DNA of 64,000 nucleotides from an uncultured Lachnospiraceae bacterium (GTDB taxonomy: Bacteria > Bacillota > Clostridia > Lachnospirales > Lachnospiraceae), in contig CANDFH010000005.1 in NCBI GenBank assembly GCA_947383945.1, positions 22,791 to 86,790 of the forward strand, written 5' to 3'. Both the position numbers and the translations under genes were made by a program. Each line of letters starts with the position of its first letter. Position 1 is the stretch's first letter. The notes beneath the pieces were generated by a model. It made no database searches and had not been told where the DNA came from. It saw only the letters and a program-made list of their open reading frames with translations. This document shows, in pieces, positions 1 to 64,000 of this stretch.

Positions 1-307
1 GCTTTGAAAGTACTGTAACTTTTATTAGATGCATCTCATATCCGCCCTTTGCTCTTGGTTCTGCCACAACCAGAGCATCCGCGGCAATGCATGCCTCCTC
101 GCAGAGCGTTTCCAACAAAAAATTTGACTCTTCGTCCCATAGGCATTGTTCCACTCCGTCCACTGTGCGCAGCAATACAAATGCAAATCCTCTCATCTTC
201 CGAATCTTTGTCACTGCGCCGTGCAGTTTCACAATCTGCCCCGCCATACTTTTGTAATCCGTTTTTTTACAATAATCTGCCGCCTTTACAAAATGAACCT
301 GTTCCAT
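1..307 (-). CDS. Class II aminoacyl-tRNA synthetase (Asn/Asp type), N-terminal anticodon-binding OB domain only; the gene runs off the window start
   Basis: Hand translation of the minus strand from ATG at 305-307 (RBS GGAGG 8 nt upstream): MEQVHFVKAADYC...GQIVKLHGAVTKIRKMRGFAFVLLRTVDGVEQ...GYEMHLIKVTVL. This follows the AsnRS/AspRS N-terminal OB-fold pattern (G.V.l.GwV...R..G...F..LRDg.g.iQ). Not in the ORF track because it has no stop within the window. Confidence 0.55.
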   Translation of the reverse strand, partial: MEQVHFVKAADYCKKTDYKSMAGQIVKLHGAVTKIRKMRGFAFVLLRTVDGVEQCLWDEESNFLLETLCEEACIAADALVVAEPRAKGGYEMHLIKVTVLSK

Positions 308-372
308 AAAAATACCTCCATTGTTTTTAAATTTTTTTGTCGCTGTAAGCGGTAAGCGAGCGTGCGCATATG

Positions 373-418
373 AAAAAAAAGACCACACGAGTATCTTGTT
401 CCTGATACAAGTGTGGTC
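373..418 (-). terminator. Intrinsic terminator/attenuator hairpin in the 5' leader of the aaRS gene (possible T-box-type leader)
   Basis: Minus-strand RNA reads GACCACAC-UUGUAUCAGGAACAAGAUACUC-GUGUGGUC followed by UUUUUUUU, about 70 nt upstream of the aaRS start codon. Confidence 0.5.
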
Positions 419-766
419 CCGCTATCTTCCACACAGGCACAGCACAAAGAGCGCATGCACCTGTGTTTTCCTTCACAGTTACATGCGCTGCCTATCGTCG
501 TCCCTGTTTACATTGTGGATGATATACAGCATTTTGCATTCCTCTTTCTGCCGTCAAAAATAAAAAACAGCCATTATCATACAATCATTTTTGTATTTTT
601 CCGCCAATTTTACCATGTCATTTTTTATTTGTCAAGATATTTTTCTGTTTTTTCTGAATTTTCCTCCAATTTTCTTGTATCTTTCTTCTTACAAAACATG
701 TTTCGATAAAAAAATAAATTTTTTTCGATTTTTTTCAATTTTTCTCTTTTCTTCTATCATAATATA

Positions 767-824
767 TGTTATAATCAGTCATGTATTAACCATTGATTGA
801 CGGGCGGTATATCCTGTCAATCAA
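767..824 (+). promoter_or_regulatory. Extended -10 promoter (TGtTATAAT, 767-775) plus a perfect 9-bp inverted repeat (TTGATTGAC-N13-GTCAATCAA, 794-824), likely the auto-operator of the XRE regulator
   Basis: Sequence motifs read directly; located 35-90 nt upstream of the XRE start codon at 860. Confidence 0.4.
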
Positions 825-859
825 AATCTAAATAGAAAAAGGTGACACAGGTGATCAAC

Positions 860-1072
860 ATGGACTACAAAAAGCGCATCCGTGACTTAAGGCAGGAAAA
901 CGATTTGACGCAGGAGTTTGTTGCAAGAAATGTTCTTGGCATCTCTCAGACCATGTATGCCAGATATGAGCGCGGTGCAAATGAAATGCCGATCAGACAT
1001 CTCATTTCCCTGAGCAAGTATTATCAGGTTACTACGGATTTTATCCTCGCTCTTACGGACAAGAGGAATTAG
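860..1072 (+). CDS. XRE-family helix-turn-helix transcriptional regulator (Cro/C1-type)
   Basis: ORF track 842..1072, trimmed to the ATG at 860. Motif LTQEFVARNVLGISQTMYARYERG is a typical HTH_3 domain; 70 aa. Confidence 0.75.
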   Translation: MDYKKRIRDLRQENDLTQEFVARNVLGISQTMYARYERGANEMPIRHLISLSKYYQVTTDFILALTDKRN

Positions 1073-1090
1073 CGCGCAAAAAAAGTAAAG

Positions 1091-1130
1091 CAAAAAACGG
1101 TGAACGTCTTTTGACTGTTTACCGTTTTTT
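1091..1130. terminator. Bidirectional rho-independent terminator between the XRE gene (+) and the GH30-like gene (-)
   Basis: AAAAAA-AACGGTGAAC-loop-GTTTACCGTT-TTTTT. Confidence 0.55.
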
Positions 1131-1202
1131 GTTTTATCTATCCACAGCTTGAATAAAAAATCCTGCTGTTTTCAATACATTCCGCCCGGTCAAAAAACAT
1201 CT

Positions 1203-2783
1203 TTATTTTGATAATACAACCGTGGTAACAGAGCCGTTTGTAATTGTAATTGGCTGTGTGTTCGACCATTCTCCTTCCAACACGCACTCCAAATCGTACT
1301 TATCTGAAGTTTCATAGACAGCGATATGATTGTATCCGTCTGCGCCCTCCAAAATAAATTCCTGTTTTAATACATCTTCATTGACAAACACCATCACAAG
1401 CTCAGCCGCACCAGTTTCTTCGTTTGTACCAACAAACGCTGTCGGCATCATTTTCTCCTGCGCTCTGCGCGTTGTTTCAAGCTCAACGCGGACATAGCCT
1501 GGACGGACGTAACGGGAATAATTTCCAAAACTCCAAAGTCTCTTTAATGCGCGGAACTTTTGAGTGCTCTCGTCGATATAGATCAAACCGTCCCGATATC
1601 CTCCCGGCGCAACCCCTACCCAGTTGCTCCACGAAACAACATTCAGTATCGTCAAATCTTCTGCAATCTGCTGTGCAATATGGAATGCGGAATCCATTGT
1701 AACATCCGACCCATTCACCATTTCACACCATTCGCTCATACGAAGTTTCGTATCTGGATAATGAATCTTCATCCAATTGCGGAAACTTTCCTTTGCAATA
1801 TTGTTTGACCAGTAAGAATGATTATCAATTGCATCAAAATGGGCAGCAAGTCTTTCATTTCCAAGAATTGCCTGCGTGTAATCTTTCGCCATTCCTCCCC
1901 ACTCTCCGCTCTCTGGTCCAGAAAGATGCAGTTTTGAAAGTAACTCTGGCCGCTTCTCCAGCTCATCCAAAAAAGCAAGATAAAGCGCCCTTGTTTCCTT
2001 TGCAGAATAATGACATCCCTCCTGCCCGTTATACCAATCCCACTGCGGTTCATTGATCGGCGATAAAAACTTAACTGGAATACCATCATCAATAAAATGC
2101 TCCACAACATCATAGCAATAATTTGCAAAATCATCATAATTTTCCGGCTGAATATTGGTTTTGCTGCCTCCTTCGCTCATATGAGGCAATCCGTTATCCG
2201 TCAGACGCACAAGCGGGCTATTGCAAAAAAATGTGACTTCTTCTACGCCAAGCTCCACTGCTTTTTTCATAAACCAAACTGCATTTGCATCTTTCGTAAA
2301 ATCATACACTCCAGGTTCTGTTTCAAAACATTGTGCTTTTCGGTGCTTATCCCAGAATGTCCCTGTTCTGCTCTCAACCGAACCAGCCCCCAAATTATAG
2401 CGATAAGCAGTCAGACCAATCCCTTCCTCCTTGTCAAACAACAGCGTGGCAATCGCATCTCTTGTCGCAGTGCCATTTCCGTAAGGATCTTTTGTAAAAC
2501 CTCCAACATACTGAGACCACCATGCGCTGCTTGTTCCGAAACTTTCCATCGTCTGGTATGTTGTCGTTTCATCTACCTTAATCTTATCATATTTTGCTGT
2601 GACATCCTCGGTTGGAGTTGGAGTTGGCTCTGGCGTCAGTTCTTCCTCTTTGGTTATCGTCGGAGTCGGCTCCTCATTCTGTCCCGAATCCCCGCACCCA
2701 ACTGCTGCAATACCAAGAACTATCGCCAATCCTGCTGCCATCCCCTGTTTTCTCCAATGCTTGTCATGTCCATAAACTTCCAT
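1203..2783 (-). CDS. Lipoprotein glycoside hydrolase, GH30-like (COG5520 O-glycosyl hydrolase; beta-1,6-glycanase/glucosylceramidase-type)
   Basis: Lipobox ...AVGCGDSG; motifs FGTSSAWW and SPINEPQWDW (NEP acid/base-type motif) in a TIM-barrel-like protein; RBS AGGAGA upstream of the ATG at 2783. Confidence 0.5.
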   Translation of the reverse strand: MEVYGHDKHWRKQGMAAGLAIVLGIAAVGCGDSGQNEEPTPTITKEEELTPEPTPTPTEDVTAKYDKIKVDETTTYQTMESFGTSSAWWSQYVGGFTKDPYGNGTATRDAIATLLFDKEEGIGLTAYRYNLGAGSVESRTGTFWDKHRKAQCFETEPGVYDFTKDANAVWFMKKAVELGVEEVTFFCNSPLVRLTDNGLPHMSEGGSKTNIQPENYDDFANYCYDVVEHFIDDGIPVKFLSPINEPQWDWYNGQEGCHYSAKETRALYLAFLDELEKRPELLSKLHLSGPESGEWGGMAKDYTQAILGNERLAAHFDAIDNHSYWSNNIAKESFRNWMKIHYPDTKLRMSEWCEMVNGSDVTMDSAFHIAQQIAEDLTILNVVSWSNWVGVAPGGYRDGLIYIDESTQKFRALKRLWSFGNYSRYVRPGYVRVELETTRRAQEKMMPTAFVGTNEETGAAELVMVFVNEDVLKQEFILEGADGYNHIAVYETSDKYDLECVLEGEWSNTQPITITNGSVTTVVLSK

Positions 2784-2994
2784 ATCTTCTCCTTTTTGCA
2801 GACAAGGCTGCTGTAAACATCAGACAAAATACAAAATTCTATATTCTGCCAGAAAGTCATGTTTTACAACAGCCCTGCTTTAACCTTTTTTTATACTTTC
2901 TGCACACTGTTTTTCTTTTTCGGCTTATATTCCCCGAAAAGCAAGGATCAACCGTATGCATCAAAAACTTCTTTTTGACCCGAAAAAATTTTTC

Positions 2995-3990
2995 TTATCC
3001 TACAAGACCTGAATTCTCCAGGTTTTCTACCAGCTTTCTCTGTCCGACCAAATAAACAATCAGCAGCGGAATCAAATAGACCAGTACGCCCGCCTGTTTT
3101 ACTGCATCAAACGCCATATCCGGCACAAGCGGCACATCATACCATACCCGCACCGCATTCATAACATAATCCTTATTTGCAGAACTAAATGTGGTGGAAA
3201 GCAGCGTACTCAAAAATCCGCCGTTCGGGTTAAAATAATTTGTGTAATAAGTATCGCCGTAGTTCCATACAAACGACAAAATTGCAACTGTGGAGATAAT
3301 CGGCACTGCATTTGGTATCATAATGCGGAAATATGTTTTATAAAACCCGCAGCCATCAATCAGCGCTGCTTCCTCCAGCTCCTTTGGAATATTTTTAAAG
3401 AACTGGCTGAACAGGAAAATAAACAAACTCTGATTTACTCCAAATCCAAAAACCGCCAAGATAACAAGTACAATTGGGTTGTTAATTAAATTAACCTCGC
3501 CCGCTTTTGTAAATATATTCATAATACCGAGTACATCAAAGTGGTTAAAGAAAATATATTGTGACAAAAGCAGCGACTGTCTCGGAAGCAGGAACACCAA
3601 AATAACCATAAAGAATACAACATTCCTGCCCCAGAAATTGATTCTCGCCAAAGAATAACCAACCATAGCGGAGAAGAAAATCTGAATTACCATAATACCG
3701 GTCGCATACAGCACGGATTTTGCCATTGTCATCAGTCCGTTTGGCAGAATAAAGCGGATTGCTGCTTTAAAGCTGACAAGGGATTTCTCAAGAGGCAGCC
3801 AGATTACATTTGGGTTGCCAAGCTCTTCAATCGATGACAACACAACTGGAACAAGGTTTAAAAGCGGCAAAATAATCGTAAAGCAAAGTCCTAAAATCAA
3901 CACGGTAGTAATAATCTTAAGTATTGTTTTTTTCGACCGCTTTTTAAACAGATATATTGCGAGCGATGCGTTCCTATCATTATTTTTCAT
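2995..3990 (-). CDS. Sugar ABC transporter permease, LplC/YtcP-like (CUT1 family)
   Basis: Multi-TM protein with EAA-like motif ALIDGCGFYKTYFRIMIPNAVP. Confidence 0.8.
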   Translation of the reverse strand: MKNNDRNASLAIYLFKKRSKKTILKIITTVLILGLCFTIILPLLNLVPVVLSSIEELGNPNVIWLPLEKSLVSFKAAIRFILPNGLMTMAKSVLYATGIMVIQIFFSAMVGYSLARINFWGRNVVFFMVILVFLLPRQSLLLSQYIFFNHFDVLGIMNIFTKAGEVNLINNPIVLVILAVFGFGVNQSLFIFLFSQFFKNIPKELEEAALIDGCGFYKTYFRIMIPNAVPIISTVAILSFVWNYGDTYYTNYFNPNGGFLSTLLSTTFSSANKDYVMNAVRVWYDVPLVPDMAFDAVKQAGVLVYLIPLLIVYLVGQRKLVENLENSGLVG

Positions 3991-4885
3991 TCTTCTTCAC
4001 CACCTTTCGCAGCAGCAGCATAACAACACCAAGCACGATCAGCACGTTAAAAATATAGACAACCGACAGCGCGGAACTGATACCGATTTTATTTTGGCGG
4101 AACGCAAACGCATACACTTCCTCCGCCACCGGCGACTCAATAAACAGCTGCACAATCGTATATACAATCACAAACAATGTGATATGCATAATGGAAGGAA
4201 TCGTAACCTTCCAGAATGTCTCGTAAGCTGTCGCACCCTCCATCTTCGCTACTTCGTAAAGGCTTGGGCTGATGGACTGAAGCGCTGTCAAATACACAAG
4301 TGTCTGAACACCTGCCTGCGAGATCAATGTAAAAATATTTTCAATGTAACTGATAATCGGATAAAGCACCCTCATTGGAACATTTAAAATGCGCACAAGG
4401 AATATGGTAATATAGCTGCCGGACACCAGCTGGCTGCCTGTATCCAGACTCTCTGTCCCTGTTGTCATAGTAAGCATTGAAGTGACAACCTCAATTCCAA
4501 GAATAATCGGCAGGAAGAAAATCAACCGCACAACCGCACGCCCTTTAAATTTTTGATTTGCAAGCAGCGCCATAAACAAACTGAACACAACAATCAGCGG
4601 CACGCTGATCAAAAGATTCTGGTTCTGTTCGGCAAACAACCGCATCATTGTTGTGGAGGTTGTTGTTACTTCTGTTTTAAACAGATCGATATAGTTTTGT
4701 ATTCCATTCCAGGAGAACGTCATACCGCCGCTTTCCCCGACGCCTACCTTATTAAAAGAGTAATATACGGTATTGATAATCGGTATCAGGAAAAATGCTA
4801 TAAAACCAATCAGAAACGGCGCTACGAAAATCAACCCGTTAATTTTCTTTTTTACCTGATAAGGCAGTTTCTTTTTGTTCTTCAT
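3980..4885 (-). CDS. Sugar ABC transporter permease, LplB-like
   Basis: Motif YLTALQSISPSLYEVAKMEGATAYETFWKVTIPSI; 6 TM. Confidence 0.8.
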   Translation of the reverse strand: MKNKKKLPYQVKKKINGLIFVAPFLIGFIAFFLIPIINTVYYSFNKVGVGESGGMTFSWNGIQNYIDLFKTEVTTTSTTMMRLFAEQNQNLLISVPLIVVFSLFMALLANQKFKGRAVVRLIFFLPIILGIEVVTSMLTMTTGTESLDTGSQLVSGSYITIFLVRILNVPMRVLYPIISYIENIFTLISQAGVQTLVYLTALQSISPSLYEVAKMEGATAYETFWKVTIPSIMHITLFVIVYTIVQLFIESPVAEEVYAFAFRQNKIGISSALSVVYIFNVLIVLGVVMLLLRKVVKKNEK

Positions 4886-4888
4886 ACT

Positions 4889-7537
4889 TTATTTCACCCC
4901 CCGAATCAGATAACTCTCAGCATCAAGCGCCGCGCCGTCCTCAAGTTCCACGCTGTGAAGATTATAATTGACGATAACCTCCACTCCATTTGCATAAGTT
5001 GTCTTATAAACGTTCTTTGCCAGACATGTATGTCCTGCAATTTCGTTTGTTCCAATCTGACTGCGGATATCTTCAATTTCTGTATACATCGATTTGATAT
5101 CGTTCTTTAAAAGATCGTACTGTGAAGAGTACAGATAATGATAATCTGTATACTTTAATTTTGTCACAGGCTCCGAAGTCAGAATATATTTCGGATAAGA
5201 ACCAAGTTCTGCCGCCTGCAAAACAAAATATGCCGCATTCTTTGAAGAGATATTGACATTTTCTGTCGTGTAGTCCACAAGACCGTTCATCACAAGCTGA
5301 CGGAATGGAATAGTATACAGAAATGTTGCGTAATCACTGCTCTCCTTCGAGACATCAACCGCAATGCTTCCATAACTGATGTTGTCAATAAACGGATCAG
5401 TAAGAGCAAGCTGACGGTCAGAAAGCTTCTTTAGATTTTCCTGAATTACCGCTGCGCCTTCCTCCCCGGTTATCATTTCATTAAAATGGTAATCTGCATA
5501 GTACATTCCAGCAAGATCTGTAACAGCCAACTTTCCGTAATCATTTGATTTCTTTAAAAACTTATCTGTTACATAGCTTAAATAAGCCGGTGAAATAATA
5601 TAATGCCCATTATGAGTAACGCCGCCGTACATCTCGCCGCTTAAAATTCCGACTGCTGGCATATAACGGTACATTATGACTTCATCATTGCCAAAATTTC
5701 TGACAGCATGATTGCTTGCCATAAACCCGTTTCCGCCTTCTGACACGTTCGAGAGAGCCACTGCAAGGTAGAAATCAAATCCTTTTTGCTGTGCGTAATC
5801 CATCAGTGACTTCAGCTCTTTTTTGCTGCCGTTCGCACCAGTCAAGGACGCTTTTGCGTTCATCTTTCCGTCCATTCCGCCGTTGAATGCTCCGTCGTAC
5901 TGCACTTGGTAATTTACGCCCTCAAGGTCATCCATAATCTTTTTCAAATCCTTGTAGCTTGTCATGGAATAAACCGAGTTGTACGGGATACCGACAAAAC
6001 GCTTCTGCAAAGAAACTGCCCCGATAAATTCCAGGTAAAGACTTGCCGCTCCATTGTCGTATTCCACCTGCATACCATACCGATCAGCGAGATACGTCTG
6101 ATAGTCTTTCGCCATATCAAAATACGTAACCTGACTGCCGTACATCTGATAGCGCACCGTACAGTCAATATCCTGCATTCCTGTCTGAACCAGATAATTT
6201 GCGGAATTTGTGCTGTATGCACCGTTGATCTTTACCCTCTGAAACTGGTTGATATCAAAAGATGCATAAGCTTTATTGTATTTGTAACTTCCCTCCGCTG
6301 TCCCGGCAAGCTTTACATTGATATAAGAATTGTATGCGCCTGATTCAATAATCGCCAAAAAACCTTTCTCCGTGTTGTCCTGCGGTCCGTAGAGCATACC
6401 ATAAATCGGCATCATCAATTCTTCGCCGTACTCTGGCATAAAGAAATAATCTTTGTAAAAATCATTGTCGTACACTGGCCGCTCATAGTCCTTAATGCTC
6501 GGCTGATTGCTGTTAAACGCAAACAGAGCACCTGCGCCGTCCGGCACAAGAATATAGCCGTCCGCATAATCTGCCGCCGCTGCCGCGCCAAAGTTCGGCA
6601 AAAATTTTACATTCTGGATGCTGTAGAAGTCATTGTTTGATACCATTGCCCCTGCTGGCATTCTCACAACAAGCTCGCCGTCCTGCAATGTAACCTCGAC
6701 TGTGATATCAAAATTTGCCGGCTCTGTAAAAGTTACAGTAAAACCAAACTGATCCGCATCCTCCATCAACATATCCTGCGTATATCCAACTACCTTTACA
6801 ATTTCAAGCATCTGTTTTACAGCGCTGACTGGCGGCGTGCCGGTGTAAGTCACTGCATAACACTCTTCCATAATACTTCTGGCATACACAAGACCAAGTG
6901 TCATTATGTATCTCTGCTTTTGTATGGAAGTGATTGTTCCCGCTTCCTGCGCCTTTGTAAGTCCGCCGACAAAGAATTCCTCATATCGCTCAATGGACAT
7001 TTTCTTTGGACAGTACTCATAAAAACGCTGTGATTCTCCCTCGTTGAAATTCATGAAAATACGGATGCCGTCCTTTATGCGCTGCATATTATAAGAACCG
7101 AGCGCCACGCTGTTATCATAAGAATTCCACTCGCCTAAATTGTTGTCCTCCCCCAAATACTGCACGGAAAGCAGCGCCTTCTCACTGCCTTCCTCCGCGC
7201 TTGCAGCCCCGGAAGTAAGGGTTGTTCCTGTCGCCTTATCCACCAGTTCCAAAATCATGGTTTCAGTGGAAAAATATAATTCTTTTCCTCCGTTTTCCGC
7301 AACCAGAATACGCCCTTCTTCCTTTGCAATCTCGCCAAGTGATTCGGAGAGCGGTTTGCTTTTCACATCTGGAAGCTTTTCTTTTTTGACAAACAGCACC
7401 GGGATCATGCAGATTATGCCAATCACCAGCGCAGCACACAAAATTGTAAGAAACAGTTTGCGGATGATATGTTTGGAGTAGAAGCGCCGGATCGCTTGAA
7501 CCATTTTATTTCCTTCTAAGTTTTTTAAAAAATTCAT
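4889..7537 (-). CDS. Large extracytoplasmic protein with a single N-terminal TM anchor (DUF5696-like by recollection); function unknown
   Basis: 882 aa with one N-terminal TM (LFLTILCAALVIGIICMIPVLFV) and no recognisable catalytic motif; embedded in the sugar ABC operon next to a YIP1-like gene. Confidence 0.45.
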   Translation of the reverse strand: MNFLKNLEGNKMVQAIRRFYSKHIIRKLFLTILCAALVIGIICMIPVLFVKKEKLPDVKSKPLSESLGEIAKEEGRILVAENGGKELYFSTETMILELVDKATGTTLTSGAASAEEGSEKALLSVQYLGEDNNLGEWNSYDNSVALGSYNMQRIKDGIRIFMNFNEGESQRFYEYCPKKMSIERYEEFFVGGLTKAQEAGTITSIQKQRYIMTLGLVYARSIMEECYAVTYTGTPPVSAVKQMLEIVKVVGYTQDMLMEDADQFGFTVTFTEPANFDITVEVTLQDGELVVRMPAGAMVSNNDFYSIQNVKFLPNFGAAAAADYADGYILVPDGAGALFAFNSNQPSIKDYERPVYDNDFYKDYFFMPEYGEELMMPIYGMLYGPQDNTEKGFLAIIESGAYNSYINVKLAGTAEGSYKYNKAYASFDINQFQRVKINGAYSTNSANYLVQTGMQDIDCTVRYQMYGSQVTYFDMAKDYQTYLADRYGMQVEYDNGAASLYLEFIGAVSLQKRFVGIPYNSVYSMTSYKDLKKIMDDLEGVNYQVQYDGAFNGGMDGKMNAKASLTGANGSKKELKSLMDYAQQKGFDFYLAVALSNVSEGGNGFMASNHAVRNFGNDEVIMYRYMPAVGILSGEMYGGVTHNGHYIISPAYLSYVTDKFLKKSNDYGKLAVTDLAGMYYADYHFNEMITGEEGAAVIQENLKKLSDRQLALTDPFIDNISYGSIAVDVSKESSDYATFLYTIPFRQLVMNGLVDYTTENVNISSKNAAYFVLQAAELGSYPKYILTSEPVTKLKYTDYHYLYSSQYDLLKNDIKSMYTEIEDIRSQIGTNEIAGHTCLAKNVYKTTYANGVEVIVNYNLHSVELEDGAALDAESYLIRGVK

Positions 7538-7553
7538 TGTTGGCGCCTCCCTT

Positions 7554-8183
7554 CTACATTCTTCGGATCATTTCCTGCGCGACGGAGACAATAAACGAGA
7601 TCATCTGCTCGATCAGCGTAAAGAAAAGCATTCCGATAAATACAATAATAATCGCCGCGATAAAGGTTAGAAAAATCGCTGCTGCATTTTTGCCGAACGT
7701 GTATTCATGAATCGTCAAAAGCCCTGCTACCAGCATAAAGATCGACCATACCAGACCGAGAGAAACAATAACATTTAAAATCATTGCTTCTTCGAGAATA
7801 ATAAAATTACTTGCAAAAATCTTGATAATAACACCGACCATATAGGGAACCAGCGAATAGCCAAGCACCGTAATAATTGCAGGCAGATTGCCGCTGCCGT
7901 TCAACAGTGTTGTCACCGTCCAGTTGCTGACGGCAAAAAGCACAAGCACAAGCACGGTGGTCGAAAAGATCGAGAGGCTGTTCATTGTTTCCAGCTCATT
8001 TGTATTCATAATAAATCCGGTATATTGATACTCAACACAGCGCAGGATGCCAAAAATCATCAAAAGCAATATCGCTAACAGTGCGCTGCCTCTCCCACGG
8101 AAACGAATCTCATAAAATCCGTCAAAGGGATGGAAAATCGAGCATTTCAGATAATAAAGTTTCTCACTCAGCTCTGTTTTCAA
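7554..8183 (-). CDS. YIP1-family multi-pass membrane protein
   Basis: 209 aa with about 5 TM helices; size and topology typical of the Yip1 domain; conserved neighbour of DUF5696 genes. Confidence 0.5.
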   Translation of the reverse strand: MKTELSEKLYYLKCSIFHPFDGFYEIRFRGRGSALLAILLLMIFGILRCVEYQYTGFIMNTNELETMNSLSIFSTTVLVLVLFAVSNWTVTTLLNGSGNLPAIITVLGYSLVPYMVGVIIKIFASNFIILEEAMILNVIVSLGLVWSIFMLVAGLLTIHEYTFGKNAAAIFLTFIAAIIIVFIGMLFFTLIEQMISFIVSVAQEMIRRM

Positions 8184-9661
8184 TTCTTCTTCCCCCCTTT
8201 CTTATGGTAGCGGACTTCTGTAAAAATCATCCAGCCAATCAAAAGGACAAAAATAATCATAATCACCGGAAAATATTTTTCAAGCATCTCACTGCGGTAG
8301 CCATTGTAAGCTTTCGAATAGAAATTCCGGTTCTGACCAAGTTTGAAATACTCCATCGCTTTTTTGTACTCGCTCTTCATCAGATAGTTTTTCCCGATAC
8401 CGCTGTACGCCACATCGTAATTTACATTCAAGTTAATCGCTTTCTCAAAATGCACAAGAGCGTCGTCCCATCTTCCGTTGTAATAGCAGCGGTTTCCGTC
8501 AAGCACCGCCTGACCAAACTTTGTCGGAGCCATAATATAGGCACATTTTAAAGTTTTATCACTCACGACAAGCTTATCGCCAAGCCAGGCAATACCGGAT
8601 GGATCTTTAAACTCTCCCTTAAGATTTCCGAGTGTTCCGAATACATTGAGCAGCTCGCCGTCGAAATTGTAGAGAAATATTCTTCCATGGCTGCGGTCAA
8701 TCAGCGCGTAAGTGCCGTAATCTGTCACTGCGATATCGACAAAACGGCTTCCGTTATCGTCGCTGTGGATGCTCCAAAGCTCGCCGGTAACAGGAGTATT
8801 TCCTTCCTCGCGCAGTACGTTTCCGCCCTTTGAATTTAGACGAAACACCATATCTGCCGCAGAAGAATCATAAGTAACCGCCATAATAAACCCTTCGCCG
8901 TCCAACGTAATATTGTTAAATGCCGGCGCATAAGTTTTTGACATCTGCTCCTTCTGCTCGTCGCTCGCCAGCGACTTCCAGAAATAATCAATCAAGCTCA
9001 CCCGCGGCGTATTGACGCCGTAATACCCGGAGAAACTTCCGTCTGCCGTCAGCTCAATAATTCCTTCATAGCTGGACTGAACAATTACATAAATACGATC
9101 CGCCAAGTCAACAGCAAGCTTTGACGGCTTAAACTGCGCCGCACCGGTCAGATTGTCTGGCTGTTTGATCATGCGCTTTAAAGAATAGTTGTCAAGATCA
9201 AGCACCAGAATCCGCGCCGCGCCGGTATCTGCAATATACAACTCGCGGTTTTTCTCATGGACGAACACGCCCTCTGGAGAAGTCAGCATAATCTGATTGC
9301 CGTTCTCGTCCAGTGCAATTTTATTATCCGCATTGCGGATCAGCTTTAGATTCGCAAGCAGCTTTCCGTTGGAATCCAGTGCAAAAACTCTGCTTTCTGT
9401 AGCATCCACAAGAAAAATTCTGCCGTCCTTGCTTGTGCATACATCGTCCACGCTGCCGAGTTTCGCGCCGTCGAGGTTCTCCTGACTGATCGTGCGCTCC
9501 AGCTGAAACGCTGCTGGACTCTCTTTCACATTTGCCCAAAAATCATACGTATAGCCGTCATAGACATAGCTGCTGCCATCCGACGCCAAAGCTCTTACTG
9601 GCAGCGCGAGCAGAATGAATACAAAGGTAATACCGATGATTCGTCTTATTTTTTTATTCAT
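8180..9661 (-). CDS. Secreted NHL-repeat beta-propeller protein with C-terminal TPR motif and C-terminal TM anchor
   Basis: Signal peptide; repeated NHL-like blades (ELYIADTGAARILVLD, RIYVIVQSSYEGIIEL and others); TPR-like AINLNVNYDVAYSGIGKNYLMKSEYKKAMEYF; terminal hydrophobic helix. Confidence 0.55.
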   Translation of the reverse strand: MNKKIRRIIGITFVFILLALPVRALASDGSSYVYDGYTYDFWANVKESPAAFQLERTISQENLDGAKLGSVDDVCTSKDGRIFLVDATESRVFALDSNGKLLANLKLIRNADNKIALDENGNQIMLTSPEGVFVHEKNRELYIADTGAARILVLDLDNYSLKRMIKQPDNLTGAAQFKPSKLAVDLADRIYVIVQSSYEGIIELTADGSFSGYYGVNTPRVSLIDYFWKSLASDEQKEQMSKTYAPAFNNITLDGEGFIMAVTYDSSAADMVFRLNSKGGNVLREEGNTPVTGELWSIHSDDNGSRFVDIAVTDYGTYALIDRSHGRIFLYNFDGELLNVFGTLGNLKGEFKDPSGIAWLGDKLVVSDKTLKCAYIMAPTKFGQAVLDGNRCYYNGRWDDALVHFEKAINLNVNYDVAYSGIGKNYLMKSEYKKAMEYFKLGQNRNFYSKAYNGYRSEMLEKYFPVIMIIFVLLIGWMIFTEVRYHKKGGKKN

Positions 9662-9671
9662 GCTGTATCAC

Positions 9672-10559
9672 CTACCCTTTTATTCCCGATGTGGACATCG
9701 TCTCAATGACATTGCTCTGAGATACTACAAACACGCCGACTGGAACAACAAGCATAACCAAAGATACTGCGGATGCGACGCCGGTTCTTGCAATACCGCC
9801 GCTGACCAGCTGCGAGAGCACATAACTCAACGGTTTTAATTCCTCAGAATAGATAAAGATACCGCCCGTCGTCCCCCACATCTGCTGGAATGAGAAAATA
9901 ATCAGTGTAATCCATGCTGGCTTACACAGCGGCATAACAACCTTCCAATAAGTCTGAAATTCTGTCGCGCCGTCAATCTTCGCCGCCTCAATCATTGCGT
10001 CCGGCACCTGCACCATAAAGTTTTTCATCAGGTAAAGACCAAGAGTGCCGCCGACTGCCGGGAGAATTACAGCCCAGTAGCTATCGATCAAGTGCAGCGC
10101 GCTCATAATCAGATAGTTTGGAATCGCAGTTACCGAGGCGGAAAACATAAGTGCATAGACAATCAAATTGCTCATAAATTCCGAACCTGGAAATTTATAT
10201 TTTGCAATCGGAAACGCTGCCATGGAACCGAGCAGCACTGTTCCGAATGTACCGATTCCCGTAATTAACAGAGTGTTGAACGCATACCGTGAAAATGGAA
10301 TTGCAAAGCTCTCAATAATTGTTGCAAGATCGACAAAGTTGTCTGTGGTGGGGTTATCGACCATCAGCCGCGGCGGAAAGATAAAAATTTCGCTGAACGG
10401 CTTAAATGCACTTGTTATTGTATACAGCAGCGGGAAAAGACTGAAGATGCCGAAAATTCCAAGAATAATGATAAGGGCAGCATCTCCGCCGACGCTCCGG
10501 TTTCTCCGCTTGAATTTCCGGCTCACCAGCTTCTTTTTAATAAATCGAAATAATTTCAT
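9672..10559 (-). CDS. Sugar ABC transporter permease (MalG/LplC-like)
   Basis: Motif AAKIDGATEFQTYWKVVMPLCKPAW; 6 TM. Confidence 0.8.
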   Translation of the reverse strand: MKLFRFIKKKLVSRKFKRRNRSVGGDAALIIILGIFGIFSLFPLLYTITSAFKPFSEIFIFPPRLMVDNPTTDNFVDLATIIESFAIPFSRYAFNTLLITGIGTFGTVLLGSMAAFPIAKYKFPGSEFMSNLIVYALMFSASVTAIPNYLIMSALHLIDSYWAVILPAVGGTLGLYLMKNFMVQVPDAMIEAAKIDGATEFQTYWKVVMPLCKPAWITLIIFSFQQMWGTTGGIFIYSEELKPLSYVLSQLVSGGIARTGVASAVSLVMLVVPVGVFVVSQSNVIETMSTSGIKG

Positions 10560-10568
10560 AGCGGCCTC

Positions 10569-11561
10569 CTATCCAAGTTTTCTTAACAGCTTCTGTACAA
10601 GCACGTTGCAGATTAACATAATACAGAATAAAATTACTGCAATCGTACATGCATATCCCAATTCGTAGCGGATATTACCAAAGTCATGCAAATGCGTCAA
10701 AATCGTATGCCCGGCGTAATTTGGTGACGGAAAACCAACAAGGTCGATGGAGAGCTGTGACACAGACAGAGAACTTGTAATCTGCATAACCGCACCAAAC
10801 ATCAACTGTGGCTTCATACATGGCAGAGTGATATACCAAAGTTCCTGCCAACGGTTTTTAATACCTTCAACCGCAGCTGCCTCATAGAGTGATTGATCCA
10901 TATTCTGCAAACCTGCGATAAAGGTCAAAAAGCTGATACCAAGGCTTAACCACAGCTGCACAACAATCAGGATTGGCATAATATAACCTTCTGTCTGCAG
11001 CCACAAAATCGCCTCGCTTGTAAGTCCAAGTTTCATCATCCAGGCGTTTGCCCACCCGTAAGTATCCGATGAAAATAAGAGTTTCCATACCAAGTACGCA
11101 TTACCTGAAATGGACGGCGCATAAAATACAAGCGTCATTATTGCGCGCGGAATGCGCGGAAGATCGTTGACAACCCACGCGAAAAGAAAACACATAATAT
11201 AGCTGACTGGTCCTGTGATAATCGCAAACACAAGCGTGTTTTTTACCGCCGTCAAGAAAATTGGATCGTAGACAATCAGCTTAATATAGTTTGCAAAACC
11301 GATAAATTCCGGCGCCTCCACCATATCGAAGGAGGTGAGGGAAAGTATCATCGAAATCACCACCGGCAGGAATGTAAAAACAACAAAGATGATGGCGAAC
11401 GGTGCAATCATCATATATTTATATTTGTGCCTTCTCCATACGGAGGAAAATTTCCTGTCTTGGGATAATTTTTCCTGCACAGACGCTTCCATTGCAGAAA
11501 CAGCTCCTCCCTGTTCGGAAACTTTCCCCATTGGGGAAATTGTTTTTTTCTGTTTTCCCAC
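10569..11561 (-). CDS. Sugar ABC transporter permease (MalF/LplB-like)
   Basis: Motif EAAAVEGIKNRWQELWYITLPCMKPQLMF; 6 TM. Confidence 0.8.
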   Translation of the reverse strand: MGKQKKTISPMGKVSEQGGAVSAMEASVQEKLSQDRKFSSVWRRHKYKYMMIAPFAIIFVVFTFLPVVISMILSLTSFDMVEAPEFIGFANYIKLIVYDPIFLTAVKNTLVFAIITGPVSYIMCFLFAWVVNDLPRIPRAIMTLVFYAPSISGNAYLVWKLLFSSDTYGWANAWMMKLGLTSEAILWLQTEGYIMPILIVVQLWLSLGISFLTFIAGLQNMDQSLYEAAAVEGIKNRWQELWYITLPCMKPQLMFGAVMQITSSLSVSQLSIDLVGFPSPNYAGHTILTHLHDFGNIRYELGYACTIAVILFCIMLICNVLVQKLLRKLG

Positions 11562-11576
11562 AATTATCCCTCCTTC

Positions 11577-14468
11577 CTATTTTGTATAGCTCAAGTGCAG
11601 TTCTTCGCGCTTCCTGGTTAGTTCCTCGTTGATCGATTTGATATTCAAATACAAAGTCTCACGCGGATTAGCATTTTTTGCCACCACATCGTTAAACGCA
11701 TACTGTACCATACGTGTTGTCATATAATTTCCTGGTACTGCCTCAATACCGATCGTTGCCTCAAACTGAGAAAGCAGGGAACTAAGCTCTGCATTGCTCC
11801 ATGGAAGCTGACGCAATACTTCTGGATCTGCTGCCGAATATCTCGCTGCCGTACCCATCAAAGCTTCAAGAGAATTCGCAAACGAAAGCTGTGCGTCGGT
11901 TCCTGTCCACCACTTGACAAACTCCCATGCTGCTTCCTGCTTTTTGCTCTGCGCCATAATTACAGTAGCTACGGTATCCACAACAAAACTGTGATCGATG
12001 GTTCCATCCGCTTTCTTTGTCCCAAGCATTGGAGCAAAGGTCCAGCGCCCCTTAATCTCCGGCGCAAAGATTTCAAGCTGGTTAAATGTATTGTAGGTAA
12101 TCACGCCGATTGGCACTTCCCCTGTTCGGAAACGGTTTGTAAAGTCCACCTGCACTTCCATGCCATAACCGGTATAAAAATCAGTAAAATCTTTAAATGC
12201 CTCCATCGCTGCATCGGATTCCAGCGCGCTGACAATACCGTAGTCCTTTCCCTCTCCGCCGTAAGCGTCGCCGCCATTCTGGAATACCATGGAAAAATAC
12301 AGGTTGATATATCCAGCATTCTGCTGTACGTTTGGTATGTAGGCATTGTAATTGTTTTTCTGAAGTACCGGGAGCATCTCCAAAAATTCCGTCCATGTCT
12401 GCGGTATGGAAAGTCCCAGAGAATCAAGAATATCTGTTCTCGCAAACACCATCATAAAGTTCGCCTGCTCTGGAATGCCGTACACGCCGCCCTGGAAACT
12501 TGTTGAATCCAGTGTGCTCTTATAAAAACGCCCTGCGATCTCCTCATAACCCGGCAGAGAAGAAAGCTCCGACACCGCGTTACGCATTGCAAAATCCTGC
12601 AGCGTAGACTGTCCAAGTCCAATTACGACATCCGGTCCATTTCCTGCCAAGGCAGCACGCAGCACAACGTCAACTGGAATCAGCTGAAGATTTACAGAAA
12701 TATTATGTTCCGGCGTAAAGGTCTCATCAATCTGATTCTGGATAATCTGAGCCTGCTCACGTCCAAACGACGCCATCCAGACTTTGATGGAATTGCTGCC
12801 TGATACATCCTCCTCCGTAATCTGGTTTGTGCTGTAGAAGAATGTTGAGAAAAATCGAACTACACTGTTTGCTGCCCCCTTAAAAAATCCCTGTTTTGCG
12901 GCAGGCAATTTGCTGTCCGGTTTTGATAAAAGGATGCTGTCCACCTCAAGCGGCATATTGGCAACATTGACAAGCCAGGTTGCAATCGCGGAAATATTAT
13001 TTTTAAACTGATTTAATTCCTCGATCACGCTCTCAGGATCTTTTGCCAGCCATTCTGCCTCCATCGCCATCTTTTCAAGCAAACTGGTGTTCTCACCTTT
13101 TTCTCCTGTGATCGCAACAATCGCATCAATCGCAGCGTAAAGATTCTCGCTCTCGCTCTTTAAATTCGCAACAAAATTCGGAAGTTTTTTTGCAATTTCA
13201 TAATCAATAAATTTATTTGGAGACTGCCCAGTCAGCTGAACTACCGAAAGGTATGTTTCATTCAGCACAGAAAGACTTTCCTCAATCTGACTGATAATTC
13301 CGCCCATAGGACCCATTACGTCCTCCAAAGTAATCGTGTTCTCACCTGCGTTTAAATAGAACAGATAAGGTTCACCTGCTTCGTCGGAAATTGTATACAT
13401 ATTCATATCGCTGCTATAATTAAAGCCGACGCTATTCACTTCTTTATACGGAACTTCCTCATTGATATAAAGTCTGCGGTAACTTGTAACACCGCGGTTT
13501 AAATTCTGTCTGCCCTTGACGGTCAGCTCATACAGTCCCGCTTCCGGCACTTCAACCCTCCATGTAATGGATTCACCCGGCAGCGCCCAGCTTGATGCGC
13601 CGATGGTATTGTACACAATATAGTACGGATGGTACGGCTCCAACAGCGTATCGGAATAATTCTTTTGAATATTGATCGAAGTGGAACTCTTGTAAATCGC
13701 TTTTGTGTTTTCCGTCGCACGCTCCGCCTGGCATATAATGTTTTCGCCGCCATACACTGGATACTGTGCTTTCAGCTCTTCAATTTTTTCTGTGTAAGTT
13801 TTTAGTTCCGGCGCTGCCGTAAATCGCAGCGAAGTATATTCCAACGGTTCTTTTGTCACATCAAACGTGATTGTATGTTTTCCCGCTGTAAGGAAGAAGA
13901 TCAGAGGTTCATTGTTGCGCCTGTTATAGTCCTCCACAAACCAGCTTGTATTGTGGTATATTTCATAAGCTCCCGGTCTGATCTCATTTTTATTTTTCAG
14001 TTTAATTTCTTCATCGGACCACCATCTCTTGATCACGACGCGCGCTAGATCTTCATAAGGGAGCTCCCCGTCAATCAAAATTTTTCTCTGAATGTCTGAG
14101 GTGGTTCCTGGAAGAGCAATGTATCCTAACTCCAGGTTATAAAAACCTGCTTCCGCCACATCAAACTCCCATGTAATCTGTCCCGTGTCCCCAGTCATAA
14201 TCCCTTCTAGACCAACTGTGACCTCGCAGTCTGCGGACGCAGTGTAGCGGTTTAAATCAATCTCCACTGTCTGTCCTGACATTCTGCCATCGTATCCATT
14301 GCTTTTCAGGTAGTTCTCGTAGCTCGACTCGTAGATCGTTTCAGAGTTTGCTGATGTCGCATAGATGTTTCCGTCTTTTCCTGAAACGATAAGGATAACT
14401 GCTATGAGCGCAACGAGCACAACCACCGCAATGATACGGATTCCCCTTTTCTTTTTCTTGTCTTTCAT
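11577..14468 (-). CDS. Membrane-anchored fusion protein: N-terminal TM, two tandem CBM-like beta-sandwich repeats, and a C-terminal family-1 extracellular solute-binding domain
   Basis: Internal repeats ITWEFDVAEAGFYNLELGY...IDGELPYEDL and ITWRVEVPEAGLYELTVKG...INEEVPYKEV; C-terminal about 450 aa are SBP_bac_1-like (KVWMASFGREQ...); 963 aa. Confidence 0.6.
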   Translation of the reverse strand: MKDKKKKRGIRIIAVVVLVALIAVILIVSGKDGNIYATSANSETIYESSYENYLKSNGYDGRMSGQTVEIDLNRYTASADCEVTVGLEGIMTGDTGQITWEFDVAEAGFYNLELGYIALPGTTSDIQRKILIDGELPYEDLARVVIKRWWSDEEIKLKNKNEIRPGAYEIYHNTSWFVEDYNRRNNEPLIFFLTAGKHTITFDVTKEPLEYTSLRFTAAPELKTYTEKIEELKAQYPVYGGENIICQAERATENTKAIYKSSTSINIQKNYSDTLLEPYHPYYIVYNTIGASSWALPGESITWRVEVPEAGLYELTVKGRQNLNRGVTSYRRLYINEEVPYKEVNSVGFNYSSDMNMYTISDEAGEPYLFYLNAGENTITLEDVMGPMGGIISQIEESLSVLNETYLSVVQLTGQSPNKFIDYEIAKKLPNFVANLKSESENLYAAIDAIVAITGEKGENTSLLEKMAMEAEWLAKDPESVIEELNQFKNNISAIATWLVNVANMPLEVDSILLSKPDSKLPAAKQGFFKGAANSVVRFFSTFFYSTNQITEEDVSGSNSIKVWMASFGREQAQIIQNQIDETFTPEHNISVNLQLIPVDVVLRAALAGNGPDVVIGLGQSTLQDFAMRNAVSELSSLPGYEEIAGRFYKSTLDSTSFQGGVYGIPEQANFMMVFARTDILDSLGLSIPQTWTEFLEMLPVLQKNNYNAYIPNVQQNAGYINLYFSMVFQNGGDAYGGEGKDYGIVSALESDAAMEAFKDFTDFYTGYGMEVQVDFTNRFRTGEVPIGVITYNTFNQLEIFAPEIKGRWTFAPMLGTKKADGTIDHSFVVDTVATVIMAQSKKQEAAWEFVKWWTGTDAQLSFANSLEALMGTAARYSAADPEVLRQLPWSNAELSSLLSQFEATIGIEAVPGNYMTTRMVQYAFNDVVAKNANPRETLYLNIKSINEELTRKREELHLSYTK

Positions 14469-14588
14469 AGGTGATTTCCTTTCGATGCAGGGCAGCGGCC
14501 AAATGGCTGCCCTTCCCTACCTGACTTGCTGCATACTTGTACTCTATTTTGTTATTTTATAGAATACAAGACTAATTTCAGAGTACAG

Positions 14589-14619
14589 GAAGGCAGGAAG
14601 ACCGTAGTCCCCTGCCTTC
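14589..14619. other. Intra-operon GC-rich hairpin between the SBP gene and the fusion-protein gene (possible partial attenuator)
   Basis: GAAGGCAGG-N13-CCTGCCTTC followed by a T-run on the plus strand. Confidence 0.3.
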
Positions 14620-14652
14620 TTGTTGTTTTTCCTACTTAAGTTGTCATCAAAT

Positions 14653-16791
14653 CTACTCTGCTGCCACAACCTCTACAGCAACGGTTACGCTTCCGGTATT
14701 GCCCGCATAGTCTGTCACAGTAAGAACAACATTGTAAGTTCCTGCTGTTGTTGTATCAAGTTCAGAAAGATCAGCGGCAACCGTATCTTTTACATCAATA
14801 TTATCCGCATCCACAGCAGATTCAATATAATCCTTCCAGTTGATTGTCGTAGTATCTGTATCAAGTGCAACGGTTGGAAGTTCTGCTTTTGCAGTAACCG
14901 TAGGAGCCGTTGTATTGTTTGGATTGTAGACAATAACTTTAATCTTCTTGCTGCCTGTGTTGCCTGCCGCATCGGAAATCTTTGCCTCCACCGCATCGCC
15001 GTAAGAACCAGGCGTTGCGAAATCTACGGAATCAGAAACGCTGTACTCTGCCTTTGTCATATCAAGCTCGCCGTCCACACTGTCCTTTGCTGTAAAGTGC
15101 TCGCTCCAAACAATTGTCGATGGGTCGGTGCCTGCCGCAAAGACTGCTGTCGAACCGTCAACTGCCGGCGGCTGGTTGTCATGTACTTCATTCGATGCAA
15201 GAATCGATTCCATATTGCTTGTAACATTGGTAAAGAGATTCATATTTGCCTTAACTGCAACATCGTAAGAACTCATACCTTCCAAACCGTACAGGGACTT
15301 TCCGATTACTTTATCCCAAGTCTCACGGATACCAAGAAGGTCGCTGTAATCATTGACAAGTTTGTCTCCGATTGCAAGGAAGCACTCAAGAATCTTATCA
15401 CCGTACTCTTCATGGAATACGTCCATTCCCATATCTCTAAGCTGTGTAAGCGCGCTTTCCTCTTTGTATTTTACCACAGAATCAACGCCGCCAAGAGCTT
15501 TGTAATATTCCGTCCAGTAAACTGCGTAAGCTTTCAGCGCAAGTTCTGTCTTTTCCGGGCTGACACCCTTTAACACACCAACGGAGTCGCCAAGCGTAAT
15601 CGCCTGTGAATATTCCGGGTCATCAATGCTTAAAGAATCTTCTCTTGGCCACGGAACAATACCAATAATCTCACCGCGGTCTGCTGCGGAGGAAGCTACG
15701 CCGCCAATCCACCAGTCAGGGCAGTCTGTAAATACACATGCGCCCGCGCCAAAGTCGGATGCTGCTGTTGTCCATTGTGGTGTAAAGCCATCATCATAAA
15801 CACCAGGGTCTACCATAAGCTTCTTCTCAAAAAGATCTTCAATGTACTGCACCCCTTTAATGGACGCTTCGGAATCTGGCTCAAGACCGGAATTGCCATA
15901 AATTGCACCGCCTGCCGAATACATTGCAGAAAGACCAGCAAAACGATGATCGGTTTCATAAGCCTGAATCGTATCATACACTGTACCGTCCGGTGCTGCG
16001 GTGTTTGCATAATAAGCCTGAATCTTTGTCAGATAATCGGTAAATGTACTCCATGTCCAAGTTCCGTTCAAATAGTGATCCATCGGAGTGATTGTCTTGC
16101 CGTTCGCATCCTTTAAGGAATCTACTTTCTCGATCATAGAGATATTAAAGATCAGCGGCCAGCGCTGCTTATAGCGGATAACATTAGACATCAGGTAGTT
16201 GTGTCCATACAACTTATCATAGAACATCCATGATGTCTCTTCACCCTCGAATATGTAAGCATAATTATCCAGCTGCTGCAGTACGTTCTGCGCGAGAACT
16301 GTACCTTCCGCGCCGCCCCAGATCAGAGCAAGGTCACAGACCGGATTGCCTGCAAGCACACTTGTCATCAGCTCTTCTGTTGTATTTGCACTGTACTGGA
16401 TAAATTCAAATTCAACATTTAACTGTTCCTTCACCGCAGCAAGTGCAGCAAGCGCAGCCTGTCTCTCCGTTTCCTTCATCGTATAGTCGCCGGAAACCTC
16501 ATCCACATGATTTGGGTCAAGATCATTTACCCAGTGCGTACCATAACGAATTACCACCGGATCTCCCTGCGGTACATTTGCCTCCTCCGTCGGTGTTGGC
16601 TCAGCCTCCCCGGTCGGTTCCGTTGCCTCGGTCGGTGTCGGTGTAGGCGTCGGCTCTGTAGTTCCCTGTGTAGGGGACGCCGCCTGTGTAGGGGTCGGGG
16701 TAGGCTCTTTTTCATCACCACCGCCGCAGGCGGTCATGCTGGCTGCCATACACGCACTCATCAGCAATGCGCCAAGCTGTTTTTTTCTCAT
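14653..16791 (-). CDS. Lipoprotein ABC transporter solute-binding protein with two C-terminal Ig-like (DUF5011-type) domains
   Basis: Start trimmed to MRKKQLGALLMSACMAASMTACGGG (lipobox; RBS AGGAGG 8 nt upstream); PT-rich linker; SBP-type core; C-terminal motif TYNVVLTVTDYAGNTGSVTVAVEV. Confidence 0.7.
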   Translation of the reverse strand: MRKKQLGALLMSACMAASMTACGGGDEKEPTPTPTQAASPTQGTTEPTPTPTPTEATEPTGEAEPTPTEEANVPQGDPVVIRYGTHWVNDLDPNHVDEVSGDYTMKETERQAALAALAAVKEQLNVEFEFIQYSANTTEELMTSVLAGNPVCDLALIWGGAEGTVLAQNVLQQLDNYAYIFEGEETSWMFYDKLYGHNYLMSNVIRYKQRWPLIFNISMIEKVDSLKDANGKTITPMDHYLNGTWTWSTFTDYLTKIQAYYANTAAPDGTVYDTIQAYETDHRFAGLSAMYSAGGAIYGNSGLEPDSEASIKGVQYIEDLFEKKLMVDPGVYDDGFTPQWTTAASDFGAGACVFTDCPDWWIGGVASSAADRGEIIGIVPWPREDSLSIDDPEYSQAITLGDSVGVLKGVSPEKTELALKAYAVYWTEYYKALGGVDSVVKYKEESALTQLRDMGMDVFHEEYGDKILECFLAIGDKLVNDYSDLLGIRETWDKVIGKSLYGLEGMSSYDVAVKANMNLFTNVTSNMESILASNEVHDNQPPAVDGSTAVFAAGTDPSTIVWSEHFTAKDSVDGELDMTKAEYSVSDSVDFATPGSYGDAVEAKISDAAGNTGSKKIKVIVYNPNNTTAPTVTAKAELPTVALDTDTTTINWKDYIESAVDADNIDVKDTVAADLSELDTTTAGTYNVVLTVTDYAGNTGSVTVAVEVVAAE

Positions 16792-16846
16792 ATTACCTTC
16801 CTCCTTTAATTCAAACATAAAATATATTATTCGGTAATTTTCTCTT

Positions 16847-16862
16847 TTGCAACCGATTTCAT
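16847..16862. promoter_or_regulatory. cre/LacI-family operator-like palindrome (TTGCAACCGATTTCAT) upstream of the ABC operon
   Basis: Matches the WTGNAANCGNWNNCW cre consensus; 56 nt upstream of the SBP start. Confidence 0.5.
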
Positions 16863-16906
16863 AATTATATTATAAGCGTTATGCACAGTTTTTGTCAACT
16901 TTATTT

Positions 16907-16922
16907 TTGTAACCGATTACAT
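16907..16922. promoter_or_regulatory. Second cre/LacI-family operator-like palindrome (TTGTAACCGATTACAT)
   Basis: Near-perfect palindrome that matches the cre consensus; 116 nt upstream of the SBP start. Confidence 0.5.
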
Positions 16923-17131
16923 AATTGTTATTTCTGCATAATTATAGCCGCTTATTTTATACAATTTGCACAAAATAAGCGGCTATAATTTATACAAAAC
17001 AATGTTTTTTCGTCAGGGCATAAAATTTTTGATATATACAAGCAATAAAAAAGTTACTTGCAGGCACTCGCCGCGCTTAAATTAAAAATTTCTTGTTTTA
17101 CCAGCGGCACATAAATTCGCTTGTTTTTATT

Positions 17132-18883
17132 TCAGCCGACATCCGGCTCGTCACGAAGCGTAATTGTCTCAGAAACCTTGCCCTCCGTCTCAAATAAAAT
17201 AATCTCATTTCTGCCCATTTTCAGCAGCGGCGCTGGAATGTACAGACGCTTCTGAGGTCCAATTTCCCAGAACCGCCCCAAATTAAAACCGTTTAAAAAT
17301 GCACAGCCTTTTCCCCATCCTTCAAAATCAAGGAATGTATCGCCCGCTTCATCCACCGTAAAAGAAAACCGATAAAATGCAGGGGTATTTTCTTGATAAT
17401 CGCGCGAGAAATCAATATGATCCACATTGTCAAGCGGAAGCGTGTACTGCTGCCAGTTATTGTGAATATGCCCGTTAATCTGAACACAGTGATCGATCCC
17501 TTTGCGCTGTAATTCCATATAAGGTCCAAAGTTGACACGCCCCATATTTTCCACAAGAATGTCAATCTGAGAATCCTTTTTTAACGGCAGCGGCTTCGCA
17601 AATTTTTTCTCCTCCAAAAGCTCCCTGTCATAGAGTGTGGCAATGAACTGCTTGTCGACAAAAAGACTTGCTCTGTCATTTGCGCGCCACAGCTTAATCC
17701 TCTCTATACTCTCCTCTGTCGCAAGCGGTGAGCGATATAAAATATATCCGTAACCCTGCCCAAGTTTCTCCATTGACTGCGTGTACGGACTTTCCACCGG
17801 ACAGCTGATATCATCCAGCACAGAAAACAGACTGACCTTTTCTTCCACCTCAAGTTTTCCATAGGCTTTGCGGGCAATCTTTGTCGTCAGTTCCACCTTA
17901 GGCACAGGCGCGTGTTTTGCTATTACTTCCTGATAGCGCTTATACTTTTCTGTGATCTGCCCATCTTCTGTCAAAAGCCCATCGTAATCGTAGGAAGTTA
18001 CATCCGGCGTCAGTTTATCATAATAGTTTGAACCGTTCATAAATCCAAAGTTTGTTCCGCCCTCAAACATATAGATATTGACATTGCCAAGCTCCAGCAT
18101 TTTGTCAAGATCTGCAACGCTCTCTTCCAGATTTCCCCGCATATGACCGCCGTTGCCCCAATGGTCAAACCAACCGACCCAAAATTCAGTACACATCAAC
18201 GGACCGCCGTCCGTGTAGCGAGAAAGCAGTGAAAACCTTTCTTCTGTCTTAGAACCAAAATTTCCTGTTGGCAGCACGCCAGGAAGTTTCCCTGCATTCA
18301 TGCTCTCTGGATACGGACCGTCGGAAGTCACAAGCGGAACATCAATTCCACCTTCTGCCATAAGCTTTTTCATCTCCTGCATATAGGCTGTATCTGTTGC
18401 ATAGTATCCGTATTCATTTTCCACTTGCATCAAAATCACTGGTCCGCCATGCGTGATCTGCAATGGGATAAGCTTCGGCAGCAAAATATTGTAATATTCC
18501 TTTACATGTTTTAAAAACGGGGCATAACTTGTACGCAGCTTCATGCCATCTTCCGCCAAAAGCCAAGCTGGAAGTCCTCCAAATTCCCACTCTGCGCAGA
18601 TATAAGGAGATGGCCGCAAAATCACATAAAGTCCAAGTGCCTCCGCCTCTTTTACAAACGCTGCAACATCCAGTATTCCATCAAACTTAAACTCTCCTTT
18701 TTTCGGTTCGTGCATATTCCATGGAATATAAGTTTCTACTGTGTTGCAGCCCATTGCCTTTAATTTTTCCAACCGATCTTTCCAATATTCCGGCACAGTT
18801 CGAAAGTAATGAAATGCCCCGGAAATAATTTTAAACGGCTGACTGTCCAGATAAAAATTGTCCTTAATTTCAAACTTACCCAA
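17132..18883 (-). CDS. Beta-galactosidase, glycoside hydrolase family 35
   Basis: GH35 signature GGPVILMQVENEYG with upstream YIPWNMHEP; 583 aa. Confidence 0.9.
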   Translation of the reverse strand: MGKFEIKDNFYLDSQPFKIISGAFHYFRTVPEYWKDRLEKLKAMGCNTVETYIPWNMHEPKKGEFKFDGILDVAAFVKEAEALGLYVILRPSPYICAEWEFGGLPAWLLAEDGMKLRTSYAPFLKHVKEYYNILLPKLIPLQITHGGPVILMQVENEYGYYATDTAYMQEMKKLMAEGGIDVPLVTSDGPYPESMNAGKLPGVLPTGNFGSKTEERFSLLSRYTDGGPLMCTEFWVGWFDHWGNGGHMRGNLEESVADLDKMLELGNVNIYMFEGGTNFGFMNGSNYYDKLTPDVTSYDYDGLLTEDGQITEKYKRYQEVIAKHAPVPKVELTTKIARKAYGKLEVEEKVSLFSVLDDISCPVESPYTQSMEKLGQGYGYILYRSPLATEESIERIKLWRANDRASLFVDKQFIATLYDRELLEEKKFAKPLPLKKDSQIDILVENMGRVNFGPYMELQRKGIDHCVQINGHIHNNWQQYTLPLDNVDHIDFSRDYQENTPAFYRFSFTVDEAGDTFLDFEGWGKGCAFLNGFNLGRFWEIGPQKRLYIPAPLLKMGRNEIILFETEGKVSETITLRDEPDVG

Positions 18884-18967
18884 TTACAAGTCCCCCTTTT
18901 CTATGGTTCTTTATAAAATCAATCATTGCCCGATTTCTCTTTGTCATAATTCCGTCAAAACGACCTT

Positions 18968-18983
18968 TTGAAATCGATTTCAT
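18968..18983. promoter_or_regulatory. Perfect palindromic cre/LacI-type operator (TTGAAATCGATTTCAT) upstream of the GH35 gene
   Basis: TGAAATC/GATTTCA is a perfect 14-bp palindrome, 85 nt upstream of the GH35 start. Confidence 0.55.
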
Positions 18984-19267
18984 TTTCTTTTATTTTACAC
19001 TTATCACGATGATTTCGTCAATCCATTTTTAATATCTTGTTATTTTTTCAGCACAATTATCGAATTTTTTCTTAATTTTTTATGCAATATCTACAAAACC
19101 AAATTACTTGTTGTATCACTTACACACTGCTTTCGCGATATATTTCTTTATGCATAAATATTCTAAAGTTTATGTAATCAAGTAGAGAAGATTCCTCTTC
19201 TCCCTACTCGCGCGCCAGACACCCGTCAGCTTCTGCTGACAAATTTTACTTGGGTACCCGTGTGCAT

Positions 19268-19306
19268 AAAAAGAGTGTGGCTGCAACCCACAGCCGCACT
19301 CTTTTT
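19268..19306. terminator. Bidirectional rho-independent terminator downstream of the LacI-family gene
   Basis: AAAAAGAGTGTGGCTG-loop-CAGCCGCACTCTTTTT; 16-bp stem with A/T runs in the arms. Confidence 0.6.
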
Positions 19307-19312
19307 ACACAA

Positions 19313-20374
19313 CTATTTTTGCTCACTGTTCACTGGTCCTGTCGTATCTCTCACAACAAGTTTTGTCTTTATATACTGGACTTGCTGAACCTTCTCGCCC
19401 TCCACCGCTGCGACCGCGGAACTCACAATCCTCTCGCCAAACTTGTCATAGCCATAATCAATGCTTGTCAGCTTCGGCGTAACCAGACTAGAAATAAACG
19501 TATTATCATAACCCATCACCGAAATATCTTCCGGAATACTCAGACCATGACCACGGATATTTGCCATCACCCCAAGCGCAGTGTACTCGTTGATTGCCAC
19601 AACCGCCGTCGGCACTTCCCCCGCGGCAAACAAAGCCTCCATCTGTTTATAACCTGCTTCGTAATCGTAGTTGCCTTCCTGGCGATACAGCTCGTTTGGA
19701 AACGGCAGCCCGTATTTTTTCAGCATACGCCGATAAACTCTCTCTCTCTCCTCTGTGGCAATATCGCTGTCCACACCGCCGAGAAATGCAATCTTGCGAT
19801 GACCAAGCTCAGCTAAATATTCTATCACAATCTCCATAGACTGTCCAGCGTCAATCTGGACACGGTAACATCCTGTGCCATCCAACTTTCCGGTTATCAT
19901 CATCGGAATATTCTTTGTCGTTCGGTTTACATGTTCGGCATACTCTTTGTTTGTGCAGACCTCATCCACTCTTCCACCCATCTGGATAATCGCGTCAACC
20001 CGTTTTTCCTCCAGCATCTCCAGCAAAATCTTTTCCTGCTCTCTGTCGCAGTAAGAATTGCACAACAGTACGGTGTATCCCTTTCTGCGCGCTGCCGCCT
20101 CGCACGCGACAAACAGTTCAGAATAAAACGGATTTCGGATATCCGCCACCATAATGCCGATTGTCTTGCTCCTTGTGTCAACCAGCCCTCGCGCCATTGC
20201 ATTCGGTCTAAAATTATACTTTTCAATAATTTCAAGAATTCTTTCTCTCTTGTCCGTTCGAACGTTCGTGCTGTTTGTCAACACGCGCGAAACGGTGGCA
20301 GCTGATACATTCGCTTCCTTTGCTATATCGTATATCGTAATGGCTCTGCCCTCATTTTCCTTGTTGCAATCCAT
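19313..20374 (-). CDS. LacI-family transcriptional regulator
   Basis: N-terminal HTH ITIYDIAKEANVSAATVSRVLTN; periplasmic-binding-fold C-terminus. Start chosen at MDCNKENEG; the ORF track extends to 20458. Confidence 0.8.
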   Translation of the reverse strand: MDCNKENEGRAITIYDIAKEANVSAATVSRVLTNSTNVRTDKRERILEIIEKYNFRPNAMARGLVDTRSKTIGIMVADIRNPFYSELFVACEAAARRKGYTVLLCNSYCDREQEKILLEMLEEKRVDAIIQMGGRVDEVCTNKEYAEHVNRTTKNIPMMITGKLDGTGCYRVQIDAGQSMEIVIEYLAELGHRKIAFLGGVDSDIATEERERVYRRMLKKYGLPFPNELYRQEGNYDYEAGYKQMEALFAAGEVPTAVVAINEYTALGVMANIRGHGLSIPEDISVMGYDNTFISSLVTPKLTSIDYGYDKFGERIVSSAVAAVEGEKVQQVQYIKTKLVVRDTTGPVNSEQK

Positions 20375-20556
20375 TGTAGACACCCTAATCCCTGTCAAAA
20401 CTTTTACTGGTCTTAACTCTATAAGGAATATTGTATTTACCTTTTCTTTCAATGTCAAGCAGAAAAACTGACAAATTTAACTTTTTACAGCAAAAAACGT
20501 ATTCGTACAAGGGCAAATGGTTCCAAAACGTCTTAAAACAAAAGTTGTAAATCTTA

Positions 20557-22086
20557 CTACTGCTGTCCTTTTCTCTTTTCACTGGCAGGAAGCGACACGC
20601 GGAATATTCTGCGCATCAGCTCGCGGAAATGAAATGGAACCAGCGGATAAATATAACTTTTTCCCGCGATTGTCTTGTTGAAGCAAAGGCAGCAAAGTGC
20701 AAATAAAATCCCTACGGCAAAGCCCCATATTCCAAACCATGCTGTTAAAAGCAATGTGATCAACCGCATAAACTTTAACGCATAGCCAAGTTCAAAATTT
20801 ACCTGTGTGTAATTGGCTATTGCGACAAACGCCATATACATCATCGCTTCCGCATTAAACCAGCCGGAACTTACCGTGAACTCGCCAATTACAAGACCCG
20901 AAATAACACTGAGCGGCGTGCTTAACATATTTGGTGTATTAATGGACGCCAGCCTTAAACCGTCAATGGTAAATTCCAAAATTAAAAACTGCCAGATCAG
21001 CGGAATATTCATTGTTTCTTTTACCGCGATAAATTCAAATCCTTTTGGCACATACTCAGGATACTCCGTTAAAAGAAGAAACATCGGAGTTAAAACAATC
21101 GCCAAAATGTTGATAATCAAACGCGACAATCGAAGATATGTGCCTGTGATCGGCGGAAAATAATAGTCGTCGGCTTCCTCGACAATATCAAAAACACTGG
21201 CTGGAAGTATCATCGCGGAAGGCGAGTTGTCAACAAGCAGCACAACGCTTCCCTCAAGGATACAGGCCGCCGCAGTGTCGGGTCTTTCCGAGTACTTAAA
21301 TTTTGGGAACGGATCGATCCACTTTGCCGAAAACAAACATTCCGCAAGGCTTTGCTGATTCATTGTCAGCGCGTCAATGGAAATATCTTTAATTTTCTGT
21401 GTGACTGTCGCAAGAAATTTTTTATCCACTCGGTCTTCCATATAACAAACTGCAATATCTGTACGCGAACTTTTTCCGACCGAAAGCATCTCAATTGTAA
21501 ACTGCGGCGTGCGGATACGCCGGCGAATCAACGCAGTGTTATATACAAGCGTCTCGACAAATCCATCCTTCGACCCGCGCATCGCTTTGTCCTTATCTGG
21601 TTCTGTAACGCTTCTCGCCGGATAATTTCGGAAATCAATTGTGACCGCAACGCCAAAGCCATCCACAATCAGCGCCGGCTTCCCGGAAAGTATTGCTCCG
21701 ATCAGTTTTTCCATATCTCTGACAAGTTCCAATTCACCGTAAGGAAGATATTTTTGCAGCAGATCGTCAAATGTCTGCGGCGTATCTTCCGCTTTTAACC
21801 CGCCAAAATACTGCAATAATTTTTGTAATGTATCATCTTTGTGAAAGCCGTCAATAAAGTAAAAACATGCTTGTTTTTCCCCAATATAGAAAAAACGTTT
21901 CAGCAAATCAAAATTTTTGTCTACCTGCAAAATCCGGTCAAAAGTTCCCATATTGTCCGCAAGCCTGGTTGACAAAATCTTTCCCTTCAGCTCGTCAAGA
22001 CTCTTTATTTCCGGTTCTTTCGCTTGTCCTTTCTCGTCATTCATCTCAATCTCCATTCTGGAACGCTTATACGACAGAGCTGCCAA
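20557..22086 (-). CDS. Spore germination protein, GerA family A subunit (GerAA/GerKA-like); orphan, with no adjacent B/C subunit genes
   Basis: 509 aa; soluble N-terminal domain with a GerA-type region (DGFGVAVTIDFRNYPARSV...GFVETLVYNTALIRRRIRTPQF) followed by a C-terminal multi-TM region. Confidence 0.75.
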   Translation of the reverse strand: MAALSYKRSRMEIEMNDEKGQAKEPEIKSLDELKGKILSTRLADNMGTFDRILQVDKNFDLLKRFFYIGEKQACFYFIDGFHKDDTLQKLLQYFGGLKAEDTPQTFDDLLQKYLPYGELELVRDMEKLIGAILSGKPALIVDGFGVAVTIDFRNYPARSVTEPDKDKAMRGSKDGFVETLVYNTALIRRRIRTPQFTIEMLSVGKSSRTDIAVCYMEDRVDKKFLATVTQKIKDISIDALTMNQQSLAECLFSAKWIDPFPKFKYSERPDTAAACILEGSVVLLVDNSPSAMILPASVFDIVEEADDYYFPPITGTYLRLSRLIINILAIVLTPMFLLLTEYPEYVPKGFEFIAVKETMNIPLIWQFLILEFTIDGLRLASINTPNMLSTPLSVISGLVIGEFTVSSGWFNAEAMMYMAFVAIANYTQVNFELGYALKFMRLITLLLTAWFGIWGFAVGILFALCCLCFNKTIAGKSYIYPLVPFHFRELMRRIFRVSLPASEKRKGQQ

Positions 22087-22415
22087 ACAGATTTAAAACG
22101 TTCCCTGCAAATTTGTTTAAAAAATATCAGTAATTAAAATTCTTTTTATAAACCTTAATTTCTGATACTTTTCTGTGCATGCGACATTGTATGAAACAAT
22201 TTATAGATACAATGCTGGATTGCAGCATACCGTTTGTGCTAGTATGTGCAGGATTATAGAAATTATTGCTTTTTCTTTTAAAGTCAGATATAATGTATTG
22301 GACAAAGAACAACGAAAGGAGCCGGGCTTTCCCGGATACATAGATGAGTCTTATTTTATGTTCTGTCAAATCACGTTTCCGGTCTGCCATGGCATACTTT
22401 TTTGGTATTAATCAG

Positions 22416-23782
22416 ATGTTAAAACACACAGAATTGCTTGGTGCAGTACCGACAACCACTGACGTTTACCGCACTTTTTTTAAAGTTGCATGGCCGTCCG
22501 CGCTGGAATCGCTGCTGGTCGGTCTTGTCGGTTCTATCGATACGATGATGGTAGGCACGCTCGGCGAAAACGCGATCAATGCGGTTGGCATTACAAATCA
22601 GCCAAAGTTTATTCTGCTCGCTATTATTTTTTCCCTAAATGTCGGCGTTACGGCAGTTGTCGCGCGGCGCAAAGGACAGAACGACGCGGACGGCGCAAAT
22701 CGTACTATGCGCGCTGCTATCCTGCTTTCCGCCGCATTTTCTCTCACTGCTTCCGCACTCGGTTTTTTATTTGCAAGACCGATCCTTACTTTTGCAGGTG
22801 CAGACCCAATCTACTTGGACGATGCGGTTATCTATTTTCGTATTTTATGCGTCAGCATTGTATTTACCGCGCTGAATCTTACCATCAACGCGGCGCAGCG
22901 CGGGTGCGGCAATACCAAAATTTCTATGCGCACGAATATTGTCGCCAATGTAGTCAATGTTATTTTTAACTATTTTCTGATCCGCGGCGTTTGGATTTTC
23001 CCAAAGTGGGGTGTAAAGGGTGCTGCGGCCGCAACAGCGCTCGGCGCATTTTTTGCCTGTATCATCTCGATTGCTACCTTGTTTTCCAAAAAGGGTTATT
23101 TATCGCTTCTGCGCCGCAACAGCTGGAAGCTTGAACGCAGTCTGCTCTCCCCGGTCTTAAAGTCAGCAGCAGCGCATTGATCGAACAAGTATTTATGCGA
23201 ATCGGCTTTTTTGCTTATGCGAAAATTGTTGCAGGGCTTGGCCCAACCCCTTACGCAACACATCTAATCTGCATGAATATTTTAAATCTCTCGTTCTGCT
23301 TTGGCGATGGACTAAGTATTGCCGCTTCCGCGCTTGTCGGTCAAAACCTCGGCCGCCAGCGATCCGATTTATCAATTCTATACGGAAAAGTAGGGCAGCG
23401 GATTGCATTTATATGTTCCACATTTTTATTTATTCTATTTATCGCCGGACGGCGAGAGCTTGTCTGGCTGTTTTCAAAAGAAGAAGAAATTATCGTTCTC
23501 GGCGCATCCATTATGGTGATTATGGCGTTATCCACCCACTTTCAGACGTCTCAGGTCGTGTTAAACGGCTGTCTGCGCGGCGCGGGTGATTCCGCTTTCG
23601 TCGCTGCCACCTCAATGATTAGCATTGCGGTTATCCGACCAATTTTAACTTATATTCTCTGCTACCCGGCGGGCTTTGGACTTGCTGGAGCATGGATTTC
23701 GCTTGTGGTTGACCAGGGATTCCGCTTTGTCGCAGGTTTCGTTCGATTTAAGGGCGGAAAATGGACGAAGATTCGGTTATAA
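22416..23782 (+). pseudogene. MATE-family efflux transporter interrupted by a frameshift near 23177-23180 (two ORFs, 22344..23180 and 23177..23782)
   Basis: First ORF carries about 7 TM helices of a MATE protein (AWPSALESLLVGLVGSIDTMMVGTLG...), the second carries the remaining about 5 TM. Together they total about 455 aa, typical of MATE; the frames switch at TGA. Confidence 0.55.
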
Positions 23783-23836
23783 AACTATGTTCAAACCATT
23801 TTTCATATAAAAATTTTATTTTAATGGAGGTTTTTA

Positions 23837-24861
23837 TGCAGCAGTATATGGATTACATTATGGAACAGTTAAAAAATCTGCTTGCCATTGACAGTCCTTC
23901 TGGTTTTACAGAAAAGGTGACAGATTACCTGATGAAAGAGTACCAAAGCCTTGGCTACACCCCAGAAAAAACAAAAAAAGGCGGTGTGCTTGTCGATCTT
24001 GGCGGGCAGGGAAACGCGGTTCTTGTGATGGCGCACGTAGATACTTTAGGTGCGATGGTGGCTGAAGTAAAAGGAAACGGCAGATTGCGCATCACATCCA
24101 TCGGCGGGCTGAACGCCAACAATATAGAAACGGAAAACTGCCGTGTCTACACGCACGACGGTCACTGCTATGAAGGCACAATTCAATTGCAGAATGCTTC
24201 CATTCATGTCAACAGAGATTATCAGAAAAAAGAGCGCACATTCGATGATATTGAAGTGCTTTTAGATCATACGGCAGATTCCAAGGAAGCGGTCAAAAAG
24301 CTTGGAATTGAAAACGGTGCTTTTGTCTGTATTGAACCGCGCACTCGCATTACTGAATCCGGTTATATCAAAAGCCGCTTTCTCGATGACAAACTTAGCA
24401 CCGCTATTTTACTCGGTTATGCAAAATACTTAAAAGAGACGGTTTCCTGCCCTTCCCGCAAAATTTATCAGCATATTACTGTCTATGAGGAAATTGGTCA
24501 TGGCGGCTGCGCTTCTGTTCCCGCGGACGTGGAAGAATTGCTTTCTGTTGATATGGGCTGCGTCGGCGCAGGTTTAGAATGCACAGAAAAGCAGGTTTCT
24601 ATCTGCGTGAAAGACAGCCGCGGACCATATCACTACCAGGTTGTACAGGGATTGATCGAGGCTGCCAAGAAAAATGAGATCAACTATGCTGCGGACGTTT
24701 ATCCATACTATGGTTCCGACGCCGACGCTGCTCTTGCCGCAGGCGCGGACGCAAGGCACGGTTTGATTGGTCCGGGCGTGTACGCCTCCCATGGCTATGA
24801 GCGCTCGCACAAGGAAGGTGTAGAAAACACGCTGCGTCTGTTAAAAGCATACCTTGGATAG
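23837..24861 (+). CDS. M42-family metallopeptidase (FrvX/CelM-like aminopeptidase)
   Basis: MQQYMDYIMEQLKNLLAIDSPSGFTEKV...HVDTLGAMV; RBS GGAGG upstream of the ATG at 23837. The ORF-track start at 23761 is probably too far upstream. Confidence 0.7.
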
Positions 24862-24866
24862 TTCTG

Positions 24867-25409
24867 CTAAAACCATCCAAACCCCTTTCCTGCCCAGTAG
24901 ATCAGTCCAAGCAGCCAGCTGCACACAACACCATATAAAATTACTGGGCCAGCGATGGTAAATATTTTACATCCCACGCCAAACACCCATCCCTCCTGCT
25001 TAAATTCAATTGCAGGTGAGGCGACTGAGTTGGCGAAGCCGGTGATTGGCACAACTGTGCCGGCACCGGCAAAACTTGCAAGACGCTGGTACCAGTTTAA
25101 TCCTGTTGTCAGCACAGACAGAAAAATTAAACTTAAGGTTGTATAGGCTGCGGCGGTTTCTTTTTCACATCCAAGCGACTGATACAAATCTAAAAATCCC
25201 TGCCCAAGCACGCAGATCAGACCGCCGACCAAGTATGCCTTACATACATTGCCGATGTAACTGCGTTTTGGCGTTGCTTTTTTCACATACTGATTGTACA
25301 GTTTTTCCCGCTGTTTCGGGTCTTTTTCCTGAACTACTTCCTGAACGAGTTTTTTATCCTGCGGTTTCATATTCTGTTGTATTTCTTTTGCTTTTTCATC
25401 TGGATTCAT
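24867..25409 (-). CDS. spoVAC: Stage V sporulation protein AC
   Basis: Motifs CKAYLVGGLICVLGQ and PITGFANSVASPAIEFKQEGWVFGVG closely resemble B. subtilis SpoVAC; RBS GGAGGGAG upstream of MNPDEK. Confidence 0.8.
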   Translation of the reverse strand: MNPDEKAKEIQQNMKPQDKKLVQEVVQEKDPKQREKLYNQYVKKATPKRSYIGNVCKAYLVGGLICVLGQGFLDLYQSLGCEKETAAAYTTLSLIFLSVLTTGLNWYQRLASFAGAGTVVPITGFANSVASPAIEFKQEGWVFGVGCKIFTIAGPVILYGVVCSWLLGLIYWAGKGFGWF

Positions 25410-25647
25410 AAAGAGACTCCCTCCTTTTATTTTCGATAACAGGCAATTATAAAACTCTGAAAGCCACATAAATCCTGGCTTTTTTGAGATTTCTTTTTGC
25501 ATCTTTCCTCACTAAAATTTAAACTTTTCTATTCATTTTACATAGATTTTTAGCTCAGATAATTTAATTCAGGCTTGTCATCACTCAATTTTCGAAAATA
25601 TTACATACCTGCTTCTTGTTCTATTATCTTTTTGAGATCAATATATC

Positions 25648-26079
25648 TTATAAGAAAAAGTCCACAAATGCGCCTATAAACTTTCCAATAGAAAATGCAA
25701 TCACAAATGCAGCCAATCCGCGATGCAGCTTAATTCTTTTTGAAAAAATAGGAACCACATTCAAAAGCTCTGCAAGAGCGATCGCCAGACATCCTATATA
25801 GATTCCTGCAAAAAAACCAAAAAACGCCAAGACTGGTTCGCTCATCCATCCAAAACCAATCACAGGTCTATAATGAATAAAAATATTTCCAATGGCTGCT
25901 CCGACAACAACACAATCCTCATAAAGCATCGCATGCGCCATCGTCTTTGATACCGCCGCCATACGGCTTACAACGCCGATCATTGTAACAAACGCAAACA
26001 TTCCTCCTGCAATCAGCAGCCCGCTGCAAATCCCAATAATGAAAAAGGCTGCATCCGCCATCCATTTAACTGGAAACAT
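25648..26079 (-). CDS. spoVAB: Stage V sporulation protein AB
   Basis: 143 aa, 4 TM; LAELLNVVPIFSKRIKL resembles SpoVAB LTEVLNLIPVLAKRLHL. Confidence 0.65.
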   Translation of the reverse strand: MFPVKWMADAAFFIIGICSGLLIAGGMFAFVTMIGVVSRMAAVSKTMAHAMLYEDCVVVGAAIGNIFIHYRPVIGFGWMSEPVLAFFGFFAGIYIGCLAIALAELLNVVPIFSKRIKLHRGLAAFVIAFSIGKFIGAFVDFFL

Positions 26080-26701
26080 CGATCGTCTTGCCCTCCCTTG
26101 AAGCAGATTTTAAGATTGCCTCGTTGGAATCCTTTTCATATATTCGAAGCTGTACTTGCAGAGGAGTTGGGTCAGAACTCATTTTCAAATGAGAAAAATG
26201 ATTGAAAAAGACAATAATTCCGGTTGGAAGTCCAATACAATACCCTAATTCCAGCAGTCCAGGTCCTTCTGTCTCGCTCCCCGCAATGATTTTCTCCAAT
26301 CTTGCGAAAATTTCTGAGACGCTTGCATCCTGGTTAAAAGTCATAATCGTAAATGCTGACCCGATCGTTACCGCCAGACAGACAAATATAATTTTTAAAA
26401 CATCTTTCCATTTTTCTTTTTTTTGCGGCGGCTGATATTCCACGATAAAATCAATTTCACCCTCGTTTACAATAAGATAATCAGGATGTTTCTTTTGTAT
26501 AAATTCAATTACTTTCATAATTGAAAAAATATATTTTTGTTTCTGTTCATCTGGTACTACAAAAAGTACCTCCCCGCCAAGTTCATGAAGTACTTTCTTG
26601 TCAGGTCCAGTCATTGTGACAACATCTTCCAAAAACACTTTTTTATTTTTTACAATCGTCGCCTGTTCTGCCTTAATATAAATTACGCGCTCTGCCGCCA
26701 T
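26066..26701 (-). CDS. spoVAA: Stage V sporulation protein AA
   Basis: 211 aa; motif LPTGIIVFFNHF matches the SpoVAA FFNH region; one central TM. Confidence 0.65.
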   Translation of the reverse strand: MAAERVIYIKAEQATIVKNKKVFLEDVVTMTGPDKKVLHELGGEVLFVVPDEQKQKYIFSIMKVIEFIQKKHPDYLIVNEGEIDFIVEYQPPQKKEKWKDVLKIIFVCLAVTIGSAFTIMTFNQDASVSEIFARLEKIIAGSETEGPGLLELGYCIGLPTGIIVFFNHFSHLKMSSDPTPLQVQLRIYEKDSNEAILKSASREGKTIDVSS

Positions 26702-26874
26702 TCCACTACCTCTTCTTCAGGTTCTATTGCAAAGCCGTATTTGGTATCAAATATTTTTACAAATGTTCCCTCCGGTGCAGTCTTATCCTTCTTTTGAAAA
26801 AAGGAAAAATACAGCACTGCCGCAACAATCCCAAGCACCACACACACACCAGCAACCCAGATCGTTTTTCTCAT
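26683..26874 (-). CDS. Small membrane protein (63 aa) that overlaps the spoVAA start by 19 nt
   Basis: MRKTIWVAGVCVVLGIVAAVLYFSFF...; strong RBS GGAGGG 7 nt upstream of the ATG. Confidence 0.4.
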   Translation of the reverse strand: MRKTIWVAGVCVVLGIVAAVLYFSFFQKKDKTAPEGTFVKIFDTKYGFAIEPEEEVVEWRQSA

Positions 26875-27095
26875 ATAAATACCCTCCAATCGTAGCTTAT
26901 TTTTCAGAAAAGTTACACTCTAGGACTAGTTTTTCCAATGAGAAAAAAAATATTCGCGCGTGGATCTCTTTCCCTGTTTATGATAAGGATAGCATTATAC
27001 ATTTTTTATATTTCTTTTTATTTACAACAAAAAAAAACCGCCTCGCTGGAACAGTTTTTTGTTCCGCGTGCGGCAAAATAAAATAAAAAAACATA

Positions 27096-27710
27096 TTATC
27101 GCAAACTGTTTTGACAGCGCTGAAAAAACTTTAAAAATCCGTCCTCCACCGCAACTTTATTTATTTTCTCCTCCTCGATATCATAATAATATTTTCCTGT
27201 TTTTAAATCGACGGAAAGGCTGTCCAACGGAAATCCTTTTTTTCTTATTGTATGCGGTTTTGAAGTTAAAAGAAACCACTCGCTCGCCATATCTTCCTCC
27301 ATCGCCTCATAGATAAGTTCGTTGTCTATAACAAGACATATCGCATTTTGATACCTCGCCTTCAGCCCTCCATATTTCTCTGCCAATGCCGAATAATGCG
27401 CAATCATTTCATCATCCGTCAAATATTTTCCACCGACAGTCCTTACATGTATACCCGGCTGCTCCTGTTCTGGCACACCCTCAAAATACAGACCGGAATC
27501 ACACGAAAAAACAGGAATATTCAACGCTTTATAATATTCTGTTGCCTTTTTTCTTGCATTTTCAAGAGGAGTTCTGCCATCCTCGACAACCTCCGGCAAA
27601 TTTTCTTTCATATCTTTAAGACCAATCAATTCCACTCCAATCCCTTCCAATCGCCTGCTCATAGCAGCAAATTTTGCGGGATTTCCCGTACCAAACAACA
27701 CTTTCATCAC
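27096..27710 (-). CDS. Ham1/RdgB-like non-canonical purine NTP pyrophosphatase family protein
   Basis: FGTGNPAKFAAM (resembles ATGNxGKxxE) and FSCDSGLYFEG (resembles the DSGL motif). Confidence 0.6.
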   Translation of the reverse strand: MMKVLFGTGNPAKFAAMSRRLEGIGVELIGLKDMKENLPEVVEDGRTPLENARKKATEYYKALNIPVFSCDSGLYFEGVPEQEQPGIHVRTVGGKYLTDDEMIAHYSALAEKYGGLKARYQNAICLVIDNELIYEAMEEDMASEWFLLTSKPHTIRKKGFPLDSLSVDLKTGKYYYDIEEEKINKVAVEDGFLKFFQRCQNSLR

Positions 27711-27891
27711 GAATGTCCTCTTTCAATTATTTTTCTGCATCAATCAATAATATTTTATCCGCACAAGTTTACAGATTTTTGATTTATATGTCTTTGTTTT
27801 AAAAAAACTGAAATGCTGCATCATGACCTTTTCAAAACTTATAAACGGTTGTTTTATTTAAAAATTATAAAATTATTTATTGATAAAATAT

Positions 27892-28410
27892 TTATAACAT
27901 CCAATCTGTTTTTTCTTCTTTCCAGACCATCGATTCATCATCTTTTCTCCATTCAACCTGCTTGCACTTAAAAATTCCTACTTTAAAATCTTCCTCGTTA
28001 AAATCCTCCACATCCATAACATTATATCCCTCAAGTATCAGCCCTTCCGCAAATAATCCTCCTCCTTCGACAATCTTTTCAGAAAACCCATCGTGGATGT
28101 TGTTCACTCCGCACATCGAACTTTTGGACTGCAAAATAGCAAGATCAATGTTTTCCTCCCTTGCCACTCCCACGGCCATATCTGCTGCAAACTGATAATC
28201 CATGCAGACGTCCTCGCCGTCGCTGTCCACTGGAAACATTTCCACAAATTCTACACGTTTTCTTGGAGTCGGCATACCTATAAGTACCTGGGGACATACT
28301 TTAATTACTTTATGTCCCTCCATACAGCGTGCAACTACTTCATTATAATTATTTCCGCCATCATATCTGCAACAGTCACCCAAAATACAAGCGCTTACTA
28401 AAATTGTCAT
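27892..28410 (-). CDS. DUF523-family protein (TudS-like putative 2-thiouracil desulfurase)
   Basis: MTILVSACILGDCCRYDGGNNY is the characteristic DUF523 cysteine motif; start trimmed to MTILV. Confidence 0.6.
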   Translation of the reverse strand: MTILVSACILGDCCRYDGGNNYNEVVARCMEGHKVIKVCPQVLIGMPTPRKRVEFVEMFPVDSDGEDVCMDYQFAADMAVGVAREENIDLAILQSKSSMCGVNNIHDGFSEKIVEGGGLFAEGLILEGYNVMDVEDFNEEDFKVGIFKCKQVEWRKDDESMVWKEEKTDWML

Positions 28411-28546
28411 CTTTTTCTCCCATTCCTTTGCACACGGCAAAAACAATCCCTTTGTGAATCACAAAATTTTTTAGTATGTATTCTTCTACCGTCTAAAAAC
28501 TTTTCTCCCGCTTTTCACATTTTAAAGCTGCCCTTTTGCTCTTGGT

Positions 28547-29125
28547 CTAAGCCTTTGTCCGCTCTTCTTTCTCACGCTCTATTTTTGCGCGCTTCATACA
28601 TCGTTCCACAAACTCTGTTTTCGCTTTTGTGTATTTGTCGCGGTCGTACTCATATTTTTCCCAAAGCCGAAATTTCAGCCTTTCATACTCTCTTGCCGTT
28701 TCTTCGTGATTTCTCAAATAATCTCTAAAATACAGCTCGTCATTGTCTCCTGCATATCTCAAATGCAGATGAAACACTCGCTCCGCAAATCCCTCCTCTG
28801 TATAACCTTTGTTAAATGAAAGACGGCAGCCTTCTCCCCCCATAAAAAGATATCCTGTTTTCAGCAGTATTTTTTTCACTTCCTCAAAGTCGCTTCCCTC
28901 AGACATTTCCACAAGAATATCAACGATCGGTTTCGCCCATATTGTTTCAATCGCAGTACTTCCAATATGGCTGATCTGCTTCACTTTTGTTTCCGACAAC
29001 GCTTCTTTTAACACGCATGCTTCTTCTCTAAACCAATCTTCCCAGCACGCTTGATGTCCTGTCAAGAAAATCGGGAACAGCTGCCACAATTCTTCCAAGC
29101 TCATCTCCGAAAGCTTTTTTCCCAT
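28547..29125 (-). CDS. GrpB-family protein (nucleotidyltransferase-fold, UPF0157)
   Basis: HIGSTAIETIWAKPIVDI and FHLHLRY are typical GrpB motifs. Confidence 0.65.
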   Translation of the reverse strand: MGKKLSEMSLEELWQLFPIFLTGHQACWEDWFREEACVLKEALSETKVKQISHIGSTAIETIWAKPIVDILVEMSEGSDFEEVKKILLKTGYLFMGGEGCRLSFNKGYTEEGFAERVFHLHLRYAGDNDELYFRDYLRNHEETAREYERLKFRLWEKYEYDRDKYTKAKTEFVERCMKRAKIEREKEERTKA

Positions 29126-29355
29126 CCCTTATTTCCATCCTTCCTGTCACCGAAAATATAAATAAACTTTATATTTCTTTTTTAATATAATTGTCAGAAA
29201 CTACTTTTATTTGCCATAATACACCCAAAGTATTTATTCCCAGTGATGCAACAGCTTTTTTCGCAATGACATAATTTTATATCTTTGGTCTGTCTCAACC
29301 ATTGTAACATTTTGGAAGTTATTGTACAAGAGAAAAAATATAAAATACAATAAGC

Positions 29356-29403
29356 CGACAACCTTTTCCGACACGCTTGAAATCGTGCCGGAAAAGGTTG
29401 TCG
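29356..29403 (-). terminator. Very stable hairpin immediately after the rtcB stop, followed by a U-rich tract: terminator of the MVP-rtcB operon
   Basis: CGACAACCTTTTCCG-ACACGCTTGAAATCGTGC-CGGAAAAGGTTGTCG, then GCUUAUUGUAUUUUAUAUUUUUUC on the minus-strand RNA. Confidence 0.6.
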
Positions 29404-29406
29404 TTG

Positions 29407-39873: not shown

Positions 39874-40539
39874 TTACGCCTTCAGGCGACCATCTTCCAT
39901 GCGAAGCACACGGTCAGCCATCTGTGCGATCTCAAGATTGTGGGTGATCATAATAAGTGTCTGGTGATAGGTCTCTACGGACATTTTCAAAAGTCCTAAC
40001 ACATTTTGTCCACTTTTTACATCCAGGTTTCCAGTAGGTTCATCGGCAAGAAGAATGGCTGGTTTAGCAATTAGTGTCCTGGCGATAGCTACCCGCTGCT
40101 GCCCGCCGCCGGAAAGCTCGTGGGGGTAGGCATTCAGCCGTTCCTCCAGCCGAAGCTGCTGCATGACATTTGCAAAGAAACGCTGATCTGGTGTACTGCC
40201 AGCCAGACTAAGAGGGAACAGAATGTTTTCTTTTACGGTCAATGTTGGAACCAGATTAAAATTCTGATACACAAAGCCTACTTTGCTGCGGCGAAACACA
40301 GCCAGCTCTTTTTCCTTCAAACCGGACAGATTTACACCATCCACGATTACTTCCCCCTCATCAGGGGTATCCAGCCCACCAATCATGTTTAACAAAGTGG
40401 TTTTGCCGGAGCCGGATGCACCAATAATGGCGGTAAACTTACCTTTCTCAATAGAAAGGTCGATACCATCCAAGGCTTTGACTTGTGTCTCTCCCTTTCC
40501 AAAGTATTTCTTTAATTGATGTACTGTTACGATTTCCAT
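39874..40539 (-). CDS. Second ABC transporter ATP-binding protein (BceA-type)
   Basis: [24 protein letters not shown] and [11 protein letters not shown]; start trimmed to MEIVTVHQLKKYFG. Confidence 0.9.
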   Translation of the reverse strand: MEIVTVHQLKKYFGKGETQVKALDGIDLSIEKGKFTAIIGASGSGKTTLLNMIGGLDTPDEGEVIVDGVNLSGLKEKELAVFRRSKVGFVYQNFNLVPTLTVKENILFPLSLAGSTPDQRFFANVMQQLRLEERLNAYPHELSGGGQQRVAIARTLIAKPAILLADEPTGNLDVKSGQNVLGLLKMSVETYHQTLIMITHNLEIAQMADRVLRMEDGRLKA

Positions 40540-40582
40540 CGTTTTATACTTCCTCTCTCCCTTTTTCATATACGTTATTTGC

Positions 40583-41620
40583 TCAACTCAGCAAATAGAC
40601 AGAGAAGGTGGTGCCTTTTCCGTAATTTGATTTTACGCTGATATAGCCTTTCTGCCGCGTAATGATTCCGTTGGCAAGATACAGACCCAGACCAACGCCT
40701 TCTTCGGCTGCTGTTTCCTGCGCCCGATAAAAACGCTGAAAAACATCGTGATAATGCTCCTCATGGATGCCAATACCAGTATCGGAGATATCAATTCGCG
40801 TATAGAATTGCCACGGGCGAACAGACACAGAAACGCTGCCGCCTTCCGGGGTGTATTTTACCCCGTTGTCCAGGATATTGCCCAGAGCCTCCGCTGTCCA
40901 CTTAGGGTCATGCTGCACAGTAACCGATGGCGCGCAGTCCACTGACAACTGGATATTTTTTTTGTCCGCTTTCGCCCACACGGTACTGATCGCCTGAGCA
41001 ATGGTCTTATCCAGAGGTGCTTCTTCTATGTGCAGAACAAAGGTCCCTGTTTCCAGCCGGGACATTTTGATCAAAGACTGCATTAAAAAATCCAATTTAT
41101 TGATCTGTGACGCCATGGTTTCCAGAAATTCCGCCCGCTTTTCTTCTGTCAGCCGATGCTGCTGAAGGATGCCGGTAAATATATGAATATTGGCAATCGG
41201 AGTTTTCACCTGATGAGAAATATCACTGACCAGCTCCTGAATGGTCTGCTTATCCCGTTGGCTCTGCACTTTGCCCTCGTTCATAATATCATAGTACTGC
41301 AAGAGCTTTCCCTGTACCTTGGCTGTTACGCTATCCTCATAAGGCCGCTCCACCTCCGGCTGTCTCCCGGAAATCAAGGCATCCAGCGTATCACATATTT
41401 CATCTGCAAAGTGAAAGATCTGTCTCTGCCAAAACCATATCCACAGACCGGCTAATACAAAAATACCACCTGTCACAGCTAACAGGCTGTAACGAACACT
41501 GGAACGGGGAACAAATGCCCACAATAGCCAGCACAGCAAAGAAAAAAGCACCGCAGCTGCCAAAACCATCAAAATTTTCAAAGCTTTTGCGTGCTTTTTC
41601 ATTGTTTGCCTCCTGTCCAT
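40583..41620 (-). CDS. Sensor histidine kinase (BceS-like intramembrane-sensing type)
   Basis: Two N-terminal TM with a short loop; H-box ISHQVKTPIANIHIF; HATPase_c G-boxes GVGLGLYLA...GKGTTF. Confidence 0.85.
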   Translation of the reverse strand: MDRRQTMKKHAKALKILMVLAAAVLFSLLCWLLWAFVPRSSVRYSLLAVTGGIFVLAGLWIWFWQRQIFHFADEICDTLDALISGRQPEVERPYEDSVTAKVQGKLLQYYDIMNEGKVQSQRDKQTIQELVSDISHQVKTPIANIHIFTGILQQHRLTEEKRAEFLETMASQINKLDFLMQSLIKMSRLETGTFVLHIEEAPLDKTIAQAISTVWAKADKKNIQLSVDCAPSVTVQHDPKWTAEALGNILDNGVKYTPEGGSVSVSVRPWQFYTRIDISDTGIGIHEEHYHDVFQRFYRAQETAAEEGVGLGLYLANGIITRQKGYISVKSNYGKGTTFSVYLLS

Positions 41621-42285
41621 ATATACCCCATACCCCGGATGGTTTTAATATAGGTATGATTGTCATTCTCGATCTTCGCCCGAAGCCGATTCATCGTCAC
41701 AGTAAGTGTGTGGTCATCAATGAAATTCCCATCACAATCCCACAGCCGTTCCAGCAAAAGCTGTCTGGTAATGATGTTGCCTGCATTCTCTGTCAATACT
41801 TTCAGCAACTTATATTCGTTGGGCGTGATCGACAGCTTTTCGCCGCCCCGCACGGCAGTCAGCGCGCCAAAATCAAGCAGAAGAAATCCGTCAGTCCAGC
41901 GGTCCGCATGAGTCATAGTAACTTTACTTGCTCTGCGGATGGCGACCTCTACCCGCCGCAAAAAAATCTGCATATGAAACGGCTTTGTAATATAATCCTC
42001 TGCGCCCAAATCAAATCCATTCAGCACATCCTGCTCTAAATCATTTGCTGTCAAAAAAATCACAGGAAGTTCCGGTTTGATTGCTTTTACCTCTCGACAG
42101 AGATCAAAGCCGTTGCCATCCGGCAGATTCACATCCATAATCACAAGGTCAAATGGATCCTCCTGCAAAAGCTGTCTGGCCTTCCGGCAGTTATACGCTG
42201 CCACCGTCAGATAGCCGTTACTGTCCAATTCAAAACACAGTCCGGCACTTAAGGCCAGATCATCTTCTATAACTAAAATTCTCAT
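41599..42285 (-). CDS. OmpR-family response regulator (BceR-like)
   Basis: MRILVIEDDLAL...DLVIMDVNLPDGNG receiver domain plus a winged-helix C-terminus. Confidence 0.9.
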   Translation of the reverse strand: MRILVIEDDLALSAGLCFELDSNGYLTVAAYNCRKARQLLQEDPFDLVIMDVNLPDGNGFDLCREVKAIKPELPVIFLTANDLEQDVLNGFDLGAEDYITKPFHMQIFLRRVEVAIRRASKVTMTHADRWTDGFLLLDFGALTAVRGGEKLSITPNEYKLLKVLTENAGNIITRQLLLERLWDCDGNFIDDHTLTVTMNRLRAKIENDNHTYIKTIRGMGYIWTGGKQ

Positions 42286-42420
42286 TGCTTATCACCTTCT
42301 CGCTTCTTATATCTGACGGGAAACACCATCTTTCACTTGCCTCTTTAAGCGTCATATAATCCATATTCATACCTCCGACAATCCACTCTATTATATTTCA
42401 TTTGCTAGAAGAATACAAGT

Positions 42421-42504
42421 CACTGCAATTTTAGAAAGTACAGACATAAAGAAAACCCTTGAAAATACTGGACTTTCAAGGGTTTTTCCAATCTCTTTTA
42501 TTGT
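42421..42504. repeat. 84-bp direct repeat copy B; contains the same terminator hairpin, downstream of rpsI
   Basis: About 89% identical to 33651..33734; CCCTTGAAA-N9-TTTCAAGGG followed by a T-rich tract. Confidence 0.7.
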
Positions 42505-42511
42505 AACGAAA

Positions 42512-42904
42512 TTATCTCTTGGAGAACTGTGGCGCACGGCGTGCTGCTTTCAAACCGTACTTCTTTCTCTCCTTCATTCTTGGATCTCTTGTCAGGAAGC
42601 CTGCCTTTTTTAATGCCGGACGATAATCTGCATCCGCCTGAAGCAGTGCTCTTGAAATACCGTGACGAATTGCGCCTGCCTGACCGGTAAAACCACCGCC
42701 GCGCACATTTACAAGCACATCAAATTTATCTATACTCTCTGTAAGAACAAGCGGCTGACGAACAACGAGCTTTAAAGTCTCAAGTCCAAAATAATCATCG
42801 ATTGTTCTTTTATTGATCGTAATTTTTCCGGTGCCTGCTACAAGGTAAACCCTGGCAACACTGCTCTTTCTTCTACCGGTTCCGTAATATCTTCCCTTAG
42901 CCAA
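42512..42904 (-). CDS. rpsI: 30S ribosomal protein S9
   Basis: [21 protein letters not shown]...[19 protein letters not shown]...[16 protein letters not shown]. Confidence 0.95.
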
Positions 42905-42928
42905 TGTTATTTCCTCCTTTCAGTCCGA

Positions 42929-43363
42929 TTAAAACTTAAACTCTAATGCTTCTGGCTTCTGAGCTGCATGGTTATGCTCTGGACCAGCATATACGTGCAG
43001 TTTGGTAATCATGCTTCTTCCAAGAGGTCCCTTTGGAAGCATACCCTTTACCGCGAGCTTAATTACTTCCTCCGGTTTCTTTGCCATCATCTGCCTTAAT
43101 GTGGTCTCTTTCATGCCGCCTACATAATCGGAATGATTGAAGTAAATCTTCTGATCCATCTTCTTTCCGGTTACTCTGATTTTTTCCGCATTTACAACAA
43201 TTACATAATCACCAGTGTCAATATGTGGTGTATAAATCGGCTTGTTTTTACCTCTTAAAACTTTGGCAATCTCAGAGCAAAGGCGTCCAAGGGTCTGTCC
43301 CTCGGCATCTACCACATACCACTTTCTCTCGATTGTCGCCGGGCTTGCCATAAAGCTTTTCAT
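42929..43363 (-). CDS. rplM: 50S ribosomal protein L13
   Basis: [20 protein letters not shown]...[19 protein letters not shown]. Confidence 0.95.
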
Positions 43364-43438
43364 TGGTTTACCTCCTTAAATAAATTTCCTTTATTTCGAA
43401 TTACCCTGCCAGATTGCTGGCACGGCTTCTTTGGTCGC

Positions 43439-43474
43439 TTCGTGCATTATAGCGGAAAGCGTTCCCCCTGTCAA
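43439..43474 (-). promoter_or_regulatory. Consensus sigma-A promoter for rplM-rpsI (TTGACA-17 nt-TATAAT), followed by an about 75-nt structured leader (L13-leader-like)
   Basis: Minus-strand reading TTGACAgggggaacgctttccgcTATAAT; leader contains hairpin GCCGUGCCAG...CUGGCAGGG, then RBS AAGGAGG. Confidence 0.6.
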
Positions 43475-43731
43475 GCAAATTTCCAAATTCTTTTGGACAA
43501 ATCAAAAATTTTTTTGAGAAACATAAGAAAAAATCATTTTGAAAATGACTTTTTCTTAAATATCTATAAATTGTTGAAGTTATATGTAAAATTAATCGCT
43601 CGTCTCTCTGCTGCCAAAATAAAACGATAGGACTTGTTTTTGATAACCTGCTTTACTTGCCTGTTCTTAATTAGAGGCAAATGCATCGGTCGATCTTAAT
43701 AATTTAAAATCAAAAATAATAAATGAATTCA

Positions 43732-44274
43732 TTAATAGATCAGCTCAAAATTATCGCTTGTCCAAGCAGTGAGAAGATGATAATACAATTCCTCTGGCAC
43801 AAGCAAAACTGTATATTCATACCGGGAATAAATACAATCTTTAAACATAATCAATCTCAAACGCTGAGTATTTAACTTTTGATTAAAAAATTTTATTGGT
43901 TCTGCGAAATTATCTTTATCGTATGAAATCTTGTTTTTTTCAATTACTGGTAAACTTTTTTTAAGTTCAGGGCGTTTGTCAGAAAAAAAAGAAATTATAA
44001 AAGGTCTTAAGTCCTCCTCGTACCCAGCTACTTGAAATCCGTACTGTTTCGCACACAAAAAGGCAAAACAAAAATACTCCATATCTAAATTGTCCTCGGA
44101 TAAAAAAACAAGAAACTCATCCAAATTTTTTACAAGTAAAATGTGCAGGATAATTTCCTTGTTTTTTTCAAAAAATTCCTTGTAGCGGTTGTTTTCCATA
44201 AAATCAACACTGATTTTTAATTCTTCTTTTTCCTGAGGCGACAAAATACAACAAAGCAAATCTTTTATATTCAT
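43732..44274 (-). CDS. Hypothetical cytoplasmic protein, AT-rich orphan gene inserted between truA and rplM
   Basis: 180 aa (MNIKDLLCCILSPQEKEEL...), no TM and no recognisable motifs; roughly 32-35% GC against about 48% in flanking genes. Confidence 0.45.
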   Translation of the reverse strand: MNIKDLLCCILSPQEKEELKISVDFMENNRYKEFFEKNKEIILHILLVKNLDEFLVFLSEDNLDMEYFCFAFLCAKQYGFQVAGYEEDLRPFIISFFSDKRPELKKSLPVIEKNKISYDKDNFAEPIKFFNQKLNTQRLRLIMFKDCIYSRYEYTVLLVPEELYYHLLTAWTSDNFELIY

Positions 44275-44459
44275 ATTTTATATTCCTTTTTTATAATAAC
44301 TTTAGCTGGAATCTTTCTATAATTTATTGTTTCGAATAAAATTTTACGGTTTGTTTTTTAAAGCTGTCACCTTCACAATTTAAATTGGAAGCTTTTTTAG
44401 AAAAAAGAACATTATGTTGAAAAATCATTTTTCGCACCGTGCGGCAGAAGATTTGTTTT

Positions 44460-45251
44460 TTATAAATAGCAGATTTCCACAAGCGTCAGCCCGCAGGCAG
44501 GCGCAGTCTGTCCTGCCGTCCCACGGTCGCACGCCGCTAAAATCTGTGGAATGCCTTCCGGCTCGCGCCAATGATATCCTGCTTCAATTAATGTCCCGGA
44601 AATAATCCGAACCATATTATATAGAAACCCATTGCCGTTTACACGAATTGTAATCAATCTGCCTCCATTTTTCTCTGAATCTGACATTCCACAGCATAAG
44701 TTTGGATTTCCTGCCGACTGTTCTAAAATCTCAATCGAATAAATTGTCCGCACAGTTTCCTTCACCTGGGTGTTGACGGAACAAAAACTTTTAAAATCAT
44801 GTTCTCCAACCAAAAACTCTGCGGCGCGGCGCATCGCTTCCACATCTAAATTTCGATATAAAAAATGTGTATAGCGGGAAAACAAAGGGTTTGGAAACAC
44901 TGCGTTATAAATTTTATACTCGTAAGTTTTATAACAATTTTGGCGGCGCGGGTGAAAGTTTCCTTCCACCTCGCAGGAATGTTGAATCACAATATCTTTC
45001 GGCAAACGCGAATTGAGAGCATAAGAAAATTTTTCTCCAGGAATCTGACTTTCTGTATCAAACACACAGACGTTTCCAAGTGCGTGAACCCCGGAATCGG
45101 TACGGCTTGCGCCAATCACCGAAACAGGTTCTTTTAAAAGCGCAGAAAGCTCGCGGTTGATTACCTCCTCAACCGCAAGCCCGTTCGGCTGGCTCTGCCA
45201 GCCGCAGTAATTTGTCCCATCGTAAGCTACACGCAGCATAATCCGCTTCAT
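44460..45251 (-). CDS. truA: tRNA pseudouridine(38-40) synthase
   Basis: MKRIMLRVAYDGTNYCGWQSQPNG...RTDSGVHALGNV. Confidence 0.9.
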   Translation of the reverse strand: MKRIMLRVAYDGTNYCGWQSQPNGLAVEEVINRELSALLKEPVSVIGASRTDSGVHALGNVCVFDTESQIPGEKFSYALNSRLPKDIVIQHSCEVEGNFHPRRQNCYKTYEYKIYNAVFPNPLFSRYTHFLYRNLDVEAMRRAAEFLVGEHDFKSFCSVNTQVKETVRTIYSIEILEQSAGNPNLCCGMSDSEKNGGRLITIRVNGNGFLYNMVRIISGTLIEAGYHWREPEGIPQILAACDRGTAGQTAPACGLTLVEICYL

Positions 45252-45389
45252 AAAATTCCAACAAACACAAAACCCCGGTCTTCCGGCAGGAAAAGTGCCG
45301 TTCCCCTTTCGATTTTTTTATTATTAAGCGATTGCGAAACTCTGGCAGCCAGAAGAATCTATTGCAATTTCCAAGCACATTTTAGTGTT

Positions 45390-47558
45390 TTATTTTATCG
45401 TGACCTTGCAGACTGCTGTTTTTCCATTTGCCGTTTTTACTGTAATTTTTGCTGTTCCTTTGCCGACCGCTGTCACTTTTCCTTTTTTATCCACAGTGGC
45501 AACCTTTTTATTATCGCTTGTCCAAGTGTAGGTTGTATAGGCATCGGAAGGCGTTAAAACTGCCTTAAGCGAGTAAGTTTCGCCTTTTTTCAATGTAATC
45601 TCTTTTGATAGTTTCACGCTTTTTGGCGCTTCTTTTACTGTGACTGTGCAGGTCGCTTTTTTTCCGTTCTCTGTCTTTACTGTTATTTTTGTTTTGCCCT
45701 TGCCGACTGCTGTCACTTTTCCATTTTTGTCAACTGTTGCAACTTTCTTATCGCCGCTGGTCCAGGTGTAAGTTGTAGCAGCACCTTCTGGAGCAAGCGT
45801 TGGTTTTAACGTGTACGTTTTCTTTGGATTTAAAGTAAGAGTCTTTTTATTTAAAGAAACTTTCTCCGGCTGACCGCTTACAACAAATGTAAATTCTTTT
45901 GAAACAGTATCATCATAAAGATGCTGAATTGTCAGTGTATATTCCCCGATTTTCTGGAAAGATATGATTCCTTTTCTTTCATCAATATATGTAATCTCAA
46001 TTGCCTCCGGGTCGGAACATTTTAATACAAAATCCTCGTTCATTTCTTTTGCATCAACCAGCCCATCCCACGAAGGATTAATCCAGTACTCAAGCTTTTC
46101 GCCTATCTCAAATGGATTTGAATAATCGGAATAATAATAACCATCCGTCTCCTTTTCTGTCCTCCACCACATTCCAAAATTCATAGGAGAATTCACTTTT
46201 TTCTCTTTTTTGCATTTGGTACATTGCAAAGTGGTAAGATGATTTTTTATCTCTTTCAATTCAAAAGTATGTCCATTATCCACTGTAATTTTATTTGTCT
46301 TTGAAAGATCCTTCTGATCGATCTCATAAAAATCAACGCTGTTGTTCTTCCATGTATACCATACAAATTTCTCGTTAAAAACAACTGGAACACAGTCTGA
46401 CAAGCTTCCTTCCTCACTGTAAATTTCACCGGTTTGTCTGCCGTTCTTATCAATCTCCGTATAATATACCAAGTGCTCTCTGCCCCATAACAAAACAAAA
46501 CGTTCATTATTCAGTTTAACAAACTGCGGCGTGGTCGTTTGACCTTCCTGAAAGTCCGTAATCTGATTTATTGTCACTTCGCCTGTCTGCTTTGACACCG
46601 ACGCAATAAAAATATTTTTCGTATCCTTACTATTCGTCTCAAATTGTTTTAAATCTATCATATTTCCAGCAATAAGATAAGAAGTATCTGAAATTTCAAA
46701 ACCTCCTACGGTTACGCCTGTATAATTATCCCCGATTTTTCCGGGAATCTCAATAACATTCGTCGCCTTGCACGGCATCGCACTAAATTCACTGAATTTT
46801 CCTGTCTGAACATTGGTACCGTACTGAATCAATACAACAGATCGAGGATAAGCATCTCCATGATCTACTGCTGCAATCTTTCCATTCTCAATTTTAATAA
46901 ACTGATTAAAAGAATGACTGACATAACCGTAAGAAGTATTCATTATAGAAGTAAAGGAATCTGTAATTTCCATCGTGTCCATGTTTACCTGAATTGTCAC
47001 ATTTGCCTGATGATTTTTTCCATCCTCTGAAGTATACATCTCATGGCAGGTACGAATCAAAAGAAAATTTCCGTCTTCTGTTATCCGCGCAGAGCCTGCC
47101 CGAAACGGTATTGTAGTATTGCAGTCGTAAAGCCCTGCCGATTTTATTTTATTCCAGTCCTTATCATATTTTGTAATTCGATAGCACTCAACAGACGCAG
47201 ATTCTTTTTTATTTTTCTGCCCTGTCAGGATAAAATAATAATCTTTTGAAGCATAAAACGCGCCGAAAATCGGCAGTTCTATATCAATTACTTTTGTATC
47301 AAGCAGCTGATAGGAAGCATCATAATACTCTGCGATATAGCCATTATCATCAATATACTGGAAGCGCATCAACGATCCGTCCTCACAGACTGTCAAATAG
47401 GATTTTATGGTGTCCGCCGCATAACCTTTATAATCCTGCTCATTTTTATTGCTTCCCGAATACTCCGCACACTCTGCCGCATTCACATCCATCTCTGGAA
47501 GTACAGCCAGCAGCATACACGCTGCAAGCAGTAAAGATAAAATTTTTTTCATTGTCAT
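45390..47558 (-). CDS. Secreted protein with two C-terminal Big_2 (bacterial Ig-like group 2) domains; function unknown
   Basis: Signal peptide MKKILSLLLAACMLLAVLPEMDVNAAE; repeats TYTWTSGDKKVATVDKNGKVTAVGKGKTKITVKT and TYTWTSDNKKVATVDKKGKVTAVGKGTAKITVKT. Confidence 0.6.
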   Translation of the reverse strand: MTMKKILSLLLAACMLLAVLPEMDVNAAECAEYSGSNKNEQDYKGYAADTIKSYLTVCEDGSLMRFQYIDDNGYIAEYYDASYQLLDTKVIDIELPIFGAFYASKDYYFILTGQKNKKESASVECYRITKYDKDWNKIKSAGLYDCNTTIPFRAGSARITEDGNFLLIRTCHEMYTSEDGKNHQANVTIQVNMDTMEITDSFTSIMNTSYGYVSHSFNQFIKIENGKIAAVDHGDAYPRSVVLIQYGTNVQTGKFSEFSAMPCKATNVIEIPGKIGDNYTGVTVGGFEISDTSYLIAGNMIDLKQFETNSKDTKNIFIASVSKQTGEVTINQITDFQEGQTTTPQFVKLNNERFVLLWGREHLVYYTEIDKNGRQTGEIYSEEGSLSDCVPVVFNEKFVWYTWKNNSVDFYEIDQKDLSKTNKITVDNGHTFELKEIKNHLTTLQCTKCKKEKKVNSPMNFGMWWRTEKETDGYYYSDYSNPFEIGEKLEYWINPSWDGLVDAKEMNEDFVLKCSDPEAIEITYIDERKGIISFQKIGEYTLTIQHLYDDTVSKEFTFVVSGQPEKVSLNKKTLTLNPKKTYTLKPTLAPEGAATTYTWTSGDKKVATVDKNGKVTAVGKGKTKITVKTENGKKATCTVTVKEAPKSVKLSKEITLKKGETYSLKAVLTPSDAYTTYTWTSDNKKVATVDKKGKVTAVGKGTAKITVKTANGKTAVCKVTIK

Positions 47559-47609
47559 CCTCCATTCTTAAAAACATTCTTAAAAACATTTGAAAAATCC
47601 TTTCCTTTT

Positions 47610-48407
47610 TCAAAGTTTTCTTGTCACCACAACCACTGCCAAAAACATTGCGAGAACAAGCCACGCAACACCGTCCCGCTTTTTGTAATGCAGCGGTTTC
47701 ATCTTTGTTCTGCCCTTTCCTCCATGATAGCAGCGTGCTTCCATCGCCATTGCCAAGTCTCCCGCCCGGCGGAATGCGGAGATAAAAAGCGGCACCAAAA
47801 GCGGCACCATCGCTTTTGCGCGCTGAATCAACCCTCCTGTCTCAAAATCCGCACCTCTCGCCTGTTGCGCTTTCATAATTTTATCGGTTTCCTCCAATAA
47901 AATTGGAATAAATCGAAGCGCAATCGACATCATCATCGCCACTTCATGTACTGGAACATGGAGCTTATTCAAAGGTCGAAGAAGACTTTCCAGCCCGTCC
48001 GTCAGCTGATTTGGAGTTGTTGTAAACGTCATAAGCGACGAGCCTAAAATCAGCAAAATAAGACGAACCGCCATTGCAGCAGCCAGATCAATCCCTTCTT
48101 TTGTCACCCGGATAAACTTCCATTCAAATACCGGTGTCCCAGAAGTCAAAAACAAATTGAACATTACTGTAAATAAAAGCAAAATAATAACTGCTTTTAA
48201 TCCTTTGACAATATAGCCAAACGGAACTTTGGAAAGCTTGATTACAGCAGCAAGACAAACTGCTGCCGCAAGATATCCCCACCAGTTTTTCACAAGAAAC
48301 AAGCATACAATATACAAAAATGTTCCTGACAGCTTAACGCGCGGGTCAAGCCGATGCAGCACCGAATCGGAAGGATAATACTGTCCAATCGTGATATCCC
48401 GAATCAT
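47610..48407 (-). CDS. ecfT: Energy-coupling factor transporter transmembrane subunit
   Basis: MIRDITIGQYYPSDSVLHRLDPRVKL... is typical of EcfT/CbiQ. Confidence 0.85.
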   Translation of the reverse strand: MIRDITIGQYYPSDSVLHRLDPRVKLSGTFLYIVCLFLVKNWWGYLAAAVCLAAVIKLSKVPFGYIVKGLKAVIILLLFTVMFNLFLTSGTPVFEWKFIRVTKEGIDLAAAMAVRLILLILGSSLMTFTTTPNQLTDGLESLLRPLNKLHVPVHEVAMMMSIALRFIPILLEETDKIMKAQQARGADFETGGLIQRAKAMVPLLVPLFISAFRRAGDLAMAMEARCYHGGKGRTKMKPLHYKKRDGVAWLVLAMFLAVVVVTRKL

Positions 48408-48433
48408 TCCTTATACCCCTTTCTTCGATAGCA

Positions 48434-49285
48434 CTAATCTTTCCGATACCATGCCAGTACCGCTTCTTTTGCTTCCTCGATTGTCGTCACATTTACATCG
48501 ACAGGAATCCCTTTGTCCCGAAGCGCGTGCATTGCATAAGTTACCTGCGGCGCCGCAAGCCCGATCTCTTCCAGCTCTTTGTAATGTGAAAATACATTTC
48601 TAGGCGTATCGTCATAAGCAATGCTTCCGCCGTCCATCACAATAATCCGCTCAACATAATCCGCTACATCTTCCATACTGTGCGACACAAGAACAACCGT
48701 GATTTTTCTTTCCTCATGAATCTTTGCTATCTGCCCCAAAATTTCATCGCGCCCTTTTGGGTCAAGCCCTGCGGTCGGCTCGTCGAGAACCAGCACTTCC
48801 GGCTTCATTGCCAGCACCCCGGCGATTGCGACACGGCGTTTCTGCCCGCCGGAAAGTTCAAACGGAGAAGCGTCGATCAAATCATCTCCAATCCCAACTT
48901 GTTTTAATGCCTCGTAGGAGCGCAGATCTACTTCCAGCGCTGTCAGCCCAAGATTTTTCGGTCCAAATTGCACATCTTTTAACACCGTTGTTTCAAACAG
49001 CTGATACTCTGGATATTGAAATACCAACCCGACTTTTTTTCGCAGCTCTTTTAAATTGTAATCCGTATCATAAATATCTGCTCCATTGTAATACACCCCG
49101 CCGCTCGTCGCCTTTACCAAACCATTGAAATGCTGAATCAGCGTTGATTTCCCTGAACCAGTATGCCCGATCAGCCCGATAAATTCCCCGTCCTCGATCA
49201 CAAGGCTGATATTTTTCAGAGCTTGCTTTTCGTATGCTGTGTTAGGGCTGTAGATATAATTTATTTTATCCAAAATTATAGACAT
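48434..49285 (-). CDS. ecfA2: Energy-coupling factor transporter ATPase
   Basis: GHTGSGKSTL; LSGGQKRRVAIAGVLAMKPEVLVLDEPTAGLDP. Confidence 0.85.
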   Translation of the reverse strand: MSIILDKINYIYSPNTAYEKQALKNISLVIEDGEFIGLIGHTGSGKSTLIQHFNGLVKATSGGVYYNGADIYDTDYNLKELRKKVGLVFQYPEYQLFETTVLKDVQFGPKNLGLTALEVDLRSYEALKQVGIGDDLIDASPFELSGGQKRRVAIAGVLAMKPEVLVLDEPTAGLDPKGRDEILGQIAKIHEERKITVVLVSHSMEDVADYVERIIVMDGGSIAYDDTPRNVFSHYKELEEIGLAAPQVTYAMHALRDKGIPVDVNVTTIEEAKEAVLAWYRKD

Positions 49286-49529
49286 TGTTGTTTCCCCGCA
49301 TTGAAAAACTGCAGCTGCACAGCATTTTTAACATGGTTGTTTTCAAATCCTTGTCTGCCGCAGACTACATTCTGTCACCAAAAATTATGTCCTCTATTAT
49401 TTTTGTGCAATCCTTATTCGCTTATATTTCTCTTTTGTACACGCCCGAAAAAACCTCAACATTTTCACTTACCTGAAAAATCCTAATAACCAACCGCTGT
49501 CTTGATATGTTATTTTTCGGTCGTCTTAC

Positions 49530-50375
49530 TTATTTTGCACACGCCTGAACAGCCTCAACAAATTCCTCGATCGAGAGTATCCCGTCCGGCAATGGCATTC
49601 CTGCCTGTTTTAGTTTGTATGCAAGCTCTGTTACCTGCGGCACATCCATCCGGTAGCTTTTCAGCTTTTCCACCTGAGCAAAAATCTCCCGCGGCGTTCC
49701 CTGCATCACAATCTTTCCGTCATCCATCACAATCACTTTATCCGCATAAATTACCTCTTCCATATAGTGCGTAATCAAAAGCACCGTCACACCCTCTTTT
49801 TGGTTTAGCTCCCGCACCGTCCGAACTACTTCCTTCCGCCCGTTTGGGTCAAGCATTGCCGTAGGCTCGTCCAGCACAATACACTGAGGTTTCATCGCCA
49901 TAATCCCCGCAATTGCAACCCTCTGTTTCTGACCGCCGGACAACTTATTCGGCGAATGTTTCCGATATTCGTACATACCGACTGCCCGCAGACTTTTCTC
50001 TACACGCTCCCAGATCTCTTTCGTCGGCACGCCGAGATTTTCCGGTCCAAAGCCAACATCCTCCTCAACCACCGTCGCAATAATCTGATTGTCAGGATTT
50101 TGAAATACCATACCAGCAGCCTGTCGAATCTCCCAGATCTTCTCCTCGTCTTTTGTGTCCATTCCATCCACAAAAAGCGTTCCTTCTGTTGGAACAAGCA
50201 ATGCGTTCATATGTTTTGCAAGCGTTGATTTTCCAGAACCATTATGTCCAAGAATCGCCACAAAATCGCCCTTGGAAATTGTGATCGAAACATCATCGAG
50301 AGCTTTTGTAATCGATTCTACATTCCCTTCCTCGTCGCGCCTGATATATTCAAATATAAGATTTTCCGACCGAAC
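49530..50375 (-). CDS. ecfA1: Energy-coupling factor transporter ATPase
   Basis: [13 protein letters not shown]; [33 protein letters not shown]; start trimmed to [11 protein letters not shown]. Confidence 0.85.
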
Positions 50376-50847
50376 CATCTTTTCGATTGTGTCCTTTCCT
50401 GCAAACTGCTTTTTTCGTCCAAGAACTCTAAAATCTGATTTACAATACATGTTTATTCTTTATATCAAAAGCTTTCTCTGGCACTACAGCGCACCTTTTG
50501 AAAATCGTCGAAAAAACTTTTTTGGCAGAAGAACATGTAATGATTTTCATTGTTTGTTATCACACCCAAAGTATATTTTATCGAATCCAATAAAAAATTA
50601 CAAGTATATTTTGCATTTTATATCAAAAATATCTTATCATTTTTAAGTCTTTTCTTTATTGTTTAAAATGTATGGTTCTGTTTGTTAAATTTAAAATATT
50701 TTTTTACTACAAAATAAGAATCCTTCAAACTGAAAAAGAAACCGTTGCAAAATACAAAACTTCTTGTTATTCTGCTGCAGTTTCTTTCTAAAATTACGGT
50801 TAAAAAATTTTCTTTTTTATATCGGAAAACCATTTTTTATCCGCAGT

Positions 50848-51345
50848 TTATTCGATCAGCTCTTTTTCAATTTCTCTAAGATCGTCAATGGACAACATTG
50901 TAATATACTCCCCAACTTCCTCCACAGAAAATTTTCCCGACCTCAGCATTTTTATTGCTGTTTCTTCTGTCGCTCTCTCAACAGCTTCTTTTTCTTTTCT
51001 TGCTACATAATTTCGCATAACTTGTTCTTCGTCAAATAATGCCATCATAATTGTTATAACCTTCTTTTCTCTGGCTTCAAGATATTCCTTTAACACATTC
51101 TTATTTTTACAAATTCGAATGGTTTCCATAACTGCTTTTCTGGTTCTGCCATACTGTTTCAGTTGCTCATTATACACTTTTGTAAAATTTACATACTGGC
51201 TGATAATATCATTTCCTTTTTCACCATAGAGCATTTTTACTTTCACCTCAACAGCAGATCCCTGTCCGTCAAAAAATATATCAGTAAGCTCGTTTTCTGT
51301 CGTCCTTATATCCTCAGGATGAATGGCATGGTAAAGCTGGATCAA
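50848..51345 (-). CDS. Hypothetical 165-aa protein; C-terminus resembles Rpn/YhgA-like (PD-(D/E)XK Transposase_31, TIGR01784) proteins but the N-terminal nuclease domain is absent, so it is a possible remnant
   Basis: The C-terminal segment MALFDEEQVMRNYVARKEKEAVERATEE...KMLRSGKFSVEEVGEYITMLSIDDLREIEK matches the repeated ...GLS.EEIA..TGLS.EEI pattern of that family. Confidence 0.35.
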   Translation of the reverse strand: MIQLYHAIHPEDIRTTENELTDIFFDGQGSAVEVKVKMLYGEKGNDIISQYVNFTKVYNEQLKQYGRTRKAVMETIRICKNKNVLKEYLEAREKKVITIMMALFDEEQVMRNYVARKEKEAVERATEETAIKMLRSGKFSVEEVGEYITMLSIDDLREIEKELIE

Positions 51346-51703
51346 GTATTTTTTCTCTCCAAAAAGGTTTGTAAAAATACGATCCGTTTCGCATAAGTAT
51401 TTTTATCGCTTATATACTCCAGCCAAAGAATTTATGCATAAATGGAACATGCATAAAACTATCTGTTGTTCTGAAAGAAGTCCGTTGGATGTTATGTAAA
51501 ATTTCTTAATTGGATTTTTCTGTAAATTTGTGAATTCATGCCGTAGATAGAAAGAAGAACTATGTTGTATAATGAAAATACATCTAAATTGCGCTCTGCG
51601 GCGGCTTCATTTGCAAGAGCAATTAGATTACTTCCGCAAAATATGGAGGGCAAAGTAATACGGTTTTATTCCAAACAAAACCAAGAAAGGAGATTTTTGC
51701 ACT

Positions 51704-53608
51704 ATGAGCAAAAAGAAGGGATTGGCGTTTTTCCTCGTATTTGTTATGATGTTCGCAATGACGGTTCCATCTGTTCCGACATCTGCAGCACAGAAAAACG
51801 ACATCACAAAGCTTGGTATCAAATCACTGCCAAAAAACAATACAATGGCAGTTGGAGACTCGTTTAATTTCGATCCCCAGATTATTCAGACCAAGCTTGG
51901 AAAAGGAAAAACAACAGGCGTCGTCTGGTGGGAAGTAAACCAGCAGACCAATACCACCGGGGTTATATCTTCCCGTTACGGGCATGTATATCCTGTCTAT
52001 GCAGGCAGCTTTGAAATCCGCGCTCTGGCATTCGCAAATACAAAGAACATGAATGCGTGGAAAAAAGATAAAGCTGCCGGTGAAAAGTACATCACTGCTT
52101 CTACCGAATGGATAAAAATCCAAGTGACAAGCGATAAGGAAGGATATGCTGTAGCGCGCACACAGAGCCAGTTAAATGCTGCTCTTGCAAATCGTGACTG
52201 CACCGACATCCATATCGTGACAGACAAGGAAACCAATTTTATTATCAAGCCTTACAACTACACTCGCAGAACACTGACCATCAACGCTCCAAATGCGGAT
52301 GTCGACAACTCTGGTCGTTTTAAGCAGATCAATGTAGAACAGATCAAAGACTCTACGTTCTTTGAGCGTGCAGTTGGTAATTTCTTCCGCTTTACTGCAC
52401 CGAACGCAAGACTTGTTGTCGCAGACAAAGCGCAAGTGAAAAATGTAACTTTCGCACCAAGTGCTGCAATCGCTGCTCCAAAGCTTAATATTGTCGGCGG
52501 TGGCGGAAGCATCTCCAATGTCAGCATCGCTGCAAAAGGTGAGGTAACATTGAGCGGCAGCACAAAAGAAACTGTTCCGGTTGTTGTTGAGGAAACTGCT
52601 TCTGGCGCAAAAGTTGCAGCAGAGGTAACAGTAGTACTGAATGTTCATGCTGATGTTGTAATTGAAGCTGCAAAAGCAGCAGTGGAAAGCATTATCAACC
52701 TGTTAAAGCCAGTAAAAGCAGCGATCCGCGGCGAAGCTTCCGACGTTAAATTAAATGTTGAGAAGGAAGCGAAAGGTGCTGAAATCACAACAGAAGTTGC
52801 TGTTGAAGTCAGCGCAAAAGCTGATATAAAGCTGGAAGTAAACAAGGGTGCTGAAAATACGGTAATCCGTCAGGACGCAGGTGTTAAAGTAGAGGCCGAT
52901 AACAAAACAGATCAGGAAATTGTCAACACAGATCTGGACGGCAACAATGCTTCTACTGTAAAGCCAGGTGAGAACACCACTGTAACAACACCAACCGAAA
53001 CACCATCTACACCGTCCAATCCATCAACACCATCGAACCCATCCACTCCAACACCGGAACCAACTCCAAGCGGTACGCCAGAAGAGCCGTCCCCTTCTCC
53101 TAGCGGTACACCAGAAGAGCCGTCCCCTTCTCCGAGCGGTACACCGGAAGAGCCGTCTCCTTCTCCTAGTGGTACACCAGAAGAGCCGTCTCCTTCTCCT
53201 AGCGGTACACCGGAAGAACCAGAGCCTACATCCCCAACCGTAAAGGTTACAACAAATGTATCTGTTTCCACAGGTTCTTCTATTACTGCAAATCCAGTTG
53301 TAAATGGCAACGCTGTTACAATAACTACATCTGCTGTTGTAACTGGTGGTTCTATCACTGGTTCTGCATCTGTTACAATGACTGCAGACGTTGAAGGTCT
53401 CCCAGAGGGCGCAACAGTAACTTCCTACAGCTGGTATCTGGAAGGAGGTACAACTCCAGTTTCTACTTCCGCTTCTTATACGGTTACTGTCAACGAGGCA
53501 GGTACAACAGCTTACTTCGTTCAAGTAACAATAAAACTGGCAGATGGCACAACGCAGACAATTCCCGCCGCAGATTCTTCCGGCGGAGGAACGGACACAA
53601 CTCCATAA
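51704..53608 (+). CDS. Secreted protein, paralog 1: Big_2-like N-terminal domain, conserved unknown domains, Ala/Val/Glu-rich region, tandem PSPSGTPEEPS linker and C-terminal domain
   Basis: Signal peptide MSKKKGLAFFLVFVMMFAMTVPSVPTSAA; about 80% identical to 54995..56692 over the first about 400 aa; no LPXTG motif. Confidence 0.6.
   Translation: MSKKKGLAFFLVFVMMFAMTVPSVPTSAAQKNDITKLGIKSLPKNNTMAVGDSFNFDPQIIQTKLGKGKTTGVVWWEVNQQTNTTGVISSRYGHVYPVYAGSFEIRALAFANTKNMNAWKKDKAAGEKYITASTEWIKIQVTSDKEGYAVARTQSQLNAALANRDCTDIHIVTDKETNFIIKPYNYTRRTLTINAPNADVDNSGRFKQINVEQIKDSTFFERAVGNFFRFTAPNARLVVADKAQVKNVTFAPSAAIAAPKLNIVGGGGSISNVSIAAKGEVTLSGSTKETVPVVVEETASGAKVAAEVTVVLNVHADVVIEAAKAAVESIINLLKPVKAAIRGEASDVKLNVEKEAKGAEITTEVAVEVSAKADIKLEVNKGAENTVIRQDAGVKVEADNKTDQEIVNTDLDGNNASTVKPGENTTVTTPTETPSTPSNPSTPSNPSTPTPEPTPSGTPEEPSPSPSGTPEEPSPSPSGTPEEPSPSPSGTPEEPSPSPSGTPEEPEPTSPTVKVTTNVSVSTGSSITANPVVNGNAVTITTSAVVTGGSITGSASVTMTADVEGLPEGATVTSYSWYLEGGTTPVSTSASYTVTVNEAGTTAYFVQVTIKLADGTTQTIPAADSSGGGTDTTP
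53069..53233 (+). repeat. Five tandem copies of a 33-nt unit (agcggtacaccagaagagccgtccccttctcct), encoding (SGTPEEPSPSP)x5 within the paralog-1 CDS
   Basis: Near-perfect tandem repeats differing only at synonymous positions. Confidence 0.85.
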
Positions 53609-53704
53609 AATGGTGAATTACCAGAATGCCCCCCTGTAGCATTCCTCTTATGGAATCAAAAAAATCCCCTATCCTACCAGGGATAGGGGATTCAACAAAA
53701 AATT

Positions 53705-54604
53705 TTACGATCCGACAATCGTTCCGCCATTTGGATGCATTACCTGCCCTGTCATATAAGAAGCGTCATCCGACGCAAGAAAAACATAACAAGGCGAAAC
53801 CTCACAAGGCTGACCTGCCCGCATCATCGGCACCCGCGATGTTTTTCGACCAAAAGTGGAAACCGCTTCTGCCGAATAAGAAGCCGGAATCAAAGGAGTC
53901 CAGATTGGACCAGGCGCAACAGCATTTACACGGATTCCTCTCTCAACTAGAGAAAGCGCCAGAGACCTTGTCAGAGAAACCACTGCTCCTTTTGTTGCAC
54001 TGTAATCGATTAATTCTTTATTTCCTTCGTATGCTGTTACCGACGTTGTATTGATAATACTGCTCCCTTCTTTCATGTAGGGCAAAGCAGCTTGTATCAA
54101 GTAAAAATACGAAATAATATTATTTTGAAATACCAGCGTTAATTGTTCTGGCGAAATATCAAGAATACTCTGCTGTACAAATTGAACTGCATGATTGTTG
54201 ACCAGAATATCAATTTTCCCAAAACGTTTTATCACACAATCAATACACTCTTTAATAAAACATCGCTCTTTTAAATCTCCCTTGATCAACAAATATTCTC
54301 CGCCCATTTGTCTAACCTTATCTGCAGTTTCTTTTGCATCTTGTTCTTCATCGTAATATATTATCGCAACAGATGCACCTTCCCTGACAAAATCATAGAC
54401 AACAGCCCTTCCAATTCCGCTGTCTCCTCCTGTAATAACCGCTGTTTTTCCTCTTAACTTTTTTTCGTGCCAAGCTCGTTTCGATATTGGTTTCGGCTCC
54501 ATGAAATATTCAAATCCTGGTTGTCGATCTTGATGCTGCGGCGGAAAAGAAAGTGGTATTTTTTCACATTCTCGTATGTATCCGTAATCATTTTCATGCT
54601 GCAT
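53705..54604 (-). CDS. SDR-family oxidoreductase (YhdF/YdaD general-stress-protein-39-like)
   Basis: N-terminal PPQHQDRQPGFEYFMEPKP; TGGDSGIGRAV Rossmann motif; NNHA. Confidence 0.75.
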   Translation of the reverse strand: MQHENDYGYIRECEKIPLSFPPQHQDRQPGFEYFMEPKPISKRAWHEKKLRGKTAVITGGDSGIGRAVVYDFVREGASVAIIYYDEEQDAKETADKVRQMGGEYLLIKGDLKERCFIKECIDCVIKRFGKIDILVNNHAVQFVQQSILDISPEQLTLVFQNNIISYFYLIQAALPYMKEGSSIINTTSVTAYEGNKELIDYSATKGAVVSLTRSLALSLVERGIRVNAVAPGPIWTPLIPASYSAEAVSTFGRKTSRVPMMRAGQPCEVSPCYVFLASDDASYMTGQVMHPNGGTIVGS

Positions 54605-54994
54605 AAAAAATCTCCCCCTGTTTGCAAATATAAATTAGTTATAATAAGTAATATTATCCCAATTTTAGTATTTTACATCCAACTCCGATTTTTCTGTCTT
54701 TTCTAGTAACATCCATACTACCCAAATTTTTCCTATTCTTATTCCATATCTTAACTATTTTTATGTATTGTGTCTGATAATCTTATCTAAAATTTGTGAA
54801 ATTTCCCTATATGCATTCATGGCTTATATACAGTATAATTAAAAAAGTCCGTTTTATGCATTATGAGATTTACAATTTCTATATCTTTGTACATAGGTTA
54901 AGTCATTTTGCAGGCGGATAAACTCATTTTATGGGGAAGGAGGACAAAAAGAAACTAAACAATGATCCAAACAACCAGAAAGGAGATTTTGAAC

Positions 54995-56692
54995 ATGAAC
55001 AGGAAAAAAGGATTGGCATTTTTTCTTGTGTTCGTAATGCTGCTTGCGATGGCAGTACCGACAAGCCCGGCAGTTTCAGCCGTAGCTGCACAGAAAAATG
55101 ACATCACAAAACTCGGCATCAAAGCATTGCCGAAGGGAAACACAATCATTCTCGACTCCGAGGAAAACTTTTTCAACTTCGATCCTGAAATTATCCAGAC
55201 CAAACTTGGCAAAGGCAGCACCACTGGTGTTGTATGGTGGGAAGTAAATCAGGATACTAACACCGCAGGCGTTATTTCCTCCCGCTACGGACATGTATAC
55301 CCTGTTTATGCAGGCAGCTTTGAGATCCGTGCTCTTGCTTTCACAAGCACAAAGACTATGGAAGCATGGAAAAAGGACAAAGTTGCAAATGCAAAGTACA
55401 TCACTGCTTCTACAAGCTGGGTAACAATCAATGTAGTAAGTGAGAAGGAAGGATATGCGGTAGCTCGTTCCCAGAGCCAGTTAAATTCTGCCCTTGCAAA
55501 CCGTGACTGTACAGATATCGTAATCGATACCGATAAAGAAATCACATTTACAATCAAGCCTTACAACTATACTCGCAGAACTCTGACCGTAAAGGCTCCG
55601 AATGCAGACGTTGACAACTCTGGTCGTTTTAAGCAGATCAATGTAGAAGAAATCAAAGACAACACATTCTTTGAGCGTGCAATCGGCAACTTCTTCCGCT
55701 TTACTGCTCCGAACGCAAGACTTGTCGTAGCAGAGAAGGCTCAGGTTAAGAATGTAAGCATCGCTTCTAAGGGCAATGTAACCATCAGCGGCGCAACAAC
55801 AGCACCTGTTCCAGTTGTTGTTGAGGAGAGCGCAGCAGGTGCAAATATTTCCGCTGAAGTAAAAGTAGTTGTAGATGTAAACGCTGACGTTATTATCAAA
55901 GCTGCTGTAGAAGCTATTGTCAACCTTCTTAAGCCGATTAAAACCGTTCTTACAGGTGAAGCTTCCAACGTAACAGTAAACGTTGAGAAGGAAGCAGCTG
56001 GTGCTGAGATTACAACAGAAGTTACTGTTGAAGTTAATGCAAAGGCTGACGTTAAGGTTGAGGCAAACAAGGGTGCAGAGGATACTGTAATCCGTGCTGA
56101 CGAAGGTGTTAAGGTAGATACTACCAACAATACAGATAAAGAAATCGTTAATACAGACCTTGATGGAAACAATGCTACAACTGTAAAGCCGGGTGAGAAT
56201 GCAACTGTAACAACTGCTCCAGAACCGACTCCAGATGCTCCATTGGTTCCAGCAGTACCTCCTACTACACCAGCTCCAAGCCCAGATCCAGAACCGACTC
56301 CATCTCTTCCTGAAAAGGTTCAGATTATGTCGGTAAATGTTACAGCTGTTTCAGGTGCTTCCATTAGCGTTGATGGAAACACAATTGCTACAATAACAGC
56401 AACAAAAGAAGATGCCGTATCTGGTTCTGCTGTAACTGGTACAGTAAATGTAACTTTAACTGCTGGTCCTCTTGAATCTAATGATCCACTGCCAGAAAAT
56501 GCAACTTATGCTTGGTATGAAGAAGGCAATTCCACTTCAATTGGCTCTGGAGCTACTTTTGAAACAAAATGGACCTTTGAGATAGCTGCTAATGAAACTA
56601 CTGCAACAAAGTCCTACTATGTTGTAGTATCATTAGGTGATGAATCTGTTTCCTCTAAACCATCTACTGGCGAAACGGATACCAATCAGTAA
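54995..56692 (+). CDS. Secreted protein, paralog 2 of 51704..53608, with a divergent Pro/Thr-rich linker and C-terminal domain
   Basis: Start trimmed to MNRKKGLAFFLVFVMLLAMAVP (RBS AGGAG); the upstream region, including the RBS, is duplicated from paralog 1. Confidence 0.6.
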   Translation: MNRKKGLAFFLVFVMLLAMAVPTSPAVSAVAAQKNDITKLGIKALPKGNTIILDSEENFFNFDPEIIQTKLGKGSTTGVVWWEVNQDTNTAGVISSRYGHVYPVYAGSFEIRALAFTSTKTMEAWKKDKVANAKYITASTSWVTINVVSEKEGYAVARSQSQLNSALANRDCTDIVIDTDKEITFTIKPYNYTRRTLTVKAPNADVDNSGRFKQINVEEIKDNTFFERAIGNFFRFTAPNARLVVAEKAQVKNVSIASKGNVTISGATTAPVPVVVEESAAGANISAEVKVVVDVNADVIIKAAVEAIVNLLKPIKTVLTGEASNVTVNVEKEAAGAEITTEVTVEVNAKADVKVEANKGAEDTVIRADEGVKVDTTNNTDKEIVNTDLDGNNATTVKPGENATVTTAPEPTPDAPLVPAVPPTTPAPSPDPEPTPSLPEKVQIMSVNVTAVSGASISVDGNTIATITATKEDAVSGSAVTGTVNVTLTAGPLESNDPLPENATYAWYEEGNSTSIGSGATFETKWTFEIAANETTATKSYYVVVSLGDESVSSKPSTGETDTNQ

Positions 56693-57089
56693 CTCTTCTT
56701 ACAGGTAAATGTTAAAGTCTTTTTGCGCTCGCTGCCATTTGGCAGTGGGCGCGAATTTTTAAAGCAAAAATAAAACTTTTTTATCTGATTATACTCTGCT
56801 GTTTCCCTTTGATAATTACAAAATCTAAACTGTATGACCAATATTGATTTTTTGACTTTAATCTAGAAATCATTCAGATCAAGCTTGTCAAGCACTATCA
56901 AAATACATTCTGTAAAACAAAACACCTCTATACAATTCCGATTGCAAAACCTAAATAAAACCAAACTTTTAGGAAACTGGAAAAAGGTATCCCATGCAGC
57001 TTTTCAATTAAATTCAATTCAATCTCCTGCGCAGTTCTCCAATTTCCCCATATAACTCTGCTTTTCCTATATATCCGTCTTTTTTCCAT

Positions 57090-57122
57090 AAAAAAAAGGA
57101 TAGCTTATTTCTAAACTATCCC
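57090..57122 (-). terminator. Rho-independent terminator downstream of rplQ
   Basis: Minus RNA GGAUAG-loop-CUAUCC followed by UUUUUUUU. Confidence 0.5.
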
Positions 57123-57152
57123 TTCTCTACTCTCTGCTCTATTCCAAATACT

Positions 57153-57689
57153 CTATACTAGCTCAATCAGTACAGTCATCGCCGCATCGCCTTTGCGCGG
57201 TCCAATCTTTACGATTCTTGTATAACCGCCGTTGCGATCTACATACTTTGGAGCAATCTCATCAAAAAGCTTGTCTGCAAGTACGACTTTCTTAATACCC
57301 TTCTTGCGTCCCGCATTCTCTGCTGGAATCTCGGTAACATCGTAAAGGTATGCAGCCATCTTTCTTCTTGCGGCAAGTCTGGATGGTCTGTCTTTCTTAA
57401 TTGTCTTTTCAACGGTATCGAACTGATCTACTTTCTTGCCGTCTACAACCTCTTTTACTCTCTTTCCATCCTTATCTTTGCGCGCTACTTTTGCATTTAC
57501 AGTAACTGTATCAAAATTATCCTTTTCTTTTACTGCAAGTGCAATAAAGCCTTCCGCAATGCCGCGGATTTCTTTGGCTCTCGCTTCTGTTGTCACAATC
57601 TTTCCATTGTAAAGCAGATTGGTAACCTGGTTTCTCAACAGAGCTTTTCTCTGGCTTGCAGTCTTTCCAAGTTTTCTATAGCCTGCCAT
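57153..57689 (-). CDS. rplQ: 50S ribosomal protein L17 (long clostridial form with an internal Lys-rich insertion)
   Basis: [42 protein letters not shown]...[15 protein letters not shown]. Confidence 0.9.
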
Positions 57690-57701
57690 GTTATTTCCTC
57701 C

Positions 57702-58667
57702 TTACTCATTATTCTCGCCCGGATGGAACGATAATCCGAGCTCTTTCAGTTTAGCAATTACTTCCTCAAGGGATTTACGACCAAGGTTTCGAACCTTCAT
57801 CATATCCTCTGGGGTGCGATTGATCAATTCTTCTACTGTATTTATATTTGCCCTCTTCAGACAATTATAAGAGCGGACGGACAATTCAAGTTCATCAATA
57901 TTCATCTCCAGAACTCTCTCTTTCTGATTGTCCTCCTTCTGTACCATAACCTCAGCGGTCTTTGCATTTTCAGATAAGTCAATAAAGGAATTCAGATGCT
58001 CGCTCAAAACCTTCGCTGCAAGGCTGACAGACTCGTCTGGAGCCAGCGTGCCGTTTGTATATACGTCCAAAGTCAATTTATCAAAGTCTGTAATCTGACC
58101 AACGCGGGTATTTTCCACTGTTAAATTAACACGCTTTACGGGCGTATAAATGGAATCCACTGCGATCACTCCGATTGGCAGGTCGTCGCTCTTGTTTTTG
58201 TCTGCACTGCTGTAACCTCTGCCCCTTGTGATTGTCAGCTCAATATATAATTTGCTGTCCGCGCCGCCGTTCAGCGTCGCAATCACCTGGTCAGGATTCA
58301 GAATCTCGATATCAGGATCTGCCTGAATATCACGTGCTCTGACAACTCCCTCGCCTTCAAAATCAATATAAGCAACCTTTGCTTCACTTGATTCGCTCGT
58401 GTTCTTAATCGCCAGGTTTTTGATGTTCATAATAATCTCGGTGACATCTTCTTTTACGCCCGGAATTGGCATAAACTCATGTACAACACCATCGATCTTC
58501 ACATGACTCACTGCCGCGCCCGGCAAAGAGGAAAGCATAATCCTTCTCAACGAATTTCCTAGAGTCGTGCCATATCCCCTCTCCAAAGGCTCAACAACAA
58601 AGCGTCCGTATTTCTTATCTTCGGAAATTTCAGCAATTTCAATTCTAGGTTTTTCAAAATCAAACAT
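57702..58667 (-). CDS. rpoA: DNA-directed RNA polymerase subunit alpha
   Basis: [53 protein letters not shown]; C-terminal CTD motif [17 protein letters not shown]. Confidence 0.95.
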
Positions 58668-59102
58668 CCTGGACCCTGCTACTAAAAACATATTAAAAAT
58701 ATGTTTATGCTAGATGATTCGCTACAATCTCACAATTTGCAGTTACTGCACTTTGGCGGACTGCTTGGCAGTCGTAAATCTTCGACAAAGCCACCCGTAC
58801 ATACCTGCAAATATTTTGTAAGCTTTCATCTAATTCGCTTTTCCTTTCCTAGATTTTCTTGTTTTGCCCTTGGGTTTCGGGACTTGACCATTGACCAGCT
58901 GCACCCACAGACTTCTACATCCAATTTCAACGGATAAGGATTTTCTTTCTGCAGCTTGGCCTGCTGTAAAGTCAGCACAAACTATACCTTGGATTTTAGG
59001 TACTTTTGAGTATATCCACTCACATTTTACGTTCATTTTAATTGCTTAAGTTCCCTTTGGAAAGTATCCCAAACAGATAGAACAATACGCAATAACTGTC
59101 TA

Positions 59103-59699
59103 TTATTTCGAGTACAACTCGACAATCAGCATCTCGTTTACTGGAACATCGATCTGATCTCTGGTTGGGATCTCTTTTACTGTGCCAGTCAAGTTTTCAT
59201 GATCCGCCTCCAGCCATGCCGGAACGATTCTGCCGCCTGTCACTTCAAGAATATCCTTATATCTCTGTGCGGACTTTGCTTTCTCCTTAATGGAGATCAC
59301 ATCGCCTACCTTCACCTGATAGGATGGGATATTTACGCATTTTCCATTTACAAGAACATGTCTGTGATCCACAATCTGTCTTGCCTCTGTTCTCGTTCTG
59401 CCATAGCCAAGACGGAACATTACATTGTCAAGACGCAGCTCCAACAAAATCATTAAATTTTCGCCTGTTGTGCCGTATTTCAGTTTCTTCGCCTTGTCAA
59501 AGTTATTGCGGAACGGTTTTTCCAGAACACCGTAAATAAACTTTGCTTTCTGCTTTTCACGCAGCTGCAAACCATACTCGCTGACTTTCTTGCCAGCTCT
59601 CATAAAATTACGGTTGGATTTTTTATCAATGCCAAGGTAACTCGGCTCAAGACCTAACGATCTACATCTCTTTAATACCGGACCCATATCTCTAGCCAT
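59103..59699 (-). CDS. rpsD: 30S ribosomal protein S4
   Basis: [31 protein letters not shown]...; S4 domain near the C-terminus. Confidence 0.9.
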
Positions 59700-59715
59700 T
59701 TTTTCCTACCTCCTA

Positions 59716-60117
59716 TTAGACTCTTCTGCGTTTTGGCGGTCTGCAGCCATTGTGCGGAACCGGGGTGACATCCTTGATGCTTGTAACTTCAATCCCACAT
59801 GCCTGAAGCGCGCGGATCGCTGCTTCTCTTCCCGAACCAGGTCCTTTTACCATAACTTCAACGGATTTTAAACCGTGCGGCAATGCAGCTCTCGCAGCGG
59901 TCTCCGCTGCCATCTGTGCAGCGTAAGGTGTGGACTTTCTCGATCCACGGAATCCAAGCCCGCCTGCACTTGCCCAGGAAATCGCATTCCCCTCGGAGTC
60001 TGTAAGAGTAACAATTGTATTATTAAAAGACGACTGGATATGTGCCTGTCCACGATCGACATTCTTTCTAACACGCTTTTTCGCAGTTTTCTTCGCTGCT
60101 ACTGTCTTCTTAGCCAT
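59716..60117 (-). CDS. rpsK: 30S ribosomal protein S11
   Basis: [50 protein letters not shown]. Confidence 0.95.
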
Positions 60118-60142
60118 GTCTATAACCTCCTGTTGGATTCAA

Positions 60143-60511
60143 TTATTTCTTCTTATTCGCTACCGTGCGCTTTGGACCTTTTCTTGTCCTTGCGTTCGTC
60201 TTTGTCTTCTGACCGCGAACCGGAAGTCCTTTTCTGTGACGGATTCCTCTGTAGCAGCCAATCTCCTGCAGTCTCTTGATATTTAACGCGATCTCTCTTC
60301 TAAGATCACCTTCCACCTGCATTGTCTCGTCAATAACGTCGCGAATCCTTGCAACTTCATCGTCCGTCAAGTCGCGAACACGGGTGTCCGGGTTCACATT
60401 TGCTTTCGCAAGAATACGGTTGGAGCTTACCCTTCCGATGCCATAAATATAAGTAAGCCCGATCTCTACACGCTTTTCTCTTGGTAAGTCCACACCACTA
60501 ATACGTGCCAT
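60143..60511 (-). CDS. rpsM: 30S ribosomal protein S13
   Basis: [34 protein letters not shown]; RBS GGAGG upstream. Confidence 0.95.
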
Positions 60512-60972
60512 GTGTAATTGCACCTCCGTAATTTTAATAAGTAATAAATAAGTTTCGCGGTGCAGTGTTCCGCCTGGTGTGTTCTAGCACACACGGCAGT
60601 CTTCCACCGCGCCAGCCGCTTTAAATTGTGACAGCCCGGCTACTCCGGCACTGAAAGATGGCATATATCCTGCCGTCTAAAGGAACTCTTTGTCCCCCAC
60701 AATATCACAATTTTGTCCGACATACACGCTTTTCCGAACAGCAATTCGAAAGCCGGGCTTGCTAAAGGCCCGTGACGTAAGGTACAGCGGACGATTGTAA
60801 CGCAGAAAGCAAGAACTGTTTCTATCTATATACGAGCAGAATCCTCTCCGCTCGCTGCACAGAACGCATATGGTTCTCTGAGGCGCACTGCACATAAAAA
60901 GAAACAATTGCAGCGCCAAGGCTTGTACCAGTATGTGGAAACACACACCTTTAACCTCGGCGGCAATTTTCA

Positions 60973-64000: not shown

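Follow-up and report, generated by a model that had tools for sequence, protein, structure and literature searches.

The 963-aa solute-binding protein (SBP) encoded on the minus strand at positions 11577..14468 of the window, the whole 64,000-nucleotide stretch of DNA that was analysed, is most likely the receptor subunit of a conserved eight-gene import cassette. This protein, hereafter the long SBP, belongs to a large, unstudied family whose members, in Firmicutes of gut and soil, are always encoded within one and the same set of eight uptake genes. In the reading that we favour, to which we assign a probability of roughly 45%, the long SBP would act as the substrate-receptor subunit of a multi-protein ABC glycan-import cassette in Bacillota, with its N-terminal module holding glycan for the SBP domain. 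The module itself, which derives from a CBM35-type fold, may serve either to hold glycan chains or to dock the receptor to accessory proteins.

Architecture of the long SBP

The 963-aa protein described in an initial annotation of this DNA is real, being encoded by a single complete open reading frame with an ATG start, as seen in the list of open reading frames and the translation. From the N-terminus, a hydrophobic anchor is followed by two beta-sandwich repeats homologous to each other, then by a helical bundle and a flexible linker, and the C-terminal part is a complete SBP domain of the MalE type. The annotated signal-anchor corresponds to a putative one at residues ~10-30 (14379..14441, minus strand), where the N-terminal sequence KKKKRGIR is followed by IIAVVVLVALIAVILIVSG, that is, a K/R-rich start and then 19 uncharged hydrophobic residues, with neither a lipobox nor its Cys. 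This run and the helix placed at residues 3-28 by the AF2 model are compatible with a signal-anchor, and an uncharged run of at least 18 residues, as judged by a heuristic only, is present in 104 of 117 orthologues. Alternatively, cleavage might take place at residues 35-37, where we infer a potential site from the conserved motif [IVL]-[YF]-A. Short N-termini resembling signal peptides are found in around half of the paralogue representatives, and a lipobox is almost always absent; in many paralogues the signal peptide seems to be cleavable and to lack a lipobox, which points to a tethering role for the N-terminal module. The repeats lie near the membrane anchor, beneath the cell wall and not at the cell surface, a position that speaks against glycan capture.

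Repeat 1 (residues ~60-217, 13818..14291) and repeat 2 (residues ~244-386, 13311..13739; both minus strand) are homologous to each other. Pairwise BLASTP of residues ~97-210 against ~300-395 gave 29% identity at E 3e-7, and hhalign of the two family profiles gave a probability of 99.7% at E 4e-26. The pair of internal repeats originally noted is therefore genuine, although each measures about 145-160 aa rather than ~180 aa, and the shared ITW..V.EAG.Y and PY motifs are present in the aligned segments. Both repeats superpose on CBM35 modules as a beta-jelly-roll, the alignments covering 122-128 residues at about 2 A, and repeat 1 is built of beta-strands in both AF2 models. The family profile of repeat 2 matches the first CBM35 module of PsCITase (CBM35-1) at E 1e-9 over 97 profile positions, as well as 2w47 and 2vzp (~2-3e-3) and several CBM6 modules. 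On the basis of fold and profile, the two repeats are members of the CBM6/CBM35 jelly-roll superfamily, as the proposal of CBM-like modules had anticipated, and all of their fold and profile relatives are carbohydrate-binding modules. In the case of Pfam CBM_35, the match (residues 84-118) covers only profile positions 24-58 of 121 and scores 23.1 bits with the full protein and 25.9 bits with the N-terminal part, below the gathering cutoff of 28, for which reason the repeats are named CBM35-like and not assigned to CBM35. This shortfall is a further observation against glycan capture.

Repeat 1 contains a conserved insertion of ~25 aa (R148, W150, D152, N161, R164, P165, E169). Repeat 2 is the best-conserved portion of the N-terminal module; it opens with a QAE motif, which is retained together with aromatic loop residues. 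In the profile alignment, in which the loops are aligned uncertainly, Trp507 at the canonical site of PsCITase is two positions away from a loop residue that is Trp in most paralogues and Y358 in the orthologue group of the window. These features are hints of a possible binding site in repeat 2. The loop residues N287, W294, Q321, G326, R331 and E343 of repeat 2 are nearly invariant across paralogous cassettes with different neighbouring enzymes. Loops conserved beside unlike glycoside hydrolases are no better explained by substrate-specific glycan capture than by a structural role or a conserved partner, and such near-invariance would be unusual for substrate-specific CBMs.

The repeats are followed by a helical bundle (residues 388-503), a beta-strand (508-515) and a Phe-rich amphipathic helix (528-543), together spanning 12834..13310 (minus strand), with R538, F539 and F543 of this helix being invariant among orthologues. 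The N-terminal module is modelled as a single rigid unit with a pTM of 0.87. Next comes a flexible linker at residues ~546-559 (12792..12833, minus strand), the least conserved segment and one of low pLDDT, with AF2 values below 50 at residues 542-556. The C-terminal part (residues ~560-956, 11601..12791, minus strand) is a complete CUT1/MalE-type solute-binding domain, in agreement with the family-1 assignment made at the outset. Residues 575-881 score 85.2 bits with Pfam SBP_bac_1 (cutoff 26) and 79.6 bits with SBP_bac_8 (cutoff 27), the two-lobe periplasmic-binding-protein fold is complete, and the domain contains numerous invariant Trp, Tyr and Phe residues. With a complete SBP domain and repeats related only to carbohydrate-binding modules, both halves of the protein are of the kind first described.

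The CBM-type fold would also suit a cell-wall anchor or spacer, in which the repeats bind the cell's own wall glycopolymers, or merely provide rigid spacing, and place the SBP in the wall, with no part in substrate capture or in contacts with accessory proteins. Many paralogues do lack an obvious membrane anchor, and a preprint on Ape1 of C. jejuni reports that CBM35 domains can aid peptidoglycan-acting enzymes. If it were fixed in the wall, however, the SBP would be unable to dock on its permeases, and the module adjoins the anchor and lies ~15 residues from the SBP domain. Moreover, the loops are conserved although Paenibacillus and Lachnospiraceae have different wall polymers, and the strict linkage to the accessory genes described below would be left unexplained. 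We consider this explanation improbable.

The operon and its conserved gene core

The long SBP gene forms part of a compact minus-strand operon whose first gene encodes a 721-aa lipoprotein (14653..16818, minus strand), preceded by a promoter-like site of the sigma-70-type consensus at 16869..16898 (minus strand; TTGACA, 18 nt, TATAAT; 12/12 matches, as a pattern match only). The lipoprotein has the lipobox MTACGGG, a Pro/Thr-rich linker and two C-terminal Ig-like domains (Bact_surface_Ig-like). The long SBP gene had been described as lying between a canonical lipoprotein SBP with Ig-like domains and the permease genes. Its position between an Ig-like lipoprotein and two BPD_transp_1 permeases is correct, but the lipoprotein is not a canonical SBP, since no SBP match was obtained in Pfam or in PDB with either the single sequence or the profile. 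PDB searches and sequence-versus-profile comparison alike lacked a convincing match, and the canonical reading was discarded. A relation to SBPs surfaces only faintly in hhalign (E 1e-3, probability 21%) and in 25% identity to a canonical SBP gene of locus L081, so that a very divergent domain of the SBP type is no more than weakly indicated. A lipoprotein of this type lies directly 5' of the long SBP gene in 69 of 74 loci.

Downstream of the long SBP gene, on the same strand, permease 1 (10569..11561) starts after 15 nt and is followed 9 nt later by permease 2 (9672..10559), both BPD_transp_1. The next genes encode an NHL beta-propeller and TPR protein, which has a signal peptide and, at the C-terminus, a TM helix (8180..9661, minus strand; Pfam NHL and TPR), and, overlapping it by 4 nt, a polytopic membrane protein with a Yip1 domain (7554..8183, minus strand; Pfam 1.2e-17). 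Then come an 882-aa DUF5696 protein with an N-terminal TM anchor (4889..7537, minus strand; Pfam 4e-139) and two further BPD_transp_1 genes, permease 3 (3980..4885) and permease 4 (2995..3990; both minus strand). All four permeases reach the Pfam threshold, and from the long SBP gene through permease 4 the genes are separated by gaps of at most 16 nt or overlap. The last gene encodes an extracellular GH30 lipoprotein (1203..2783, minus strand; Pfam Glyco_hydr_30_2 1e-50), beyond which lies a terminator-like site (1113-1091). PDB matches of the GH30 lipoprotein are 3clw, AcXbh30A and an endo-beta-1,6-galactanase, the best relative being 3clw, an uncharacterised Bacteroides protein. Just upstream of the operon are genes for a GH35 beta-galactosidase that lacks a signal peptide and is cytoplasmic (17132..18883, minus strand; Pfam, and PDB 4e8c at 7e-177) and for a LacI-family regulator (19313..20458, minus strand). 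With the regulator, the GH35 enzyme, the lipoprotein, the long SBP, the four permeases and the GH30 lipoprotein all encoded on the minus strand, the region matches a Gram-positive ABC-transporter-based glycan utilisation locus, in which regulator, SBP, permeases and glycoside hydrolases are co-localised and co-oriented.

Concerning the DUF5696 protein, its family profile gave weak matches in PDB, all of them to GH129 or GH129-like enzymes or to an unannotated protein, and it is possible, as far as profiles indicate, that it is a GH129-like glycosidase. The single sequence returned only noise from PDB (FGF matches, E ~0.1), a search with the protein of the window returned close orthologues only, and no literature on DUF5696 (PF18952, IPR043751) was found.

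The architecture of the long SBP had been considered uncommon, a view that the size of the family contradicts. Searching with the N-terminal module yielded 1,763 representatives of clusters at 50% identity at E<=1e-3, 781 of them at E<=1e-30. The best 150 representatives have a median length of 960 aa, and almost all representatives are ~960 aa long and share one layout. These representatives, together with more than 775 full-length homologues of the long SBP, rule out an artefact or a mis-assembled gene fusion. A literature search found nothing on this family and nothing relevant that links CBM35 or Yip1 to a solute-binding protein or ABC transporter.

The eight genes from the long SBP through the two permeases, the NHL/TPR protein, the Yip1 membrane protein, the DUF5696 protein and the two further permeases form a colinear core, headed by the long SBP in 63 of the 63 loci with enough downstream sequence, from Lachnospiraceae to Paenibacillus. 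This set includes four distant paralogues with 27-35% identity in the N-terminal module. The paralogue contexts were sampled one by one, four contigs being too short to inform; a fifth paralogue contig (L081) keeps the core order through Yip1, where the contig ends. A permease pair adjoins the long SBP in every locus with downstream sequence, and in two loci (L082 and L085) the NHL/TPR protein is fused to Yip1, which indicates that the accessory proteins act together.

Since genes for regulators of the LacI, AraC and GntR types lie near many cassettes, and certain SBPs also act as sensors, it might be postulated that the long SBP signals glycan availability to a regulator and delivers nothing to the permeases. 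This seems very unlikely. The cytoplasmic part of the long SBP amounts to only ~9 residues without a signalling domain, the nearby regulators are one-component cytoplasmic types, and the gene is tightly packed 15 nt upstream of the permease genes. In addition, no conventional SBP gene is visible beside the L091 cassette, so that the long SBP there appears to be the sole SBP for four permeases, an observation that also favours a role as primary receptor.

Proposed role of the receptor

In the favoured import reading, the N-terminal signal-anchor would insert the long SBP in the membrane, and the MalE-type domain, on its flexible linker of ~15 residues, would bind an oligosaccharide and dock on the adjacent permease pair, and possibly on the second pair as well. 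The ATPases of the importers would be encoded elsewhere. At this locus the oligosaccharide would probably be a beta-galactoside-containing fragment freed by the surface GH30, a substrate hint that comes from the surface GH30 lipoprotein and the cytoplasmic GH35 beta-galactosidase flanking the cassette. The rigid module in front of the SBP domain may have arisen by duplication of a CBM35-type jelly roll, with the addition of the helical bundle. It would keep the incoming glycan chain beside the transporter and the membrane-anchored DUF5696 candidate enzyme, with fragments passing to the SBP domain, and would work as one part of a fixed assembly that also contains the NHL/TPR, Yip1 and DUF5696 proteins. 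The hand-off proposed in the initial annotation, by which the CBM captures glycan and the SBP takes the fragments, is a plausible candidate role; it leaves aside the strongest signal of the context, namely the invariable linkage to the NHL/TPR, Yip1 and DUF5696 proteins and the second permease pair.

That linkage also suits a docking or tethering function, in which the repeats and the helical bundle would no longer bind sugar and would fix the SBP to the TPR/NHL ectodomain, Yip1 and DUF5696, keeping the receptor at the transporter and organising a two-importer complex, while only the SBP domain meets the substrate. The co-occurrence of the long SBP with all three accessory proteins throughout the loci examined, the distant paralogues among them, the NHL/TPR-Yip1 fusions and the modelling of the N-terminal module as one rigid unit all favour it, as does the general role of TPR domains in binding other proteins. 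Identity to the window protein across the superfamily is 38% for repeat 2 and 39% for the SBP domain, so that the two are equally conserved, and the loops of repeat 2 are invariant whatever the hydrolase neighbours. The paralogues with signal-peptide-like N-termini and no lipobox would need another means of membrane retention, which a tether would supply. On the other hand, the relatives of the repeats by fold and profile are CBMs throughout, the loops keep aromatic residues of the kind usual at CBM sites, with W294 nearly invariant, and the window protein has a TM-like anchor of its own, so that a tether is not strictly needed. Docking without sugar binding is accordingly a possible reading that we hold tentatively, and glycan holding for import is the one that we retain.

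Comparison with known systems and significance

Ordinary members of the CUT1/MalE-type oligosaccharide-binding proteins (SBP_bac_1; e.g., Lin1841 of Listeria innocua, PDB 5ysb) are lipoproteins of 400-450 aa. The long SBP, in contrast, adds ~550 N-terminal residues (anchor, two CBM35-like domains and helical bundle), lacks a lipobox and comes together with three accessory proteins and another pair of permeases. With the CBM35 modules of glycoside hydrolases (Xyn30D 4qb1, CsxA 2vzp, C. thermocellum 2wz8/2w47 and CITase 3wnk/5x7g) its repeats have in common the beta-jelly-roll and the core motif G-x-W-[IL]-x-[WY]-x-V-x-V-x-x-x-G-x-Y. Unlike those modules, they are joined to a transport receptor and not to an enzyme, stand in tandem and are packed on a helical bundle; they also fall under the Pfam threshold, repeat 1 has the 25-aa insertion, and their ligand and calcium sites are putative.

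Importers with tethered or fused substrate-binding domains (GlnPQ, OpuA) and the TM-anchored SBPs of Gram-positives and archaea resemble the long SBP in using a polypeptide tether instead of a lipid and a flexible linker that reaches the permease. In all of these, however, the SBP is either fused to the permease or simply anchored, and we know of none with CBM-type domains or dedicated accessory membrane proteins. The Sus-like systems of Bacteroidota (SusD, surface glycan-binding proteins and SusC) represent a functional analogue that follows a similar logic, with one conserved core for transport and capture serving different glycans beside different glycoside hydrolases. There is no homology between the two, the long-SBP cassette being an ABC importer in a monoderm envelope with putative capture by CBM35-like domains. 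A bolder version of the import reading, which we regard as doubtful, would make the long SBP the hub of an undescribed glycan capture-and-import machine in monoderms, a counterpart in logic of the SusCD utilisome reused for many glycans. One fixed complex would unite two ABC importers with a scaffold of NHL/TPR and Yip1 and with a GH129-like enzyme (DUF5696) anchored in the membrane, and the CBM35-derived module would dock to the scaffold and thread glycan to the enzyme and the SBP.

In Lachnospiraceae, Oscillospiraceae and Paenibacillus, complex glycans are taken up mainly by ABC importers, and the way in which long oligosaccharides are caught beneath a thick wall and passed on to the importers is poorly understood. 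A family of 1,763 representatives in an invariant cassette with three proteins lacking an assigned role makes this a large untouched part of the glycan-capture problem. Should the CBM35-like module prove to bind glycan or to organise a complex of transporter and enzyme, the long SBP would represent a transport receptor of a new class, and functions would follow for DUF5696, bacterial Yip1 and NHL/TPR proteins. The cassette would also, if this is true, mark loci whose flanking hydrolases name the glycan, improving substrate prediction for gut Firmicutes. The glycoside hydrolases next to the cassettes do vary, including GH18, GH20, GH2 with GH53, GH51 with GH5 and, in the window, GH30/GH35.

Architecture of the long solute-binding protein

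The long solute-binding protein (SBP) is encoded by the single 963-aa ORF that the initial annotation had described (11577..14468), which lies on the minus strand of the window and has an ATG start. In translation, the protein opens with MKDKKKKRGIR and continues with a stretch of 19 hydrophobic, uncharged residues (14379-14441, minus strand); this N-terminus contains no Cys and therefore lacks a lipobox. An AlphaFold2 model built on a 50-sequence alignment (mean pLDDT 82.9, pTM 0.75) comprises an N-terminal helix (residues 3-28), two beta-sandwiches (residues ~60-217 and ~244-386, repeats 1 and 2), a helical bundle (388-503), a strand (508-515), an amphipathic Phe-rich helix (528-543), a disordered linker (542-556) and an alpha/beta domain (560-956). 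Residues 575-881 match Pfam SBP_bac_1 and SBP_bac_8 far over threshold, and the best solved sequence relative is Lin1841, a beta-1,2-glucooligosaccharide-binding protein (3e-15). The long SBP belongs to the CUT1 SBP family and probably works as other members do, and the role of its C-terminal domain as the transport SBP for the adjacent permeases is well supported.

Heuristic inspection indicates that the targeting signal differs between family members. The long SBP and most of its orthologues carry a TM-length hydrophobic run at the N-terminus; in about half of the paralogue representatives (P0127-P0270) the N-terminus is short and signal-peptide-like, with an A-x-A-type site behind it, and resembles a cleavable Sec signal peptide. 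A lipobox is found in almost none of the representatives.

Judged by sequence, the two sandwiches are true repeats, as had been proposed: BLASTP aligns them at 29% identity (E 3e-7) over the motifs quoted in the initial annotation, and hhalign joins their family profiles with 99.7% probability (E 4e-26). Modelled on its own, the segment 30-556 gives high confidence (pLDDT 88.6, pTM 0.87). Foldseek agrees with a CBM6/CBM35-type fold and finds no solved structure that spans the entire N-terminal module (query TM-score at most 0.28). The repeat-2 profile, built from 29 family members, matches the CBM35-1 domain of Paenibacillus sp. 598K CITase (E 1e-9) and, more weakly, other CBM35 and CBM6 modules. 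Fold and profile evidence thereby places both repeats in the CBM6/35 superfamily, upholding the suggestion that they are CBM-like. Pfam CBM_35 scores them at 23-26 bits, with only the core motif matched, against a cutoff of 28; they are therefore called CBM35-like here, short of membership in CBM35. For the helical bundle, the only matches are generic or designed bundles of helices.

Repeat 2 starts with QAE and contains the nearly invariant W294, four residues before its G-x-W core; these are likely counterparts of a Glu and an aromatic residue at the loop site of CBM6/35 modules. In addition, a loop Trp kept in most paralogues lies, in the profile alignment, two positions off Trp507 of PsCITase, the platform of its canonical site (PMC5408701). 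The orthologue group of the long SBP itself has Met355 at that position, with Tyr358 close by. QAE, W294 and the loop Trp are hints of a sugar site in repeat 2. Relative to repeat 2, repeat 1 carries an insertion of ~25 residues (~134-158; window 13995-14069, minus strand). From there to residue 169, R148, W150, D152, N161, R164, P165 and E169 are strongly conserved (family consensus W-x-D...G-N-x-x-R-P-x-Q-x-E), and the insertion could serve as a separate functional site.

A widespread family within a conserved cassette

The architecture had been regarded as uncommon, which is wrong in view of the size and taxonomic spread of the family. At least 775 full-length homologues (940-1,010 aa) exist, the few named ones all called only "extracellular solute-binding protein". 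Among 1.84 billion cluster representatives, the N-terminal module (residues 40-550) matches 1,763 at E<=1e-3, of which 781 reach E<=1e-30; in the top 150 matches (median length 960 aa) the module is N-terminal, with ~400 residues behind it. When each species was represented by a single genome, a scan yielded 168 relatives, distributed over Lachnospiraceae (Acetatifactor, Butyrivibrio, Roseburia, Anaerocolumna, Anaerotaenia), Oscillospiraceae, Christensenellales, Tissierellaceae, Cellulosilyticaceae and Paenibacillus. The closest loci (87-90% identity) belong to MAGs of uncultured Lachnospiraceae or Clostridia bacteria.

In the window, the gene order is the 721-aa lipoprotein, long SBP, permeases 1 and 2, an NHL-propeller/TPR protein with a C-terminal TM helix, a Yip1 membrane protein, a DUF5696 protein, permeases 3 and 4, and a GH30 lipoprotein. 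From the long SBP to the fourth permease, genes overlap or are separated by at most 16 nt. The permeases form two MalF/MalG-type pairs (2995-4885 and 9672-11561, minus strand), each with an EAA-like loop by eye, and no ATPase gene is present among the cassette genes. Pattern matching detects a perfect sigma-70 consensus, TTGACA-18 nt-TATAAT, ~50 nt ahead of the lipoprotein gene's start codon (16869-16898, minus strand) and a terminator-like hairpin after the GH30 gene (1113-1091), which together suggest a single transcript of ~15.7 kb from lipoprotein to GH30.

The 721-aa lipoprotein (14653-16818, minus strand) had been taken for a canonical SBP, a view not borne out: neither Pfam nor PDB yields an SBP match to its ~450-aa core, even with a 24-sequence profile. 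The Ig-like domains ascribed to it do exist, two of them at the C-terminus, together with a Pro/Thr-rich linker. Profile-profile comparison with the long-SBP family (hhalign) gives E 1e-3 at only 21% probability over 182 SBP-domain columns, and identity to a canonical SBP at the distant paralogue locus L081 is 25%; the lipoprotein is probably a very divergent SBP relative.

When cassette proteins were compared by tblastn with 91 fetched loci, the core genes (long SBP, two permeases, NHL/TPR, Yip1, DUF5696, two permeases) were found in colinear order in all 63 loci whose downstream sequence spans at least 8.7 kb, and a lipoprotein lies directly upstream of the long SBP in 69 of 74. Five distant paralogues (N-terminal module identity 27-35%) were looked up singly: four, counted within the 63, have the full core, and the L081 contig stops after Yip1. 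Their hydrolase neighbours are unlike those in the window: GH18 (with a canonical 448-aa SBP) in L081, GH20 and a GH109-like protein in L082, GH2 and GH53 in L085, an amidohydrolase in L090, and GH51, GH2 and GH5-CBM46 in L091. The core is kept beside differing hydrolases, and thus the long SBP stands as the characteristic receptor of a cassette that is conserved independently of substrate. Only one SBP is apparent in some paralogous cassettes; no conventional SBP gene is visible beside that of L091, so there four permeases appear to rely on the long SBP as their sole binding protein. In the window, separate genes with a 4-nt overlap (8180-8183) encode NHL/TPR and Yip1; in L082 (14922-17033) and L085 (14537-16681) the two are fused into one ORF of 703-714 aa, a Rosetta-stone sign that the two may act jointly.

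We regard the long SBP as an ABC-importer receptor that carries a CBM-type module in duplicate and sits inside an undescribed accessory-protein cassette. A literature search covering part of the journals found no papers on this family, DUF5696 or PF18952, nor any description of a CBM and an SBP fused in one protein. Large, unnamed and strictly organised, the family is unstudied; no single element of it is shocking.

Possible roles in glycan capture and docking

The substrate of the window locus is probably a beta-galactoside-containing glycan. The GH30 lipoprotein, whose best solved relative is an uncharacterised protein, would cut it outside the cell, and a cytoplasmic GH35 beta-galactosidase, encoded with a LacI regulator directly upstream of the cassette, would complete its breakdown inside. 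We tentatively favour, at a probability of roughly 0.45, a combined receptor whose CBM35-derived module holds the glycan beside the transporter. Capture of glycan by this module, as the initial annotation proposed, is suggested because its relatives are all carbohydrate-binding modules and because its loops retain aromatic residues; specificity could explain the change that this orthologue group shows in the loop aligned near Trp507.

A somewhat less probable reading is that the module purely docks, tethering the receptor to the accessory proteins. The linkage of the long SBP to NHL/TPR, Yip1 and DUF5696 is absolute. Superfamily-wide, conservation of repeat 2 matches that of the SBP domain (38% versus 39% identity to the window protein), with repeat 1 and the helical bundle at 27-28%, and the repeat-2 loop residues N287, W294, Q321, G326, R331 and E343 are invariant or nearly so across cassettes for apparently different glycans. 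Moreover, on heuristic grounds, paralogues with signal-peptide-like N-termini, almost all without a lipobox, would need another hold on the membrane. Capture and docking are compatible, and both fit: the more variable repeat 1 could bind glycan while repeat 2 docks.

DUF5696 and neighbouring genes

The DUF5696 protein (4889-7537, minus strand) has 882 aa and an N-terminal TM anchor. Its 29-sequence profile gives only weak matches in the PDB, led by 8rzk/8rzg, an unannotated periplasmic protein (3e-3, three colinear stretches). Those of known function are GH129 or GH129-like, namely DagB (5opq, 5e-3) and NagBb (5wzn, 0.04). DagB combines a beta-sandwich, a TIM-barrel and an Ig-like domain (PMC5698469). 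From these matches and the DagB architecture, DUF5696 may be a membrane-anchored, distant GH129-like glycosidase.

A GerA-family spore germination protein gene (20557-22086, minus strand) adjoins the locus, consistent with spore formation in the Lachnospiraceae host. Further along, an 882-aa ORF (30648-33296, minus strand) carries a Major Vault Protein (MVP) shoulder domain (PF11978, E 5e-15) and a sub-threshold Vault_3 repeat; this bacterial MVP-like protein gene adjoins two large FtsX-type permease genes (33838-36465 and 37326-39863).
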